This document shows positions 1-64,000 of a stretch of DNA of 64,000 nt, piece after piece. How positions within the stretch are numbered: the first letter of the stretch is position 1; each line of letters begins with the position of its first letter. The DNA comes from a virus. Below the pieces are notes generated by a model that saw nothing but the letters and a program-made list of their open reading frames with translations, was not told where the DNA came from and made no database searches. A program made the position numbers and the translations under genes. The stretch spans positions 32,001-96,000 of the IMG/VR virus record IMGVR_UViG_3300025600_000001, one strand, 5' to 3'.

Positions 1-2
1 GT

Positions 3-863
3 ATAGTAGGAGCTTTAAAGTTAAGTGTAAATTCTATATACGGAAAATCCTCAGATATGACAAGTTGGATGTATGATCGTCTACTTACAATGTTTACCAC
101 TATTACTGGTGAACTCTCTCTAATGATGTTAATAGAAACTTATGAACTTGCTGGTATTCATGTAATCAGTGCAAATACTGACGGTGTGACTATTGAAATA
201 CAATGTAAAGATCTTATTAAAATGAATGAGATTAATATATGGTGGATGGGTTTAACCAAATATGAACTTGAAAGAACAGATTATCAGAAAATCATCTTCT
301 CAACAGTAAATGATTATATCGCAATAAAAGTAGGATATGACAAAGTGAAAGTAGATGATCAAGAAGAATATATCAAACGGAAAGGGGATTTCCTTGTTGA
401 CTTCGAATTACATAAAAATAAAAGTGCAAGAATAGTTCCAATTGCACTTAGCAATTATTTTATTAATAACATACCTATTGCTGATACTATTAGGAATCAT
501 GGTAATATTTTTGATTTTGCATTGAGACAGAAAGCTTCTAAAGATTTTCATTATGAAGGAGTATCAGATAGTAAGAAATCTATTTACAATAAACTTATTC
601 GATACTATGTGTCGAATACAGGAGAAAAATTATTAAAAGTAAAGAACCCTGAATGTTTAACAAATGCTCCAAAGATAGCTCAAGTCAATGCAGGTGAGTG
701 GTTGGCTACAGTATGTAATAAATTATCAAAAAAGACTAAGGTAGAAGATTGTAATATCAACTACTCATATTATATCGAAAGAGCTAATAGAATAGTAGAT
801 AAGATTGCCTACAAAGGTAAACGGCACAAACAAATAGATATAAATCAGTTAAAACTTTTCTAA
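3..863 (+). CDS. polB: Family B DNA polymerase, C-terminal part (5' truncated by window)
   Basis: The frame is open from base 3 and reads IVGALKLSVNSIYGK (motif B, KxxxNSxYG), then SANTDG (motif C). The ORF track shows only 57..863. Confidence 0.9.
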   Translation: MVGALKLSVNSIYGKSSDMTSWMYDRLLTMFTTITGELSLMMLIETYELAGIHVISANTDGVTIEIQCKDLIKMNEINIWWMGLTKYELERTDYQKIIFSTVNDYIAIKVGYDKVKVDDQEEYIKRKGDFLVDFELHKNKSARIVPIALSNYFINNIPIADTIRNHGNIFDFALRQKASKDFHYEGVSDSKKSIYNKLIRYYVSNTGEKLLKVKNPECLTNAPKIAQVNAGEWLATVCNKLSKKTKVEDCNINYSYYIERANRIVDKIAYKGKRHKQIDINQLKLF

Positions 864-1255
864 TGAGTATATGGATAAAAGACGGAGATTCAACAAAATT
901 GGCTCCTCACGAGTATGAAAGAACACTAATTGGTGCTATTTCTAGAAATAGCGAAGAACTTATTATGTGGGTTGAAGGAAGTAACTTTGAATATAAGATA
1001 AAGTCTTTTGATTTTGGTATATGTGGTGGGAATATAAACACTAATGCTGGAATTAATTTTACTAAAAAGGAACTTCAACATATAGTAAGAAATATGAAAG
1101 AAGGAGCAATATTTAAAGTTGCTGCATGTAATAGTTTATCTATATCTGGTGTTGTAGAAGATTTTAAAAAGAGTAATAATATGGTCCAAACTGGTCATTG
1201 TTCTTTTGCTCCATCAGAAGTTGCAAAAACATTACCTAAATATAAACCATCATAA
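863..1255 (+). CDS. Hypothetical protein
   Basis: 130 aa ORF whose start overlaps the polymerase stop (TAATG). Confidence 0.6.
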   Translation: MSIWIKDGDSTKLAPHEYERTLIGAISRNSEELIMWVEGSNFEYKIKSFDFGICGGNINTNAGINFTKKELQHIVRNMKEGAIFKVAACNSLSISGVVEDFKKSNNMVQTGHCSFAPSEVAKTLPKYKPS

Positions 1256-1503
1256 AAGACGTTCTAGAATTCTTATACTCTTTAAAATGAATTACACATT
1301 AGCTTTTTATAGCGAAATCGAAGAGTTACTTAGAGTATCTCTTCAAAATACAATTTGGTTGAAAGTAGATATGACTAGAGAAAGAAGTATACAACTAATA
1401 GAAATTCATAAATCTTTTATAGATAAAGCAATGTCTAAATTATCTGGTGAGGAAATTGCAATAATTTTATTTAAATATGATCAAAATTTAAAACTATTTT
1501 AAA

Positions 1504-1827
1504 ATGGAAAATATTAAATGGATATCTGAAGGAATAGTATTTGGTAATTATTGGGGAGGAGGTAGAGGAAGTTATGCTGCTATAAAACTCTCTGCTAATA
1601 CTAAAGAAGAATTATTAGAACAAGCAAATAAAGGATTAGATGATGGATCTTTAGATGCAGGAATGGGATATGAATCCTTAATTGGAGCTCTTTTAAATAT
1701 TACAAAAATCACCACAATTATAATTAAAGGTAAATCATTTGTTAATGAAGAATCAGAATTAGAATTTATCGGTGATTTAACTGAACAACAACAAGACTTT
1801 TTATTAGAATGTAATTATTCATATTAA
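1504..1827 (+). CDS. Hypothetical protein
   Basis: 107 aa ORF in a tightly packed plus-strand run; no recognised motif. Confidence 0.6.
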   Translation: MENIKWISEGIVFGNYWGGGRGSYAAIKLSANTKEELLEQANKGLDDGSLDAGMGYESLIGALLNITKITTIIIKGKSFVNEESELEFIGDLTEQQQDFLLECNYSY

Positions 1828-1839
1828 GGAGAAATAACT

Positions 1840-2145
1840 ATGAATGTAGATGTAAAAGTAACAGCATGGAGAAGAGTAGAACTTCCAGAAGAAATGACAA
1901 AAGAAGAAGCTATTAAAATTCTTGAAAGTCATAACTCTGTAGATTATTTCTTTGATGAAGATGAGTATTTTAAAGAAAAATATCCTAATCACACCTTTGA
2001 ATATCAAGAAGTTGAAAATAGTGAAGAAGATATGACTACTAAAGAAAACGGTAATCAATCTACTATAGAATTACATGATTTTCCTAATGATGTATATGAT
2101 CGTGAAGATGTTATATTGTGGGAAAATTATAAAGAAAAATTATGA
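1840..2145 (+). CDS. Acidic hypothetical protein
   Basis: 101 aa ORF with AAGGAG upstream and an ATGA overlap with the next ORF. Confidence 0.65.
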   Translation: MNVDVKVTAWRRVELPEEMTKEEAIKILESHNSVDYFFDEDEYFKEKYPNHTFEYQEVENSEEDMTTKENGNQSTIELHDFPNDVYDREDVILWENYKEKL

Positions 2146-2366
2146 CAGAAATTCCAGAATTCTTACAAAAAATAAGTTGGGATAGACTTAGAGAGCAGAA
2201 AGCTTTATTGTTATCACTAAGTAATACTGGTATACTTACAGCAGATGTATGTAGTAATCTTGATGGTATAATTGGTCTTATTGATACTATTCAGGATTTT
2301 GCAGTTGATATAATGGGTTTATCAGAAAAAGAAGTATTTAATCTATCAGAGAAGGACATATTATGA
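2142..2366 (+). CDS. Hypothetical protein
   Basis: 74 aa ORF with ATGA overlaps at both ends. Confidence 0.6.
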   Translation: MTEIPEFLQKISWDRLREQKALLLSLSNTGILTADVCSNLDGIIGLIDTIQDFAVDIMGLSEKEVFNLSEKDIL

Positions 2367-3736
2367 AACAAGAAATTCGTGTATTAGCTCAACTAACTTT
2401 TGAAGATATTGAGATGTATAATATAGAAACTACTAAAATTAAAGAAATGAAATTAGAAAAACTACCACAACGATGGTTTATTAGATGGGAAAGTAGAGAA
2501 CACTATGAAGTGATTCAAGGATATTTTAATTCTATAAGATCACATAATCAGTGGACTTATTATGTACCACAACATTGTGACTCAAAGATTAATCAGGATA
2601 ATAAATATAGAAGTTGGTCTGATCCTGATTTTGAAGATTCTATAGAATTATCATTTGATGATTTTGAAAGATTAGTTCTTAAAAAAGAATTTGTTTTTGT
2701 TTTACCTGAGAAATGGTATTGTATTTATAAAAATCAACAAGAGTTTGCTATTGCTAATGACTTTTTTAAAGGAAATTGGACGTATGTCAATGTTGATGGT
2801 GAACATGGATTTACAAACGTAGATAGCAATAATCATTGGTGGTGGAAAGGTCCTTTACTAAAATATACACAAATTAATTTTGAACAATTTACAAATTACG
2901 TATTAAAACCTAAAAAAATGGAAAAGAAAGTTATTGGGTATGAATTAAAAGAAGATTGTAAACAGTTTATTCCTGCTTTAGCAAAGATCTCATATGGTTA
3001 TGCTGGAGGATGTTTTGAAAATGGTTCACCATTTCATAACCATTATAAAGCAGCTAATGTTCTTGATCTTTGGTTTACTCCTTTATATGAAAAAGAGAGA
3101 GAGTATCAAGTAGGAGATTGGATTACAATGTTAAGTGAGTATTGTAACGAAGTTCCAAAAGATAAAACTTTTAAATTAGTTAATTTTCAAGGTGGTAGTT
3201 GTTGGGTAGTAGAACATGATGGTGAAGACAGTTATCTTGCTCCTTTTACATCTCAATTTAGACTAGCTACTAAGGAAGAAATCAAAAAAGCAGAAGATGA
3301 TTTATTGTTAGCAGAAGCAGCGAAACGTTATCCGATAGGAACAAAATTTTATCCTGCTCATGCAAATATAAGTAGTAGATATTGTATTGTTACTAGTGAA
3401 ATATTTATAATAGATGATAATAATGTTATCTATGCCACGATAGATGAAACTAAGTGTTGGGATTCATCTGGAGATAAAAAATATGGAAATACAAATTTAA
3501 ATAGAATAGTACACATAAATGGTAAATGGGCTGAGATTTGTGAAGATGTTCCAGATATTACTATTAATGGTTATAAAGCAATAATTACTCCTTTTGATGT
3601 AACATTTGGATGTCAGAAATATACCAAAGCATTTATAATGAAACTTTGGCAATGTTTGGAAACAAATGATTTTAAGATGGATTATAAAGATGATATTCAA
3701 AAATTAGCTGAATACTATGGTAGAACAGAGAATTAA
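2363..3736 (+). CDS. Mosaic hypothetical protein with an internal tandem domain duplication
   Basis: 457 aa; LPQRWF...ELSFDDFERLVLK is repeated as LPEKWY...QINFEQFTNYVLK. Confidence 0.7.
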   Translation: MKQEIRVLAQLTFEDIEMYNIETTKIKEMKLEKLPQRWFIRWESREHYEVIQGYFNSIRSHNQWTYYVPQHCDSKINQDNKYRSWSDPDFEDSIELSFDDFERLVLKKEFVFVLPEKWYCIYKNQQEFAIANDFFKGNWTYVNVDGEHGFTNVDSNNHWWWKGPLLKYTQINFEQFTNYVLKPKKMEKKVIGYELKEDCKQFIPALAKISYGYAGGCFENGSPFHNHYKAANVLDLWFTPLYEKEREYQVGDWITMLSEYCNEVPKDKTFKLVNFQGGSCWVVEHDGEDSYLAPFTSQFRLATKEEIKKAEDDLLLAEAAKRYPIGTKFYPAHANISSRYCIVTSEIFIIDDNNVIYATIDETKCWDSSGDKKYGNTNLNRIVHINGKWAEICEDVPDITINGYKAIITPFDVTFGCQKYTKAFIMKLWQCLETNDFKMDYKDDIQKLAEYYGRTEN

Positions 3737-3977
3737 TAGAGAAAATATCGGAATACATTTAATGGATTACCAATTGATTTTAATAGACAAAACAAGAATG
3801 GATCTTCTTAATGATGACAAATGGAAAAGTCATTGGAAGATTACTTTTGAACAGCATACCCAGTTACATGGATATGCTATTTCTCTAATAAAGAAAGTTT
3901 TTCATTGCAATAAAAGAAAAGCTGAAGAAACTTTTAAATGGTTTGAACTTCAATTTGGATTAAAAATAAAAAACTAA
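3717..3977 (+). CDS. Hypothetical protein
   Basis: 86 aa ORF in operon context. Confidence 0.6.
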   Translation: MVEQRINRENIGIHLMDYQLILIDKTRMDLLNDDKWKSHWKITFEQHTQLHGYAISLIKKVFHCNKRKAEETFKWFELQFGLKIKN

Positions 3978-3986
3978 TTAAAAAAA

Positions 3987-4211
3987 ATGAAAAGTACGAA
4001 ATTAGGACAATCTCCTGCATTTTCTTGTGGGACAGATAATTATACACAAAAAGGAATATCTATACGTCTTTATCTGGCAGGAATGGCAATGCAAGGAATC
4101 TTAGCAAATAGAGTATTAGTTGAGGGATATGATACCTATATATATAAATGGGTAGCAGAACAGGCACTTGCGCAGGCCGATGAACTTCTTAAACAGGAGA
4201 CTATAGAATGA
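3987..4211 (+). CDS. Small phage protein (PAF...GISIRLYLAGMAMQG...ADELL type)
   Basis: Motif GxSxRxYxAxxAMQG...ADxLL is common in phage accessory regions. Confidence 0.7.
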   Translation: MKSTKLGQSPAFSCGTDNYTQKGISIRLYLAGMAMQGILANRVLVEGYDTYIYKWVAEQALAQADELLKQETIE

Positions 4212-4372
4212 TACAACAAGACTGGGAAAGATTTCAGGAGTTACACGAGATGTATCTCCTAGAGAATAGAATGAGAGAAGAGGAGGAATATTGGGACTGG
4301 GAACAAGAACAAAACAAACGTCCAGCTAAGATTATAATTTTAACATCAACTAAAAAGGAGAAAATAAAATGA
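4208..4372 (+). CDS. Small hypothetical protein (54 aa, not in ORF track)
   Basis: Hand translation MIQQDWERFQELHEMYLLENRMREEEEYWDWEQ...KEKIK; ATGA overlaps at both ends. Confidence 0.6.
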   Translation: MIQQDWERFQELHEMYLLENRMREEEEYWDWEQEQNKRPAKIIILTSTKKEKIK

Positions 4373-4590
4373 AAACAGTTAAAGAATGGTTTATACAATT
4401 TGGAAAAAAGAATTTTGAGAGTAATAAAGAAAATATAGAAAAAGCAGTAGAAGATGCTGATATTAAATTTATATTTGAAGCTATGGACGCCTATGGTAAG
4501 CAAGAATACAATCAGGCTATTGATGATTTAATAGTTAATGATCTAGTTACCGATAGAGAAACAACAAGATTAAGATTCAAAAAAGTTTAA
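4369..4590 (+). CDS. Hypothetical protein
   Basis: 73 aa ORF with AAGGAG upstream. Confidence 0.55.
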   Translation: MKTVKEWFIQFGKKNFESNKENIEKAVEDADIKFIFEAMDAYGKQEYNQAIDDLIVNDLVTDRETTRLRFKKV

Positions 4591-4594
4591 TCAA

Positions 4595-5251
4595 ATGATA
4601 AATATAAAATTTACACCAATCCATTTTCAGGAGTTAATAAGTAAAGGATATTCAATGGATCATATCATTCTACTTAAATGGATTTCTGAAGGAACTGATT
4701 TAACTTATATGCTACAATCAGGAATTCCTAAGATATCAGCACTATATCAGTCTTTAATTAGAAAAGGTCTTATCAATGATAATAGTATTACAGAATTAGG
4801 TAAAGAATTAATGATATTCATTAATACCGAAAATCCTCCACAACTTCTTAGAAAGAAACCTGCAGAAAAGAAGATTTTAACAGATATTCCAAGTGAGGGT
4901 TTTGATCTGTTTTGGAAAGCATATCCTGGAACAGATACATTTACATATAAAGGGATATCTTTTACTGGTAGTAGATCTTTAAGAGTAGATAGAGATAGAT
5001 GTAAGGCAAAACTTACTAGTATTCTTTCTGAAGGAGAGCATACTATTATAGATATCGTAGAAGCTCTTAATTTTGATGTAATTCAAAAGAAAGAAAATTC
5101 TATTAAAAATAAACAGAATAAACTTACCTATATGCAAAACTCTCTCACATATCTTAATCAATTAGCATTTGAACCATTCATTGAGCTTATTAAAGAAGGT
5201 GTTCAAGTTCAAACAACATCTGTACAACAAAGAGGAGGTACAGATATTTAA
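4595..5251 (+). CDS. Putative replication initiator/replisome organiser-like protein
   Basis: N-terminal winged-helix-like segment, FDLFWKAYP motif and C-terminal YMQNSLTYLNQ motif, typical of phage replication proteins. Confidence 0.55.
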   Translation: MINIKFTPIHFQELISKGYSMDHIILLKWISEGTDLTYMLQSGIPKISALYQSLIRKGLINDNSITELGKELMIFINTENPPQLLRKKPAEKKILTDIPSEGFDLFWKAYPGTDTFTYKGISFTGSRSLRVDRDRCKAKLTSILSEGEHTIIDIVEALNFDVIQKKENSIKNKQNKLTYMQNSLTYLNQLAFEPFIELIKEGVQVQTTSVQQRGGTDI

Positions 5252-5293
5252 AATTTAAATTATGAAAACATTAATAACTGAAGGGGACAAACA

Positions 5294-5770
5294 ATGAAGT
5301 CTACTTTTGAAGATGAACTTGTTTGTATGATTCCAAGACTTAAAAACTTCGCCTTTAGATTGACTAGGAATATTGAAAATAGTGAGGACTTGTTAAGTGA
5401 AACCATCTTACAATCATTGAAAAATAAAGCAAAATATAAAGATGATACGAATTTTAAAGGATGGATAACTACTATAATGAAAAACTGTTTTGTAAATAAT
5501 TATAGACGATCAGTTAGACACGGAATACAATTAGAACTCGAAGATGTGAAAGGCAATAACATTTGCACCAGTAGAGAAATCGACAATAAAGTATATTTAA
5601 ATCAGATATTAGATTTTATAAATAACCAAGATAAAAAACTAAGTATTCCAATGATTTTATTTTCACAAGGATTCAAATATGAGGAAATATCCGAAATGCT
5701 TGGTATTCCTTTAGGTACTGTGAAATCAAGAATATTTATAATGAGAGAAAAATTAACTGAAATTTTATAA
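5294..5770 (+). CDS. ECF-type sigma-70 family sigma factor
   Basis: Region 2 (SEDLLSET...FKGWITTIMKN) and region 4 (GFKYEEISEMLGIPLGTVKSRI) motifs. Confidence 0.9.
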   Translation: MKSTFEDELVCMIPRLKNFAFRLTRNIENSEDLLSETILQSLKNKAKYKDDTNFKGWITTIMKNCFVNNYRRSVRHGIQLELEDVKGNNICTSREIDNKVYLNQILDFINNQDKKLSIPMILFSQGFKYEEISEMLGIPLGTVKSRIFIMREKLTEIL

Positions 5771-5771
5771 A

Positions 5772-6050
5772 ATGAAATTAATTGACGAAAAAGAAGTTAA
5801 AGCAGAGGCCAATTCAGAAAAACATTTTGAATGCAAACCAAGTTCTGATTTTGTAGTAGGGTTTACGATCGGTAATAGTTGGACTGAAACTAAACTGGAG
5901 AAGTTGGCGATTGAATTTGCGAACGATTGCCTTCACGGTTATAAACCGTATTTCTATGGGAAAAATAGATGGTATAGAGAATCGGATGGAGTAGTTTACA
6001 CTACCTCGCAGTTATTTGAACTATTTATAAACGAAAGGAATAAGAAATGA
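5772..6050 (+). CDS. Hypothetical protein
   Basis: 92 aa ORF; loosely similar to 7684..7983. Confidence 0.6.
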   Translation: MKLIDEKEVKAEANSEKHFECKPSSDFVVGFTIGNSWTETKLEKLAIEFANDCLHGYKPYFYGKNRWYRESDGVVYTTSQLFELFINERNKK

Positions 6051-6197
6051 AAAAATTTGTACAACAACAAAAATTATACTATCTTTACACCGCAGGTCAG
6101 TAATGAAAATATTTAAAATTCCATATCGGTTACATCGCCAAAAGTACAACTCCGTACAACTGGACTGCCTTTGTAATCGGTATGGTATTTTTATATT

Positions 6198-6689
6198 ATG
6201 AAAGAAATATTATTAAGCAAGTATGGTAAAAATAAGGGCAAATATGTTGCCTTAGTTGACGATGAAGATTACGAAAGAGTAAATAAATTAAATTGGTATA
6301 TTAAAATTCGCAAATCGAATAATTTATATTACGCTGTTCGTCAATTTGCACATAATAATAAGATGAAATGTCAATTTATGCACTCATATATACTTGGTTT
6401 GCCTATGATTGATCACAAAGATCATAATGGATTAAATAATCAGAGATTAAATCTAAGAGAATGCACCACAATTCAAAATTGTCAAAATCAAAGAATTAGT
6501 TTAAATGGCAGTTCAATTTATAAAGGGGTAAATTGGAATAATTACAGTAAAAAATGGGTTTCTCAAATTGGGGTCAATTATAGGCGTATTTTCATTGGTA
6601 GATTTAAAGACGAAATAGAAGCAGCAAAAGCCTATGATGCAAAAGCAAAAGAATTGTTTGGAGAATTTGCATTTGTTAATTTTAAATAA
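6198..6689 (+). CDS. HNH homing endonuclease with AP2 DNA-binding domain
   Basis: ALVDDED, IDHKDHNGLNNQRLNLR (HNH) and YKGVNW...IGRFKDEIEAAKAYD (AP2). Confidence 0.92.
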   Translation: MKEILLSKYGKNKGKYVALVDDEDYERVNKLNWYIKIRKSNNLYYAVRQFAHNNKMKCQFMHSYILGLPMIDHKDHNGLNNQRLNLRECTTIQNCQNQRISLNGSSIYKGVNWNNYSKKWVSQIGVNYRRIFIGRFKDEIEAAKAYDAKAKELFGEFAFVNFK

Positions 6690-6715
6690 ACTACATATAT
6701 TTATAAGACATACCT

Positions 6716-6928
6716 ATGACAGCGAAAATAGAGGCCAAAAGGATATTTGAGCAATACTTTGACACACTTGCAGGATTTAGGATTAAAGACTGCAATGGAG
6801 TTCCTATTGAAAATGAATTAATCAAAGAGTGTGCTTTGATTGACGTTCATAATACACTAAAAGTAGTTCGCCAGCTAAATAATTATGCTTTTTATCAGGA
6901 AGTAAAAACAGAATTAGAAAAATATTGA
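6716..6928 (+). CDS. Small phage protein (paralog of 8333..8548)
   Basis: MTAKIEAKRIFEQY...KECALIDV...YQEVKTELEK. Confidence 0.7.
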   Translation: MTAKIEAKRIFEQYFDTLAGFRIKDCNGVPIENELIKECALIDVHNTLKVVRQLNNYAFYQEVKTELEKY

Positions 6929-6929
6929 T

Positions 6930-7238
6930 ATGAAACACGAATTTACAAAAGAAAAATGGGAATATGTAGGTGGAGATAATATGAGTGTTGAGGTAAATAT
7001 TGGAAATGCTACATGCAATATTGATAGATGTGATAAAAACACGAATGAAATAGTCGTATCTAGGAATGAAATGGAAGCAAATGCAAGGCTAATATCTGCC
7101 GCACCTGAAATGATTGAAGCGTTAATAAGCGTCGAATCATACTTAACTGATATTTACGAATCCAATCAACTCGCTCCGTTCCCTACTCGAAGCGAACTTG
7201 ATAAAATTAGATCAGCAATTAAAAAAGCAATCAAATGA
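6930..7238 (+). CDS. Small phage protein (ANARLISAAPE type)
   Basis: EANARLISAAPEM...AIKKA motif. Confidence 0.75.
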   Translation: MKHEFTKEKWEYVGGDNMSVEVNIGNATCNIDRCDKNTNEIVVSRNEMEANARLISAAPEMIEALISVESYLTDIYESNQLAPFPTRSELDKIRSAIKKAIK

Positions 7239-7639
7239 AAACAGAATTAAAAGATTGCCTGCATCATTACCTGAATACAGGGTTAAAAATACAAGCTAAG
7301 GGTGGCATGATATACACCTTAAACTTTGAGATATACAACCTTACAATTATTAGTGGATGGAAGCCCCTTCTCCTTCCAATGTCTGCACTTACCGAGCCTT
7401 TGGAAGATGGAACGATACCGATTGATTATATTGAAAAGAATATTCATAAAGATATAGATTTCTATATGCCATTGAATATTGATTTAGATTTAGAGGTTTG
7501 TATTCGTACTGCTGATTATTCTCAGGAAGTAGATTTATTTGATGGATTTTTAATCATGCAAAAGCTTTTTGAATGGCATTTTGATGTCTACGGATTGATT
7601 GAATCAGGTCAAGCGATTGATAAACGAACAGTTAAATAA
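7235..7639 (+). CDS. Bacteroidota phage hypothetical protein
   Basis: KPLLLPMSALT...LFEWHFDVYGLIESGQAID motif. Confidence 0.7.
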   Translation: MKTELKDCLHHYLNTGLKIQAKGGMIYTLNFEIYNLTIISGWKPLLLPMSALTEPLEDGTIPIDYIEKNIHKDIDFYMPLNIDLDLEVCIRTADYSQEVDLFDGFLIMQKLFEWHFDVYGLIESGQAIDKRTVK

Positions 7640-7683
7640 TACGGCTTGAGAATCAAGTCGAAACAAATACTAATACTAAAATT

Positions 7684-7983
7684 ATGAATTTAGAAGAAGA
7701 AAAGAAACAAGCATTTGATAATTTCGCTATTAGCTGCGCGTTGGCATGTACTCCAATTGATGAATATAAAATACCATTCGAATGTGGATTTGATGCAGGA
7801 ATTTCTAAGATAACCGACTTCGCAGATTGGTTGCATAATAATTGGTACGAACCCGAAGGATCGGACGGTTTCTGGCGATTGAAAGCTGAAGATGAAGAAT
7901 ACACCTTACCAATTCCAAATGTGAATTTCTTCACATCAGAAGAATTGGCAGCAAAGTATATTTCAGGTGAAGGGGCGAGTTAA
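7684..7983 (+). CDS. Hypothetical protein
   Basis: 99 aa ORF, co-oriented with neighbours. Confidence 0.6.
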   Translation: MNLEEEKKQAFDNFAISCALACTPIDEYKIPFECGFDAGISKITDFADWLHNNWYEPEGSDGFWRLKAEDEEYTLPIPNVNFFTSEELAAKYISGEGAS

Positions 7984-8038
7984 AAACTCACCTTAAGTGT
8001 ACCAGAACCAAAATAATTAACGAATAAAACTATAAAAC

Positions 8039-8329
8039 ATGTCAAAATACTATTTTTCAGATAATGACGAAGAAACGTGTTATACAATCGCAGGTCACAA
8101 ACAGCAAATGATAGATAACAACGAAGTCGAAAGAATTGTTTTTGAGGCTAAAATATCTGACGAAAAAGGTTTTTTCTATTGCAAGGTGATGGGAGAAATT
8201 GGAGAGGTTGATGGAACGTGCGGAAAAGATTGCATCATGTATATCCCACGCAACGGAAAATCTGGAATTTGTACTTCGTACAGAAAACTTTATGCACAAA
8301 CAGATAAATCAAGAACCATAAAACTATAA
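8039..8329 (+). CDS. Cys-rich hypothetical protein
   Basis: 96 aa with FYC...CGKDC...PRNGKSGIC; possible metal binding. Confidence 0.65.
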   Translation: MSKYYFSDNDEETCYTIAGHKQQMIDNNEVERIVFEAKISDEKGFFYCKVMGEIGEVDGTCGKDCIMYIPRNGKSGICTSYRKLYAQTDKSRTIKL

Positions 8330-8332
8330 GAA

Positions 8333-8548
8333 ATGACACCGAAAGACGAAGCGAAAAGAATATTTGATCAGTACTATAAGCTATTATTCCTTTGTGAAAC
8401 AACAAAAGATATAGCGAAAAAATGCGCTTTGATAACTGTTAATCAGGTTATATTATCTTTTAAAATGGCTATTAATGATTATAAACCTAATAGTTGGCAT
8501 CCTGCTTGTTGGTGGGAGAAGGTAAAAAACGAACTTGAAAACCTATGA
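8333..8548 (+). CDS. Small phage protein (paralog of 6716..6928)
   Basis: MTPKDEAKRIFDQY...AKKCALITV...WEKVKNELENL. Confidence 0.7.
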   Translation: MTPKDEAKRIFDQYYKLLFLCETTKDIAKKCALITVNQVILSFKMAINDYKPNSWHPACWWEKVKNELENL

Positions 8549-8634
8549 ACCACCTAATACACTTATTCCAATCAGGGGAGGCAATAGTAATACATATTAT
8601 TGATTTAATAAAGATTATACACTAAAAACACAAT

Positions 8635-8898
8635 ATGTACAATAAAAGAACATGGTTAAATGGCATAACATCATCTTCAACTAGCACTATTGTTACGTTT
8701 GATGGAGATGTGCGATATGATGATAAAACATACAGGGATACCTTTATTAAAATATCTGACTGTAAATATTCCATTAAGCTTCATAAAAAAGATGATGATT
8801 CGATGGAAGATTTTATTACCAAAATGGGATTATTAAAAACTGAAATAGAACTATTTATTAACCACTTAGAACAAAATGGAAGATATAACAATAAATAA
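8635..8898 (+). CDS. Hypothetical protein
   Basis: 87 aa ORF, co-oriented. Confidence 0.65.
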   Translation: MYNKRTWLNGITSSSTSTIVTFDGDVRYDDKTYRDTFIKISDCKYSIKLHKKDDDSMEDFITKMGLLKTEIELFINHLEQNGRYNNK

Positions 8899-9274
8899 AC
8901 AACTTCTATATTTTGCCATGCGTGACGTATTTAATGCTGGTCTTCATGCAACAGGTAGATATAACGAGGAGAATAGATACCAGATAGCAATAAAAAAAAT
9001 AAGACAATTAACTGCTGTTAATAAATGTGTAGAAAATGAAGAAATAACACACCAATGGTTTATTAATAATGGATTTAATGAAACAAATGGGGTAGGATAT
9101 TGCTATTACGCTTATCACACAAAGAAATTTGATTATTGCATGATAATAAATAAATATGGTGATAATTATTATTGTGGCAATCAAGATGAGATAGGCATGG
9201 TAAAATACACTAACCAAATAAAGCTAATTTATCTTATTCAAACTGGAAATGTATTCCCCGTAAACGAATGCTAA
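8876..9274 (+). CDS. Hypothetical protein
   Basis: 132 aa ORF overlapping the upstream gene. Confidence 0.6.
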   Translation: MEDITINKQLLYFAMRDVFNAGLHATGRYNEENRYQIAIKKIRQLTAVNKCVENEEITHQWFINNGFNETNGVGYCYYAYHTKKFDYCMIINKYGDNYYCGNQDEIGMVKYTNQIKLIYLIQTGNVFPVNEC

Positions 9275-9348
9275 AAAGTTACCTGAACTGTACCAGTACC
9301 GATTGAGTTATTTGAAAGACGAAGTAAAAATTATAAAAATGTAAAAAG

Positions 9349-9585
9349 ATGACAAATTTTGATATTGTAAATAAGTTAGTAGGTAAGATCAATCCTGTTG
9401 GTGAAACAAATACCGACAATGAAAGATTTGAGAACTTGAAAGAAATGTGTAAATTGGTAGATAACTTTATAGTTGAAATTGATAATGTTGGATATGAAAA
9501 TAGAGAGAGTAATGAATTTTCAGTTAAAAGGGCAGGCGAATTTGCAACCAATTTTCTTAAAGTAACAATTGGAATTAAAGATTAA
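9349..9585 (+). CDS. Hypothetical phage protein
   Basis: 78 aa; KLVGKINPVGETNTDNERFENL motif. Confidence 0.65.
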   Translation: MTNFDIVNKLVGKINPVGETNTDNERFENLKEMCKLVDNFIVEIDNVGYENRESNEFSVKRAGEFATNFLKVTIGIKD

Positions 9586-9587
9586 TC

Positions 9588-9773
9588 ATGCAATACTTCA
9601 TTGACATTGCCCCGAAAGGGGATAAGAAAGTATGCTCGAATTGTAAACACTTTTCTACGTTTGGAGTAGTAACAGGAGTATGTATGAACATCGTAAGATT
9701 GACGTACAAACAAAATACACAGAGTTGTAAGAAATTTGAATTTAAAACTAAAAAAGATGAAACAACTGATTGA
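9588..9773 (+). CDS. Small Cys-rich protein
   Basis: CSNCKHF...GVC...SCKKF. Confidence 0.55.
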   Translation: MQYFIDIAPKGDKKVCSNCKHFSTFGVVTGVCMNIVRLTYKQNTQSCKKFEFKTKKDETTD

Positions 9774-10065
9774 AAAGTACAAAGAAAGAGTAAAAAACAT
9801 TAATGCTTTCCTTAACGGTTATGAAGGATCACTAAAGACCATGACAGTAACAAGGACAAGAGAAAGAGCAAATTGTTATGAAACCTTTATCACTGAATTG
9901 GAAGCCTTACAAGCAAGGGATGCAGGTAAAATGGTGAATGAAAACGGAACTAAAAACTGTTAAGATGAAATTTCAATGCCCTGTCAATTCACTTTGGTAA
10001 GCATGTTAATATGAATGCTGTATTGTTATTTCATATTACGAATCTTAACTAATCTGAAAAATGAT

Positions 10066-10073
10066 TATATTTG
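10066..10073 (+). promoter_or_regulatory. Bacteroidota-type -7 promoter element
   Basis: TATATTTG matches TAnnTTTG; upstream of the ATG at 10098. Confidence 0.55.
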
Positions 10074-10097
10074 AAAAATATTCCTAAAAATGTAAAC

Positions 10098-10369
10098 ATG
10101 AATCCTCAAACTAAAGATCTTATTGATTATATATTTAGATATATATTAGCTCTTGTTGTAATTATAGGTCTTATAATTGTAATAGTGTTCATGTTTACAC
10201 ATAATATCAGTGGTATATATATACTGATACAATCACTCTATGTATAGGAGCACTTCTTGGTTCATATACCACTATAATCTCTTATGAATGGGGATCATCT
10301 AAAGGATCTTCAGATAAAACTACGATGCTTCACAATAGCACACCAATAATTCCAGAAAAAGAAAATTAA
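10098..10369 (+). pseudogene. Two-TM holin-like membrane protein frameshifted at a (TA)5 tract
   Basis: As written it stops at 10247. Removing one TA from 10214-10223 gives an 89 aa protein ending ...CIGALLGSYTTIISYEWGSSKGSSDK...EKEN. Confidence 0.7.
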
Positions 10370-10373
10370 TAAT

Positions 10374-11432
10374 ATGAGTTTTGAACAATTATCAAAAGAA
10401 GTTGAGAATGGTATGAAGGGACTCAACAATGGAATACCTATGGGATTTGATAGACTAAATAGATATATAGGAATTCGTAAAAGAATTCTTACTATGGTGT
10501 TTGGAGCTAGTGGATCTGGAAAATCTGCATATGTACATTCAGCATATATATTAAATCCTGCTGAGTGGTATATAAAAACTCGACCTAAAGATGTTAAGTT
10601 TAAAGTGATATTATTTTCTATGGAAAGAAGTAAAATATATACACTTGCTAAATGGATGAGTAGAAAGATATTTGTTGATCAAGGTATTTTAATACCTATT
10701 CCAAAGTTACTAGGATGGTGGGATGTAAAACTCACAAAAGATGAACATGATTTATTTTTAGCTTATAAAGATTATTTGAACGAACTTCTTGAAATAGTAG
10801 ATATTATAGAAGGAGCTCAAAATCCAACAGCAATTTATAAATATGTAAGGAGATATGCAGAAGATAATGGTAGATTTGAGCAAGTAGATGAATATACTAA
10901 AGTATACATACCAAATCATCCTAATGAAATAGTTATTCCTATAGAAGATCATTTAGGAATCACAAAACTTGAGAAAGGGCAATCTAATAAAAAAGAAGCT
11001 ATTGATAAAGTTTCAGAATATAATCAATGGTTTAGAGACATGTTAGGATATTCTCCTGTTACCGTTAGTCAACTTACAAGAGGTTTAAATAATCCAGCAT
11101 TTCGAAAAATGGATTCGTTTGAACCAACTATAGATGATATCAAGGAGAGTGGAAGACCTGGAGAAGATAGTGATGTAATTACTAGTCTTTTTGATCCAAT
11201 TAGGTATCAGACAAATGATCCTAGTTATAAAGTAGAAAACTTTATAGATGAGACTACAGGAGGAAAATTCTTTAGAAGTATCAAACTTCTTAAAAGTACA
11301 TATTCAGAAGACGATATTCGTATTGGTATGGGATTTCACGGAGCTACTGGAATTTTTAAAGAATTACCTAAAGGTAGAAACATGGATGGATTTGACTATA
11401 GTTCATTATTTAATGGTAGTTATTTTGTTTGA
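10374..11432 (+). CDS. DnaB-like replicative helicase
   Basis: TGF-like PMGFDRLN, Walker A GASGSGKS, FSME, EDHL, VSQLTR, DIKESGRPGEDSD. Confidence 0.88.
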   Translation: MSFEQLSKEVENGMKGLNNGIPMGFDRLNRYIGIRKRILTMVFGASGSGKSAYVHSAYILNPAEWYIKTRPKDVKFKVILFSMERSKIYTLAKWMSRKIFVDQGILIPIPKLLGWWDVKLTKDEHDLFLAYKDYLNELLEIVDIIEGAQNPTAIYKYVRRYAEDNGRFEQVDEYTKVYIPNHPNEIVIPIEDHLGITKLEKGQSNKKEAIDKVSEYNQWFRDMLGYSPVTVSQLTRGLNNPAFRKMDSFEPTIDDIKESGRPGEDSDVITSLFDPIRYQTNDPSYKVENFIDETTGGKFFRSIKLLKSTYSEDDIRIGMGFHGATGIFKELPKGRNMDGFDYSSLFNGSYFV

Positions 11433-11455
11433 CAAAACACTAAAAATTTATAAAA

Positions 11456-11671
11456 ATGAAAAAATTAAAAGGAAAAACATTAGATGAACTTCTAGAAGAT
11501 ATTCAAGTACTAGAAATAGATGAAGAAGTATGTAGAATAAATTATACTCCTGGACTAATTGGATGGTATGGCGTAATAAATGATCATTGTATTATTGCTT
11601 ATTTTAGAAAAGAAAAGAATGCTCTTAGATTTAGATTAGATTACATTAATCAAATATTAAATAGTATATGA
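11456..11671 (+). CDS. Hypothetical protein
   Basis: 71 aa ORF. Confidence 0.6.
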   Translation: MKKLKGKTLDELLEDIQVLEIDEEVCRINYTPGLIGWYGVINDHCIIAYFRKEKNALRFRLDYINQILNSI

Positions 11672-11841
11672 AAAGATATGTATTTGCTATAACGATTACA
11701 GGATTTGGAGAAACTCCTGATGAAGCATGGAAAGATGCTGTTGAAGCTACTAATCTTGAAGATGATCCTATACCTGAAGAGGATATATACGATGAGTATG
11801 AAATGGATGATGATGAAGAAGTAGAGGACTATAGGAATTAG
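11668..11841 (+). CDS. Small acidic protein (57 aa, not in ORF track)
   Basis: MKRYVFAITITGFGETPDEAWKDAVEA...DDDEEVEDYRN; ATGA overlap with the upstream ORF. Confidence 0.6.
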   Translation: MKRYVFAITITGFGETPDEAWKDAVEATNLEDDPIPEEDIYDEYEMDDDEEVEDYRN

Positions 11842-11920
11842 AGATCAACGACAATCTGAATTTGCAGATATGTGGATTCAAAGTGGAATGTTTGGTATAT
11901 TAAATCTATGTCCTAGTTGA
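11831..11920 (+). pseudogene. Stranded 5' relic of the SF2 helicase gene
   Basis: IGIRDQRQSEFADMWIQSGMFGILNLCPS-stop aligns with the helicase N-terminus IRTRRQREFANLWLESNMMNIMNLCPR; ATA stands where ATG is expected. Confidence 0.85.
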
Positions 11921-11947
11921 TAATTAAATTGTAATTTTGTATATTTG
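11916..11947 (+). promoter_or_regulatory. Bacteroidota-type promoter for the GIY-YIG cassette
   Basis: GTTG-N20-TATATTTG; the ATG at 11952 follows 4 nt later. Confidence 0.65.
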
Positions 11948-11951
11948 TACT

Positions 11952-12776
11952 ATGGAAATAAATAAAAATTTAATTAGAGTTTCTGGTATCTATAAGATAG
12001 AGAATATAGAAACAAAAGAATGTTATATAGGGAGTACCTTAAATATTTACAATAGAGCACATTCCTATAAATGCTTAGGAAAACAAAATAAAATTCATAG
12101 TACAAATTTACAAAAAGCAATAAATAACTATGGAATAGATATTTTTACTTTAGAAGTTTTAGAAAAAGTATATTTTGAAGAAGGTGTTTTAAAAAGTGAA
12201 AAATTGAAAATTCTTCACGATAAAGAACAAATATATTCCGATAATACTAATCTAAAATATAATAAAAGAAAAAATATTAATAAAAATACTGGAATAACTC
12301 TATCAAAAGAAACCAAAGAAAAAGTATCTACAACTCTTAAACGAATTTTTAAAGATGGTACAAGAATAATAGGAAGAATTTATTCTCATAATATAAAAGT
12401 ATCTATGTTTACAATTACTGGAACTTTTATTAAAGATTTTCCTGGATTAGCCCATTGTGCAGAATATTTAAATGTATCACCCTCATCAATCAATTATGCG
12501 TTAAAAAGCAAAAGACATGTTATAAAAAATCATATTATATTGAAACTTCAAGATAAAGATGAAATTAAAAATTTTATAAATATTCCATTAAATAAAAATA
12601 CTAATGGAAAAGCTATAAAAATTCTAGATACATTAGACGATAGTATACTGGAATTTATAAATTGTAAAACTTGTGCAAATATTATAAAATGTAAAGTTGA
12701 TACAATAGTTATTGGTTATAAAAAAAATAGATTAATTAAAAAAAGATATAAAGTAATAACCTATGGAAGATATTAG
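11952..12776 (+). CDS. GIY-YIG homing endonuclease with NUMOD1-like C-terminal repeats
   Basis: SGIYKIEN...CYIGS motif. Start moved from TTG 11937, which lies within the promoter, to ATG 11952. Confidence 0.9.
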   Translation: MEINKNLIRVSGIYKIENIETKECYIGSTLNIYNRAHSYKCLGKQNKIHSTNLQKAINNYGIDIFTLEVLEKVYFEEGVLKSEKLKILHDKEQIYSDNTNLKYNKRKNINKNTGITLSKETKEKVSTTLKRIFKDGTRIIGRIYSHNIKVSMFTITGTFIKDFPGLAHCAEYLNVSPSSINYALKSKRHVIKNHIILKLQDKDEIKNFINIPLNKNTNGKAIKILDTLDDSILEFINCKTCANIIKCKVDTIVIGYKKNRLIKKRYKVITYGRY

Positions 12777-13845
12777 AACGAGAAGACAACGTGAGTTTGC
12801 TAATTTATGGTTAGAGTCTAATATGATGAATATCATGAATTTGTGTCCCAGATTTGGAAAAATTAGAGTTGCTATAAATATCCTTGAACAGTTAAATCCT
12901 CATTGTACAGTATTAATTACTTATCCTGACAATAAAATAAGACATTCTTGGGAAGAGGATTTTGTAAAAAGAGGATATAATAATCCTAATATAACATTTA
13001 CTACACATCTTTCTCTCAAGAAATATGTAGATAAGATATTTGATATTATCATAATAGATGAAATACATCTAATTTCCACTGCACAAATGGAAATCTGCAA
13101 AGAACTTTTTAAAGAAAATCATGTAATGTTGGGTCTTACAGGTACATTAGCATCAGATACTAAAAATTGGTTACTATCTGCTTTGCATTTACCAGTAGTA
13201 GCAAATTACTCTATCAGTCAAGCTATATCTGAAGGAGTAATATCAGACTATGATATTACAGTTATTAAAGTTCCTTTGGATACAACAACTCTACAGGTTT
13301 ATAAGAAGCAACGTAAAACTGAGAAACAACAATTTGATATGCTCTCTTACGTTATTAATAAACAACAACAAGAAGGAAGAGATACAATGTTTATGCGTTT
13401 AGCTAGAATGAGAATTATTCAAAACAGTTTAAGTAAAATAAATAAAACTAAAGAAATACTAAAACAGTATGAAAATAATAGAATATTGGTCTTTTGTGGT
13501 ATTACAGCAGTTGCTGATAGTTTGGATATACCTTCTTTTCATAGTAAGTCAACCAATAAAATGACTTTTCAAAATTTTACAGAAGGCAATATTAAGCATT
13601 TGGCAGTTGTCAAAATTGGTGCTACAGGAATAACCTATAAACCTTTAAATCAGATAATTATAAATTATTTTGATAGTAATGCAGAAGATTTAGCACAAAA
13701 ATTGAACAGAGCTATGTCTTTTGAATACGATAATCCAGAGAAGAAGGCTCATATAACAATCATATGTTCAACAGAATCTGTCGAGCTTTTGTGGTTGAAG
13801 AAGGCTTTAGAATTTTTTAGTCCAGAAAAAATTAAATATCTATAA
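12763..13845 (+). CDS. Superfamily 2 (DExH) helicase
   Basis: Motif I CPRFGK, motif II DEIH, motif III GLTGT. Confidence 0.88.
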   Translation: MEDIRTRRQREFANLWLESNMMNIMNLCPRFGKIRVAINILEQLNPHCTVLITYPDNKIRHSWEEDFVKRGYNNPNITFTTHLSLKKYVDKIFDIIIIDEIHLISTAQMEICKELFKENHVMLGLTGTLASDTKNWLLSALHLPVVANYSISQAISEGVISDYDITVIKVPLDTTTLQVYKKQRKTEKQQFDMLSYVINKQQQEGRDTMFMRLARMRIIQNSLSKINKTKEILKQYENNRILVFCGITAVADSLDIPSFHSKSTNKMTFQNFTEGNIKHLAVVKIGATGITYKPLNQIIINYFDSNAEDLAQKLNRAMSFEYDNPEKKAHITIICSTESVELLWLKKALEFFSPEKIKYL

Positions 13846-13846
13846 T

Positions 13847-14011
13847 ATGAAACAAGAAATTGCTGATATTAAAAAAGTATTAGAAGAATTAAATATTTCA
13901 GTAGAAAAAATCAAATCTATTACTATTAAATGGGAAAAGATTTTTCCAAATAAAGCTTTTCCAAGAATAAAAATTAAACTATTTAATGATTCTAACGAAA
14001 AAAATGAGTAA
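13847..14011 (+). CDS. Small hypothetical protein (54 aa, not in ORF track)
   Basis: MKQEIADIKKVLEELNISVEK...NEKNE fills the gap between genes. Confidence 0.45.
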   Translation: MKQEIADIKKVLEELNISVEKIKSITIKWEKIFPNKAFPRIKIKLFNDSNEKNE

Positions 14012-14047
14012 CTTTAAAACAGAAATAATAAAAAAAATTAGAAAATT

Positions 14048-14878
14048 ATGGAGAAAGAAGATGTAATATTACCAGATGAAATTAGTAAAGTAGTTATATC
14101 AGCACCAAGAGATCTTGCTATAATTGGAATTCCTAAAAGTGGAAAAGGAACTATATTAGGAAATTTTACATTAACTCATAATGCTCTTGTACTAGATCTT
14201 GAAAAAGGAGGATATGAATATATTCCTGCTAGAAAAATGTCTACTTATACAGGACAGGAAACAAGTCAATGGGAAAGTTTTCAAAACTTTATTAAATATC
14301 GTAATCTTTTATTGGAAAATAAAGGAAAATATGAATATCTAATTATAGATGGATTATCCGATCTTGATAGTTTATCCGACCTCGGTGGAACTCTGTCTTA
14401 TATGAATGGAATTATAGGTAAGAATTTTAATAGACCTAAATTAGCAAATGGATTATATGGTGAAAAATATAAACCGACTGATCCAGAGTTTAAATCAGTA
14501 TTAACATTACCTGATGGGGCTGGTTATATGAGTACTCGAAATTGGTTTCTTCAACAAATTGAAATGTTTAGACAAATAGCACCATATAGAATTTATGCTG
14601 CTCATATTGCTGATAAATATATTAAAGATAATGGAAAAGAAGAAGTGATAGGTAGTGAAATTTCTCTTACTGGAAAATTAAAAACAATTTTTGCAAGTAG
14701 AGTGACTGCTTTAGCAAAATTGGTAGTAGATGAGAATGAACGTTATCTTAATTTTGATGTTCAAAATGATAGTATTGTTGCAGGAAGTAGATCTCCTAAA
14801 TTGAAAGGAAAGATACTAATTTCAAGACAAGAATCAGATGGAACTATAATAACCTTTTGGGATAATATTTATGGATAA
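14048..14878 (+). CDS. AAA/P-loop ATPase (AAA_24, Sak4-like)
   Basis: GIPKSGKGT, LVLDLEKG, LIIDG, GAGY, AAH; lies next to an SSB-like gene. Confidence 0.8.
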   Translation: MEKEDVILPDEISKVVISAPRDLAIIGIPKSGKGTILGNFTLTHNALVLDLEKGGYEYIPARKMSTYTGQETSQWESFQNFIKYRNLLLENKGKYEYLIIDGLSDLDSLSDLGGTLSYMNGIIGKNFNRPKLANGLYGEKYKPTDPEFKSVLTLPDGAGYMSTRNWFLQQIEMFRQIAPYRIYAAHIADKYIKDNGKEEVIGSEISLTGKLKTIFASRVTALAKLVVDENERYLNFDVQNDSIVAGSRSPKLKGKILISRQESDGTIITFWDNIYG

Positions 14879-15530
14879 CACTTTTTGTATATACGTATTT
14901 TCTGATCAATGGGGTGTACCAAAATATGTTGGTAAAGCTAAAGATTTTGCAAAAAGAATGGATGAGCATCTAAATAGAGATAGATTTAGATATAGTTCTA
15001 CTTGGTTCTATAGATGGTTAAATAAACAAATTGCAAACGATATAGAATTCTTTATGGATATATTAGAGGAAGTTACTCAGGAAACTTGGATAGAAAGGGA
15101 AATCTATTGGATAAAACATATTAAAGATAATGGATACAGATTAACAAATATGACTAATGGTGGGGATGGCAACAATAATCAAATCCATACTAAAGAGAGT
15201 AGATTAAAAAGATCCAAAAGAATGATGGGACACGAGGTCTCTGAAGAAACAAGAAAACGTATATCAAAAGGTCTCACTGGTAAAGTGATATCTAAAGAAA
15301 CTAGAAAGAAGTTATCTAATCTTAATAAAGGAAAAATATGTTTAGAATCTACTAAACTAAAATTTTCAAAAGTAATAGATCAATATGATTTAGCTAAGAA
15401 TTTTATTCAAAGTTTTACTTCTCTAACTAATGCTGCAATCTTTTTAAATTGTAGAAAATCATCTTTGAGTAATGCTATGAAAAGAAAAATTAATGGTAGA
15501 TTTAAAAACTATTTATGGAAATATAAATAA
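14871..15530 (+). CDS. GIY-YIG homing endonuclease with NUMOD3/NUMOD1 motifs
   Basis: CIYVF...KYVG, EREIYWI, LTNMTNGGDG, SEETRKRIS repeats, QYDL. Confidence 0.88.
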   Translation: MDNTFCIYVFSDQWGVPKYVGKAKDFAKRMDEHLNRDRFRYSSTWFYRWLNKQIANDIEFFMDILEEVTQETWIEREIYWIKHIKDNGYRLTNMTNGGDGNNNQIHTKESRLKRSKRMMGHEVSEETRKRISKGLTGKVISKETRKKLSNLNKGKICLESTKLKFSKVIDQYDLAKNFIQSFTSLTNAAIFLNCRKSSLSNAMKRKINGRFKNYLWKYK

Positions 15531-15568
15531 AACAAGTAATTAATTAAAACAAGTAAAAATTAAAAGCT

Positions 15569-16450
15569 ATGGCAATTGGTGGAGAAAAACGTGAGCATAC
15601 TAGCTTACCAGATTATGTAAAACGCATAGGTCTTTTCGAGGCTAAAGTAATTGCAGTTAATCCTGCAGCAGATGAGTATAAAACTTTACTAGGATATGAT
15701 CTGAAAGAAGATAGTAAAGAATGTGATTATCTAAGTGTTAACGATGCTGGGAATACTATTCTTAGAATCAATATTTGGTTGGAAGATGTGAAAACATCTA
15801 ACAATGATCAACCAAGTAGATATAAGGTGACCTTTTTCCTGGAGAATAAGGAAAGAGAAAATAAGGATCTAACCAAGAAACAGTATATTAATGAACTTGG
15901 TAGTTGTACATGGGCAGACGATCCTAATAATCTTAAAGAATGGTTTACTGCTCGTGAATATCGTGTAGCATATAATGGAGAAGAAGATCTTTACAATTTT
16001 ATGCGTACATGGTTGTGTGAATTGGATTATAAACAAGATGTCACTGTTTTACAAATTCCGTGGAAATCTTTAATGAAAGGAAATGTAAAAGAAATTAAAG
16101 AACAAATTAATGGTGAATGGTGTGGTAATATTGGCGCATTGGCTACAATTAACACTAAAGAGAAAGATGGAGACATTAAAGAGTACCAATCCGTCTATAA
16201 TAAGGCATTTCTGCCTATATATGCCCTTAAAAACTTTAGATTGATAGATTATAGCAATCCGAAGATAATCGAGGCTATAAAGGCTAAAAAGCCTAAAGAT
16301 CAGAAAGCTCATGAAAAATTTGTTTTAAATGTAACAGGGGAGTTTGGGTGTCGCGATAGTTACCTCCTTAAAGATATTAAAGATTATAACAGCGAAGAAT
16401 TCCTAGTGGCAAGTAATAAGGTGATATCAGAGGAAGGAGACGACTATTAA
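15569..16450 (+). CDS. Putative single-stranded DNA-binding protein
   Basis: crAss-like VIAVNP and KKQYINxxG motifs, acidic C-terminus EEGDDY, position after the AAA ATPase. Confidence 0.6.
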   Translation: MAIGGEKREHTSLPDYVKRIGLFEAKVIAVNPAADEYKTLLGYDLKEDSKECDYLSVNDAGNTILRINIWLEDVKTSNNDQPSRYKVTFFLENKERENKDLTKKQYINELGSCTWADDPNNLKEWFTAREYRVAYNGEEDLYNFMRTWLCELDYKQDVTVLQIPWKSLMKGNVKEIKEQINGEWCGNIGALATINTKEKDGDIKEYQSVYNKAFLPIYALKNFRLIDYSNPKIIEAIKAKKPKDQKAHEKFVLNVTGEFGCRDSYLLKDIKDYNSEEFLVASNKVISEEGDDY

Positions 16451-16472
16451 ATATTATGATTAATAGTTAAAG

Positions 16473-16514
16473 TTAAGGTGAATAGATTAATTCTTTTCAC
16501 CTTAATTTTTTTTT
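16473..16514 (+). terminator. Intrinsic terminator
   Basis: TTAAGGTGAA...TTCACCTTAA stem followed by T9. Confidence 0.8.
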
Positions 16515-16568
16515 CAAAATATAATACTTATTGTAGTATTATTCGTATCTTTATAGAAAATGTAAAAT

Positions 16569-17387
16569 ATGTATAACAAGAATAGAAAAGAGCAAGTTAA
16601 AAATCTTTGGGATACTGGATTAGGAGCTACAGAAATATCTAAATTTTTAAATATTTCAATAAGTAATGTTTCAACTTATTTAACACAATCCTTAGGATCA
16701 GGTAGAAAAGGAAGATTTATTTATAAAAGAAGAATATTTACGCTAAATGAATCTTTTTTTGAAAATATAGATACAGAAGCAAAAGCTTATTTTTTAGGAC
16801 TACTTGCTGCAGATGGTAATTTAAGTAGTTCTCAGAATTCAGTTAGAATAGGATTGCATGAAAAAGATAAAGAAATATTAGAGTGTTTTCGAGAAAATCT
16901 AAATTATACAAAACCTCTAAAATTTGTTAAAAAAGTTAAAGAACCTGGATGGAATAGAAGTGATCAGTATTTATTAGAAATAAGCTCAACTATTTTTAGG
17001 AAAAGTTTAGAGAAACATGGATTAACACCAAACAAATCTCTCACATTAGTTTTCCCAACAACTATTCCTTTAGAGTATCAACATGATTATATTAGAGGAT
17101 ATTTTGATGGTAATGGTTGTATTCATATAGACAAACGAGATCACGGTAGTATAATTATTGCTAGTAGTGAGATGTTTTCTAAAAGTCTTATTGAAGTATT
17201 ACAAACTTTTGGTATTAGATCAAGTACATCTAAACACTATAAAGCTAATTGTTTTTATACTCGTTCATTTGGATATGATAATGTAGAGAATTTTTATAAT
17301 TTCATGTATAAAGATTCTACTATTTTTCTTGATAGAAAAAAACAAATATTTGAAAATTGGATAAATAAAAGAAATAAGAAATTATGA
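16569..17387 (+). CDS. LAGLIDADG homing endonuclease with N-terminal HTH
   Basis: YFLGLLAADG and YIRGYFDGNG motifs; promoter-like TATCTTTA at 16546-16553. Confidence 0.9.
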   Translation: MYNKNRKEQVKNLWDTGLGATEISKFLNISISNVSTYLTQSLGSGRKGRFIYKRRIFTLNESFFENIDTEAKAYFLGLLAADGNLSSSQNSVRIGLHEKDKEILECFRENLNYTKPLKFVKKVKEPGWNRSDQYLLEISSTIFRKSLEKHGLTPNKSLTLVFPTTIPLEYQHDYIRGYFDGNGCIHIDKRDHGSIIIASSEMFSKSLIEVLQTFGIRSSTSKHYKANCFYTRSFGYDNVENFYNFMYKDSTIFLDRKKQIFENWINKRNKKL

Positions 17388-17800
17388 AATATTCAAAACT
17401 AATATTAACTACAGAATCTATAGAAAGTGTTATTGAGAAAATTAAACTAAATACACTATCCGCTTATCAATGGTTTCCTGTTAGAGGAAAAAATAAATGT
17501 TTCTATGAATTAGGAGGAAGGAATTATGAAAATACTCTTGAAATAAAAGCATATATTCCTAGTAGAGAAGATGATAAATATGTAGTTCATGCAAATGGGA
17601 TGATTAAATGTGAGTATTCTTTAACAGATTGGGGAGAAATAGAATTTCCTACTTTTTGTATAAAGTTTCCAAAAATTAAAAATATAGAAAGTATGATAAA
17701 TTTTCTAAAAACTACAGATTTTAAAAGTTATTACCCAAAAATAGAAGAAGAAAGAAGAAGATCACAAGAATATGAAACTATTTATATATGTAAATCATGA
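17384..17800 (+). CDS. Hypothetical protein
   Basis: 138 aa with ATGA overlaps. Confidence 0.6.
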   Translation: MKYSKLILTTESIESVIEKIKLNTLSAYQWFPVRGKNKCFYELGGRNYENTLEIKAYIPSREDDKYVVHANGMIKCEYSLTDWGEIEFPTFCIKFPKIKNIESMINFLKTTDFKSYYPKIEEERRRSQEYETIYICKS

Positions 17801-18183
17801 TACAAATTCCCATATCGACAGGTGAGTTACTTGATAAAGTAAGTATTCTTACAATCAAGAGTTTTAAAATATTAGATAAAGAAAAAGTTAGAGTGATTAA
17901 AAAGGAATTACGTATTCTATCTCGTCTTTCTGAACCATTTATGCTAGAACCAGAAGTAGAAAGCTTATATACTGATTTACTTAGTGCAAATCTTTCTCTT
18001 TGGGAACTAGAAGATGATATTAGAATACGTGAAAAAAATCAGAATTTTGATGAAATATTCATCGAACTTGCTAGAGCAGTATATCAACAGAATGATTTGA
18101 GATCTGATATTAAAAACATGATTAATAAAATTACTGATTCAGATTTTCAAGAAATAAAACAGTATAGTGAGTATAGATCATGA
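17797..18183 (+). CDS. DUF6165-like protein
   Basis: PISTGELLDKVSILTIK...NLSLWELEDDIR...ARAVYQQNDLRSDIK. Confidence 0.75.
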   Translation: MIQIPISTGELLDKVSILTIKSFKILDKEKVRVIKKELRILSRLSEPFMLEPEVESLYTDLLSANLSLWELEDDIRIREKNQNFDEIFIELARAVYQQNDLRSDIKNMINKITDSDFQEIKQYSEYRS

Positions 18184-19187
18184 TAACAGGAACTAGAAAA
18201 ATTGAACTTACACCAGAGTCAGTTCTTAAAAAGATTTCAAGTTATGATATTTTTCGTAGATATATGCCTGATACATTCTGGAAGATCAATCAAGCTACTA
18301 TTTCTCCATTTAGGAAAGAAACTAATCCCTCCTTTCTGATAGGAAATAGAGGAGGTACGCTCACCTTCATAGATTTTACTGACACAGCTAAACGTGGTGA
18401 TTGTTTTACATTCATGAAACAATTATTTATGCTTACCATGGACGAAGCATTAACTAAGATTGATCAGGATTTTGGACTTGGAATTTCTCACAAAGGAACT
18501 AATATTGGTGAATACAAAAAAATAGTAGCAGAATATAAACAACCTGAGGAATTAGGTAAACGTTATGCACTTATTCAAGTAATCACTAGAAAGTTTACTA
18601 AAGAGGAATTAGACTATTGGGCCCAGTATTATCAAAACATTGATGATCTGAGAGATAATCACATTCATTCTATAAAATCTCTATTTCTAAATAAGAGTAG
18701 ATTTGCTTTAAAGGATGATGAACTTCGTTTTGGTTATCTTTATAATGGTCATTGGAAGATTTATAGGCCATATATAGAGAAAAGAACAAAATGGGTTCCA
18801 AATAATGTACCTATTACTGCTTTAGATGGTAAAGATGATATCCTAAATTGTAGAAGTACTGTAATGATTCAAAAATCTAAAAAAGATTATATGTTAATGA
18901 AAAAAGTATATCCTTATAATATTGCAGTACAAAATGAAGGACATGCTTGTTTCTCTGATGAGAATGTAGAATATATTAGAACTAATTCTACCAGACAGGT
19001 TTTATCATTTGATAGTGATGAACCTGGTGTAGCCAATTCACAACAGATTACTAAGATCTTTGGATTTGACTACTGTAATGTTCCTAGAATGTATCTACAG
19101 GAGAATATAAAAGATTGGGCAGACTTAGCAAAAGCTCATGGATTAGAAGTTATTAAAGAAATTTTAAAAACGAAAGAATTATTATAA
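18180..19187 (+). CDS. DNA primase (DnaG-like TOPRIM)
   Basis: SPFRKETNPSF N-terminal domain, KSKKD, FDSDEPG (DxD) and KDWAD motifs. Confidence 0.85.
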   Translation: MITGTRKIELTPESVLKKISSYDIFRRYMPDTFWKINQATISPFRKETNPSFLIGNRGGTLTFIDFTDTAKRGDCFTFMKQLFMLTMDEALTKIDQDFGLGISHKGTNIGEYKKIVAEYKQPEELGKRYALIQVITRKFTKEELDYWAQYYQNIDDLRDNHIHSIKSLFLNKSRFALKDDELRFGYLYNGHWKIYRPYIEKRTKWVPNNVPITALDGKDDILNCRSTVMIQKSKKDYMLMKKVYPYNIAVQNEGHACFSDENVEYIRTNSTRQVLSFDSDEPGVANSQQITKIFGFDYCNVPRMYLQENIKDWADLAKAHGLEVIKEILKTKELL

Positions 19188-19588
19188 TGGAAATATGTAT
19201 TGATTTTGATGGAACTTGTGTAACACATGACTATCCAAATATAGGTAAAGATATAGGTGCAGTATCTGTATTAAGACAACTTATAGAGAAAGGTCATAGA
19301 TTAATCTTATTTACAATGAGAGGTGATAGAGTAAATGATGATCTTACTATGGGAACAACTTTAACTAATGCTATAAATTGGTTTAAAGAAAATGATATAC
19401 CTTTATATGGAATTAATCGTAATCCTGATCAACGTAGTTGGACTACAAGTCCTAAAGCCTATGCTCAATTATATATTGATGATGCTGCTTTAGGTTGTCC
19501 TTTAACATCTGATCTAGTAATATCAGATAGACCTTTTGTAGACTGGTACGAAGTTTTAAATTTATTAATAGATAAAGGAATATTATGA
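19187..19588 (+). CDS. HAD-family phosphatase-like protein
   Basis: ICIDFDGTCV, LFTMR, KAYAQLYIDD. Confidence 0.85.
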   Translation: MEICIDFDGTCVTHDYPNIGKDIGAVSVLRQLIEKGHRLILFTMRGDRVNDDLTMGTTLTNAINWFKENDIPLYGINRNPDQRSWTTSPKAYAQLYIDDAALGCPLTSDLVISDRPFVDWYEVLNLLIDKGIL

Positions 19589-19818
19589 GAAAATCAATCA
19601 CATTTTTAACTTTGGAAATAGAAGTAGAATTTGACTATCAACCAGAAGAAAAGGAAGTAAGAACTCTTTCAAATGGTGATCCTGGTTATCCAGGATATCC
19701 TGCTTCAGTAGAAATTAGTAATATTTATTTCAAAGGAGATGATATTACTTCTTTTTTTGAAGAATCAGGACTTATTTATAAATTAGAAGAACAAATATTA
19801 ACAGAAATTAAAAATTAA
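19585..19818 (+). CDS. Hypothetical protein
   Basis: 77 aa; NGDPGYPGYP motif. Confidence 0.65.
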   Translation: MRKSITFLTLEIEVEFDYQPEEKEVRTLSNGDPGYPGYPASVEISNIYFKGDDITSFFEESGLIYKLEEQILTEIKN

Positions 19819-19823
19819 ACAAA

Positions 19824-20015
19824 ATGGAAACTGTAAAAAATCCAGTAGTAATTTCAAACAACGTATTTAAAGGTGTAGTATGGAACAAAAAATCCATTAA
19901 GGCAGTAAATAAAGTTGCACAAGCTTTATTGAATCTCACAGAGTTATTTAAAAGCCAAAACATCAAAATTGATTGTATGATAAAGGTTAATGATGAAAGT
20001 GAAAAACAAATTTAA
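19824..20015 (+). CDS. Hypothetical protein
   Basis: 63 aa ORF. Confidence 0.55.
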   Translation: METVKNPVVISNNVFKGVVWNKKSIKAVNKVAQALLNLTELFKSQNIKIDCMIKVNDESEKQI

Positions 20016-20028
20016 AAATTAAATTAAA

Positions 20029-20118
20029 ATGTCAGACATTAAGACGTACAAAGTATCACAAGCAGCAATGCTAGCAGTGCTGCCACCAGAATCCACAAGA
20101 ACGTATAATTCTTCATAA
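20029..20118 (+). pseudogene. Stranded 5' relic of the DUF932-like gene
   Basis: MSDIKTYKVSQAAMLAVLPPESTRTYNSS-stop versus MKESYSVSKAMLISTPIPESTRTYKS. Confidence 0.88.
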
Positions 20119-20120
20119 AT

Positions 20121-20151
20121 TTTGAAATGTCATAGGAATTAGTTACATTTG
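20121..20151 (+). promoter_or_regulatory. Bacteroidota-type promoter for the GIY-YIG cassette
   Basis: TTTG-N19-TACATTTG; the ATG at 20156 follows 4 nt later. Confidence 0.75.
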
Positions 20152-20155
20152 GAAT

Positions 20156-21127
20156 ATGAAAAATATAACTATAAATTTTATATTAGCAAGAACTTCTGCT
20201 AATTATGAAGATATACATTGTACTGGTATATATAGAATATATCACATCATTAAACCATCTATTTTTTACATTGGAAGTGCTTCTTCTAATAAAAGATGGA
20301 GAGAGGGTTTTAAACAACGATGGGTAGAACATATCAAAGAACTTCGTAAAAACATTCATCATTCTCCATTCTTACAAAGAGTTATTAATTTATATGGAAT
20401 AGAAGGATTAAGATTTGAAATAATTGAAAAATGTGAATCTTCTATATGCATACGTAAAGAACAATTTTGGTTAGATTTTTATAAACCATTTAAAAATAAA
20501 GGTTATAATACTTGTAAAATTGCAGGAAGTTCTATGGGTTATAAATTTTCTGAAGATCAAATAAAAAATAGAAAAAAAATATTTCAATATGATTTAAAAG
20601 GTAAATTCATTGAAGAATATAAAAGTTTAACTGATGCAGCAAAACAAACAAATACTAGAATTAATGAAATCAAAGATTGTGCTAAAAAAAGAATACAATA
20701 TACGAAAGGACATATATGGAGATATGAAAAAGAAAGTGTAGATTCTATATTTCATATTAAGATTTTTAAGATAGCGTGCTACTTTGATGGACAATTTCAA
20801 TTTGTAGATTCTTTACAAAAAGTAGAAGAAAAAACAAAAGTCCATAAAAAGTTTATTTATAACTGTATTAATAAAAATCTAAATAAAACATCTAATAATT
20901 GGTTATTTAGAAAATACGATATTGAAAATTGTCCAGAAAAAATTGATTGTGTTACAGTATTAAGATATAAATATGAACTTATAGAAAATGAAAAATCTAT
21001 CATTTTTAATACGTTAATATTATTAACAAGTTATTTAAAAGTTCATAGAAAATATTTTGAAGAAAAAATGAAAGTAACAAATGAAATAGTTTTTAATAAT
21101 AAAATAATTAAAAAATTAATAAAATGA
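20156..21127 (+). CDS. GIY-YIG homing endonuclease with NUMOD1
   Basis: TGIYRIY...FYIGS, EQFWLD, YNTCKIAGS, QYDLKG. Confidence 0.9.
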   Translation: MKNITINFILARTSANYEDIHCTGIYRIYHIIKPSIFYIGSASSNKRWREGFKQRWVEHIKELRKNIHHSPFLQRVINLYGIEGLRFEIIEKCESSICIRKEQFWLDFYKPFKNKGYNTCKIAGSSMGYKFSEDQIKNRKKIFQYDLKGKFIEEYKSLTDAAKQTNTRINEIKDCAKKRIQYTKGHIWRYEKESVDSIFHIKIFKIACYFDGQFQFVDSLQKVEEKTKVHKKFIYNCINKNLNKTSNNWLFRKYDIENCPEKIDCVTVLRYKYELIENEKSIIFNTLILLTSYLKVHRKYFEEKMKVTNEIVFNNKIIKKLIK

Positions 21128-21999
21128 AAGAAAGTTATTCAGTTTCTAAAGCAATGTTAATAAGTACACCTATACCAGAGAGTACTCGTACTTATAAAAG
21201 TTTTTCTCACAAACAGTTAATAGATTTAACTCTTGAGGGTATTCACCATGCAGGATTTCAAGTGGGAAAAGAATTATATTCTTCTGCAAAAGATGGTCTT
21301 GTAGCTAATGGAAGATATACTATAGCAAATATAGCTGATTCAGAAATGCAATTACAAATTACATGGAGAAATAGTTATAATAAAAGTTTACCACTAACCT
21401 TTTCACTCGGTGCTATGGTGTTAGTATGTTCCAATGGAATGCAAAAATCTCAAGGAATGGGATCTTTTAAGAAAAAACATCAAGGACAAATTCAAAGTTT
21501 TACTCCACAAGCTATAGGCGAATACATCAAAGGAGCTGAAGAAGTATTTAAACAAATGCAAATAGAAAGAGAGCAAATGAAACAAGTCACACTCTCAAGA
21601 ACGCTGCAAGCAGAGATTATAGGAAAAATGTTTATAGAAGCAGAATTTATTAAGTCTACTCAATTGAATATTATCAAAAGAGAACTTGATAATCCTACAC
21701 ATGATTATGGAGATCCTAATAGTTTGTGGTCATTGTATAATTATACAACTTTTGCAATGCGTGAATTGCATCCATCTTTATATCTACAGGATCATATTGA
21801 TGCTCATTCATTCTTTGTCACTGAATCAGGAATCATAGTTAATACTCCTGAACCTATTACAATTCGTCCTGTAGAAGATAAGAGACAATTAAACTTGTTT
21901 GATGAACTTCTTAATCAAGAAACAGAAGAAGTCTTGGCTGAAGTGTATAATAGTGAAGAAGAAGAAGAAGAGGAAGAATGGGAACCAGAACAACTATAG
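21124..21999 (+). CDS. DUF932/DUF945-like protein
   Basis: WRNSYNKS...GAMVLVCSNG...KKKH and SLWSLYNYTT motifs; acidic tail. Confidence 0.75.
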   Translation: MKESYSVSKAMLISTPIPESTRTYKSFSHKQLIDLTLEGIHHAGFQVGKELYSSAKDGLVANGRYTIANIADSEMQLQITWRNSYNKSLPLTFSLGAMVLVCSNGMQKSQGMGSFKKKHQGQIQSFTPQAIGEYIKGAEEVFKQMQIEREQMKQVTLSRTLQAEIIGKMFIEAEFIKSTQLNIIKRELDNPTHDYGDPNSLWSLYNYTTFAMRELHPSLYLQDHIDAHSFFVTESGIIVNTPEPITIRPVEDKRQLNLFDELLNQETEEVLAEVYNSEEEEEEEEWEPEQL

Positions 22000-22220
22000 G
22001 TGCAAAACCTGCAATAGTAAAAGTTCCAGGAACTTTTATTAAGATTGGTGATTACAGAATAATAAAATCAAGTGTGAAGAGGTATCAACCAAGTAAAAAT
22101 GGATATATCAACATCTATTTTAACTCCTCAATAAATCATCCTGATTTTAAGAGTTTTCACTATACATCAACTAAGTTACAACAAGAAGTTTTAGACTATT
22201 TAGATTCAATTTATTTATGA
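21978..22220 (+). CDS. Hypothetical protein
   Basis: 80 aa; its stop overlaps the ATG of the UDG relic. Confidence 0.55.
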   Translation: MGTRTTIGAKPAIVKVPGTFIKIGDYRIIKSSVKRYQPSKNGYINIYFNSSINHPDFKSFHYTSTKLQQEVLDYLDSIYL

Positions 22221-22345
22221 ACAAAAGTAAAACAATACTATCAGAAGAGGCTTTTGAGCCTCTTTTTGGTAGTTGGTGGCCTAAGATTAACAAATTCTCT
22301 GTTATTTTATTTGTATATTCTACTTATTTAGTATATATTTGTTAG
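22217..22345 (+). pseudogene. Stranded 5' relic of the uracil-DNA glycosylase gene
   Basis: MNKSKTILSEEAFEPLFGSWWPKIN... versus MNNLDWKKFEPLFGTWALKIK. Similarity ends near 22290 and the frame runs on to a TAG in the promoter region. Confidence 0.85.
22310..22341 (+). promoter_or_regulatory. Bacteroidota-type promoter for the LAGLIDADG cassette
   Basis: TTTG-N20-TATATTTG. Confidence 0.75.
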
Positions 22346-22369
22346 ATTAATTTAATACAACATTACTAT

Positions 22370-23350
22370 ATGACATATTTTAAACTTACTCCAGAAATTC
22401 ATAAAAATATAGCAGATGAATATATTTCATCTATAACTACTCAACAAGATTTAGCAAAAAAATATAATGTTAGTACAGTTATGATTTCAAATATATTAAA
22501 AAAATTTAAAATTCCTACAGATCATCGAAGAGGATTTTATAATGTAGATATTAATTATTTTAAAATTATAGATACACCTAATAAATCATATTTTTTAGGT
22601 TTATTTCATGCCGATGGAAGTAACTCTGAGGAGCATAACTGTGTTAGAATTTCTTTACAGGAAAAGGATAAAGAAATATTAGAAAAATTAAAAAAAGATA
22701 TAAAATATTCAGGTCCTTTATATTATTTAAAAAAACAAGGAAATAGAAGTAATCAATTTTCATTAAATATTGTAGCAAAAGAATTATCACAAGATTTGGT
22801 AATTCTAGGTTATCCTAAGAATAAAACTTACAAAGTAGTATTTCCAGAATACTTAGAACAGTCATTAGTAAGACATTTTATTAGAGGATTGTTCGATGGA
22901 GATGGATGTATTCATGCTAAATATAAACATAGTTTAAGTATCGTTGGTACATGTAATACTTTGTTAGGAGTAAAAGATTATTTACAAGAAATATTAAATA
23001 TAAATTCTGTAATAGTAGAAAGTAAATCTAAAAATATATTTAGATTAAGTATATGTAAAAAGATAGATATATTCAATACATTATGTCATTTATATGAAAA
23101 TAGTGAATTGTATTTACAAAGAAAATATGACATCTTTCATCAAGTGTACATGATTCAGAAAGAACATTTATATTGGCAAATATACTGTAAAAATTTAAAA
23201 ACTAATGAAATTAATATTTTTAAAAATATGCAAGAAACTAAAGAATTTTTTGGATTAAAATCCTATGCAGCAATATCTTATTGTATCCATAAAAGTAAAA
23301 CTAAAATTTTTAGAAAAACGTATTATATAAATTTATTGAAAAATGAATAA
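22370..23350 (+). CDS. LAGLIDADG homing endonuclease with N-terminal HTH
   Basis: YFLGLFHADG and FIRGLFDGDG motifs. Confidence 0.9.
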   Translation: MTYFKLTPEIHKNIADEYISSITTQQDLAKKYNVSTVMISNILKKFKIPTDHRRGFYNVDINYFKIIDTPNKSYFLGLFHADGSNSEEHNCVRISLQEKDKEILEKLKKDIKYSGPLYYLKKQGNRSNQFSLNIVAKELSQDLVILGYPKNKTYKVVFPEYLEQSLVRHFIRGLFDGDGCIHAKYKHSLSIVGTCNTLLGVKDYLQEILNINSVIVESKSKNIFRLSICKKIDIFNTLCHLYENSELYLQRKYDIFHQVYMIQKEHLYWQIYCKNLKTNEINIFKNMQETKEFFGLKSYAAISYCIHKSKTKIFRKTYYINLLKNE

Positions 23351-24134
23351 TTTAGATTGGAAGAAATTCGAACCACTTTTTGGTACATGGGCTTTAAAAA
23401 TAAAGCCTTTTTTTGACTTAGGAGGTTTTGATAAAATATATGAGTTTCTTAAAAAAGAGTCAAAAAGAGGTAAAGAAATCGCACCTATGTCATCTCTTGT
23501 ATTTAGAGCATTTCGAGAGACAGACATAAATACTCTTAAAGTAGTAATTGTTGGTTTAGCACCATATCATACCTTTTATAATGGATCGTCTATTGCGGAT
23601 GGTTTGTGTATGAGTTGTTCTATTACTAGTAGATTACAACCTAGTCTTTCTAATTTCTATAATGCTATAGAACGAGAACTTTATAATGGACTTAATTTAA
23701 ATATGTATAAAAATCCAGATCTTACCTATTTAGCCAGAGACGGAATTCTTCTATTGAACTATGCTCTCACCACTAGTAAAAATAAACCAGGGGATCATTG
23801 TGTTCTTTGGGAACCTTTTATGAAATTTCTATTTGAACAGGTGTTAGATACTATTGGAGCTCCTGTTATTTTCTTAGGACGTGAAGCAGCCAAACTAGAG
23901 AGATATACAATGCCTTTTAATTGGATATTTAAGTTATCTCATCCTGCCTCAGCAAGTTATCAAGGTATCGAATGGGATTCTGAAGGAACATTTAAAACTA
24001 TAAATAAGATTTTATGGGAGCGAAATAAAGAAACGATAAATTGGTTACAATTAGATAGTATAAACGAAAAGGAGATAAAAAATGAAGACAAAGTTAAAAA
24101 ACCAGGAAAACCTAAATTTAGAAGTTCAAATTAA
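23343..24134 (+). CDS. ung: Uracil-DNA glycosylase (family 1-like)
   Basis: KVVIVGLAPY (GQDPY variant), ADGLCMS, PSL, GILLLNYALT, HPAS. The usual catalytic Asp is replaced. Confidence 0.8.
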   Translation: MNNLDWKKFEPLFGTWALKIKPFFDLGGFDKIYEFLKKESKRGKEIAPMSSLVFRAFRETDINTLKVVIVGLAPYHTFYNGSSIADGLCMSCSITSRLQPSLSNFYNAIERELYNGLNLNMYKNPDLTYLARDGILLLNYALTTSKNKPGDHCVLWEPFMKFLFEQVLDTIGAPVIFLGREAAKLERYTMPFNWIFKLSHPASASYQGIEWDSEGTFKTINKILWERNKETINWLQLDSINEKEIKNEDKVKKPGKPKFRSSN

Positions 24135-24146
24135 AAAGAAATACTC

Positions 24147-26453
24147 ATGATTTTAGAAAAACAAACAGATAATATTATACTAACAGAAGGAGATGTCTCA
24201 GAGAGTATAAATATGGAATTGGATTTGGATTCTGCTCAGATTTTGATGCAGATGTTAAGTAAAAATTTGTATTCTGATGCTATTGGTAGCACTGTTAGAG
24301 AAACCTGTAGTAATGCTTTAGATAGTCATCGAAAAGCAAATACAGATGATCCAATTATTGTTAGTTTTAAATCAAATAATGATAATACCTATTCGTTTTG
24401 TGTTCAAGATTTTGGTACTGGTCTGGATGCTGATGATGTAGAAAACATCATTAGCAAATATGGAAAATCTACTAAAAGATTAGAAGCTAACTCATTGGGT
24501 ATGATGGGATTGGGCTTTAAATCACCATTGGCTTATTCATCAAGTTTCACTTTTGTATGTCGTAAAGATGGTATGGAATGGACATATATGATGTATGAAG
24601 GAGAAGATAGTAATAAGATTGATTTGTTGTATTCTCAGAAGACAATCGAAAAGAATGGTGTAAAAGTTATTATTCCTGTAAAGTATTCAGATAAAAATGA
24701 ATTTCTTACTAAAATTAGGGAACAACTTGCATATTTTGAAAATGTATTCTTTGATACAGGTAATGTTAGTAATGATTTTATAATTCATCGTGCTGAACAT
24801 TATCAGATCTCTCCATTAGTTAATTCTAGTTTGATGCACATTTGTCTGGATAATGTCTATTATCCTATTGATTTTGAGAAATTAGGAATTCCTCCTATTC
24901 ATGTAGTTGTTGGTTTACGATTTGGTCTTAGTGATGGAATCTTTCCAACACCAAATAGAGAAGCAATAAGAATGACCCAAGAAGCTAAGAAGACTATTTT
25001 ATCTAAAATAGCTAAAGTTGCAGATGTTTTTATAACTATGTATAATAATACAATAGTTGCTACTTCTGACATACAAACTGTTTTTGAATATTATAAATCA
25101 CAAGACAGATTGGTAACAATTAGTGATAAAACCTATAATGTATTTCAGCTTAAGAACTATAGTAGTATAAAGATTACATCTCCTACATTAATAGGAGTTG
25201 AACTACTTAATTTAGAAGATTTGTATGAAGATAGAGAGAATATTCTTGGTGAATATCAAATCAGATATAATATCAAGAATAGAAAAATGAGTGAAGTAAA
25301 ATCTGGAGGGAGCAGAAATATACGACTTTATGATTTAAATAACACTCACTATTATCTCTATAATCAACCTATCTCTGGAAAGAAAAAAGAATATCTTAAA
25401 AGTATATGTAGTTATGGTGATAGTCATGTTTGCAAAAAAATAGATCCTTATAAATTAGGATTTAATTCTAGAAAAAGTTGGTCATCTACTAGTAGTTATT
25501 ACAGTATACTCAATCTTAAAAACTATAAAAGGACTGAATGGAGACAAAGAATTAAAGAGTTTCAATTTATTCAACAGAAATTTACAGAAAAGTTTATTGG
25601 TGTTGATAGTATGGAGATTCCTCAGAGTTACATAGATGCTAGAAAAAAAGAGAGAGTTTCGTCTTTAAATAATGGTAATGGAAGAAGAGTTAAACTTACA
25701 GGAGAACTTTTTGGTAAAACTGCTATGCCTCTTGAGAGATATGTAAGTGGTCAAAATTGTAAATTTGTTGCAGACACTTATATTCTTGCTGATATTCCTA
25801 AATATAAAGGATTGACTGTATACGACAGTTACGACAATCAACCTCTACTTGATAGTCTATATTACGTAACACGTAACTGTAGACATAAACTAAGAATTCT
25901 AAGTTTCTCAAATAGAGAGATGAAAGTTCTAAATGACATTAATATTCATAATCTAATATCTTATAGTAAATTTATGGAAGGAGAAAATAAACCATTTAAA
26001 AGATTAATTACAGCACATTTAATTAATACATTAATGTCTACGTACAATCATGTATTTAGTAAACGAGATTATCTAACTAGTATTTCACAACCTCTTTTAG
26101 ATAAACTTAATAAGTTATCTGACTATAAAAATGATTATTATTGTTATGCAGATAGTAATATCTATGTAAGTATGCTATCTGTAGCAGAAGAACACATGTT
26201 ATTTGATATGAAAATCTATTCTGATTATTTAGATATTAAGAATGTATTTTTGAAATTAACTTTTCTTAATACTGTAATGAAAACTATAAAAGATTATGAG
26301 AATGATCCGATGATTCCTATACTTGTAGATTTGTTTAAATATTATAGATATAGAATTGATTATAAGAACTATCATATCCCTCTTAATGAAATGATTGATT
26401 TCGATTCATTACTACTAACAGATGAAACTGTTAACGAATTAACTATTATTTAA
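24147..26453 (+). CDS. rIIA: rIIA-like protein (N-terminal GHKL/Hsp90-like ATPase)
   Basis: LYSD...VRETCSNALDSH, DFGTGL, GKSTK, GMMGLGFKSPLAY, TPNREAI. Confidence 0.88.
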   Translation: MILEKQTDNIILTEGDVSESINMELDLDSAQILMQMLSKNLYSDAIGSTVRETCSNALDSHRKANTDDPIIVSFKSNNDNTYSFCVQDFGTGLDADDVENIISKYGKSTKRLEANSLGMMGLGFKSPLAYSSSFTFVCRKDGMEWTYMMYEGEDSNKIDLLYSQKTIEKNGVKVIIPVKYSDKNEFLTKIREQLAYFENVFFDTGNVSNDFIIHRAEHYQISPLVNSSLMHICLDNVYYPIDFEKLGIPPIHVVVGLRFGLSDGIFPTPNREAIRMTQEAKKTILSKIAKVADVFITMYNNTIVATSDIQTVFEYYKSQDRLVTISDKTYNVFQLKNYSSIKITSPTLIGVELLNLEDLYEDRENILGEYQIRYNIKNRKMSEVKSGGSRNIRLYDLNNTHYYLYNQPISGKKKEYLKSICSYGDSHVCKKIDPYKLGFNSRKSWSSTSSYYSILNLKNYKRTEWRQRIKEFQFIQQKFTEKFIGVDSMEIPQSYIDARKKERVSSLNNGNGRRVKLTGELFGKTAMPLERYVSGQNCKFVADTYILADIPKYKGLTVYDSYDNQPLLDSLYYVTRNCRHKLRILSFSNREMKVLNDINIHNLISYSKFMEGENKPFKRLITAHLINTLMSTYNHVFSKRDYLTSISQPLLDKLNKLSDYKNDYYCYADSNIYVSMLSVAEEHMLFDMKIYSDYLDIKNVFLKLTFLNTVMKTIKDYENDPMIPILVDLFKYYRYRIDYKNYHIPLNEMIDFDSLLLTDETVNELTII

Positions 26454-26478
26454 ATATAAACATTAAAAATAAAAACTT

Positions 26479-27894
26479 ATGGATTTTTCATTAAATTGGT
26501 TTAAGAGTAAAAAGAAAGAAGAAAATGTACAGAAGATATATGTTCCTCAATCAACAACATCTTATGGTGTTGATCCTTTAGATCACAATGTAGAGTTTAT
26601 GCATGTGCCTTATAAGTCTATTAAGATGGTTAATGATGTAATTACTGTGGTGTTACTTGATGGAACAATTATTATCAAACCTTCTGCAGTAGAACTAGAT
26701 TTTATAAAAATTTCAAAAGCTACTACGATTGCTGAAATCTTAAACTTAGTAACTCTTCCCGAAATACTAGAAGAAAAACTTAAAGTTAAAGCTGAAGAAG
26801 AACGTAATATTGTTCTACATAAAGGAATCGAACTTCTAAAAGAAGTTAGTGATTTTAGAGTTGAAGATAATACTGTTTATATGGTAGGAACAAATAGAAG
26901 TGTTCCTGAACTCTTAGTTAATGAATTTATTGAAATTGTAGGAAGTTATGACTTTTCATCAATTTCTATGTCTATTAATGAGTATGTAGCAAAAAATGAA
27001 AAGTATCAAAGTTTAAAGAACTTCTTTCTTTGGGCATGTCTTAATCCAAGAGCTGAAGTAGCTAATGATCTATATGACTTTCTAAAAAGAAATAGTTTTA
27101 AGATCACTAAACAAGGATTCTTTGCAGCTCTTAGAAATGTTGTCACGCTTAATGATAATAGTGAAGAGTTTGATAACAATAGAGCACTTGTTGATTTTGT
27201 AAGTAATTCTTACAATAAGATTAAAGCTGTTTGGAAACAGAAACCTTCTAAATTTGATGTTTATAGAAATACTGATCATTTTGGAGAAAACTCTTTTTAT
27301 CTTTGGAAAATTGAAGAAACTCCAAATATTAAGAATAATGGAAACGAATGTATGGGTAATTTAGAAACTCTTTACAAACAGGATATGCCAGAGATGAAAG
27401 GTAATCGTTTCACTGATGATCACACAAAAACATTCGACATTCGTGTAGGAAAAGTTGTAAGTATGCCTATGAAAAAATGTAGTTGGTCGACAGCAGATTG
27501 CGATAAAGCAGGTTTACATTTTACTTCAGATCAGATTCACTATGTAGGATGTGGAGATACTTCTATGTTAGTACTAATCAATCCAATGAAGGTTGTAGGA
27601 ATAGGTACATCTAAAGGAAGATGTTATGAATATCTTCCAATTATGACAGTTCCTCGTGAAGAAGCAACACAACTTCTACATGATTTAGATTTTGATACTC
27701 TTGAATTAGATGAAGACTATGTCATTCATGAATTAGAAAGTCTTAGTGAAAAAGTCAAGAGTGGTTTCATAGCAGAAACTACTAAATATAGTTTCAATCT
27801 TCCAGCAACATCTACAGAAGAAATTGAGACTATTATAAAATCTTTATCATTAATGAAAGAACTCATTTCTAAACGAGTAAGTGTAATTAAATAA
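26479..27894 (+). CDS. rIIB: rIIB-like protein
   Basis: Follows rIIA; LNP...LYDFL, ITKQGFFAALR, FTDDHT...GKVVSM, CDKAGLH, GRCYEY. Confidence 0.85.
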   Translation: MDFSLNWFKSKKKEENVQKIYVPQSTTSYGVDPLDHNVEFMHVPYKSIKMVNDVITVVLLDGTIIIKPSAVELDFIKISKATTIAEILNLVTLPEILEEKLKVKAEEERNIVLHKGIELLKEVSDFRVEDNTVYMVGTNRSVPELLVNEFIEIVGSYDFSSISMSINEYVAKNEKYQSLKNFFLWACLNPRAEVANDLYDFLKRNSFKITKQGFFAALRNVVTLNDNSEEFDNNRALVDFVSNSYNKIKAVWKQKPSKFDVYRNTDHFGENSFYLWKIEETPNIKNNGNECMGNLETLYKQDMPEMKGNRFTDDHTKTFDIRVGKVVSMPMKKCSWSTADCDKAGLHFTSDQIHYVGCGDTSMLVLINPMKVVGIGTSKGRCYEYLPIMTVPREEATQLLHDLDFDTLELDEDYVIHELESLSEKVKSGFIAETTKYSFNLPATSTEEIETIIKSLSLMKELISKRVSVIK

Positions 27895-27899
27895 TTCAT

Positions 27900-27940
27900 G
27901 TGGTGTATTCCTTTAATTTAGGGATACATCACTAATTTTA
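27900..27940 (+). terminator. Intrinsic terminator
   Basis: GTGGTGTATTCCT...AGGGATACATCAC stem followed by a T-rich tail. Confidence 0.65.
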
Positions 27941-27944
27941 ATTT

Positions 27945-28346
27945 ATGAAAATAAAAAAAGTAGTTATAAAAAAAGTAAAACCTCGTAATGGAGGAACAAT
28001 GACTAATAGTCAGTATTTTTCTAAAATCAGATCAATACTTAGAAATGGTTTTAGATACTATAGACCTATGCAAGATGCTCTTAATTTAGTAAGTAGACCT
28101 TCTCAGTCTTTAAATAAAAAACTTAAAAAAGAATATCAGTGCTTTCATTGTAAAAAATGGTTTAAACGAGATGATGTAGAAATTGATCACATTGAAGAAT
28201 GTGGTAAACTAAATTGTTATGACGATATTGTACCATTTATTCAAAGACTTACCAGAGAAGAAGTTAGTGCATATCAAGTATTATGTAAATCGTGTCATAG
28301 TATAAAAACTGAAAAGTATAAACAACTTAAAAATGAAAGACTATGA
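27945..28346 (+). CDS. HNH endonuclease (Zn-binding)
   Basis: YQCFHC...EIDH...QVLCKSCH. Confidence 0.85.
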   Translation: MKIKKVVIKKVKPRNGGTMTNSQYFSKIRSILRNGFRYYRPMQDALNLVSRPSQSLNKKLKKEYQCFHCKKWFKRDDVEIDHIEECGKLNCYDDIVPFIQRLTREEVSAYQVLCKSCHSIKTEKYKQLKNERL

Positions 28347-28612
28347 TAATTCGTAGAAAAAAAGATTTATGGAAAGGATATCTTGTAGATGGTAGAGTTT
28401 ATCAAACTGAGACACATACAAGAAGAGACGATTTACTTGCATGTATTGCACGTAAAGAAAGTGTTATGTGGATATTAAATGATGGACGGAAAATGACTCT
28501 TACCTTTGATCAATTAAAGGATGAAGTTGAAGATATAGGTACTCCACAGAAAAGTATAAAGAATACTTCACCTTATAGTTTATGGTGTTATACATTTATA
28601 GAAGATAACTAA
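28343..28612 (+). CDS. Hypothetical protein
   Basis: 89 aa ORF. Confidence 0.55.
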   Translation: MIIRRKKDLWKGYLVDGRVYQTETHTRRDDLLACIARKESVMWILNDGRKMTLTFDQLKDEVEDIGTPQKSIKNTSPYSLWCYTFIEDN

Positions 28613-28613
28613 A

Positions 28614-28778
28614 ATGAAACAGAAATTATTAAAATCGACAATTAGTGTACTAGAAGCCTTAAAAGAAGATGCGAATATGGCATTGAATGGAACTTGGGAT
28701 TGTACTGAACCAGGTTTCAGAGCCCAAATTAGAGCAATTAATGGAGTTTTATCAGAACTAAAAGCAAAATTAAAATGA
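28614..28778 (+). CDS. Small hypothetical protein (54 aa, not in ORF track)
   Basis: MKQKLLKSTISVLEALKEDANMALNGTWDC...KAKLK; its stop overlaps the relic ATG. Confidence 0.6.
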   Translation: MKQKLLKSTISVLEALKEDANMALNGTWDCTEPGFRAQIRAINGVLSELKAKLK

Positions 28779-28843
28779 TAGAAGGAATTAAAAAAATAAA
28801 TTCTGAAAGTGATTATCGTAAGATACAACTTGATTCAAGTTAA
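28775..28843 (+). pseudogene. Stranded 5' relic of the PD-(D/E)xK nuclease gene
   Basis: MIEGIKKINSESDYRKIQLDSS-stop versus MIKGINKNIDEKSYRTICLDSA (12/22 identical, ungapped). Confidence 0.88.
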
Positions 28844-28911
28844 AAAAGAGAAAAGTTATAGGATTATATATTTAATTTTTGTATATTTATATATAACTAA
28901 GTTATAATAAG

Positions 28912-29685
28912 ATGATTGGAATCTATAAAATAACAAGTCCTTCGAATAAAGTTTATATAGGACAAAGTTGGAATTTGATTAAAAGAGAGAAAGATTATAA
29001 GTCTTTAGCTAATATAATTAGACAAAGAAAAATATATAATTCTATGAAAAAATATGGAGTAGATAAACATATTTTTGAAATACTTCATATTCTTTCAGAT
29101 ACTACTATACAAAAAGAATTAGATTATTGGGAAATATATTATTGGAAGTATTTTATATCTCAAGGATTTGAAATGCTTAATATTAAAGAACCAGGAAAAG
29201 GAGGAAGATTAGATATTGAAACTAAAGAAAAGATATCTAAATCAAATAAGGGAAGAATTAGAAGTGAAGAAGTAATGAGTAAAATTAAGAATTTAGATAG
29301 ATATAATCTTCCTATTCTAATGTTAAATTTAAATGGAAAAATCATAAGAGAGTTTAGAAATATAAATTCATGTTCACGAGAATTACATGTTAGTTCTTCT
29401 AATATAAAATCAGTAATGAATGGTAAAACTAAAACATGTTTATCTCATATTTTTATAAAAAAAGTAGATTATGATGAATCTAAATTTACACAAATAATAG
29501 TTCCTGGTGGATGTACTGAGGTAAATCAATATGATTTAGATAATAATTTTATTAAAAGTTTTTTAAGTTTTAAAAATATTAGATTAGAATTAGAATTAAA
29601 AATAGGATGTGATCCTAATATTATAAGAGCTTGCAAATCTGAAAATAGAATAGCTTATGGTTTTAAATGGAAATATAAAAATTAA
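28912..29685 (+). CDS. GIY-YIG homing endonuclease with NUMOD motifs
   Basis: MIGIYKITSPSNKVYIGQS, ETKEKISKS, QYDL...AYGFKWKY; promoter-like TATATTTA at 28882-28889. Confidence 0.92.
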   Translation: MIGIYKITSPSNKVYIGQSWNLIKREKDYKSLANIIRQRKIYNSMKKYGVDKHIFEILHILSDTTIQKELDYWEIYYWKYFISQGFEMLNIKEPGKGGRLDIETKEKISKSNKGRIRSEEVMSKIKNLDRYNLPILMLNLNGKIIREFRNINSCSRELHVSSSNIKSVMNGKTKTCLSHIFIKKVDYDESKFTQIIVPGGCTEVNQYDLDNNFIKSFLSFKNIRLELELKIGCDPNIIRACKSENRIAYGFKWKYKN

Positions 29686-29690
29686 TAAAT

Positions 29691-30749
29691 ATGATTAAGG
29701 GAATAAATAAAAACATAGATGAAAAAAGTTATCGAACAATTTGTCTTGACAGTGCTAGTTCTTTAAAAGATTTTTCACTAGATAGAAAATTATATTTTAA
29801 ACGTTACGTTTTGTATGAGGTAGTAGAAGAGAAGTTTAATCAATCAATATTGATGGGAAATCTTGTTGATTGTATGTTATTAACGCCTAATTTATTTGAT
29901 AATAAATTTTATATGTCAGCATGTGCATCTTCGCCTTCTGGATTGATGTTAGAATTTGTAGAAGCTCTTTATAGAGCAACTAGAGATGCTATGGGAGAGG
30001 ACAAAATCTTAACAAAGAATTTTGAAGAACTGTCAAAGATTGCATATTTAGCCAGTGGCTTCAAAATTAAATATGAAGCAGTGATAGGTAAGTTTATGGA
30101 TTCTGACAATCAAATTTACTATGACGAATTAGTAAAGGTGAGAACTAATAATCTACTAGTAGTTACAATTGATCAGGTAAATAAAGCTGAACAAATTGTT
30201 GAAGAATTAAAAGTTAATTTTGTAACTAAAGAAATTCTTACACGTATAAATAGTCAAAGATGGACTGTTCTAGTACAACATCAGGTAGAAAACTATTTGG
30301 TTGATAATCATCCTTTTAAGAGTATGATGGATTTATGTATTATAGACCATCAAGAAAAGATTATTCAGATTTATGACTTGAAATGTGTATGGACCGTTGA
30401 AGGCTTTTTTTCTGACTACTATCTTTTTCGTAGAGCATACATTCAGGGATATTTATATTGGAGAGCTGCTATGTATATGAGTAATGATATTAATAGTGAA
30501 TTCTACGAATATACTGTTCTACCTCCAAGATTTATTGTATGTGATAGTATTAACTATTTTAATCCCTTAATATATACAATGTCAAATGATGATCTAAAGG
30601 ATGCGTATGAAGGATTTGAACACAAAGGACATAAATATCCTGGTGTAAAAGAGATAATTTTAAATCTTGATTGGAATATAAATAATAATATCTGGGGGAT
30701 GAGTAGAGAAAACTATATTAACAATGGTATAGTAAATATTAAAGATTAG
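29691..30749 (+). CDS. PD-(D/E)xK exonuclease-like protein
   Basis: SSLK, MGNLVDCML, KSMMD...IYDLK, YIQGYLY. Confidence 0.8.
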   Translation: MIKGINKNIDEKSYRTICLDSASSLKDFSLDRKLYFKRYVLYEVVEEKFNQSILMGNLVDCMLLTPNLFDNKFYMSACASSPSGLMLEFVEALYRATRDAMGEDKILTKNFEELSKIAYLASGFKIKYEAVIGKFMDSDNQIYYDELVKVRTNNLLVVTIDQVNKAEQIVEELKVNFVTKEILTRINSQRWTVLVQHQVENYLVDNHPFKSMMDLCIIDHQEKIIQIYDLKCVWTVEGFFSDYYLFRRAYIQGYLYWRAAMYMSNDINSEFYEYTVLPPRFIVCDSINYFNPLIYTMSNDDLKDAYEGFEHKGHKYPGVKEIILNLDWNINNNIWGMSRENYINNGIVNIKD

Positions 30750-30759
30750 AAACTATAAA

Positions 30760-31314
30760 ATGATGTTAAAAAAAACAATCACGACTGTGTTCATGGTCCC
30801 AACGTTAGGTATAAGTAGTAAACTTCTTAATGATAATGGATTTATTAATGGTTATTCTAAAGATCTTCAGCAAGACATAGAATATAAAGATTCTGTATAT
30901 TTATTATTTCAACCTAAAAATCTTAATCAATTTAAAGAATTTTTAGAGGATGAATATGAACGAACTAAACAGATAATTGAAGACTATGATCTTGCTAAAG
31001 GTTTTGTTGTTGTAGTATATAAGTTAGATCCTTTATATAAAGTTGATTTTGATTTAATACGAAAAAGTAAGTATTCAAAAACTTCTCCAGGTTTTCAAAA
31101 TTTATTTCCAAGAATTAAAAAAATGAATCTTAACGGAATATCAAAAGATGAGATATCTTTGCAATATCGAATTTTTAATAGAACACAGGATCTAATTACT
31201 TTTTGGGAAGATAAATTTGGAATTACTCTTGAAAAAGAACAAGAAGTCTGGAGTGGATTTATTGAAGAAAATGAATGTTTAAATATTGGTAATACTAAAG
31301 AAATAGCTGAATAA
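30760..31314 (+). CDS. Conserved phage hypothetical protein
   Basis: 184 aa; FMVPTL...FINGY...KYSKTS. Confidence 0.7.
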   Translation: MMLKKTITTVFMVPTLGISSKLLNDNGFINGYSKDLQQDIEYKDSVYLLFQPKNLNQFKEFLEDEYERTKQIIEDYDLAKGFVVVVYKLDPLYKVDFDLIRKSKYSKTSPGFQNLFPRIKKMNLNGISKDEISLQYRIFNRTQDLITFWEDKFGITLEKEQEVWSGFIEENECLNIGNTKEIAE

Positions 31315-31324
31315 TTGTTGTTGT

Positions 31325-31415
31325 AATCTGATTTAATTGGGAGTAATATCTATCAGAATCAGATTCATTTTTTGTATCCTCTTAGGTTCTTTAATAGGAA
31401 CTTAAGAGGATTTTT
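31325..31415 (+). terminator. Two tandem hairpins/terminators
   Basis: AATCTGATT...AATCAGATT plus T-run (31325-31373) and ATCCTCTTAGGTTC...GAACTTAAGAGGAT plus T-run (31376-31415). Confidence 0.7.
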
Positions 31416-31460
31416 AATCAAATTTTCGTATCTTTAATGTTCACAAACAATGAAAAGATA

Positions 31461-32504
31461 ATGGCAAAAAAAGCAGAAGAAATAAAAGAAAAAAAGGATA
31501 AATTGCGAGAAGCAATAGATCAAATGAATAAAAAATATGGTGTAGGTTCAATAATAACTCTTGATAATAATAACTCTTTAGAGAAATATGAGGTAATTAG
31601 TTCTGGATCTATTGGATTTGATTATATCACTCTTGGAACTGGGGGATGGGTTAAAGGTAAATTATATGAACTAATGGGCTGGGAAGGAGTTGGGAAGAGT
31701 ACTATTTGTGGACATGCTGCTGCTGAGTGTCAAAAAACTGGAGGAAAAGTTTTATATGTAGATGGTGAACATGCTTTAGATAAGAATTATTTTCAGGCAT
31801 TAGGAGTGGATACATCTAAAATGTTAATAGCTCAACCATCCTCAGGAGAAGAAGGATTTAATATTGCAGAAGAAATGATGAAATCAGGGGAACTTGATTT
31901 GGTTATTATTGACTCTGATAGTTCTTTAATTCCAAAAGCTGTGTTAATGGATGGAGAAATTGGAGATTCTTCTATAGGAAAAAAAGCTAAGTTAAATAGT
32001 AGTGCTTATCCTAGACTAAAAAATGCTCTTGTAGAAACTAAAACTTGTGTTTTAGTGGTTAGTCAATTTAGAGAAAAAATTGGTCAAATGTTTGGCGATC
32101 CAAAAATTACCCAGGGAGGACACGCACTAAAATATTATAGTGATGGAAGAATTGAAATAACCAGAACATTAGCTAAAGAAGGAGATGAAATCTATGGTGC
32201 AATTATAAAGATAAAAACAATTAAGAATAAAATGGCTCCACCTTATAAGAAAAATGCGTTTGAGATTATTTATGGTAAGGGAGTTGATAAATATAAAGAA
32301 CTTATTGAACTTGGACAGGAATATCTAATTCTTAAGAAATGGGGAGAAAGTATTACTTATACTGGAACTAAATACAAAATAAGTGAGTTTAATACTCTTC
32401 TTAGAGATAATGATGAATTCTTTGAAGAGATCAAACAACAACTTATCAATATCTTGATGCATACAGAAGAGTTACCAATTGATGAAATATCTGAAGAAGA
32501 CTAA
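31461..32504 (+). CDS. recA: RecA recombinase
   Basis: GWEGVGKST, DGEHALD, SQFREKIGQMFGDP, GGHALKYY, KNKMAPP. Start placed at MAKK because ATG 31437 abuts the promoter-like TATCTTTA. Confidence 0.93.
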   Translation: MAKKAEEIKEKKDKLREAIDQMNKKYGVGSIITLDNNNSLEKYEVISSGSIGFDYITLGTGGWVKGKLYELMGWEGVGKSTICGHAAAECQKTGGKVLYVDGEHALDKNYFQALGVDTSKMLIAQPSSGEEGFNIAEEMMKSGELDLVIIDSDSSLIPKAVLMDGEIGDSSIGKKAKLNSSAYPRLKNALVETKTCVLVVSQFREKIGQMFGDPKITQGGHALKYYSDGRIEITRTLAKEGDEIYGAIIKIKTIKNKMAPPYKKNAFEIIYGKGVDKYKELIELGQEYLILKKWGESITYTGTKYKISEFNTLLRDNDEFFEEIKQQLINILMHTEELPIDEISEED

Positions 32505-32524
32505 ATAATGTTAATAAATAATGT

Positions 32525-32959
32525 ATGAAAAATGAAAAATATTATACTCCTAATATCGAGGATATTAGAGTAGGTTATGAATGTGAGATATGTCCTAATT
32601 TAGGATATGATGATGAATGGATAAAAGTTATTGGAAAATGTAAAGAAGTTTTAGGAAATGGAGTAAAAGATTGTAATTTAGCTGAATTAACGTATGATTG
32701 TTTAATAGATAGTCATATTGGAATCAGAACTTCCTATCTTACTAAAGAGCAAATAGAAAAAGAAGACTGGTTATTCAAAGTTTCTTATGGTGATGCTGAA
32801 AGATTTAGTAAAGCTAATTACAATATATTTTATTATTATAAAGATTGTATGTTAAGTGTAATTATGACAAAAGAAACTAAAGAAGATATTTCAATTTTTG
32901 GAGGTAAATGTAATTCGATTAATGAATTTAGATGGATATGTAAATTATTAAATATTTAA
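32525..32959 (+). CDS. Hypothetical protein
   Basis: KYYTPNIEDIRVGYECE...KCNSINEFR. Confidence 0.7.
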   Translation: MKNEKYYTPNIEDIRVGYECEICPNLGYDDEWIKVIGKCKEVLGNGVKDCNLAELTYDCLIDSHIGIRTSYLTKEQIEKEDWLFKVSYGDAERFSKANYNIFYYYKDCMLSVIMTKETKEDISIFGGKCNSINEFRWICKLLNI

Positions 32960-32968
32960 AAATAAATA

Positions 32969-33331
32969 ATGAATAACTCAATTAATCTATTAGTAAAAGT
33001 TTGTCACGATGCCTCAGTAACTGCTGGATGGTATAATGATCCTATTACAGAAAAATCTCTTAAAACAAATAAGGGAGAAAAGTTAATGTTAATGGTATCA
33101 GAAATAGTTGAAGCTATGGAAGGAGAAAGAAAAGATCTAATGGATGATCATCTTCCTCATAGAAAAATGGCAGAAGTTGAACTAGCTGATGCAGTGATTA
33201 GAATTTGTGATTACTGTGGAAGATTTAAATATGATCTAGGAGGAGCTATTGTAGAAAAACTTGAATACAATCGAACTCGTTCAGATCACAAAATAGAAAA
33301 TCGCACAAAAGAAAATGGTAAAAAGTTTTAA
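32969..33331 (+). CDS. MazG-like nucleotide pyrophosphohydrolase
   Basis: SEIVEAMEG...EVELADAVIRICD. Confidence 0.85.
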   Translation: MNNSINLLVKVCHDASVTAGWYNDPITEKSLKTNKGEKLMLMVSEIVEAMEGERKDLMDDHLPHRKMAEVELADAVIRICDYCGRFKYDLGGAIVEKLEYNRTRSDHKIENRTKENGKKF

Positions 33332-33349
33332 ATAAAAAATCTTAATTTT

Positions 33350-33508
33350 ATGAAAGTACTACTAATTATCGTAATATTATTAGTTACAGTTATTTCTATA
33401 ATATTAATATTTATTTCTATAAAAGGAATAATTAGATCTCATTATGAATTAAAAGAGATAGATAGACAAATTAAAGAATTACAGAATGAAAATCAGAAAA
33501 GGGTTTAA
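33350..33508 (+). CDS. Small membrane protein (52 aa, not in ORF track)
   Basis: MKVLLIIVILLVTVISIILIFISIKG followed by a charged tail. Confidence 0.5.
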   Translation: MKVLLIIVILLVTVISIILIFISIKGIIRSHYELKEIDRQIKELQNENQKRV

Positions 33509-33803
33509 AAGAACAATAAAACCAATAGATAAAGAATCTCTCAATAAAATGAGAGATTTCTTTCTCTCTATATGGTCTAAGAAATCTCATAATTGTGAAA
33601 ACTGTAAAAAGTGGCTTGGAAACGAACCACTTTCTTATATGTTTGATCATCTTCTTGAAAAGTCTAGGTATCCAGAACTAAAATATGAAGAAGAAAATAT
33701 CATGTTAGTATGTTTAGAGTGTCATGATAATAAGACTAGAGGATTTCCTTCAGATACAACTAGATTGAGGATTGAAAAAGTTAAAGAACGATTTGACTTA
33801 TAG
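33486..33803 (+). CDS. HNH endonuclease
   Basis: CENC...FDHLLEKS...NIMLVCLECH. Confidence 0.8.
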   Translation: MKIRKGFKRTIKPIDKESLNKMRDFFLSIWSKKSHNCENCKKWLGNEPLSYMFDHLLEKSRYPELKYEEENIMLVCLECHDNKTRGFPSDTTRLRIEKVKERFDL

Positions 33804-33872
33804 TTATCAATATTCTCTATCTATAGGAATAACTATAAGAAGGAGAAAGATAGTAATACTAAAAACTTATAA

Positions 33873-34128
33873 TATGAAAATGCCCTATGGAAAATATAAA
33901 GGAAAAACATTAGAATATATTATTAAAATAGACAAGTCCTATGTGAAATGGTTATATACAGATTGCACAGATGATGATATAAGTTACTATGCAGGAAAAA
34001 TACTAGGGTATACTTCTCATCATAAAATCGAAGATATAGTTATAGATTGTATAATTAGTAGAGGATATGCTCCTACTGAAGCCAATCTCTTTATTAAGAA
34101 ATTAAAAGGATTAGGAGAAGGAAAATAA
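33873..34128 (+). CDS. Small protein with MPYGKYKG motif (DUF3820/exonuclease X C-terminal-like)
   Basis: MKMPYGKYKGKTL...DKSYVKWL; likely start is later than the track's TTG at 33772 (start coordinate approximate). Confidence 0.6.
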
Positions 34129-34143
34129 GAATAAAGAGAATAG

Positions 34144-34169
34144 AAGGAGAGGAATTTTTATCTCTCCTT
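34144..34169 (+). terminator. Hairpin, possible terminator
   Basis: AAGGAGAG...CTCTCCTT inverted repeat just after the stop. Confidence 0.5.
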
Positions 34170-34344
34170 AACTATTTCACTTTAAATGTGTTAACTCAAT
34201 TTAAAATGTGAAGATGCTATGAACTTTATTAATAACCCAAGAGATAGTTATTAATAGTCTGATAGATAAATATTAATATTTTTTGTATATAATAGTATTT
34301 GTATTAATATTTTTGTATATTTGTATGGACTAAAAATTAAAAGT

Positions 34345-34845
34345 ATGAATTATGTAGAAGGTAATGAATTTGAACTTTTTGATGATACAGATGCATCTTT
34401 AGGAAAGAAATTAGACTTAAGACATAGAAAATATAGAACTGACGAACCTATGTTTGTAAAAGCCTATCTTAATGACTTAAGTCAAATTCTTAGTGTAAAT
34501 AGAGGAGATATAGCTGTTTTAATTGAACTTATGAAATATATGACCTATGACAATATTATTGATATCACTCCTAGAATAAAAGATAAAGTAATTGAAGGTA
34601 TGGGATATGGTACTCAACAAACTGTTGGTAATAGTATTTCTAAACTTAAAAAAGCCTTTATTATCCTATCTCTAACTAGAGGATCTTATTTGATTGATCC
34701 TAAACTATTTTCTAAAGGAAGTTGGATAGATATATTAAAAATTAAAATGCAAATTACTTATAACAAAGATGGTACTAAAACTATTAAAACTAAGTTTGAA
34801 AAAGAAGAAATTAGTAATGAAATACCAATTAATCAAGAAGGATAA
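34345..34845 (+). CDS. RepL-like winged-helix protein
   Basis: EPMFVKAY, TVGNSISKL, RGSYLIDPKLFSKG. TATATTTG at 34316-34323 argues for the start at ATG 34345. Confidence 0.7.
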   Translation: MNYVEGNEFELFDDTDASLGKKLDLRHRKYRTDEPMFVKAYLNDLSQILSVNRGDIAVLIELMKYMTYDNIIDITPRIKDKVIEGMGYGTQQTVGNSISKLKKAFIILSLTRGSYLIDPKLFSKGSWIDILKIKMQITYNKDGTKTIKTKFEKEEISNEIPINQEG

Positions 34846-34962
34846 TGAATAAGACTGAATATGCCAAATTGTTAAAAGATCCTACATATATAGGAGGACC
34901 AACAAATTCATCAGTAACTGCACCAAATACTATAGCAACATTAACTTAAAATAATTTATCAC

Positions 34963-35271
34963 ATGAGAAATCAATTCGTTTATTCTAGTAGAGTAGAACT
35001 TCAAGTACAAGTAGAAGGTCAGGAAAAGCAATTTAAAGACCTACAGAACAGTTTTAGTCTTGATATGGTCTTATTGTCCATAGAAACACCAACAGGGCGT
35101 ACAGTGGTCTTAAATCACATACATGAACGTACTCAGGAAGTTCCTGTTAGAAACAAACAGGGAAAAATTACGGCAATGAGAAATGAACGAGGAATGTATC
35201 AGACTGAGGTTGCCCTTAATCAAGAGGATAGTGAACGATTTTTAAAAGTTACATCAGTTGATGTCGAATAA
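34963..35271 (+). CDS. Conserved phage hypothetical protein
   Basis: 102 aa ORF. Confidence 0.65.
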   Translation: MRNQFVYSSRVELQVQVEGQEKQFKDLQNSFSLDMVLLSIETPTGRTVVLNHIHERTQEVPVRNKQGKITAMRNERGMYQTEVALNQEDSERFLKVTSVDVE

Positions 35272-35488
35272 AGACTATATTAATCTATTCCAAATGAAAA
35301 AGAAACTTTATAAATACAAACTACCAAAGATAATTAAAGAAACTCTTGGTAAAGATATATATGACAAAATGTCTAATGTTATATCTGAACCTACTTCTGA
35401 AAGAGAATGTGTTATATATGGATCTCCTAAATGTATTGATATTATCGAGGAAGCAATTACTGAAGAATTTAAAAATCGAATTAAATGA
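35258..35488 (+). CDS. Hypothetical protein
   Basis: 76 aa ORF overlapping both neighbours. Confidence 0.5.
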   Translation: MMSNKDYINLFQMKKKLYKYKLPKIIKETLGKDIYDKMSNVISEPTSERECVIYGSPKCIDIIEEAITEEFKNRIK

Positions 35489-36252
35489 TTGATATGAATA
35501 ATAAACTTCCAGGAATTAGTTGTCGTGTGATGACCTATGGGCGTGTTTCTACTCTTGAAGAAACTATTCAATCCTTTTTACAACAAGATTATTTAGGACC
35601 AAAAGAACTCATAATAATTAATGATTATAGCAAACAAACTCTAGTATATGATCATCCTGAAATAAAAATATTTAATTTTACAGAACTTTTTGAAACTTTA
35701 GGAGATAAAGAGAATTTTTGTGTAGAACAATCTCAATATGAGATAATTGCAGTTATGGATGATGATGATTTATATTTACAAAATCATCTTTCTAATATTG
35801 CTAAGTATTTTATTGAAGGAAGTGACTTGTTACATTGGAATAAGGGTATTTATATGTCATGGCCTAAGATTGAAGCTATTACTGGTATTGGAAATTCTGG
35901 TATAGTTTATTCTAAAAAAATATGGAAAGAAATAGAAGGATATTCTAAAATGCATTCAGGATTTGATATGGATTTTGTAGTTAGAATTAACTCAGTATCT
36001 TCTAATATTATTTTTGCTTCTCCTCCTGATAAAGAAGTGTCTGCTATCTATGTATGGGGAAATAGAGGTTATCATTGTAGTGGAAATGGGACAGATACTC
36101 CTGATAGACCAAATATATTAATACGTCATAGTGAATATATAGAATCTGAAAGAAAAAAAGGAAATATACCAACAGGAATTATTCAATTAAATCCACATTG
36201 GAAATATCCATATGATGAAAAACTAAAAACTTTTATAAATGATCATAAATAA
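35485..36252 (+). CDS. GT2-family glycosyltransferase
   Basis: TYGR...SFLQQDY...ELIIIND, LGDKEN, MDDDD, GFD. Confidence 0.88.
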   Translation: MIDMNNKLPGISCRVMTYGRVSTLEETIQSFLQQDYLGPKELIIINDYSKQTLVYDHPEIKIFNFTELFETLGDKENFCVEQSQYEIIAVMDDDDLYLQNHLSNIAKYFIEGSDLLHWNKGIYMSWPKIEAITGIGNSGIVYSKKIWKEIEGYSKMHSGFDMDFVVRINSVSSNIIFASPPDKEVSAIYVWGNRGYHCSGNGTDTPDRPNILIRHSEYIESERKKGNIPTGIIQLNPHWKYPYDEKLKTFINDHK

Positions 36253-36919
36253 TATTGTAGTAGACTCTACAAATTCTGTTACAGATTTGTGTATGCTTGG
36301 AACATTATATCCTACAGATAAAAGTCCATATAATAAGAATGATAATTTACACAAACATGCTTATACAAGTATTTATAATCTTCTATTTTCTTCTATGAGG
36401 TATAAGACTATTAAACTTGGAGAGATTGGAATTCTTGATAATAACTCTATGAAGATGTGGAGAAAATATTTTCCATATGCAGAGTTACATGGGTATGAAT
36501 GGTCAGACGATTATCTTAAAAAAGCTACATCTGATAATCTTCCTAATACTTTTTATACTAAGATGGATGTCACAGATAAATTTTCAATAGAGAAAGAGTT
36601 TAATAATATACTATTTGATGTTCTTATAGATGATTCTACACACAAATTTGAAGATCAAATTAATCTTATTAATGTAGCTTGTAAGTATATGAATGTTGGA
36701 GGAATATTAATTATAGAAGATATATTTACAAATTTTGATCAAAAACAGTATGAAGATAGTATTGATCATCTAAAGGAATATTTTTCAACTATTACATTTA
36801 TAGAAACTAATCATCTTCTAAAATACTCTCCAGGATGGAATAATGATAAACTCTTAATATTATTTAGAAACAACATTCCTTACAATGACTATAAAATTAG
36901 TAATAATAACTCCATGTAG
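36239..36919 (+). CDS. Class I SAM-dependent methyltransferase (sugar O-methyltransferase-like)
   Basis: TDK...HAYT, LGEIGI, SMKMWRKYFP, FDVLIDDSTH, GGILIIED. Confidence 0.82.
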   Translation: MIINNIVVDSTNSVTDLCMLGTLYPTDKSPYNKNDNLHKHAYTSIYNLLFSSMRYKTIKLGEIGILDNNSMKMWRKYFPYAELHGYEWSDDYLKKATSDNLPNTFYTKMDVTDKFSIEKEFNNILFDVLIDDSTHKFEDQINLINVACKYMNVGGILIIEDIFTNFDQKQYEDSIDHLKEYFSTITFIETNHLLKYSPGWNNDKLLILFRNNIPYNDYKISNNNSM

Positions 36920-37430
36920 CAGAATAGAAAATCTATTTGTTTTGGAAAAAGCAATAAAAAGTATTCCTGAAACTAATAGAAGATGGATAGTTGTATTTGA
37001 TAGAGAAGAAATTCCTTTAGATATACCAAAGAGTTGCGAACCTTATGCTTTTAAGGATAAAGAAAGTGTATTTGGAAATGCACAAAGAAACTATGCTTTT
37101 CAACTTATAGATGAAGGATATATCTATTTTAACGATGATGATACAGTCATTCATCCTCATCTATGGGATAATATAAAAAATTCTACAGAAGATTTTGTCT
37201 ATTTTAAACAAGAAGATAAAGAAGGAAAGATTAGACTTGAAGGAGAAATTGTAGCTCCTAATTATATTGATAGTGGTAATTTTATTGTAACACGCCAATG
37301 TATAGGAGATATTCGATGGGATTTAAAGAGATATGATGCAGATGGAGTATTTGCACAAGAATGTTATAAGAAAGCAAAAACTAAAAAATACATTCCTATT
37401 TCTCTCTCTATATATAATTCACTTAAATAA
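36885..37430 (+). CDS. GT-A fold glycosyltransferase
   Basis: IITPCSR, WIVVFD, GNAQRN, YFNDDD, IDSG, YDADG. Confidence 0.82.
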   Translation: MTIKLVIITPCSRIENLFVLEKAIKSIPETNRRWIVVFDREEIPLDIPKSCEPYAFKDKESVFGNAQRNYAFQLIDEGYIYFNDDDTVIHPHLWDNIKNSTEDFVYFKQEDKEGKIRLEGEIVAPNYIDSGNFIVTRQCIGDIRWDLKRYDADGVFAQECYKKAKTKKYIPISLSIYNSLK

Positions 37431-37434
37431 TAAT

Positions 37435-37468
37435 AAGAAAGGCTCTGTAAATAAGAGCCTTCTTTTTA
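37435..37468. terminator. Bidirectional terminator at the convergence of the two gene blocks
   Basis: AAGAAAGGCTCT...AGAGCCTTCTTTTT. Confidence 0.75.
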
Positions 37469-37630
37469 TTTAGACAACTTTTTGCCTGTAAGTGGTTGCA
37501 TCGGACTCTTCCCTTTTTTCCTAATTAAATCCGATTCCTGCATGAAATTGGGTTTTTTAGGATTAGGAGGTTTTACTTTTGGTGCGTTCCTAGGACTCCC
37601 TGACTTAGGTGCTTTTCCAAATGTTGCCAT
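37466..37630 (-). CDS. Lys/Pro-rich microprotein (54 aa)
   Basis: Hand translation MATFGKAPKSGSPRNAPKVKPPNPKKPNFMQESDLIRKKGKSPMQPLTGKKLSK. Confidence 0.7.
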   Translation of the reverse strand: MATFGKAPKSGSPRNAPKVKPPNPKKPNFMQESDLIRKKGKSPMQPLTGKKLSK

Positions 37631-37792
37631 TTAATGTCCCTTCTTTTTCGTAGATCCTCCAGTTTTCATCATCGGTGGACCCCCTCCCCCCATAGGATTA
37701 CTACCTGTAGGAGGTACCTGCATAGGAACTTTCATACGAGATTTCTTCACTGGAAGAATTCTTTTAGCTTTTGCAGCGATTTTCTTTTTCAT
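37631..37792 (-). CDS. Lys-rich microprotein (53 aa)
   Basis: MKKKIAAKAKR...PPMMKTGGSTKKKGH. Confidence 0.7.
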   Translation of the reverse strand: MKKKIAAKAKRILPVKKSRMKVPMQVPPTGSNPMGGGGPPMMKTGGSTKKKGH

Positions 37793-37796
37793 GATG

Positions 37797-37958
37797 TTAT
37801 TTCTTTTTAGAAAGTTTTTTACTTTTAACTTTTCCACCTTTTTTCATAAGAGTACCAGACCCAGTTTGTACTGCTAATTTTTTTACCCTTATAGGAGATC
37901 CTGGTGTAGACGTATCATGATACGTATCTGCACTTTTTGGTTTAATTCGCACTGCCAT
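37797..37958 (-). CDS. Lys-rich microprotein (53 aa)
   Basis: MAVRIKPKSADTYHDTSTPGSPIRVKKLAVQTGSGTLMKKGGKVKSKKLSKKK. Confidence 0.7.
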   Translation of the reverse strand: MAVRIKPKSADTYHDTSTPGSPIRVKKLAVQTGSGTLMKKGGKVKSKKLSKKK

Positions 37959-37960
37959 AA

Positions 37961-38056
37961 CTATTTAGTTGATTTTTTGGCAGTTTTCACTTTGACCTTT
38001 GCTGATTTTTTAACAATCTTCATTTCGACCTTTTCTTCTTTTTTTTCATTTTTCAT
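37961..38056 (-). CDS. Lys-rich microprotein (31 aa)
   Basis: MKNEKKEEKVEMKIVKKSAKVKVKTAKKSTK. Confidence 0.55.
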   Translation of the reverse strand: MKNEKKEEKVEMKIVKKSAKVKVKTAKKSTK

Positions 38057-38090
38057 GATAATATGATTTAATAAATATTTAGAAACTTTA

Positions 38091-38252
38091 TTATTTACCT
38101 TTTCTAGTTCTTCCCATTTTTTTGAAAGTTTGGGCAAGTGTATACCGTTTACTTCCTGGAGGACATGTTTCACTACCAAATTTAGAACCTGTACAAGGTT
38201 TTGATTTTACCATAGTTTTAGTAGTAGTTTGTATCCAATTTTTCTTAGCCAT
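38091..38252 (-). CDS. Basic microprotein (53 aa)
   Basis: MAKKNWIQTTTKTMVKSKPCTGSKFGSETCPPGSKRYTLAQTFKKMGRTRKGK. Confidence 0.75.
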   Translation of the reverse strand: MAKKNWIQTTTKTMVKSKPCTGSKFGSETCPPGSKRYTLAQTFKKMGRTRKGK

Positions 38253-38255
38253 GAT

Positions 38256-38423
38256 TTATTTCTTTTTTGTTTTCTTTTTTCCACAACTTATACAAGTACC
38301 AGTTTTTGCTTTCTTTGTAGAGGCAATAGTTCGTTGTTGTACTTTAGTAAATGCTCCTTGAGGATCTACCATAGGAGATTTTGTAGTTTTGTGGGCTATC
38401 CCACCAGCTTGATATTTTTTCAT
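38256..38423 (-). CDS. Lys-rich microprotein (55 aa)
   Basis: MKKYQAGGIAHKTTKSPMVDPQGAFTKVQQRTIASTKKAKTGTCISCGKKKTKKK. Confidence 0.7.
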   Translation of the reverse strand: MKKYQAGGIAHKTTKSPMVDPQGAFTKVQQRTIASTKKAKTGTCISCGKKKTKKK

Positions 38424-38429
38424 AATTTA

Positions 38430-38687
38430 TTACTTTAATATATTCATTTCTGGTTTTTTCATAGCTGATGGTTCAACTTCTGTAACAGTTCCCTGTTCTA
38501 CAGCTTTTGCCATCATACCCTCAATAGTTCTATTAGCTCTATCGAGCATCATTATTCTTTCAGCTTCGGGAGTTTGAAGTACAGCTCTGATAGCATTAAG
38601 AATTGTTCCAAACTCATTTCCAGATAATTCAAATTTATCTTCTGGTTGCCAAGTATAAAACTTAGAAGGATCATAAGTATTACTCAT
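38430..38687 (-). CDS. Conserved phage hypothetical protein
   Basis: 85 aa; YDPSKFYTWQPEDKFELSGNEFG. Confidence 0.7.
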   Translation of the reverse strand: MSNTYDPSKFYTWQPEDKFELSGNEFGTILNAIRAVLQTPEAERIMMLDRANRTIEGMMAKAVEQGTVTEVEPSAMKKPEMNILK

Positions 38688-38697
38688 ATTTTTATAT

Positions 38698-39471
38698 TTA
38701 AATTGTTATTACTGTCACTGTGTTATTATCCATTAAATATTGAATATCTCCATCTGGTAAACCACCATTGATAGTCATCAATGCAATGGGAACTGTTAAT
38801 TGAATATTGTTTCCACTTATACCAAAGAATACACCATCGTCACCTGTTGAAGATCCTAAATCTGTACAACTATCAAGATATACAGAAGTCATACTTGTAC
38901 AATTAGCAAATGCACTAGGACCTATATCAGTTACTAGAGGAAGATTAATAGTATCAAGAAGAACACATCCTGATGCAAAATTAGATGGTATAGATGTTGC
39001 TCCAAATAAAGTTAGATTATTTAAATTAGTATTATTTTGAAGAGCAGTACTTTGTCCTGATTCAATTGCAAATGAGGTATCCACAATTCTCAACAAATCT
39101 GTTAGAAAACTAGAAAATATTTCTGTTCTTATATAAATGTGTGATCCACCAAATAAATGTACAATGTTATTAATAATATCAAAATTTATAGAAGTGAAAG
39201 GATTTCCATTAGCAGGAAGATCAAAGAAAGTATTCCAATCACTAACATTTGAACCTACATCTACAATTGGATCTGCTGTAGGTATAAAATATATATCAAC
39301 TGATAAAGGAATAGCAGTAGTAGTAGATGTAGAACTAAATTCACAACATAGATCCGTAGAGATTTCTTTCCATATTCCTATTTTAGGTCTAAAATTTGCA
39401 AGAATTAAACTTCCTCCTACAATCTTATTATTAGCATATCTGACAAATGCTTTTAATTTATTCTTTTCCAT
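38698..39471 (-). CDS. BspA-like leucine-rich repeat protein with shared N-terminal module
   Basis: TSIPSNFASGC...LPLVTDIGPSAFANCTSMTSVYL repeats; N-terminal LKAFVRY...CC module and STSTTT linker. Confidence 0.75.
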   Translation of the reverse strand: MEKNKLKAFVRYANNKIVGGSLILANFRPKIGIWKEISTDLCCEFSSTSTTTAIPLSVDIYFIPTADPIVDVGSNVSDWNTFFDLPANGNPFTSINFDIINNIVHLFGGSHIYIRTEIFSSFLTDLLRIVDTSFAIESGQSTALQNNTNLNNLTLFGATSIPSNFASGCVLLDTINLPLVTDIGPSAFANCTSMTSVYLDSCTDLGSSTGDDGVFFGISGNNIQLTVPIALMTINGGLPDGDIQYLMDNNTVTVITI

Positions 39472-39478
39472 AGTTCAT

Positions 39479-39763
39479 TTAATCTAAACTAATATTAAAT
39501 GTGATAGTCGATGTATGTTTAATACTTTTTCCTAAATCTAAATGTATCGAAAACATGTTATGAAACTTCAAAATCTCTTGTAATAACATATTGGTATATA
39601 CAGGAAGACTAGGAGCCAATCGAAATTTATAAGCTTCAGGAACTTTTGTTATTTCAAGACTTGCATATTCATCGACAGAAGAAATAATCCCTTCAAGTTG
39701 AGCCAGATAATTTAATTCATTATCTAACATGATCTCAGGAAAGAATCTCTTATGTATTTGCAT
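39479..39763 (-). CDS. Hypothetical protein
   Basis: 94 aa, tightly coupled to neighbours. Confidence 0.65.
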   Translation of the reverse strand: MQIHKRFFPEIMLDNELNYLAQLEGIISSVDEYASLEITKVPEAYKFRLAPSLPVYTNMLLQEILKFHNMFSIHLDLGKSIKHTSTITFNISLD

Positions 39764-40176
39764 TAGGATTGTGTTAACAAATACAAAGTTTTTGCTGCTT
39801 TGCCACTAAGATCTTGGGCTAAATTCTCAATATTAGAATATCCTTTAGAACTAGCATAGTTTTCTAATTGACTTGCAAAATTCTTTAATTCTATAAGAAC
39901 TTTTTCAGGAGCACCTGGAATATAATCAATAATTGGTTCAAACTTATAGACTTTTACCTTTCTTCCTTCATACCCCATTAGTTCTTCTAAAAATGTATCT
40001 TTTGCATTTACTACATCATCCCAAACATTTAATGCAGAGTGTTCAGCATGAGAAGGAGTCTGTAAATGCAGTAGGTGTATCTGCTCAAAAAAATATGAAA
40101 ATCTTTGAGCAATTGTTTCTAAAGATAACTCTCCCCCTGAGGAGGAGAGCATATTTTGAGGAAATAATGATTTCAT
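39763..40176 (-). CDS. Ferritin/Dps-like four-helix protein (DUF5856-like)
   Basis: HLLHLQT...AEHSAL...DTFLEELMG...KTLYLLT. Confidence 0.75.
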   Translation of the reverse strand: MKSLFPQNMLSSSGGELSLETIAQRFSYFFEQIHLLHLQTPSHAEHSALNVWDDVVNAKDTFLEELMGYEGRKVKVYKFEPIIDYIPGAPEKVLIELKNFASQLENYASSKGYSNIENLAQDLSGKAAKTLYLLTQS

Positions 40177-41060
40177 TATCCTAAATTTGTAGTTGTTGTC
40201 GTTGTTGTACTACTTGTACTGGTACTAGTAGAACTAGTAGACGAACTAGTTGTTGATGTAGAGGTAGTAGTAGGACAAGGATTAACTGTACAAGTTGCAC
40301 CAGTGATATTATTACCATCAAGAGTTACAGCAGCAGTTAATGCAAATGCTCTACCTACTAATTTAGCAGAAGTAGTCATTGTTACAGATGCCTGTGCAAT
40401 AATATTACCAACCATATTTGAGAAAGTACCAAGTGTAGCAGAGGATCCTACTATCCAATATACATTTCCTGCTTTAGTACCATTAGTTAATGATACATTA
40501 GATGATGAAGCTGTAACTAATGTTGAAGGAACTATAAATACAAATAATGCATTTGGATTACCTCCGCCATTTAATGTAAGAGTTCCTGTAATAGCAGCAG
40601 AACTTCCAAAGGTATATACACCTGGTATAACGGTAGTACCACCGATATCTGTACTTAGTGTAGAAGTAGGAGTTAATGCTCCTAAACAGTCAAAAGCAGT
40701 TTGTGCACTTACTTTTCCAGCAGCAGCAACTCCATCAGTTATAAACTTTGTTCCATTTACAATTCCTGGTGGAAAACCTACCACTGATGTTCCTGGGGAT
40801 AAACCAAGATCACCATTTACTACTGATGATCCTGTATTTGTAACAGTAGAAGCACCTAACACTACAAAGTGTGCAGCATCTCCTAATGTGGTACAAGTAA
40901 TAGGACCAGGTAAAAAATTACAACATTGATATGCAGGGATTTCCTGCCATTTTCCTACTCTGGGCATCTTTCTCCTAAGGATTAAAGATCCCGCTACAAC
41001 TCTCCCAGATCCATCGTATCTAACATAGGCATTGAGCGGACGTTGACTAATAGTTCCCAT
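40176..41060 (-). CDS. Ice-binding-like protein (DUF3494) with shared N-terminal module and Thr/Ser tail
   Basis: FVVLGASTVTNTGSSVVNGDLGLSPG, PGVY, GTLTL, NVYWIVGSSATLG, GRAFA...AVTLD. Confidence 0.9.
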   Translation of the reverse strand: MGTISQRPLNAYVRYDGSGRVVAGSLILRRKMPRVGKWQEIPAYQCCNFLPGPITCTTLGDAAHFVVLGASTVTNTGSSVVNGDLGLSPGTSVVGFPPGIVNGTKFITDGVAAAGKVSAQTAFDCLGALTPTSTLSTDIGGTTVIPGVYTFGSSAAITGTLTLNGGGNPNALFVFIVPSTLVTASSSNVSLTNGTKAGNVYWIVGSSATLGTFSNMVGNIIAQASVTMTTSAKLVGRAFALTAAVTLDGNNITGATCTVNPCPTTTSTSTTSSSTSSTSTSTSSTTTTTTTNLG

Positions 41061-41089
41061 AATTTTATTTTTTAATTTAAAAATTTATA

Positions 41090-41097
41090 CAAATATA
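41090..41097 (-). promoter_or_regulatory. Bacteroidota-type -7 promoter element
   Basis: CAAATATA, which is TATATTTG on the minus strand, about 30 nt upstream of the DUF3494 gene. Confidence 0.6.
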
Positions 41098-41136
41098 TAA
41101 AATATTTATCTAATAATAATTAATTTATTTTAGTAT

Positions 41137-41502
41137 CTATTGATTTGTTTTTATTTCTGATGATTCTGATTTTGATATAGTTGAAGAAGATGTTCCTCCT
41201 GATTTCATTTCAGCAAATTTCTGTAAAAATTTTGGAACAAAAGCAGCAATTAAGAGTATTGCTACAATATCCCAATCAAATAATTTTTGACCTGTTATAA
41301 GAACATTAAAACTTTGCTCTGAAATAAAATTCTGGGCTCGCATTTGAATGAATTTTAAAAAATGAAACTCATAAGAAATACCTGCAAATATCATATATAT
41401 AAAAAAAATAAGTAATGCAATAGCAGAAGCTTCTCGCATATAACTTGATGCAATTTTACCTGATGGTAATTCTTCCTGAAATATTCCTATTTGCGATTTC
41501 AT
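41137..41502 (-). CDS. Two-TM membrane protein, possible holin
   Basis: Two hydrophobic helices; SSYMR and PKFLQKFAE motifs. Confidence 0.55.
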   Translation of the reverse strand: MKSQIGIFQEELPSGKIASSYMREASAIALLIFFIYMIFAGISYEFHFLKFIQMRAQNFISEQSFNVLITGQKLFDWDIVAILLIAAFVPKFLQKFAEMKSGGTSSSTISKSESSEIKTNQ

Positions 41503-41504
41503 TA

Positions 41505-42521
41505 TTAATATTCTAATTTATATTTATCTTTTACTTTCTTTAATTCATTTGTATAATACCATGTACAATGTTTCTTGCTTTCTTCACTCTTCAATACGTC
41601 ATAAATATGCTGATCTTTGAAAGGATCATTACCATTAATGTATTTACCTTTATAGAAACATGGATAACCATCTTGGATTGGTCCAGAGATACCAGCATTG
41701 TGATAGATTGTACATCGTTTTAATTTATTGATATCATCAGGAGCCCAACTAAATTCTAATTCATCTACTATTTTAGTTTCATATCCTGTTCTCCAAAGTT
41801 CCCATAACACTAACCACATATCACTTGTCCATTTTTGATATCCTTTATTTTCATTCTCAAAGAATTGCTTATTTATTTTTCCTAAGTACTTTAACAAAGG
41901 AATACATTTATCAAATACATTTTGCCAAAATTCTTTATTTGTATTTTTTAATAAATATTGGGTTCCTATAGAGTGTAAATTATTCTTCTCACATATCTGT
42001 CTGCTTATTCCTACAATTTTCGCTGATTCTTCTAATACATCAATTGTTCTATATTCTTCTAATTTATTAGGAAGCACATCGTTAATTTTACTATCAAAAT
42101 ATGAAGCATTTATATAACTATTAGTATCTGAACCATAAATAATATCATCTTCTAATAAATGGTCAATATTAAAATTCTCTAAAAATAAAATATCACTATC
42201 ACAATAAAACACTGCTTTATTTGCTATCTCAGGGAACTGCTTACAATATTTAATCATACAATAAGGACGAAGAATAGGAATATATGTTGATAGTAAAGGA
42301 TCAACAGTTCCATCATCCTTATAAAAATGAAATTCTGCTTCAGGATATAAATCTATTATCTGCTTCCATTTAGGATTTGTTCTTCCAAGAGGTTCGAATA
42401 ATAATACTATAGCTTTATCTGAATGTCCAATATTTTTTAAACTTTCTAACCAAGAATGTACTTGCCATGTGAAGTAATTATCTATCGGGCAAATTGTCAA
42501 GAACTTCAACTCTCTTCTCAT
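41505..42521 (-). CDS. Putative GT-A protein O-glycosyltransferase
   Basis: YFTWQV, YIPILRPY, FYCDSDILF (DxD), WTSDMW, IYHNAG; by eye resembles plant HPAT/SGT1-type peptidyl O-glycosyltransferases. Confidence 0.6.
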   Translation of the reverse strand: MRRELKFLTICPIDNYFTWQVHSWLESLKNIGHSDKAIVLLFEPLGRTNPKWKQIIDLYPEAEFHFYKDDGTVDPLLSTYIPILRPYCMIKYCKQFPEIANKAVFYCDSDILFLENFNIDHLLEDDIIYGSDTNSYINASYFDSKINDVLPNKLEEYRTIDVLEESAKIVGISRQICEKNNLHSIGTQYLLKNTNKEFWQNVFDKCIPLLKYLGKINKQFFENENKGYQKWTSDMWLVLWELWRTGYETKIVDELEFSWAPDDINKLKRCTIYHNAGISGPIQDGYPCFYKGKYINGNDPFKDQHIYDVLKSEESKKHCTWYYTNELKKVKDKYKLEY

Positions 42522-42542
42522 ATATGTAGTTTATAAAATATA

Positions 42543-42692
42543 CTATGGAATTGTTGTAGTGGTAGTAGTGGTAGGATTAGTGTTGGTAGTTATTTTACCA
42601 AGTAATCCTTTTATTTGTTCTAACTCTTTTGCAATATACCACAACATTTGTGATTGTGGATCTTGACCGATTGGGCGGGATGGAATAGCCAT
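42543..42692 (-). CDS. Microprotein with poly-Thr tail (49 aa, not in ORF track)
   Basis: MAIPSRPIGQDPQSQMLWYIAKELEQIKGLLGKITTNTNPTTTTTTTIP. Confidence 0.75.
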   Translation of the reverse strand: MAIPSRPIGQDPQSQMLWYIAKELEQIKGLLGKITTNTNPTTTTTTTIP

Positions 42693-42720
42693 GATAATTA
42701 AGATTTTATGTGTTTATAAA

Positions 42721-43191
42721 CTAAATATAATTTGAGTATGTAGTATTACCATTAACTTTATTTGATACTAAAATATTCTTTCTATTTTTTCCTTTATTAT
42801 AGGATACATGAACCCATGAGGGATAATCATTGTCATCTGGGAATTCCGATATAATTTGATCAAATTCCATGTTGTTCCTAATATAATCAAATATTTCTTT
42901 GTTATTTGGATTACTTTCATTATCAATATCCATAGCAGATCCGTTGTTTGCCATATGTTGACTATTAGTAGCTCCTCCTACTGCAACATTGAGTTCTGCA
43001 CTACGAAAGAATGAACAAAGTTTTATAGGAGTTCCGAAATGTGCTCTTAAAGGTTCAAATACATTTTGAGCAAGTTCTTTCATATGTATTAATTGAAATT
43101 CATTAGGAACATTTTTTATCCCTAATCTTGTACCCGTGGCACTTATAGTACCTTCTCTAAAGCTGATATGTTCGCTAATATTTGGTTCCAT
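42721..43191 (-). CDS. Peptidase M15A endolysin
   Basis: SFFRSAELN...VGGATNSQH...AMDID...WVHVSY. Confidence 0.9.
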   Translation of the reverse strand: MEPNISEHISFREGTISATGTRLGIKNVPNEFQLIHMKELAQNVFEPLRAHFGTPIKLCSFFRSAELNVAVGGATNSQHMANNGSAMDIDNESNPNNKEIFDYIRNNMEFDQIISEFPDDNDYPSWVHVSYNKGKNRKNILVSNKVNGNTTYSNYI

Positions 43192-43820
43192 TATTTACGT
43201 CTTAAATTTATTTTCCAATAGGATTGGATTCCTAGGTTAAAGTTAATGTTTTTATCAATACCGCCGTATATTCCATAAATCTGATCTCTCTTATTTTTTA
43301 AGAGGAATCCAACATCAATTTGATTTATAGGATTGAGTTTATTACCTTCTAAACTTCCTCCTATATATATCTGATTTCTTAATGTAGGAGGTAAGGTAAT
43401 AGTGTTGGTAATAATAGGATATTTTAAATCATAACTAAACTTTCTACCAGTAATCAGATTCTTAGTAACTGTATCTGTAATAAATACAAAACCTATACTA
43501 TCTATCTTTATTTTATTTTGCTGAATATTTTTTACAAGATATAGTGATAGAAGATTTTGGTATTGAATAAGAAGTTTGTGGTAGTTCGTATCGGGAAGAT
43601 ACTGAATCTCTTTAGTAAGTCTATCTACAGGATAAGGAATACTGTTTATTAATGAAGGTATACTATTACCTGTTGACGTGTGTTCTGTCCAGATAGTATC
43701 TCTAACTATCGTCGGAGCAATTGGAGCATCTTTTTTTTGACTACATCTGTCAATGAGCAGTAACCCTACTAATATGACGACTAGTAGAGTCAGAAAATTG
43801 GTTTTTAGAAAAGTAATCAT
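43191..43820 (-). CDS. Membrane-anchored lysis-module protein (spanin-like)
   Basis: N-terminal TM followed by RC, VRDTIW, and a beta-rich C-terminus; abuts the endolysin. Confidence 0.6.
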   Translation of the reverse strand: MITFLKTNFLTLLVVILVGLLLIDRCSQKKDAPIAPTIVRDTIWTEHTSTGNSIPSLINSIPYPVDRLTKEIQYLPDTNYHKLLIQYQNLLSLYLVKNIQQNKIKIDSIGFVFITDTVTKNLITGRKFSYDLKYPIITNTITLPPTLRNQIYIGGSLEGNKLNPINQIDVGFLLKNKRDQIYGIYGGIDKNINFNLGIQSYWKINLRRK

Positions 43821-43868
43821 TTGTAGTTGTTTTAAATATTTTTATACGAAATTTATTTAAATAAGTTA

Positions 43869-44342
43869 TCATTTAAAGATATGAAGTAGCATAAGAGTAA
43901 ATAAAGCACCAACAGCAATCATTAGTAGACTTACTGTAATCATGTATCTGGATGACTTATCTTCTATTGCTCTAATTCTTTCTTCTCTTGGTCCTCTAAT
44001 CTCTGTAACTAATAAATCAAATTCAGTTTTATTTGCTTTACTAATTTCTAACTGTTCAATTTTAGTACTAACACCATTAGATAAACTCTTAATATCATCT
44101 CTAATGAATTGATTTCCAATTTTTAGTTCGATTAACAAATCATGATCATCGGCATTTTTAATACTTAGTACTTTAACTGATACAGCTGCTGCCTCTGCTA
44201 TTACTTTTGATGCTTCTGAGGCTGCTGATGCTATTACATTCTTTGCATCGGTTGCAGCATCCCTAATTTCATCCTTATGCTTTCGTAAAGTATTATAGTC
44301 AGATTCTTGTTTAGTAATAGGTTCTGTTCTTTTCACTACCAT
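43869..44342 (-). CDS. Coiled-coil protein with C-terminal TM (holin/hemolysin-like)
   Basis: Probable start MVVKRTE at 44342; ERIRAIED followed by a hydrophobic C-terminus. Confidence 0.55.
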   Translation of the reverse strand: MVVKRTEPITKQESDYNTLRKHKDEIRDAATDAKNVIASAASEASKVIAEAAAVSVKVLSIKNADDHDLLIELKIGNQFIRDDIKSLSNGVSTKIEQLEISKANKTEFDLLVTEIRGPREERIRAIEDKSSRYMITVSLLMIAVGALFTLMLLHIFK

Positions 44343-44413
44343 AATTAAGAGTTTATAAAAAAACCACATTTCTTTTCTAAAGAATATGTGGTTTTAGATA
44401 TGTAATTTCGCAT

Positions 44414-44461
44414 CAAACTTACAATTATTATTTTATATTACCAACTTATTTATTAATTTTG
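44414..44461. promoter_or_regulatory. Divergent Bacteroidota-type promoter pair
   Basis: TAAGTTTG on the minus strand (44414-44421) and TAATTTTG on the plus strand (44454-44461); hairpin at 44360-44395. Confidence 0.6.
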
Positions 44462-44482
44462 AAGTAATTAAATATAAAATAC

Positions 44483-46594
44483 ATGACAGACTTATTAATT
44501 GAAAAAAAACTTCGTATAATGGTTATACCTAGTCATCTTTCGACAGGGGGAATGCCAGCCTTTTTATTAAAAAGAATCGAAGCATTGTTAACTTATACAG
44601 AATTTGAAATATTTGTTGTAGAATTTAATTGTGTGAGTTTAGACTATGTGGTACAGAGAGATAAAATAAAAAATATAGTACCATATTTTTATATTTTAGG
44701 GGAGAATAAAAATGAACTATTAGATTTAATTAAAAAAAATAATATAGATATTTTACAATTTGATGATCCTATAGAGTATATCCCCAATATGTCTTTTAAA
44801 TTAAGTTGTCAATTATACTCTAATGATAGAACTTGGAGAATATGTGAAACTATACATACTACTAGTTTTAAACTAGAACACAAAAGATTTTTTGCTGATG
44901 CTTATCCTTTAGTCTCTCCTTTTCATTTAGATATATTAAAAACTCTTCCAGGAATAAGAGGAGTAATTAGATATCCAATTGATAAAAAAGAATTTACTGT
45001 TTCTGAAAAATGTGCTGCAAAAAAACTTTTAGATTTTCCTATAGACAAACAATTATTTATAAATATAGGTTTATGGAATAAAAATAAAAATCAAGAGGAA
45101 TTTATAGAAATAGCTAGACGATATCCTGATAAAGAATTTGCAGCAATTGGTAATTTAGCTGAAAATTTTAGTTCTTATTGGGAACCATTAATAAAAGACA
45201 TTCCTTCTAATTTTCATATCATGGGAGAACGAGAAGATGTCTCTACATTTTTATGTGCCGCAGATGGCATGGTATTTACATCTTTGTATGAGTGTATGCC
45301 TTTATGTTTATTTGAGGCTATCGAAGTTCATTTGCCTATTTTAGCTCATAATTTAAAAGAATATGAAGGAGTATTTGATCAGTATATTCAATCTATTGAT
45401 ACAGACTTAAACAACCTTACCTATTCTTATTCTGTTCCTACAGATAATACAATTGAGGATTTTGGTAAAAATTATAAAGCTCTATATGAATATATAGTAA
45501 AAAAAGATATTATTACAAATGATCCTATAAGTAAAATAAATATAAATCAACATTTTGTAGATGGTCCATTTCTTGAAATAAAAGGAGGGAGTGATAGTTT
45601 GTTTACTGTTAGATTTTATGATGAAGAAGATGTTTGCCATTATGAACACACTATTACTTCTAATTGTTGGGTGAAACTAAATAGAAAATACTACACTAAA
45701 TGGACTACTAAAGTATGGCAGGACGGTATTCTTATTTATGAGAATATTCTTAATTATACTGGTAAAAGAGTATATATTGCTTTTGATAGTGAAAGTTTGG
45801 GAGATTCTATTGCTTGGATACATTATGTTCTTGAATTTCAGAAGAAACATAACTGTCATGTAATTGTAAGTACCTTTAAAAACTTTCTATTTGATTATCC
45901 TGAACTAGAATTTGTCAAACCTGGAACAGTAGTAAATAATATTTATGGAATGTATAAGATTGGTTGGTTCTATAATAGTGATATGGAACCTACTTCTCCT
46001 AATACTATTCCTCTTCAACAAACTGCAACAAATATTCTTGGATTAGACTATAAAGAAATTATTCCAAAAATGAAATTTACACCTAAAAAAAGACAGTTTA
46101 AGTATAAATATGTAACAATTGCAACAAATTCAACTATGGCCTGTAAGTTTTTCCCCAAAGAAACATGGCAAGAAATTATAAATTATTTAGTATCTAAAGG
46201 ATATAAAGTAATTAATGTCTCTAAAGAGAAGAATTCTTTTAAAAACTGTTCACAAATAAAAGATGTATCTATAGAGAATACTATACAGGTTATCCATTAT
46301 AGTGAGTTTGTTTTAACTTTAAGTAGTGGATTAGGATGGCTTGCATTTGGAATGAATAAACAAACTGTACTTTTAAGTAACTTTACTGAAGACTGGCACG
46401 AATGGTCAACTAAGTGTATTAGAATTACTAATAAAGAAGTGTGTCATGGATGCTGGAACAAAAAAGATATAATATTCTCTAAAAATGACTGGGAATGGTG
46501 TCCTTATAATAAAGGTACAATAAACCAGTTTATATGTCATTCAGCAATATCTTCAGGAACAATAATAGAAAGAATTCAATCATTAATTATTTAA
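44483..46594 (+). CDS. GT4 glycosyltransferase fused to an Aah/TibC-like (autotransporter O-heptosyltransferase-like) domain
   Basis: N-terminal HLSTGGMP, KNQ, FTSLYECMPLCLFEA; C-terminal SESLGDSIAW, LSSGLGWLA, CHGCWN...WCP...FIC (four-Cys motif). Confidence 0.85.
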   Translation: MTDLLIEKKLRIMVIPSHLSTGGMPAFLLKRIEALLTYTEFEIFVVEFNCVSLDYVVQRDKIKNIVPYFYILGENKNELLDLIKKNNIDILQFDDPIEYIPNMSFKLSCQLYSNDRTWRICETIHTTSFKLEHKRFFADAYPLVSPFHLDILKTLPGIRGVIRYPIDKKEFTVSEKCAAKKLLDFPIDKQLFINIGLWNKNKNQEEFIEIARRYPDKEFAAIGNLAENFSSYWEPLIKDIPSNFHIMGEREDVSTFLCAADGMVFTSLYECMPLCLFEAIEVHLPILAHNLKEYEGVFDQYIQSIDTDLNNLTYSYSVPTDNTIEDFGKNYKALYEYIVKKDIITNDPISKININQHFVDGPFLEIKGGSDSLFTVRFYDEEDVCHYEHTITSNCWVKLNRKYYTKWTTKVWQDGILIYENILNYTGKRVYIAFDSESLGDSIAWIHYVLEFQKKHNCHVIVSTFKNFLFDYPELEFVKPGTVVNNIYGMYKIGWFYNSDMEPTSPNTIPLQQTATNILGLDYKEIIPKMKFTPKKRQFKYKYVTIATNSTMACKFFPKETWQEIINYLVSKGYKVINVSKEKNSFKNCSQIKDVSIENTIQVIHYSEFVLTLSSGLGWLAFGMNKQTVLLSNFTEDWHEWSTKCIRITNKEVCHGCWNKKDIIFSKNDWEWCPYNKGTINQFICHSAISSGTIIERIQSLII

Positions 46595-46600
46595 ATTAAC

Positions 46601-46630
46601 ATCCCAGGATTAAGAGTCCTGGGATTTTTT
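46601..46630. terminator. Terminator between convergent genes
   Basis: ATCCCAGGA...TCCTGGGAT followed by a T-run. Confidence 0.75.
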
Positions 46631-46667
46631 AGAATTTATGTCCAACTTTCATCATTGAATTATATTC

Positions 46668-46910
46668 TTAACTAATAATTTCTTCTATTATTGGGTTATC
46701 CTCAATTTTTACATCTACCAATTTACTAATTATTCCTACGTCATCCGAAGATTTTGTATTTAATCTCTTAACATTCATTATTTGAGCATTAAATATATTT
46801 CCGCATTTACACTTAAAAATAGCCCTTCTTTCTCCCACATAAGGAGTATCTTTGATATAAGAAACTTGTCCTATTATTTCCCCTTTTTTGTAGATTATTT
46901 TTGATGACAT
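46668..46910 (-). pseudogene. Truncated homing endonuclease N-terminus fused to an unrelated tail
   Basis: AIFKCKCGN...VKRLNTKS breaks off where KSCGC normally follows. Confidence 0.55.
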
Positions 46911-46917
46911 ATATTTA

Positions 46918-48549
46918 TTATTGTACTATAACCCAGTCAAAAATTACGGAACCTGTAAGTCCAGTGAGAAAAACGACATCGAAGGAAGTTGTTGTTTTAT
47001 TATTCACATAATGTACTGCGGAAGACAAAACGTTGTTTCCTTCCGTTACGACTTTATATGTAGTATTTGCCATTGTTTGCCCGATTGTTACTGTAAATGT
47101 TGTTGTGGCTGTTCCTGTTCCAGAAAATGAACCTGCTATGGCACTCTGTTGGTCTAATTGATACCTAGTGGGAGTAGAAGATGTCCAATAAATATGAGTT
47201 CCATCACTTTCTACATTTCCAGTTACAGGTGTTGTAGTTACTACTCCAGCGTCTATTTTAAGTGAAGCGGTATTTGCCGAAGCTGTTGATGCCTTCAAAT
47301 GTAGTACTGCAGTTGGCGATATAGTCCCGATGCCGACGTTGCCGTTATTTGTTATTCTCATTTTCTCTGTGGGAGGGGTATTTACTAACCCAGTACCAAA
47401 AGAAATATAAGAAATACCAGTAGCACCACCGTTTGAATTATTTATATAAGTAGTCCCATAAGTAGAGTAATCTACTGTATTTGCATTGGCATTCCAGTTG
47501 TTGCTGATTAACAAGTCGGAACCAGTTGTTCCATTTATCCCAATACGGTTATAGTATGGCCAACCATTCGCACTAAATTTAATTCCATTATTATCAGATG
47601 TTGCAGAACTTAAATGTAGTTGTGCATACGGCATCGTCGTACCAATCCCGACGTTAGTTCCATCATCATAAATCATTGCACCAGTGTCACCAATAGTTGT
47701 AGCACTTGTAAATTTAGCAACGTAATTTGTTGTTCCACTTACTGCTACAGATGTACCACTAGTTCCAGTAGTACCTGAAGTTCCATTTATACCAGAACTA
47801 CCTGATGTTCCACTAGTTGATGAGGTTCCTGATGTGCCATCTATAGCACTACTTCCACTAGTTCCATTTGTTCCTGAAGACCCAGATATACCGCTAGTTC
47901 CGTCAATAGCAGAGGTACCACTTGTACCATTTAATCCTGATGTACCAGACGTTCCATTAGTTCCATTGATACTTATTCCTGATGTACCTGAAGTTGAACT
48001 ACTACCTGAACTACCAGATATTGAAATACCTGACGAACCTGAACTTCCTGATGTTCCACTCACACCACTACTACCAGCAATTGTTATTCCTGAACTACCA
48101 CTTAATCCAGATGAACCAGATGTACCTCCAGTTGATGAAGTTCCTGAACTACCATTAGTAGAACTACCACTAGTTCCACTTGTTGATGATGTACCAGAAG
48201 TTCCAGGAATAGTAAGACCACTAGTACCACTAGTAGAACTTGTTCCACTACTACCGTTTGAACCATTAATAGCACTTGTTCCTGATGTTCCATTTCCACT
48301 AGTACCACTTGTAGATGAGGTTCCTGATGTTGATGAAGTTCCACTAGTGGCAGAAGTACCACTAGTTCCTCCTGTTCCTGAAGACCCATTTAATACTCCT
48401 GAATGCAAAGCATTATCTATTTTTACAAATACTGTTTCAATAGTATCATTTGTATTGACGTGAAGATATATTAAATTAGGACCTTCATAAAATACACAGG
48501 TAGAACTTAATATAACAGGACATGGAGAGGGATTACAACGTATCTTCAT
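46918..48549 (-). CDS. Putative tail fibre/surface protein with Gly-Thr-Ser repeats
   Basis: N-terminal CxxxxCP...CVFYEG module, about 210 aa of (G-T/S-S) repeats, then NVGIGT beta repeats. Confidence 0.75.
   Translation of the reverse strand: MKIRCNPSPCPVILSSTCVFYEGPNLIYLHVNTNDTIETVFVKIDNALHSGVLNGSSGTGGTSGTSATSGTSSTSGTSSTSGTSGNGTSGTSAINGSNGSSGTSSTSGTSGLTIPGTSGTSSTSGTSGSSTNGSSGTSSTGGTSGSSGLSGSSGITIAGSSGVSGTSGSSGSSGISISGSSGSSSTSGTSGISINGTNGTSGTSGLNGTSGTSAIDGTSGISGSSGTNGTSGSSAIDGTSGTSSTSGTSGSSGINGTSGTTGTSGTSVAVSGTTNYVAKFTSATTIGDTGAMIYDDGTNVGIGTTMPYAQLHLSSATSDNNGIKFSANGWPYYNRIGINGTTGSDLLISNNWNANANTVDYSTYGTTYINNSNGGATGISYISFGTGLVNTPPTEKMRITNNGNVGIGTISPTAVLHLKASTASANTASLKIDAGVVTTTPVTGNVESDGTHIYWTSSTPTRYQLDQQSAIAGSFSGTGTATTTFTVTIGQTMANTTYKVVTEGNNVLSSAVHYVNNKTTTSFDVVFLTGLTGSVIFDWVIVQ
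47750..48390 (-). repeat. Degenerate 9-bp coding repeat (GTS/GSS)n
   Basis: Translation SGTSGTSATSGTSSTSGTS...; codons are diversified. Confidence 0.85.
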
Positions 48550-48560
48550 TTTAAAAGGTA

Positions 48561-48797
48561 TTAATACAGTATAGTTGTAGAAGTAGTTGTTGTGCTACTA
48601 CTACTTGTTGTTGAGGATGTACTAGTAGAACTAGTTGTAGGAGTTATTGCTGTAATAGCAACTTCTAACTTTGCAAGAATTACATCAAGTGAATCTCCAG
48701 GAGAGATATTTGTTACTGGTAAAAAAGTTCCTTCATATATAACACATTTAGTATTTTCATATGTAGGACATGTTGGGCAAACTTTGGCTGTACGCAT
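48561..48797 (-). CDS. Small protein with CxxCP...CVIYEG module and Thr/Ser tail
   Basis: VCPTCPTYENTKCVIYEG...GDSLDVILAK followed by TPTTSSTSTSSTTSSSSTTTTSTT. Confidence 0.75.
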   Translation of the reverse strand: MRTAKVCPTCPTYENTKCVIYEGTFLPVTNISPGDSLDVILAKLEVAITAITPTTSSTSTSSTTSSSSTTTTSTTILY

Positions 48798-48815
48798 GAT
48801 ATTTAAATTTAAGTA

Positions 48816-51800
48816 TTATTGCTGAACTCTTGGTTGACTTGTTACTACATATCCATGTTCTTTAGACCATTCTGGGAATAGTAAAGGAGCATAATCTCTA
48901 CCAAATTGTGATGCTCCAGGAATAATATTCATAAATTGTTTTAATGGATAATTTTTATTAGTTAATTCTTCATTATCTGTAACTGTTCCATATACTTCCT
49001 GACCTAGAGTATTTATTGCTTTCCATGCACTAGCAACAGTTCCTAATGCTGGAAGAAAACTACCCTTAGTCATTTGTGTAAATGAGAGAGGATTATAATA
49101 GAAATCAATTTCATTTTTTACTTTTATAAATACTTTAAGGAAATACTTATATTTATTTTTTGTGAGCAAGTCATCGTCATCATCAGGAACAGCAATTTTA
49201 GCTGCAAGCATTAATACTACAAGTCCTAATAATAGTCCAAGTTCTTTCATTTCATTCGAAAGAGTTTGTCTCATCATATTATAGAATTCCTCGTTAGTTA
49301 TTTTTAGTTCTTTTCCATTTTTTTTATAATATTCCTGCTTTTTTTGTTCCAACATATCATCCAATATAGCAAGTCCTTTATCTGTACCATTAATAATATC
49401 TATCATTCTAAATACATTCCAATTAGCTGCCTGAATATAGGCTTTCATAAAAGCTCTTGCTCTACCATATCTCCATTCATGTAAAGTAGTATCATAGGTA
49501 ATCTCGTGAGCTCTTACCTCTACTTGTTTTACAATCCAATTTCTAAACATAGCAAAAGATTTTAAAAGAATATCCCTTCTATAACCAGCTTTATTTTCCT
49601 GACTCATCTGACCATTTAGTTTTCTTCCCCATTCTACAATAGTTGTTCTAAATTTTGCAAGTTCTTCATCAGAAATACCAGGAATAACAATTTGATCATC
49701 CTCTATTTTTACTATTTTATCTAATGATGATGATTCCTGTAATTCTTTTATTCTATCATCAAAAGTTTTTTCATAAGATTTTCTTTCCTCCTGAGACATA
49801 ATAAAATTTCCTTGTTCATCTTTCGCATATCTTTTCTCATCCTGTTTCCTTAAATATTGTGGAATATTCACAATTCTTCCATTTATAATCATTGCATTAT
49901 CAATAAAGGATAAAGCATTAGTAAATTGTAGATTTCTTTCAGGAAGATAATTGGTAGATTGCATTGCATCCTGTATAGTCCATGTTCCTAACCATTTAAT
50001 ATATCCTTGTTTCCATGCAATTTTTCTTCTTGCTTCTGTATAAGGATCTCCATTTAAAGGAACAATTAAATCAAGAAGTCCTTTTTGTATTGTAGATAAA
50101 TTTATTCCTGTAATTAATTTTATATGATTGGGAAAATAATTACCAAAATATGTATAGAATTCTCCATTATTAATAAAAGATTGAAAATGATTACCAAAAT
50201 AGTTAGGAACAGCAATTAGCCATCGAAGTCCCACAGCTATATTTTGTGTAAGAGAATTCATATTCTCAAATCCTTTTTTAATAGATACTACTTTATCATT
50301 TACTTTATCTTTATCTTTTGATAGTGTATTAGTAATAGATGTAAGATTTACAGTTCCTACAGATGAGTTATCTTCATGCTGTCCATAAATTTCATCATTA
50401 GTTTTTGTAATCATTAAATCAGCATTCTTATTACTAGTTAAATCTATTTTAGGGGATGTTCCTTCCCATTCAATATCTCCATTTTTATCTACAACAACAT
50501 GTCCTTTTGATTTTTCTACTTCTGTAAGTGTAAGTGCTGTCATTTCCAGATTCCTTGCTCTCTCATATTCTAATAAGGATTTAATCCATAATGGAAACAC
50601 TCTTGTCAAATCTCTGGAGAGTTGATGTAATTCCTTATCTGTTCTTGTAAATAATTTAGGAATCTTTAATCTAGGTAAATTAGTATCAGGATCTGTAGAG
50701 GAATATTGGTTTTTTTCATTGATTCGTACAGTATAGAAATCTTGAAATAAATCTTTTGTTTCTGTTAATATATTACCTGTAGCAGCTAATTTATTGAGCA
50801 TGGAAGCTTCTATTAATGCAAAGAATGATAAACTACCATTAGGAATATATCCAGCTCTTATAGCTCTTTCATTTAATGCTGTTGCAAATTCCCACATAGC
50901 AAACGCTTCTTTATTTTTGATCATTTGTTTATAATCTTCTGATTGACGCAACTCTGTATTTCTTGCTTTATTAAATAAGTATGAAAAATTTTTATGATCA
51001 TTATAGCCATCAAAAGAATCACTCCATATTTCAAGAGAATTTACTAATTGTTTTTTTGCATATTCTTTTCTTCTAATATTCTCATCTTCATCAGAAGAGT
51101 ATTTTGTCAAATCAATTTCTTTTATACCATTTTCGATAGTTTCTTTTGCTATTTTAGTATACAATTCCATATTTAAATTGTCTATCAGAAATTGTTTATT
51201 CTTTTCATTTTTTGCTTTTACCAATTCTTCTTTAAATTTATCATCTGTTTTTTCAATAAGATGCAGTTCTCCATTTTTTACTTTTGCAAATAAATCAAAA
51301 GCTGATTTTTCCATTGATTTTGCTCTTTCTTCCAAGGGTAATATTAATTTCTCAAATTCAGTGAGTAATTTACCCATATTGATATTTGTATTACTTCTTG
51401 TGTCTAAGGACAATTTAGTAAAAAAATTCATAATGCTTGAATTAAGCATTCCTTCTTCTGATAAATATCTGAATATACCTTTAATTTCTTTTTCAGGTAA
51501 AAGTATATCTTCTTTATTTTCTTCTGTACTATATCCTTTTAATATAGCATATTGTACGATAAACAGTCTCTGAAGTTCAGTGATTTTGGCAATCATTCTT
51601 TCTGTAGAGACTGCAATATCTACAAGTCCTGGAATTTTATTTCCTTTACTATCTATATAACCATTTAAAGTTTTCTTTTCTTCTTCTGATAAAGTTTCCT
51701 TTGGATGAATTATTAGAAATGTTTCATCAATTTTTGCAAATTTTCCTGCCCTTATTTTAAATTCTGTTAATTCTCTCTGTTTATCATCTAAGACTTTATC

Positions 51801-53789
51801 ATCTAATTGTTTATAATCAATATCCTGAAATGTTTTAAAAGCTTCCTTAGCATCAATAAGAAATTTCTGTCCTATATTAGTTAAAGGAGTAAAGTCTAAT
51901 TTTAATCTTAATACACGAATAGCTTTTGATAATTCTTTAAGTCTAATATCTTTTACAATTTTCTGTTCAGGTTCAACATGTAATTTCTGTAACTTTTCAT
52001 AGTCAGCTTCTAATGCCAATATTAATGATTTTGCAGGATTATCTTTTAGTTCATCATCTGTAGGAACAGGAAGCAAATATAGATTTGTTTCTGTAAGACT
52101 ATCTAATTTTCCTATTTCAATTGACGCTGCATATTGAAGATTCCCCTTTGTATCATATTTATAATTTACCTGAAAAGGAATCATTCTTGATTTTCTTAAT
52201 TGTGCTTGTGTAGCACCATAAAGCCTATCAATTTTATTGTATTCTCCCATTTGAGGAATCCAATCTTTTTTCTTAAACCAAGAAACATCTTCCTCTCTTG
52301 TTTTATCAATACTCATAAATTTCCAATCTAAGGTATCAATTCTGATATCTTCTTTTTCTTTAATTACAACAGGTTCTATTGCTTTAAAATCCACTGTAGA
52401 AGCAAGCATTCCTTCTTCTTGGGTATTTATTACCTTTCTTTCGATGATAAATCTTGTTCCTGGAGCATAAGAGTTTATTAGTTCTATTGCAAAATCTACA
52501 AGCTTCTTTTGAATTGCTGTATTGAGTTTACTTGTAATAGGAATATTGAGAAGAGTTTCTCTTTTATAACCATCCTTGTCAATTAAATTATTGGTAATAT
52601 AATTCTCCATAAAACTATGTCCTTCAATCCCCCAATCTCTTTTTTGATCATCTTCTAGTTTTTGTGAAGGAGTTCTGTCAGGCATTTTGTTACTTTCCTT
52701 AGTTTTCTCTGTAACACTCTTTGCTACTCTAACACCATCAAATGTATAATGCCTTTTATCAGTTACTGTTTCTGGATTTAATTCCAGTCTACTATCCATT
52801 TCAATTATCTTGTCATATAATTTATCTACAAGAGGATTTTTGATTTGGAGAAATACTCCTTCAGATGTAATATCATTGACTGTTCCTATATTTTCATTAA
52901 GAATTTTCTCTCCTACTAAATTAAAAATATCAATATTGGTTTTTTTGTATATTCCTTTTATGTAATCCTTAATGGCATTCCACCATTGTTGAACCATAGA
53001 AATGTTTTCCTCTTTAAGAAGTTCAGGAAAGTCTATTTTGTTTTCGGAGTTATTTATAATAATTTCTACTATTAATTTATCAACTACTTCTTTCTTTATC
53101 TTTCTAATATCAGGTTTACCATTGGTCAGTTGATATTCTTTTCTTTTTCCATAAGTGGCTAATATTGTCTTATATATTTGAAACCTATCTATTTTCGATA
53201 TAAGTTCTGTGATGAGTTTTGGATTGGTTTGTTCGAGTATAGATGTAGCTATGTGTACAATCTCTTCTGTAAGAGTTGCATCTTCTTTTCCCTGAGCAAC
53301 TGCAACAACACCTTGCACAAGATCAGCTAGTCCATTTACTCCTTTAATATCCACATTAGGATTACCTTTCAAGTAGTCTTGTAAATTCTGAATATCAATT
53401 CCCATTTTCTTTGCAGCCTCTTTAATTTTAGAAAGAGTTTCTGGAGATGATTTAGAAGTAGGAACATCATTAGTTTGAAACATGTAATCATTAGTAAATT
53501 CTTCTCCTACACGTTGAGTATCTTCAATTTGTATATTTGCTGCTTCTTTAGTTTCTATATTAGTAAAAAAAGCATGATATTTATCTACAAGTTCTGAAGG
53601 AATATCAATTACTACTTTATTAGTATAATTATTCTCTCCCTCAAAAACTTTTATAACATCAGCATTATAAGAAGAGTTAATCTCTTTAGCTTTTTGTTGA
53701 GCAATTTTTAAGTTTGCTCCTTCTAATTCCACTGCTCTTTTAGTAATTTGTTCTTCAAGAGTTTGTCTGATATTAATTTTACAAGCCAT
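48816..53789 (-). CDS. Giant virion-associated (ejected) protein with degenerate zincin motif and PD-(D/E)xK-like domain
   Basis: 1657 aa; TLTEEIVH, GIEGH...ERKV...ASTVD...LDWK, hydrophobic segment near the C-terminus; adjacent to the RNAP gene as in crAss-like phages. Confidence 0.7.
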   Translation of the reverse strand: MACKINIRQTLEEQITKRAVELEGANLKIAQQKAKEINSSYNADVIKVFEGENNYTNKVVIDIPSELVDKYHAFFTNIETKEAANIQIEDTQRVGEEFTNDYMFQTNDVPTSKSSPETLSKIKEAAKKMGIDIQNLQDYLKGNPNVDIKGVNGLADLVQGVVAVAQGKEDATLTEEIVHIATSILEQTNPKLITELISKIDRFQIYKTILATYGKRKEYQLTNGKPDIRKIKKEVVDKLIVEIIINNSENKIDFPELLKEENISMVQQWWNAIKDYIKGIYKKTNIDIFNLVGEKILNENIGTVNDITSEGVFLQIKNPLVDKLYDKIIEMDSRLELNPETVTDKRHYTFDGVRVAKSVTEKTKESNKMPDRTPSQKLEDDQKRDWGIEGHSFMENYITNNLIDKDGYKRETLLNIPITSKLNTAIQKKLVDFAIELINSYAPGTRFIIERKVINTQEEGMLASTVDFKAIEPVVIKEKEDIRIDTLDWKFMSIDKTREEDVSWFKKKDWIPQMGEYNKIDRLYGATQAQLRKSRMIPFQVNYKYDTKGNLQYAASIEIGKLDSLTETNLYLLPVPTDDELKDNPAKSLILALEADYEKLQKLHVEPEQKIVKDIRLKELSKAIRVLRLKLDFTPLTNIGQKFLIDAKEAFKTFQDIDYKQLDDKVLDDKQRELTEFKIRAGKFAKIDETFLIIHPKETLSEEEKKTLNGYIDSKGNKIPGLVDIAVSTERMIAKITELQRLFIVQYAILKGYSTEENKEDILLPEKEIKGIFRYLSEEGMLNSSIMNFFTKLSLDTRSNTNINMGKLLTEFEKLILPLEERAKSMEKSAFDLFAKVKNGELHLIEKTDDKFKEELVKAKNEKNKQFLIDNLNMELYTKIAKETIENGIKEIDLTKYSSDEDENIRRKEYAKKQLVNSLEIWSDSFDGYNDHKNFSYLFNKARNTELRQSEDYKQMIKNKEAFAMWEFATALNERAIRAGYIPNGSLSFFALIEASMLNKLAATGNILTETKDLFQDFYTVRINEKNQYSSTDPDTNLPRLKIPKLFTRTDKELHQLSRDLTRVFPLWIKSLLEYERARNLEMTALTLTEVEKSKGHVVVDKNGDIEWEGTSPKIDLTSNKNADLMITKTNDEIYGQHEDNSSVGTVNLTSITNTLSKDKDKVNDKVVSIKKGFENMNSLTQNIAVGLRWLIAVPNYFGNHFQSFINNGEFYTYFGNYFPNHIKLITGINLSTIQKGLLDLIVPLNGDPYTEARRKIAWKQGYIKWLGTWTIQDAMQSTNYLPERNLQFTNALSFIDNAMIINGRIVNIPQYLRKQDEKRYAKDEQGNFIMSQEERKSYEKTFDDRIKELQESSSLDKIVKIEDDQIVIPGISDEELAKFRTTIVEWGRKLNGQMSQENKAGYRRDILLKSFAMFRNWIVKQVEVRAHEITYDTTLHEWRYGRARAFMKAYIQAANWNVFRMIDIINGTDKGLAILDDMLEQKKQEYYKKNGKELKITNEEFYNMMRQTLSNEMKELGLLLGLVVLMLAAKIAVPDDDDDLLTKNKYKYFLKVFIKVKNEIDFYYNPLSFTQMTKGSFLPALGTVASAWKAINTLGQEVYGTVTDNEELTNKNYPLKQFMNIIPGASQFGRDYAPLLFPEWSKEHGYVVTSQPRVQQ

Positions 53790-53792
53790 GTT

Positions 53793-56700
53793 TTAACATT
53801 TAATAGGAGGTCTTTTAATTTCTGGTAATCCTTCTGGTGCACCTGTTAATAATTCTTTAATCTCCTGAGAAGATAATTTTGATACTATTTCATTAATAGG
53901 AGCATTTTTTAATACTTCAAATTCTATAGCTGCAGCACCATCTTTGAATCTGTCTATAACTTTAACATCATCTGCTCTCCATCCCTCTTTACTCCAAGTT
54001 CCTTTCCATCCTATAGTTCCTTTAGGATGTATAGCAGTAACTTTAGCATAAATAGTTTTAGTTGTACCATCTGCAGATTTACCAAAGTTTTTAATAGTGT
54101 CTCCTATCTTAATTTTATATTTAGCCATTTCAGATTCACTTCTTGTGGTTCTTGTTCTAAATCCAGCATCAATCATATCAATAGAATGAGGATTATTTCC
54201 TAATACCTTCTTAACTTCATCATTCGCAGTAGTTAAAGAACCATAAGACTCAATACCTGAAATTTTATTTTGAGGAATATCTGCCATAGACTTAGTATTT
54301 AATAATTCATTAATAGGAGCATTTGCTGTTATTTCTTTTTCTCCTGCAAGAATATCTGTAATTATGTAATCTTCCACTTCATTATATTTATCAAATCCAT
54401 TATCAAGAACAGATTGTTGTCCTAATGTTGAGAGAGGATTATTAATCAATCCATCATATAATTCCTGAGCTTTATAACTATCACCCCAAGCATTGATCGC
54501 TTTGTAAATATACTTGGTATATATTATTCCTGTTTTCTTATCAATATTACTGAGAATCATTGGCGATCCATCAGAATTATATACTTTTTTCATCAAAGCT
54601 TTATGTATATGATTTCTGTCTCCAGTTTTTCTTGCTACTATTCTATTTTTCTTAGAAATATAAGTTTCCCATGAATAGACGATAAATTCATCTCTTGCTT
54701 CATAGGGGTTTAAGCCTACTAATTTTGGAATAATACCATCATCCATTGCTTTTTGTAGTTTTCTTTTTGGATCAAGAAACATATTTGCATCTTTCCAAAC
54801 CTTTATTCCAGAAACATCTGTAATAGGTTTCATATTTGCTCTAATGAAAGACGTAACATTCTCGTTATTCCAATTGTTTCTTTCAAAAACATTTAATCTG
54901 CTAAAGTTAGATAAATTAGACATTGTTTCCAAACTGGAAAGTGTTTCATTATAAATGGCTACAAAATCATTATAAGGAAGTAAACTAGTAAAAGCAATTG
55001 GTGAATTTGTAAGACCACTTTGTAATACAACAAGTCTTACAAGTTTTCCATATAAATCTTTGTTTTCATCCTTGAGTACTTTCTTTAATTCTTCAAATCC
55101 ATAGATAATTAAATTTTGATCATATACATTATCTCTTCCAGTAATAACTAAATTATTTACTTTCCCTAATTTATCTCCTCCCTGTTGTTTGATCTTTCTA
55201 AGAATTAAATTATTATATAAAGGATGTTTAGGATTTGCTAACACTTCGTCTCTATATGCAATAATTTGTTCTGCAGCACTTTTCTCAGAAGAGTTTCCTA
55301 AGAGAATACTTGCTATTTTATTATTTACTCTTGTACTATTCTGCATAGCCCAATCAAACATGTTACTAACAGCAGTTTGACTTATTTTTATAAAATCTTT
55401 AGAAGATGTGTCTACATAGGAGCGAAGAACATCTTCCATAACTCTTCTCATATTGGGTTTATCCGCAATCAGTATTTCTGCAAAAGCATCTTTAATATCA
55501 AAAATTAGATCTTTAAGAGGACCAACAAACGAACTCTTTAATATATTATCAACTGCTGGAACAACATTATTGTTTTCATCAAGACTACTAAATATAGTTT
55601 TTTGAGCTTTCTTTAATTGTTCCTGTTTCTGGAATATTAAGAATGAATCATTTAAGTTTGCTGTATCATAGTTACTGGCTTGTGTTACTGTGAACATCTG
55701 TTGAGTCATTTTAGCATATTTTGTAAATTCCCCTAATATAAATTGTTGTTGATTTTTTTGTTTATTAGTAAGATCTTTTGTTTTTTTACCTATCATGTCG
55801 AACAACTCTCCTTCAGATGGTAATTCTGTTTCATCTGCCATTTGTTCCTGAACATTATATATATCTATCATATCAGAAAAGATATTATCAACGAAAAGCC
55901 AGGAATATCCTTTATTTTCAATATTACGTAAATAGTCTTTTATAATTGGTTGGTTTAGAAAATACGCTACAGATTCTTTACTTACACCACTATCTAATAA
56001 GAATAATGCTGTAGCAATAACATTAGGAGTAAATCCTAATTCTATTAACCATGTACCATTTGATACATCCACTGCACCATCTATAATAGCACTATTTACA
56101 TTAGAAATAAAATCCTTTCCATTATCACTTTTTATTTTAGAGAGTACTGCTACTTTCTTACCATTAATAATTTCTGAATTATATTCCTTAAATTTAATCT
56201 CTCCATCTCCTAACCATTTCTTATCTTCAGGAGTAATTTTAGAAGTATCACTATAAACAAGTGTACGTTGTCTTTGTGAATGACTCGCTTGTCCTACGGC
56301 AGCAATACCAATGATTTGCTTACCTGTCACAAAAGCATGTCTTAAATAGGACATAAATGACCATTTTAACATGTTTCCTGGAGATGAATAATCAATTTCT
56401 TTTCTTCCTAATTTAGCATTTATTTTTTTTGTTAAGTCTTTTAAATCCTTTGCAGAATTAGGTCGTGTTAATTGTGCAAAATTTAAAGGATGTGATGTGA
56501 TTCTTTCAAGAGATTGTATGTATTCATTCTCTAAAGATTTTTTATACATCAAATCAATTATCATTTCACGTTCTCCTTCTTCTATTACAGAATCCATGAA
56601 ATCTTCTGTAATTTCTTCTTCTGTAAATACACCAAGTTCTCCAAATAACGATTGTATAAATTGATGTCCAGGAGCTATTCCTTCTGCCTGAATTTCTGCT

Positions 56701-59700
56701 TGCAATTCCTGATATAATTTTTTAGAAAGAAATTCTCCCTTATCAAACATTTCACCAAATTTCTGTTTGGCTTGTTCTCCTATTCCTAAATATGGAACTG
56801 CTTTTATATTTCCTTTATTATCCTTATAAACATTCTTTAAATAGACAAATAGTTTATCCACATCAAAGTCACTTCCCACTTTTCTAACTAAAGCAGAAGA
56901 AACCACAACACTATCACCAAAATCTTTAGGAAGGAATTTTTCTATTTTGAATACATCAATTGAATTCTTATCTTGTGTTGGAATCCTAAATGCAATCCCT
57001 CCTAATATCTTCTGACCTTCAGGGGTATTATTTAAATAATTAAGAAGTTCCTCATCAGAGAGAAGACTATCAAACCATCTTGACGCCATAATACCACATA
57101 CTCTCTTTCCATCTTCATCTATGTACCAACTTAAAACATCTGATGTATATATAGTTTTACCATTATCAAGTGTTTCTTTTACTATTTTATTTTCCTCCAG
57201 AAGGGTTGAAGAAATTTGTACAAGTTGTTTACCATTAATTTTAGGACGTACAACATTCTTATCAGCAATAGAATATAAAATATTTCTAATTTGTTTGTAA
57301 ATAGGTGTAGCTTCCAATACTACTTTTCCATCTTCAAATCCTTCAAGAGCATCTACAATATTACTATTTACTTCTTGTTTTAATACTTCATCTTTAAGAG
57401 TAGTGATTAATTTTTTAACATTAGTTATTTTAAATCCTTTGTTAGTTTTCTCAATCCCAAGTTTTTTTAATAAAGTCTGATAACCATGAAGTTGTTTAGC
57501 CTCCAATAATTCCTGATTATGAGTAATCTCTTTTCCAAGTTCTATATCTATAGGAACACCCATTTCTATAAGATCCATTGTAGCCTCTTTTGTCATCTGA
57601 CTACCTGTAGTAACTGAATGACCTTCTTTAGAGGGAACTTCTGATTGTGTAGATATAATTGAGAATGGTACATTAGTCACTCCTTGAAGAGAAGTAGGAT
57701 TATCTATTTGCTGTTTAGTTTCAAATGGAGTATCATTAAATTTCTCTCCAATATATAATTGATGAATAACTTCTGCCCCTACTTTTCTTCCTGATTTATA
57801 CACTGCATAATTTACTTGTTCATTTTCTAACTTATTATAAAATCTTACGGCATTTGAATTTGGATTTAATTCATGTAGTATTCTAAAAGAATGTACCACC
57901 ATAGCTATCTTATCAAGAATAAGATCATTATAATTTCTTCCATTTTCTTTATTTCCTCTTATAATAGGTTTTTTTGGTGTATATGTACTTTTTATATTAG
58001 GATTCTTTCCAATATAAGATACACTACTATCTTTATTTGTTCTCTTCTTTATTTCAAAAGCTTTTTCTTTTTCACTAAGAGTTAATCCTCGTCTTGCTCT
58101 TTCTTGATTAGAAAGATTTTCTCCTTGTACTGTTTTTTGATAAGCAATGTCATATCTAAATTGCTGTTCGTTATCATCAGTCCAGGTTCCTGCTCTTAAA
58201 CCAAATATTCTATTAGCTTTTAATGCAATAATAGCACCACCATCAGTTTCTTCCCAAGGAGTTGTATAACCTTCTGAATCATTAGCACTTTCTACATCAG
58301 CAAGTGTAACAGTTCTATAATATTCCTGTTTAAAATCTGTCCAGCCAATATCTTTTTTTTCAAATCCTTCATTATATTCTCTGTCAAGAGTTTCACTAAA
58401 AGATTTATTACTATGTATTAATGGTTGTGCTGGAGAACTAAAACTTTTAACACGTTTTAATTCTTGTGAATATTGATAAGGATCTGAATAAATTAGTTTA
58501 TGAAATTCAATGTTAGCAATGATATAATTAGTAGTCAACACTTGTAATTTCGTATTTAGAATTTTTTGAGTTAAATCTACATCCTGAGAAAATAAAAAGT
58601 TTTCTGCTATTATATTCTCTTCACTACCTTCAATAAGTCCATATTCTCTTAAAAGATTTTCTTTATCTTTTGATTCTATTTCAATGAATAATTTTATAGC
58701 AGCATTAATTTCAGATTTATTATCTTCATATACTTTTTCAGAAGATTCTTTATTAGCTATCACTTTTCTATGAAGTGTTTCTCCTAATATATCTTTGAAA
58801 AATCTAAGATCAGTAGCACTTTTTCCTTTTACAACATGTCTATTATCTCTGGAAAGCTCTATCTCTGAAATAAAATAATTCTTGAATATTTCAATATATC
58901 TTTTTTCCAGAAAGTCTTCTTCTGAAACAAAAGGATCATTAGAGTTATGCAATCTTGTTCCCCATTCCATTGATGCATCTCCAGGAACCAGTGTAAGATA
59001 TATACCATCAGAATTTAAATTTAATTCCTGAAGAAGTCTTTGTCTATATTTTAGTCTGGAGGATTCGTTTTTCTTTCCTGTTTGTTCATCTATTAAACCA
59101 TCTGCCACTTGTGTATGAAGAATGTTATCTGTATTACTTCTTCTTGCTCCTTTTCCTGTAGATGATATATTGAATATCTTTTGCAATACTACTGAACTAC
59201 TTACAATTTTAGTTCCTACACGTTTAGATGTAAATACATCTGTAAGAAGATATTTGTATCTTGTATCTTTTAAATCATCAATGTTCTTCACCTTACTGAT
59301 TATATCATGTAAATCACTTCCTGTATTGGTTCCAATATAAGTTTGTGTCTTTTCTCCATTTACATTAAAATATGTACTATCATATTCTGGATATTCAATA
59401 ATTGCCTGAATAGTTCCAAGTCTTAATAAATCTCCTTCGATATTTAATGTTTTTGAAGAAAGTGTAATCAGACTATAGTCTATAGGTTTCTTAGTCTCAT
59501 TATCATACACTTGTTTTCCTTCTTTATTTAGAAGAGGTTTCATTTTAGAGAAACTGGTCTGAATTCCTTCTATAGCACTTTTGAATACATCTTTCTGATT
59601 AGATGTGAGATGATTTATATCTTTAAATTTGAAATCAATATTTAGATTTTTTAAGAAGTTGATATAACTTTGAATATCTGTTAACTTGTAATCTGTTAAT

Positions 59701-62700
59701 ATTTTTGTTATTGTATATTTTCCTGTCTTTCCTTCATATGAGAAATAAGGAGTTTTGTCATTCTTAATAACATCTACTAATGTATAGAACAAACTTTTCT
59801 TAGATTGTCTTGCTACACTATTTAATGCACTATCAGCAATCTGTACTTCACCATCGGGTTGAATAAATACACTTATTACATCTGCATTCTGTTTTTTCAT
59901 TGCACTCCAGAAAGCTCCTATTAATTGTATGTCATGTCCTTTTAAATTAGTAAAATCAAACTTTTGTCCTTCAGAAGGACTCAGTTTAGTAATACGTTTA
60001 TATAAAGCAACGTAACTTGGATTCTTTAAAGCAAAATCATTAAACTTTGAAAACATATCTTCTGGATCAATTGCATCATATAATTGATTTAATAATTGAA
60101 TATTTACTACATCTGCTGCTAAAAGTTTTACACCACCAATTGTAGAAGGAGTCCAAGATGTTCCGTTTGTTGTTTGTGCCACTGTTCCAAATAGAAGTTT
60201 AATAGCTATATGAGCTTTTCTAAAACTATCAATTTTGTTTGCTGCCTGATAATCTCCTTTTCCAGAGTTCTCATCATCATTAATTATAACATCATCATTC
60301 TCGTCAAATTTGATATTAGAAGACAATAGACGTTCCTGATGTGCTTTAGCAATACTATCCCATTGTTTCTCAACAGTATTGTATAAAGTTTCTATATTGT
60401 TGTATTCATGAGTAGCTTGTTTAGCAGAGTATTTACCATTAGCAATACCATCTTCTACAGTATCACCTATAGCTCCTATATAGTCTAAAATCTCTTCTTT
60501 TAATCTATTGTACAGTTCTGTTTTCTTTTTCTTAAAGTTTTCAGAAACAGTGAATAAACTTTTATTATTGAGTGTCAATTCAGTAATGGTACTATATGTC
60601 ATTTGCTGTAAGATATCATGCAACTGTACATATGGAATTTCTTTCACTCTACTAAATTCTGCATGTTGTCCTGCAAATACATCTTCTATATCAATTATTC
60701 CTTTAGATGTATAATTCAATTTACTTTCATAAGGATTAAACTGTGTATAGTATCCGTTACCAATTTTATCAAATAATTTTTGAGTATTATTAATTGCATC
60801 TTTTCCTGTAAAGAAATGAACAATAAAATTCTTTAAATCATAAAATAGTTTACTAATCCAAGATTTACCTAAATTTCTTTCAACAAGTTTACCTGTAAGT
60901 CTAAAATCCCTAAACTCTTCAGAAAGTTCCTCTTTTAATTCAGCCTCTGTAGCTTTAGAATATTCAATATTTTCTCCTGTAATCCTATCCTGATAACTTC
61001 CTTGTCTATTTCTAAACTCATTTATAATAAGGGATTTTTCTTTTGGTCCAGCAAACATTTTCCATACAGCTTCAAATACCTCATGATATCCTGTACCAAT
61101 TTCGGCATTCTCATAAATATAAATAGCTCCATCTTGAAAAATACCCCAAGCTTGTTTTCCATTTGTTGCCTGAATAATATTTTTTACTCTATATACAGGA
61201 ATATTTGGAAAAGCAGTTTTTAGAAATTCTTCCAGTTTTGTCCAGTTTTCTCCTTCAAAATCATTAATCGTTTTAGCAAGTCTTGCTTCAAATTCTGGAT
61301 TAGAAGGTTTTACTCCTCTTTTTCTATTTTTAAAAGCTGAAGATTCATTAGAGGTTGTATCATTAATTGCTGGTTCAACAGGAATAGCATATGCTATTAA
61401 TTGTGGTTTTAATTTATTAAGAATAGATGCACCAATAATATCTCTAGCTTTTTCTTCTGTAAAACCTTTTTGTGTTATTAATACTTGTACTAATTCACCA
61501 TTGAATGTAGGAGTGAATCCTTCTTTTCCTTCAGATGCTATATATTTTTTTGCATCAAGTTTAAATGTTGTACTACCAAATGTTCCTATTTGAATAGTAT
61601 TATCTTTAACACCATCTAATACAAATTCCTCAGTTTTTCTTTCTTCTACTTTCTCTATAGGTGTAGCAACATGATCATCTATTGTACTTGTTATTGTAAA
61701 ATAAATGTTCTTTCTATTAAAATCATCTTCTCCTTTTATAGGTCTAAATTGTGTAACAAGAGGAATCTCTTCAGTTTTTCTTTGACTACCATCAGGATTT
61801 GTATTAGAAAGTAAATAGGTTTGATAATTTGTCCATTCTCTCATAATAGGTTCTCCTTGACCATCTATTCCTATTAGTTCAGAATATTTAACTGATGTAG
61901 GTTTATTTATTTGTGTAGCATTAGTATTATTGTACAATTCCTTAATAAGAAGGATAATATCATTTTTTGCATTAAGAAGTCCTGTTGGTGTAAATGTAAA
62001 TCCTTCTGTATTCTTTCCTGATATTTTTAATTTTGAAACTGGTTTACCGTTTTCAATTATATCTTCAAACCAAATATTATTATATCCTGCGGGTTTAGGT
62101 TCTTTGGTAGTAAAGTCTTTTGCTATTCCCCAATAAACAGTGGTACGTAACCAATTAAAAAGTCTATCAGATTTGGTTCCCTTTTTAACTGACCCTTCTT
62201 CCTGAGCGTTCTTGGTAATCTGAAGAAGACCATCAAATATTGTATTTGCTTCTTTGTCAGAAAACTTTCTATTAAAAAGTTTAGCAAGTCCTATTCCAGG
62301 AATTTTTAATACAACAGCACCAGTAAATAGTTTAAATGTAACACTACCTTCTGTAATATTATCATTTGTTGTTAATACTTTTATCACTTGTGTTTCTCCT
62401 AGCATTTCTGGAGATACAAGTCCTGAATCTTCTACAGGAGTTCTTGCAGAATAATCAATAATCTCTTTACCATTTTCATCTAATCTTGTTACATATTCCA
62501 CTGTTCCAAAAGAAGGAGTAAAGTCATATGATTTTCCTAATTTATCTTGAATAAGAATCTGTTTTCTTCGTTCTGCATATTGTAATTCTAATTCCCTTCT
62601 TATATCTTCAGGAGTATCATCCCTAAACATAGTTTCAGAAACATCATGATTACTGCTATCTTTATATGTAGCTGTAAGATGAGGATGTCCTTTTGCATCA

Positions 62701-63998
62701 AGTTTAGGAAGAGGTCTTACCTGAAATAATGCATATTCAAGAGGATTTGTATTCTCTTCTAAAGGATCACCAAATTCGTCAACTAACTGTCCTTTATCAT
62801 TAACTATGACAGCAACAATCATTTCATCAGCTTTATAAATGCCTACATCTATAGGAAGCATATGTCTGATTAATCCTAAAAGTCCTACTTCTTCTTCTGT
62901 TGCCTGTGTAACATCAAGTAATTTGAATGTTTTTCTTTTTTCCTCATCAAACTTGGCCCATCTATTTCCAAAACCATCAGTTCTCTTTTGATAAGGAACA
63001 TCAGCATTATTAGTAATAGTACTATCTCTTACCTGTTCATTAGTTTTTTTAGAATTTAATTCATAATGCCTTTCATCAAAATTACTCTGTACATCAGTAT
63101 CCATTGTACCAATGTATTCATCTTTTAATTTTTCATTATGAGAGAGAAGTTTCTCTTCTGCTTTTTGTTCTTTATAAATATCTGCTATTTCTTTAAATTT
63201 TGAATATATTGTGTCAATTGCTGTATATTCTTTTTGAACATCTTTTAATTGCTCCTCCAGATCTAACATTTGATTAGAGAACTCTTTTAATTTTTCTTGA
63301 TTAGGTACAATTTCAAAATCTTCGGTTTCTATAATTAAATCTTCAAGAGATCCTAAATCTTCTTTAAAATTAGGTTTAAGTTTTAAAAAGTTTGGATTTG
63401 ATTGTAAAAAATCAATCCATGTTTGTCCTAAAATAGCCATTGGTGTTTTAGGATATTTTTGTTGAAATTCTTTTACAAAGTCATTTAATACTTCAAAAGT
63501 AGAATTAATCAACTTATTAATTTTTTCAATTAGTTTTGCAATACTACTAATTTGATTAGTTATTTCTTTTTGAACATTCTGAAGAAGTCCTAAATGATCT
63601 TTCAATTCATTCATTAAATCCTTACTATCAATAGGAAGTTCATCAATATTTTGAGACATATCTTCTACATAGGCAATTGTATTGTCTATATCATCTTTCT
63701 GTGATTCTAAATCTGAAAGTTCTTGTTCAAGTTGTTCCTTAGTTCTTGTAAGTCTAACACTAGCTTCTAAATATTTTTTAGTAAGTTTCTTAAATTGTGT
63801 AGTTTTTTTAACTCTTTGATTTATAGCATTTTCTGATTCAATATCTTCTCTTAATAATTCAAGTCCAGTATTGATATTGTGTAATTCGTTTGTTTTTCTT
63901 TCAATAAGAGATTTGATTTTCTCCTGTTTACCAGAAAGTTCATCATATAAATCACTAAGAATTTTTAATCTATTCTCTCGCTGAAAATTACTACGTTC
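53793..63998 (-). CDS. Giant virion DNA-dependent RNA polymerase (5' part beyond the window)
   Basis: FRIPTQ...VGSDFDVDK catalytic DxDxD near 56853-56870; zincin-like YHEVFE near 61071-61091. The frame appears to stay open upstream of 63659 towards the window edge. Confidence 0.9.
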   Translation of the reverse strand, partial: ERSNFQRENRLKILSDLYDELSGKQEKIKSLIERKTNELHNINTGLELLREDIESENAINQRVKKTTQFKKLTKKYLEASVRLTRTKEQLEQELSDLESQKDDIDNTIAYVEDMSQNIDELPIDSKDLMNELKDHLGLLQNVQKEITNQISSIAKLIEKINKLINSTFEVLNDFVKEFQQKYPKTPMAILGQTWIDFLQSNPNFLKLKPNFKEDLGSLEDLIIETEDFEIVPNQEKLKEFSNQMLDLEEQLKDVQKEYTAIDTIYSKFKEIADIYKEQKAEEKLLSHNEKLKDEYIGTMDTDVQSNFDERHYELNSKKTNEQVRDSTITNNADVPYQKRTDGFGNRWAKFDEEKRKTFKLLDVTQATEEEVGLLGLIRHMLPIDVGIYKADEMIVAVIVNDKGQLVDEFGDPLEENTNPLEYALFQVRPLPKLDAKGHPHLTATYKDSSNHDVSETMFRDDTPEDIRRELELQYAERRKQILIQDKLGKSYDFTPSFGTVEYVTRLDENGKEIIDYSARTPVEDSGLVSPEMLGETQVIKVLTTNDNITEGSVTFKLFTGAVVLKIPGIGLAKLFNRKFSDKEANTIFDGLLQITKNAQEEGSVKKGTKSDRLFNWLRTTVYWGIAKDFTTKEPKPAGYNNIWFEDIIENGKPVSKLKISGKNTEGFTFTPTGLLNAKNDIILLIKELYNNTNATQINKPTSVKYSELIGIDGQGEPIMREWTNYQTYLLSNTNPDGSQRKTEEIPLVTQFRPIKGEDDFNRKNIYFTITSTIDDHVATPIEKVEERKTEEFVLDGVKDNTIQIGTFGSTTFKLDAKKYIASEGKEGFTPTFNGELVQVLITQKGFTEEKARDIIGASILNKLKPQLIAYAIPVEPAINDTTSNESSAFKNRKRGVKPSNPEFEARLAKTINDFEGENWTKLEEFLKTAFPNIPVYRVKNIIQATNGKQAWGIFQDGAIYIYENAEIGTGYHEVFEAVWKMFAGPKEKSLIINEFRNRQGSYQDRITGENIEYSKATEAELKEELSEEFRDFRLTGKLVERNLGKSWISKLFYDLKNFIVHFFTGKDAINNTQKLFDKIGNGYYTQFNPYESKLNYTSKGIIDIEDVFAGQHAEFSRVKEIPYVQLHDILQQMTYSTITELTLNNKSLFTVSENFKKKKTELYNRLKEEILDYIGAIGDTVEDGIANGKYSAKQATHEYNNIETLYNTVEKQWDSIAKAHQERLLSSNIKFDENDDVIINDDENSGKGDYQAANKIDSFRKAHIAIKLLFGTVAQTTNGTSWTPSTIGGVKLLAADVVNIQLLNQLYDAIDPEDMFSKFNDFALKNPSYVALYKRITKLSPSEGQKFDFTNLKGHDIQLIGAFWSAMKKQNADVISVFIQPDGEVQIADSALNSVARQSKKSLFYTLVDVIKNDKTPYFSYEGKTGKYTITKILTDYKLTDIQSYINFLKNLNIDFKFKDINHLTSNQKDVFKSAIEGIQTSFSKMKPLLNKEGKQVYDNETKKPIDYSLITLSSKTLNIEGDLLRLGTIQAIIEYPEYDSTYFNVNGEKTQTYIGTNTGSDLHDIISKVKNIDDLKDTRYKYLLTDVFTSKRVGTKIVSSSVVLQKIFNISSTGKGARRSNTDNILHTQVADGLIDEQTGKKNESSRLKYRQRLLQELNLNSDGIYLTLVPGDASMEWGTRLHNSNDPFVSEEDFLEKRYIEIFKNYFISEIELSRDNRHVVKGKSATDLRFFKDILGETLHRKVIANKESSEKVYEDNKSEINAAIKLFIEIESKDKENLLREYGLIEGSEENIIAENFLFSQDVDLTQKILNTKLQVLTTNYIIANIEFHKLIYSDPYQYSQELKRVKSFSSPAQPLIHSNKSFSETLDREYNEGFEKKDIGWTDFKQEYYRTVTLADVESANDSEGYTTPWEETDGGAIIALKANRIFGLRAGTWTDDNEQQFRYDIAYQKTVQGENLSNQERARRGLTLSEKEKAFEIKKRTNKDSSVSYIGKNPNIKSTYTPKKPIIRGNKENGRNYNDLILDKIAMVVHSFRILHELNPNSNAVRFYNKLENEQVNYAVYKSGRKVGAEVIHQLYIGEKFNDTPFETKQQIDNPTSLQGVTNVPFSIISTQSEVPSKEGHSVTTGSQMTKEATMDLIEMGVPIDIELGKEITHNQELLEAKQLHGYQTLLKKLGIEKTNKGFKITNVKKLITTLKDEVLKQEVNSNIVDALEGFEDGKVVLEATPIYKQIRNILYSIADKNVVRPKINGKQLVQISSTLLEENKIVKETLDNGKTIYTSDVLSWYIDEDGKRVCGIMASRWFDSLLSDEELLNYLNNTPEGQKILGGIAFRIPTQDKNSIDVFKIEKFLPKDFGDSVVVSSALVRKVGSDFDVDKLFVYLKNVYKDNKGNIKAVPYLGIGEQAKQKFGEMFDKGEFLSKKLYQELQAEIQAEGIAPGHQFIQSLFGELGVFTEEEITEDFMDSVIEEGEREMIIDLMYKKSLENEYIQSLERITSHPLNFAQLTRPNSAKDLKDLTKKINAKLGRKEIDYSSPGNMLKWSFMSYLRHAFVTGKQIIGIAAVGQASHSQRQRTLVYSDTSKITPEDKKWLGDGEIKFKEYNSEIINGKKVAVLSKIKSDNGKDFISNVNSAIIDGAVDVSNGTWLIELGFTPNVIATALFLLDSGVSKESVAYFLNQPIIKDYLRNIENKGYSWLFVDNIFSDMIDIYNVQEQMADETELPSEGELFDMIGKKTKDLTNKQKNQQQFILGEFTKYAKMTQQMFTVTQASNYDTANLNDSFLIFQKQEQLKKAQKTIFSSLDENNNVVPAVDNILKSSFVGPLKDLIFDIKDAFAEILIADKPNMRRVMEDVLRSYVDTSSKDFIKISQTAVSNMFDWAMQNSTRVNNKIASILLGNSSEKSAAEQIIAYRDEVLANPKHPLYNNLILRKIKQQGGDKLGKVNNLVITGRDNVYDQNLIIYGFEELKKVLKDENKDLYGKLVRLVVLQSGLTNSPIAFTSLLPYNDFVAIYNETLSSLETMSNLSNFSRLNVFERNNWNNENVTSFIRANMKPITDVSGIKVWKDANMFLDPKRKLQKAMDDGIIPKLVGLNPYEARDEFIVYSWETYISKKNRIVARKTGDRNHIHKALMKKVYNSDGSPMILSNIDKKTGIIYTKYIYKAINAWGDSYKAQELYDGLINNPLSTLGQQSVLDNGFDKYNEVEDYIITDILAGEKEITANAPINELLNTKSMADIPQNKISGIESYGSLTTANDEVKKVLGNNPHSIDMIDAGFRTRTTRSESEMAKYKIKIGDTIKNFGKSADGTTKTIYAKVTAIHPKGTIGWKGTWSKEGWRADDVKVIDRFKDGAAAIEFEVLKNAPINEIVSKLSSQEIKELLTGAPEGLPEIKRPPIKC
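53889..54324 (-). repeat. 19-bp perfect direct repeat pair flanking an in-frame domain
   Basis: TTCATTAATAGGAGCATTT at 53889-53907 and 54306-54324, 417 nt apart; both encode NAPINE. Confidence 0.85.
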
Positions 63999-64000
63999 AT

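Follow-up and report, generated by a model that had tools for sequence, protein, structure and literature searches.

A probable end-replacing homing cassette with a LAGLIDADG endonuclease gene at the UDG locus of a crAss-like phage

Organization of the UDG locus

In the DNA analyzed here (a 64-kb stretch of a viral record, hereafter the window), a free-standing LAGLIDADG homing endonuclease gene abuts a full-length UDG gene, and a fragment of the same UDG end lies on its other side. On the plus strand, an upstream gene of 80 codons from the ORF list (21978..22220; the left anchor) is followed by a UDG-start stub of 24-27 codons (22217..22297), a promoter-like box of the form TTTG-N20-TATATTTG (22310..22341), the endonuclease gene (22370..23350), and the working UDG gene (23343..24134). 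The layout described in the initial annotation was recovered in its details: the stub ATG (22217-22219) overlaps the TGA stop of the 80-codon ORF (22218-22220) as ATGA; a pattern search placed the box behind the stub on the same strand, 29 nt before the endonuclease ATG; and the UDG ATG at 23343 overlaps the endonuclease stop by 8 nt (ATGAATAA). The reading frame of the stub extends to a 42-codon ORF (22217-22345) closed by a TAG (22343-22345), and the end of the stub was placed at 22288-22297, with an uncertainty of ~9 nt. The LAGLIDADG gene is positioned 24-27 codons inside a former UDG reading frame, and the old UDG start is stranded upstream, still overlapping the stop of the upstream gene. 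An intein was rejected, as the stub ORF stops at its TAG before the endonuclease ATG and the UDG and the endonuclease occupy different frames.

The stub ORF translation begins with MNKSKTILSEEAFEPLFGSWWPKINKF, and the working UDG with MNNLDWKKFEPLFGTWALKIKPFF. Between FEPLFGSWWPKI of the stub and FEPLFGTWALKI of the working start, 9/12 residues (the count given in the initial annotation) and 23/36 bases are identical; among the 12 aligned codons, four are identical, five differ synonymously, and three carry replacements. An HMM of the first 50 residues of 119 UDG homologues, with the window's own protein excluded, also detected the stub (E = 2.9e-5, 25.3 bits), which matched profile positions 2-23. 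This search covered 43,235 six-frame segments from the window and 80 loci, and real UDG starts alone scored higher. The subtype of the stub ("...LSEE.F.PLFG.WW..I") is present uninterrupted in 9/119 homologues (e.g., P0015 and P0105), on other backbones. These results bear on the idea that the 42-codon ORF is noise in AT-rich DNA that resembles a UDG start by chance. The pairwise alignment of stub and working start, taken alone, would allow this reading, with a score of 55 that is not above the best of 300 composition-preserving shuffles (56). However, the profile match, the stub ATG in an ATGA overlap (an arrangement also seen for the real UDG start in 16/80 relatives), and the exact fit of the stub to the segment that differs between two alleles in metagenome reads (see below) all argue against it, and the probability of a chance resemblance is practically negligible.

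The endonuclease gene encodes 326 aa with two stretches matching Pfam LAGLIDADG_3 (E = 8.6e-13). In the protein, a helical DNA-binding part at the N-terminus is followed by two LAGLIDADG domains and an extension at the C-terminus; its motifs read ...LGLFHADG... and ...IRGLFDGDGC..., and D82/G83 and D176-G179 are invariant across 38 homologues. In an AlphaFold model (pLDDT 87.7), two helix/four-strand units are predicted, for which Foldseek reported 143 PDB matches at E<=0.001, including I-AniI, I-LtrWI, I-SmaMI, and I-OnuI. The top matches are all LAGLIDADG proteins, at TM scores of only 0.4-0.55, and a sequence search of the endonuclease against the PDB gave nothing at E<=1. Six full-length homologues share 50-64% identity and a common C-terminus (...YY[IL]N.L.NE). 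The gene is intact, and its product is predicted to adopt the two-motif LAGLIDADG fold.

The working UDG gene encodes 263 aa (Pfam PF03167, E = 4.3e-9) and is the sole UDG match in the 117.6-kb genome. The UDG family profile matches family-1 UDGs of the PDB (E = 3.9e-26), and it matches the working gene from profile position 2 (E = 6.4e-26), that is, with a complete N-terminus. The Asp of the G-Q-D-P-Y-H motif is the water-activating residue in family-1 UDG; this Asp is absent here, the motif reading G-L-A-P-Y-H in the window and G-[LM]-[ASC]-P-Y-H in the relatives.

The TTTG-N20-TATATTTG box conforms to the Bacteroidetes-type promoter consensus. The full box occurs four times in the window against 3.2 occurrences expected by chance, that is, without window-wide enrichment; two of the four directly precede endonuclease genes, at 20156 and 22370, such that only its position appears to make the box meaningful. 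Across all loci, TANNTTTG occurs once per 1404 nt, and it was found within 80 nt before 7/14 endonuclease genes examined; the TTTG-N20 form is also present in L002 and L078. A generic sigma-70 scan was uninformative (39 sites against 30.8 expected), and one terminator-like hairpin was found against 0.9 expected.

Cassettes at the UDG site and elsewhere in the window

Comparison with the UDG loci of relatives, suggested in the initial annotation, revealed a GIY-YIG gene at the same site in at least 6/80 viral-contig relatives and in the metagenome contig L082. All seven of these GIY-YIG-bearing loci have an old-start UDG stub upstream, with lengths from 1-2 to 13 codons. In L002, L003, L042, and L082, the last 22-28 nt of the endonuclease gene also encode the UDG start (MEIQ[TK]K), and an ME-type prefix of this kind begins 23/119 UDG homologues. 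A LAGLIDADG gene at the UDG site was found in 0/80 viral-contig relatives and in 0/12 metagenome loci holding the UDG start (12 of 13 loci did so). The initial annotation named endonuclease-free relatives that keep both the relic and the second start as evidence that would count against the layout; the N-terminal profile, which is blind to stubs under ~10 codons, detected no second UDG start in 74 viral-contig loci that lack a recognised endonuclease (all second matches at E>1).

Single-protein scans of the viral contigs with the endonuclease and with the UDG found no relatives, and a blastn search of positions 21000-25000 against 50,697 phage records gave no match. The LAGLIDADG homologues P0124 and P0125 (61-62% identity) come from Logan contigs of 2699 and 1866 bp, the same sizes as those of the UDGs P0033 and P0025, and judged from these equal contig sizes alone, they probably lie beside these UDGs. 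P0033 and P0025 start with MNSLGW and MNKLNW, and the window UDG likewise with MNNLDW. LAGLIDADG relatives at a greater distance (28-41% identity) were found at 79 loci of the viral contigs. A crude criterion for a suitable ORF downstream left 16 of these loci for testing, and a 5' stub was found in none of the 16; one of the distant relatives, L102, lies behind a UDG gene without a duplication. The gut crAss-like phages cr108_1 and PhiCrAssBcn5, in which an "endonuclease" or a second "UDG" is annotated beside the UDG, have a different layout.

Metagenome reads contained a second allele at this site. In the runs X1 and X2 (both from peat), a minor variant without the LAGLIDADG gene follows the window to 22221 and then continues with the letters of the GIY-YIG cassette of L082 (depth 10.5 against 577 for the main variant in X1, and 13.2 against 297 in X2; main-to-minor ratios of about 55:1 and 22:1), and the site is thus polymorphic for the presence of the LAGLIDADG gene. 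In X1, the minor contig rejoins the window at 23808 (joint 22221->23808), and 23808..23932 forms a separate contig of 125 nt; in X2, a loose end behind 23932 carries the letters of L082. The two anchor points shared with the window, which flank a GIY-YIG cassette in this second allele of the same samples, are ~1293 nt apart there against 1586 in the window. On the left side, the 80-codon gene is identical to that of L082 at 199/223 bases (89%) up to ...TTATTTATGAA, where the similarity stops. L082 and the minor allele, the only relatives on this backbone, carry the other cassette and keep merely ATGAA(T) of the old start, and no close relative was found that has, on this backbone, an unoccupied site and an uninterrupted UDG of the stub type. 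For this reason, the stub may be either the resident phage's own old start or the left arm of the cassette, itself carried in. In run X4, from another study, a contig of 151 nt covers the stub junction (22172-22321) and shows three differences. In run X3, from an unrelated soil, the only pieces with at least 99% identity are identical 200-nt contigs (22323-22522 and 23373-23570), both inside the cassette; six pieces listed for the HATPase gene differ by 6-19%, at a depth of ~3 that may represent more than one phage.

The layout is not confined to the UDG gene. Four of the seven endonuclease-like ORFs in the window are preceded by a stub of the start of the downstream gene: two GIY-YIG/NUMOD genes, one NUMOD1/I-HmuI-like gene, and the LAGLIDADG gene at the UDG. 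The neighbouring plus-strand cassette (20029..21127) is composed of a DUF932 start stub (20029-20118; an 89% match to the uninterrupted DUF932 start of L082), a TTTG...TACATTTG box (20121-20151), and a NUMOD1/GIY-YIG-like endonuclease gene (20156-21127). No 5' stubs were found at the GIY-YIG gene at 14871, the LAGLIDADG gene at 16569, and the HNH gene at 33486. Behind the seven endonuclease genes of the window, no 3'-end stub scored above the shuffled maximum, except for the DUF932 cassette (a marginal 21 against 19). The observation in the initial annotation that structurally unrelated nuclease families share this layout is borne out by this recurrence. Of the two readings offered there, convergence or a general mechanism, the second seems more apt: the shared layout would be a common result of the repair of double-strand breaks and not something to which each nuclease family has adapted separately.

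Chimeric ancestry of the UDG gene

The UDG gene is composed of parts with different histories. Its DNA is 61% identical to that of L082 over 456 nt and then 96% identical over 125 nt, with the switch at 23808. The first part (codons 1-155; 23343..23807) is the putatively imported one, which would move together with the endonuclease gene, and the block shared with the GIY-YIG-bearing variant (23808..23932) would be the right anchor or the end of a conversion tract. Beyond this block, the identity to L082 falls again to 69% and then to 53%, and therefore the gene's 3' part is patchy and offers no clean "native" backbone. At the protein level, residues 25-154 share 60% identity with P0002 and 75% with P0004 and P0005, and residues 155-200 share 100% with P0002 and 67-74% with P0004/5; since the closest partner switches between segments, plain differences in rate along the gene are ruled out. 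Consistent with these values, P0004-6 are nearest to the window UDG in the tree of the N-terminal part, where the AU test rejects a grouping of the window with P0002 (p = 0.00076), and the window UDG is sister to P0002 in the tree of the C-terminal part (support 98). Alternative groupings were rejected in both trees (AU tests, p = 0.00076 and 0.0024), for groups that had been named after the identity profile had been seen. The alignments and trees together indicate that the gene is a chimera in which codons 1-154/155 differ in ancestry from the last ~100 (155-240 in the tree). The nearest relatives of the 3' part (P0002, P0003, and P0007-9) do not have the "WW" subtype of the stub, which hints at more than one past replacement. 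A foreign stretch of the first ~154 codons is the outcome expected from homing with co-conversion.

This chimeric structure bears on two other explanations of the locus. According to the first, the 5' end of the UDG was duplicated locally in tandem, and the endonuclease gene landed between the copies later, with no import of foreign UDG sequence. Such a duplication would yield the same gene order, and short duplications are common at repair junctions. However, the two copies share only 23/36 bases and belong to different N-terminal subtypes, each of which is present in other phages; the breakpoint of the chimera lies 465 nt into the UDG, far past the duplicated 24-27 codons; and seven other loci have the same arrangement with a different nuclease. 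We consider a tandem duplication very unlikely.

The second explanation is a group I (or II) intron that contains the endonuclease ORF. The stub would then serve as exon 1 and be joined to the UDG body by splicing, and the "new start" would be intron sequence. In phages, short unannotated first exons beside endonuclease genes have been described, as in the account of the ICP1 terminase (PMC10448857). In relatives of the window phage, moreover, a LAGLIDADG ORF splits the neighbouring HATPase gene precisely at the border of residues 121 and 122, with nothing duplicated, and therefore insertions of the intron or intein type do occur in this phage group. At the UDG locus, however, the gene start is duplicated rather than split. 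The ORF behind the endonuclease gene begins with a complete N-terminus, its ATG lying across the endonuclease stop, and foreign sequence is not limited to the insert but includes the 5' 154 codons of the UDG. The excess of synonymous changes over replacements between the copies (five against three) argues for protein-level selection on a working start. Also, no Rfam family matched at its gathering score in the 64 kb, and no intron family matched at E<=10 in 21900-23600. An intron is extremely unlikely under these observations.

A candidate end-replacing homing cassette

The reading that we favor, and hold to be likely, is that of an end-replacing homing cassette in a crAss-like phage, which comprises a host-type promoter, a LAGLIDADG endonuclease gene, and a replacement 5' end for the UDG. 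In a mixed infection, the enzyme would cut endonuclease-free UDG alleles near the K-I-K-P-F codons where the stub ends, just before the near-invariant P22 and the invariant F23 of the UDG; this putative cleavage site is deduced solely from the end of the stub (22288-22297). The break would then be repaired from a cassette-bearing genome, with the right end recombining within the UDG (here at ~23808) and the left end joining at or to the left of the old start. The recipient would gain the promoter, the endonuclease gene, and a foreign UDG start that differs from the stub at 13/36 bases and is presumably uncuttable. The UDG may be translated by coupling to the endonuclease ORF or by re-initiation after it, and the stub itself would be functionless, although it might offer homology on the left side in a subsequent round.

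A more reserved version of this scenario is that the cassette arrived as proposed and is now a fossil, with no cuttable targets or movement left, and that the layout is the scar of a single half-illegitimate repair. It draws on the failure to find a close relative with an empty site, on the modest identity of the nearest endonuclease homologues (merely 50-64%), and on the difference in subtype between the stub and the nearest relatives of the UDG 3' part. On the other hand, the ORF is full-length with invariant catalytic residues, and in a single sample the locus segregates for two different cassettes; the near-identical X3 pieces confined to the cassette also speak against a fossil, though weakly, given their depth of ~3 and possible origin from several phages. 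The fossil reading appears rather unlikely to us.

The mobile, end-replacing cassette that we favor has counterparts outside phages. Fungal mitochondrial mORFs form gene hybrids in atp6 of Allomyces macrogynus, in atp6, atp9, cox2, and nad3 of Glomus sp., in atp9 of Rhizopus, and in cox2 of Mortierella, according to PMC3630166. As described there, a LAGLIDADG or GIY-YIG ORF has settled in a conserved gene with no intron or intein involved. The gene stays whole through a foreign copy of its end, and beyond the ORF the native end persists as a duplicate that is not expressed; the copies have diverged in DNA and remain similar as protein, and trees place the inserted end elsewhere (PMC3630166). 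The mORFs replace the 3' end, often with the ORF fused in frame (PMC3630166), whereas the UDG cassette replaces the 5' end. It must supply a start codon and brings a promoter-like box, and its host is a phage rather than an organelle.

The WHO elements of Torulaspora and Lachancea yeasts, which target FBA1, are similar in other respects (Coughlan et al., 2020, PMC7282813). In that study, an endonuclease gene is combined with a gene end that confers resistance, recombination takes place at a fragment that remains of the target gene, trees of the two gene halves disagree, and repeated replacement leads to a fast-evolving gene end. WHO proteins are described there as intein-derived, acting in the meiosis of diploids and at the 3' end, and forming clusters of WHO genes and fragments (PMC7282813). 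The UDG site differs in having one endonuclease per site, three nuclease families, replacement of the 5' end, and phage co-infection. Also, cleavage has been demonstrated experimentally for WHO6 (PMC7282813), whereas that by the UDG cassette is predicted from the sequence. The UDG cassette would thus be the mirror image of the mORF and WHO elements, with the 5' rather than the 3' end replaced.

Among phages, the seg and mob genes of T4-like phages are also free-standing endonuclease genes with their own regulatory signals and with start/stop overlaps with neighbours, and during mixed infection they spread through repair of the break, with adjacent gene sequence being co-converted ("intronless homing"), as outlined in a review (PMC2988022). 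The review places them between genes or describes them as splitting a gene into two working polypeptides (Aeh1 nrdA/mobE and T4 gene 39/60/mobA), and no word beginning with "duplicat" occurs in the text of the review (PMC2988022), whereas the UDG end is both duplicated and replaced. With I-AniI, I-OnuI, I-SmaMI, and PI-SceI, which are among its structural matches, the window enzyme shares the predicted two-domain LAGLIDADG fold, the conserved acidic residues, and a target within a conserved part of a housekeeping gene. Unlike these intron- and intein-borne enzymes, it has no ribozyme, its ORF is out of frame with the target, and the stub is closed by a stop; the host gene would be spared by replacement of its end at the DNA level rather than by RNA or protein splicing. 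Within the open-access full-text literature, no description of such a 5'-end-replacing layout in a phage was found.

The findings suggest that a free-standing endonuclease gene can settle in a conserved phage gene with neither an intron nor an intein, by start replacement at the DNA level, with support at the population level. Short "hypothetical" ORFs preceding phage endonuclease genes may be stranded gene starts, and the end of each stub would predict the cleavage site of the enzyme. N-terminal prefixes such as MEIQTK would mark past or present occupancy by an endonuclease. Gene trees of such targets are expected to be chimeric near the 5' end, and the alignments are best divided beforehand. 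With two unrelated cassettes that share their anchors in one sample, the locus provides a natural system for studying competition between homing elements.

As a more tentative proposal, to which we give somewhat less than even weight, the 5' end of the UDG may be a battleground on which the LAGLIDADG cassette and several GIY-YIG cassettes compete as alternative alleles in a single natural population, each with a host-type promoter and a UDG start that is self-resistant and perhaps sensitive to rivals, such that serial replacement rewrites the first ~155 codons. If so, 5'-end-replacing cassettes would represent a third general way, beside introns and inteins, for an endonuclease gene to settle in a conserved gene. 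The stubs and the MEIQTK- and MN.L.W-type starts would then be datable scars, and the stubs would reveal the cleavage sites of hundreds of uncharacterised enzymes.

Organization of the UDG locus

In this work, we found that the whole arrangement reported in the initial annotation, namely, a relic of a uracil-DNA-glycosylase (UDG) start, a promoter, and a LAGLIDADG endonuclease gene in front of a new UDG start, is confirmed by the sequence. All features lie on the plus strand. An 80-codon open reading frame (ORF; 21978-22220) ends in a TGA that overlaps the ATG at 22217 of a 42-codon ORF (22217-22345), and the first 24-27 codons of the latter resemble the UDG start (hereafter the stub). A pattern search located the full promoter-like box TTTG-N20-TATATTTG at 22310-22341. 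It is followed by a 326-codon ORF with two LAGLIDADG stretches (22370-23350; Pfam E = 8.6e-13), the stop of which is overlapped by 8 nt by the ATG of a 263-codon UDG-family ORF (23343-24134; PF03167, E = 4.3e-9). In the core, the stub and the working start share the 9 of 12 residues originally claimed and 23 of 36 bases, with five synonymous and three replacement codon differences.

A profile was built from the N-terminal 50 residues of 119 homologues, with the window's own protein left out. In a search of 43,235 six-frame segments, it recognized the stub at E = 2.9e-5; a pairwise shuffle test (score 55, null maximum 56) is not decisive alone. The stub represents a recognizable N-terminal subtype, '...LSEE.F.PLFG.WW..I...', which is uninterrupted in 9 of the 119 homologues (e.g., P0015 and P0105), and the working start represents a different one, '...L.W..FEPLFG.WA.KIKPFF'. 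The near-invariant P22 and the invariant F23 of the family come directly after the stub end. An 8-pair hairpin with a T run is located inside the imported UDG 5' end (23389-23408), at a position corresponding to the stub end. With one such site versus 0.9 expected from shuffles, it may be due to chance, or it could be relevant to target recognition or attenuation.

The endonuclease ORF is intact. Six full-length homologues (326-335 aa, 50-64% identity) have the C-terminal ...YY[IL]N.L.NE in common, and D82/G83 and D176-G179 are invariant in 38 homologues. A sequence-only PDB search with the endonuclease found no match; the fold of its AlphaFold model (pLDDT 87.7) corresponds to that of LAGLIDADG enzymes and endonuclease domains of inteins with solved structures, with 143 matches at E <= 0.001 and TM of about 0.4-0.55. 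An intron was rejected: no Rfam family reached its threshold in the whole window, no intron family matched around the locus at a cutoff as loose as E <= 10, and the UDG ORF has its own complete N-terminus (profile E = 6.4e-26 from position 2). An intein was rejected as well: the stub and the endonuclease are separated by a stop, and the UDG frame differs from that of the endonuclease.

Some relatives carry a LAGLIDADG ORF inside the HATPase_c gene, which is located downstream of UDG; the break falls precisely between query residues 121 and 122, and no residues are duplicated (L034 7072-10394, L039 1892-5214, L042 7080-8232, L077 6218-9337, L090 1853-5111, and L003 7066-10731). The pattern resembles insertion of an intron or intein, in which case the same endonuclease superfamily would live differently in the neighbouring gene.

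Chimeric UDG and alternative cassettes

The UDG gene is a chimera, and its 5' 155 codons are of foreign ancestry. The metagenome contig L082 has the same backbone as the window: in the 80-codon gene, DNA identity is 89% up to ...TTATTTATGAA, with no similarity beyond. Past that point, L082 has a hairpin, a GIY-YIG gene, and a UDG starting with MEIQTK. The two UDG genes are 61% identical in the first 456 nt, 96% at 23808-23932, 69% in the next 128 nt, and 53% in the tail. At the protein level, residues 25-154 of the window UDG are 60% identical to P0002 (the L082 homologue) and 75% to the homologues P0004/P0005, and residues 155-200 are 100% and 67-74% identical, respectively. These opposite trends rule out a simple constraint difference along UDG. 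In the N-part tree, P0004-6 are the nearest rows to the window, and in the C-part tree, the window is sister to P0002 (support 98). AU tests rejected the swapped groupings (p = 0.00076 and 0.0024), the groups having been picked after the identity profile was known. The nearest relatives of the 3' part belong to other N-terminal subtypes, and this part is itself patchy; several successive UDG-end replacements may have occurred.

The two runs that hold the window are labelled peat metagenomes, with window depths of 577 (X1) and 297 (X2) and variant contigs at depths of 10.5 and 13.2. The variant contigs agree with the window as far as 22221, apart from about 10% differences within the upstream gene, and past this point have exactly the cassette letters of L082. 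In X1, the variant contig returns to the window at 23808, and the anchors are about 1293 nt apart, vs. 1586 in the window. In X2, the letters of L082 are on a loose end behind 23932. The 125 nt past 23808 form a separate contig. Thus, within one community, two unrelated cassettes (one with the LAGLIDADG gene, the other with the GIY-YIG gene) are alternative alleles that share their anchor points. Among runs from other studies, X4 has a 151-nt contig across the stub junction with three differences. In X3, the only two pieces of at least 99% identity among the matches listed are identical 200-nt contigs, both within the cassette, and differences of 6-19% are seen in at least six pieces that fall in the HATPase gene; at a depth of about 3 and with mixtures possible, this is weakly compatible with a cassette common to diverged backbones.

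The window (bases 32001-96000 of the source contig) is part of a viral contig of 117,568 bases that carries direct terminal repeats. The ORFs of the window include giant ones of virion type (3288+ and 1657 codons). The nearest named phages by UDG are Cellulophaga phage phi14:2 (34%) and Bacteroides crAss-like phages, and no DNA-level relatives were found among 50,697 deposited phage records. The source is read as a probable environmental crAss-like phage. Other products encoded in the window are a sigma-70-family protein with regions 2 and 4 (5294-5770), an ice-binding-like protein (PF11999, E = 5e-51; 40176-41060), and RecA (E = 4e-79; 31437-32504). Based on alignment to 3tr7 and family invariants, the UDG family has G-L-[A/S/C]-P-Y-H (window 23553-23570, residues 71-76) where solved family-1 UDGs have G-Q-D-P-Y-H. 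The Asp of this motif, which is catalytic in family-1 UDGs, is absent family-wide in the phage UDGs, and the H-P-[AS] motif is kept. These phage proteins may not be ordinary uracil glycosylases.

Recurrence of the layout

The layout recurs with other nuclease families, as the initial annotation had held, both in this genome and in relatives. Endonuclease domains are present in seven window ORFs, and a stub of the downstream gene's start precedes four of these: the GIY-YIG gene at 11937 (helicase; alignment score 92), the NUMOD1 gene at 20156 (DUF932; 62), the LAGLIDADG gene at 22370 (UDG; 55), and the NUMOD1/I-HmuI-like gene at 28912 (352-aa gene; 51). No 5' stub was found before the other three, and no 3'-end stub at any of the seven. 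The uninterrupted DUF932 start of L082 is 89% matched to the DUF932 stub of the window. The helicase-start stub ...IRDQRQSEFADMWIQSGMFGILNLCP (about 11834-11917) precedes the GIY-YIG ORF at 11937-12776, the end of which overlaps the helicase start at 12763, and the stub MIEGIKKINSESDYRKIQLDSS (28775-28843) precedes the NUMOD1/I-HmuI-like ORF at 28912-29685, located before the 352-aa gene at 29691. Positions 11834-12776 and 28775-29685 of the window are two further cassettes of the same layout. In L077, a 50%-identical homologue (3024-4536) of the NUMOD1/GIY-YIG-like endonuclease (20156-21127) is found directly before DUF932; therefore, the DUF932 cassette also recurs in another viral contig. 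The -7-type box TANNTTTG, which we take to be the Bacteroidetes consensus, occurs once per 1404 nt overall and within 80 nt before 7 of the 14 endonuclease genes examined.

In 80 viral-contig loci identified by an alignment-driven scan, the gene order is conserved as DUF932 - (small gene) - UDG - ... - HATPase - 471-aa gene. None of these 80 carries a LAGLIDADG gene where UDG begins. A Pfam scan covering ORFs of at least 127 aa plus two small ones identified a GIY-YIG gene directly before UDG in at least six loci (L002, L003, L022, L042, L045, and L078), and all six have an old UDG-start stub between the upstream gene and the GIY-YIG gene. These stubs have 5-6 codons in L002 (MNWEKF), L078 (MKWENF), L022 (MNWEK), and L045 (MNWDK), and read MNWEKFKNKF in L042 and MIWETFKDKFHES in L003. 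Only the two longest were detected by the profile (E = 0.056 and 0.14), which is blind to very short stubs. Endonuclease-free relatives with both the relic and a second start, which the initial annotation held to contradict its reading, were looked for in the other 74 loci, where this profile, with the same blindness, saw none.

The new UDG start MEIQ[TK]K in L002, L003, L042, and L082 is encoded in a second frame of the conserved endonuclease C-terminal ...W-K-Y-K..., and ME-type prefixes of this kind start 23 of the 119 homologues. L065 (5960-6000) has no endonuclease gene, with the DUF932 end 12 nt upstream, and retains the UDG start MEIQTKERLNW... and, in the other frame, the last GIY-YIG codons (...IWKYKQKND and stop). 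This looks like an endonuclease deletion that had to retain the endonuclease 3' end because the UDG start now lies within it. Therefore, the ME-type prefixes appear to be scars or signatures that mark occupancy by an endonuclease. In L003 (5109-5160) and L082 (2650-2690), perfect GC-containing hairpins separate the stub from the GIY-YIG gene; they may be terminators insulating the cassette from upstream transcription, or they may be regulatory, like the structures found at T4 endonuclease genes.

Proposed mechanism and related homing elements

We propose that the enzyme would cut endonuclease-free UDG alleles near the stub end, and that repair would copy the promoter, endonuclease, and donor UDG start into the recipient, with the right-hand exchange inside UDG (here probably at about 23808). 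The recipient's old start would persist left of the insert, the imported start would resist cutting because it is spelled differently, and UDG translation may be coupled to the endonuclease ORF. The stub may be either the former start of this backbone or a left homology arm brought with the cassette, as the WHO model has it.

The closest systems described are mobile endonuclease ORFs of fungal mitochondria and yeast WHO elements. The former encode LAGLIDADG or GIY-YIG enzymes; on insertion they bring along a foreign C-terminal piece of the gene, and the native piece stays behind as a downstream duplicate, as in Allomyces atp6 and Glomus atp6/atp9/cox2/nad3 (PMC3630166). The latter replace the FBA1 3' end (PMC7282813). 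Their working appears similar, but the replaced end is 3'/C-terminal there and 5' at UDG, so the cassette must supply a start codon and, apparently, a promoter. In contrast, classical T4 seg/mob genes lie between genes or break one gene up into two polypeptides (PMC2988022). In the open-access full texts covered, the layout was not found described for phages. The initial reading of the locus is supported. The UDG locus is a 5'-end, phage version of a known homing-element type. Its value lies chiefly in the clean evidence and in the fact that two rival cassettes coexist at a single site.
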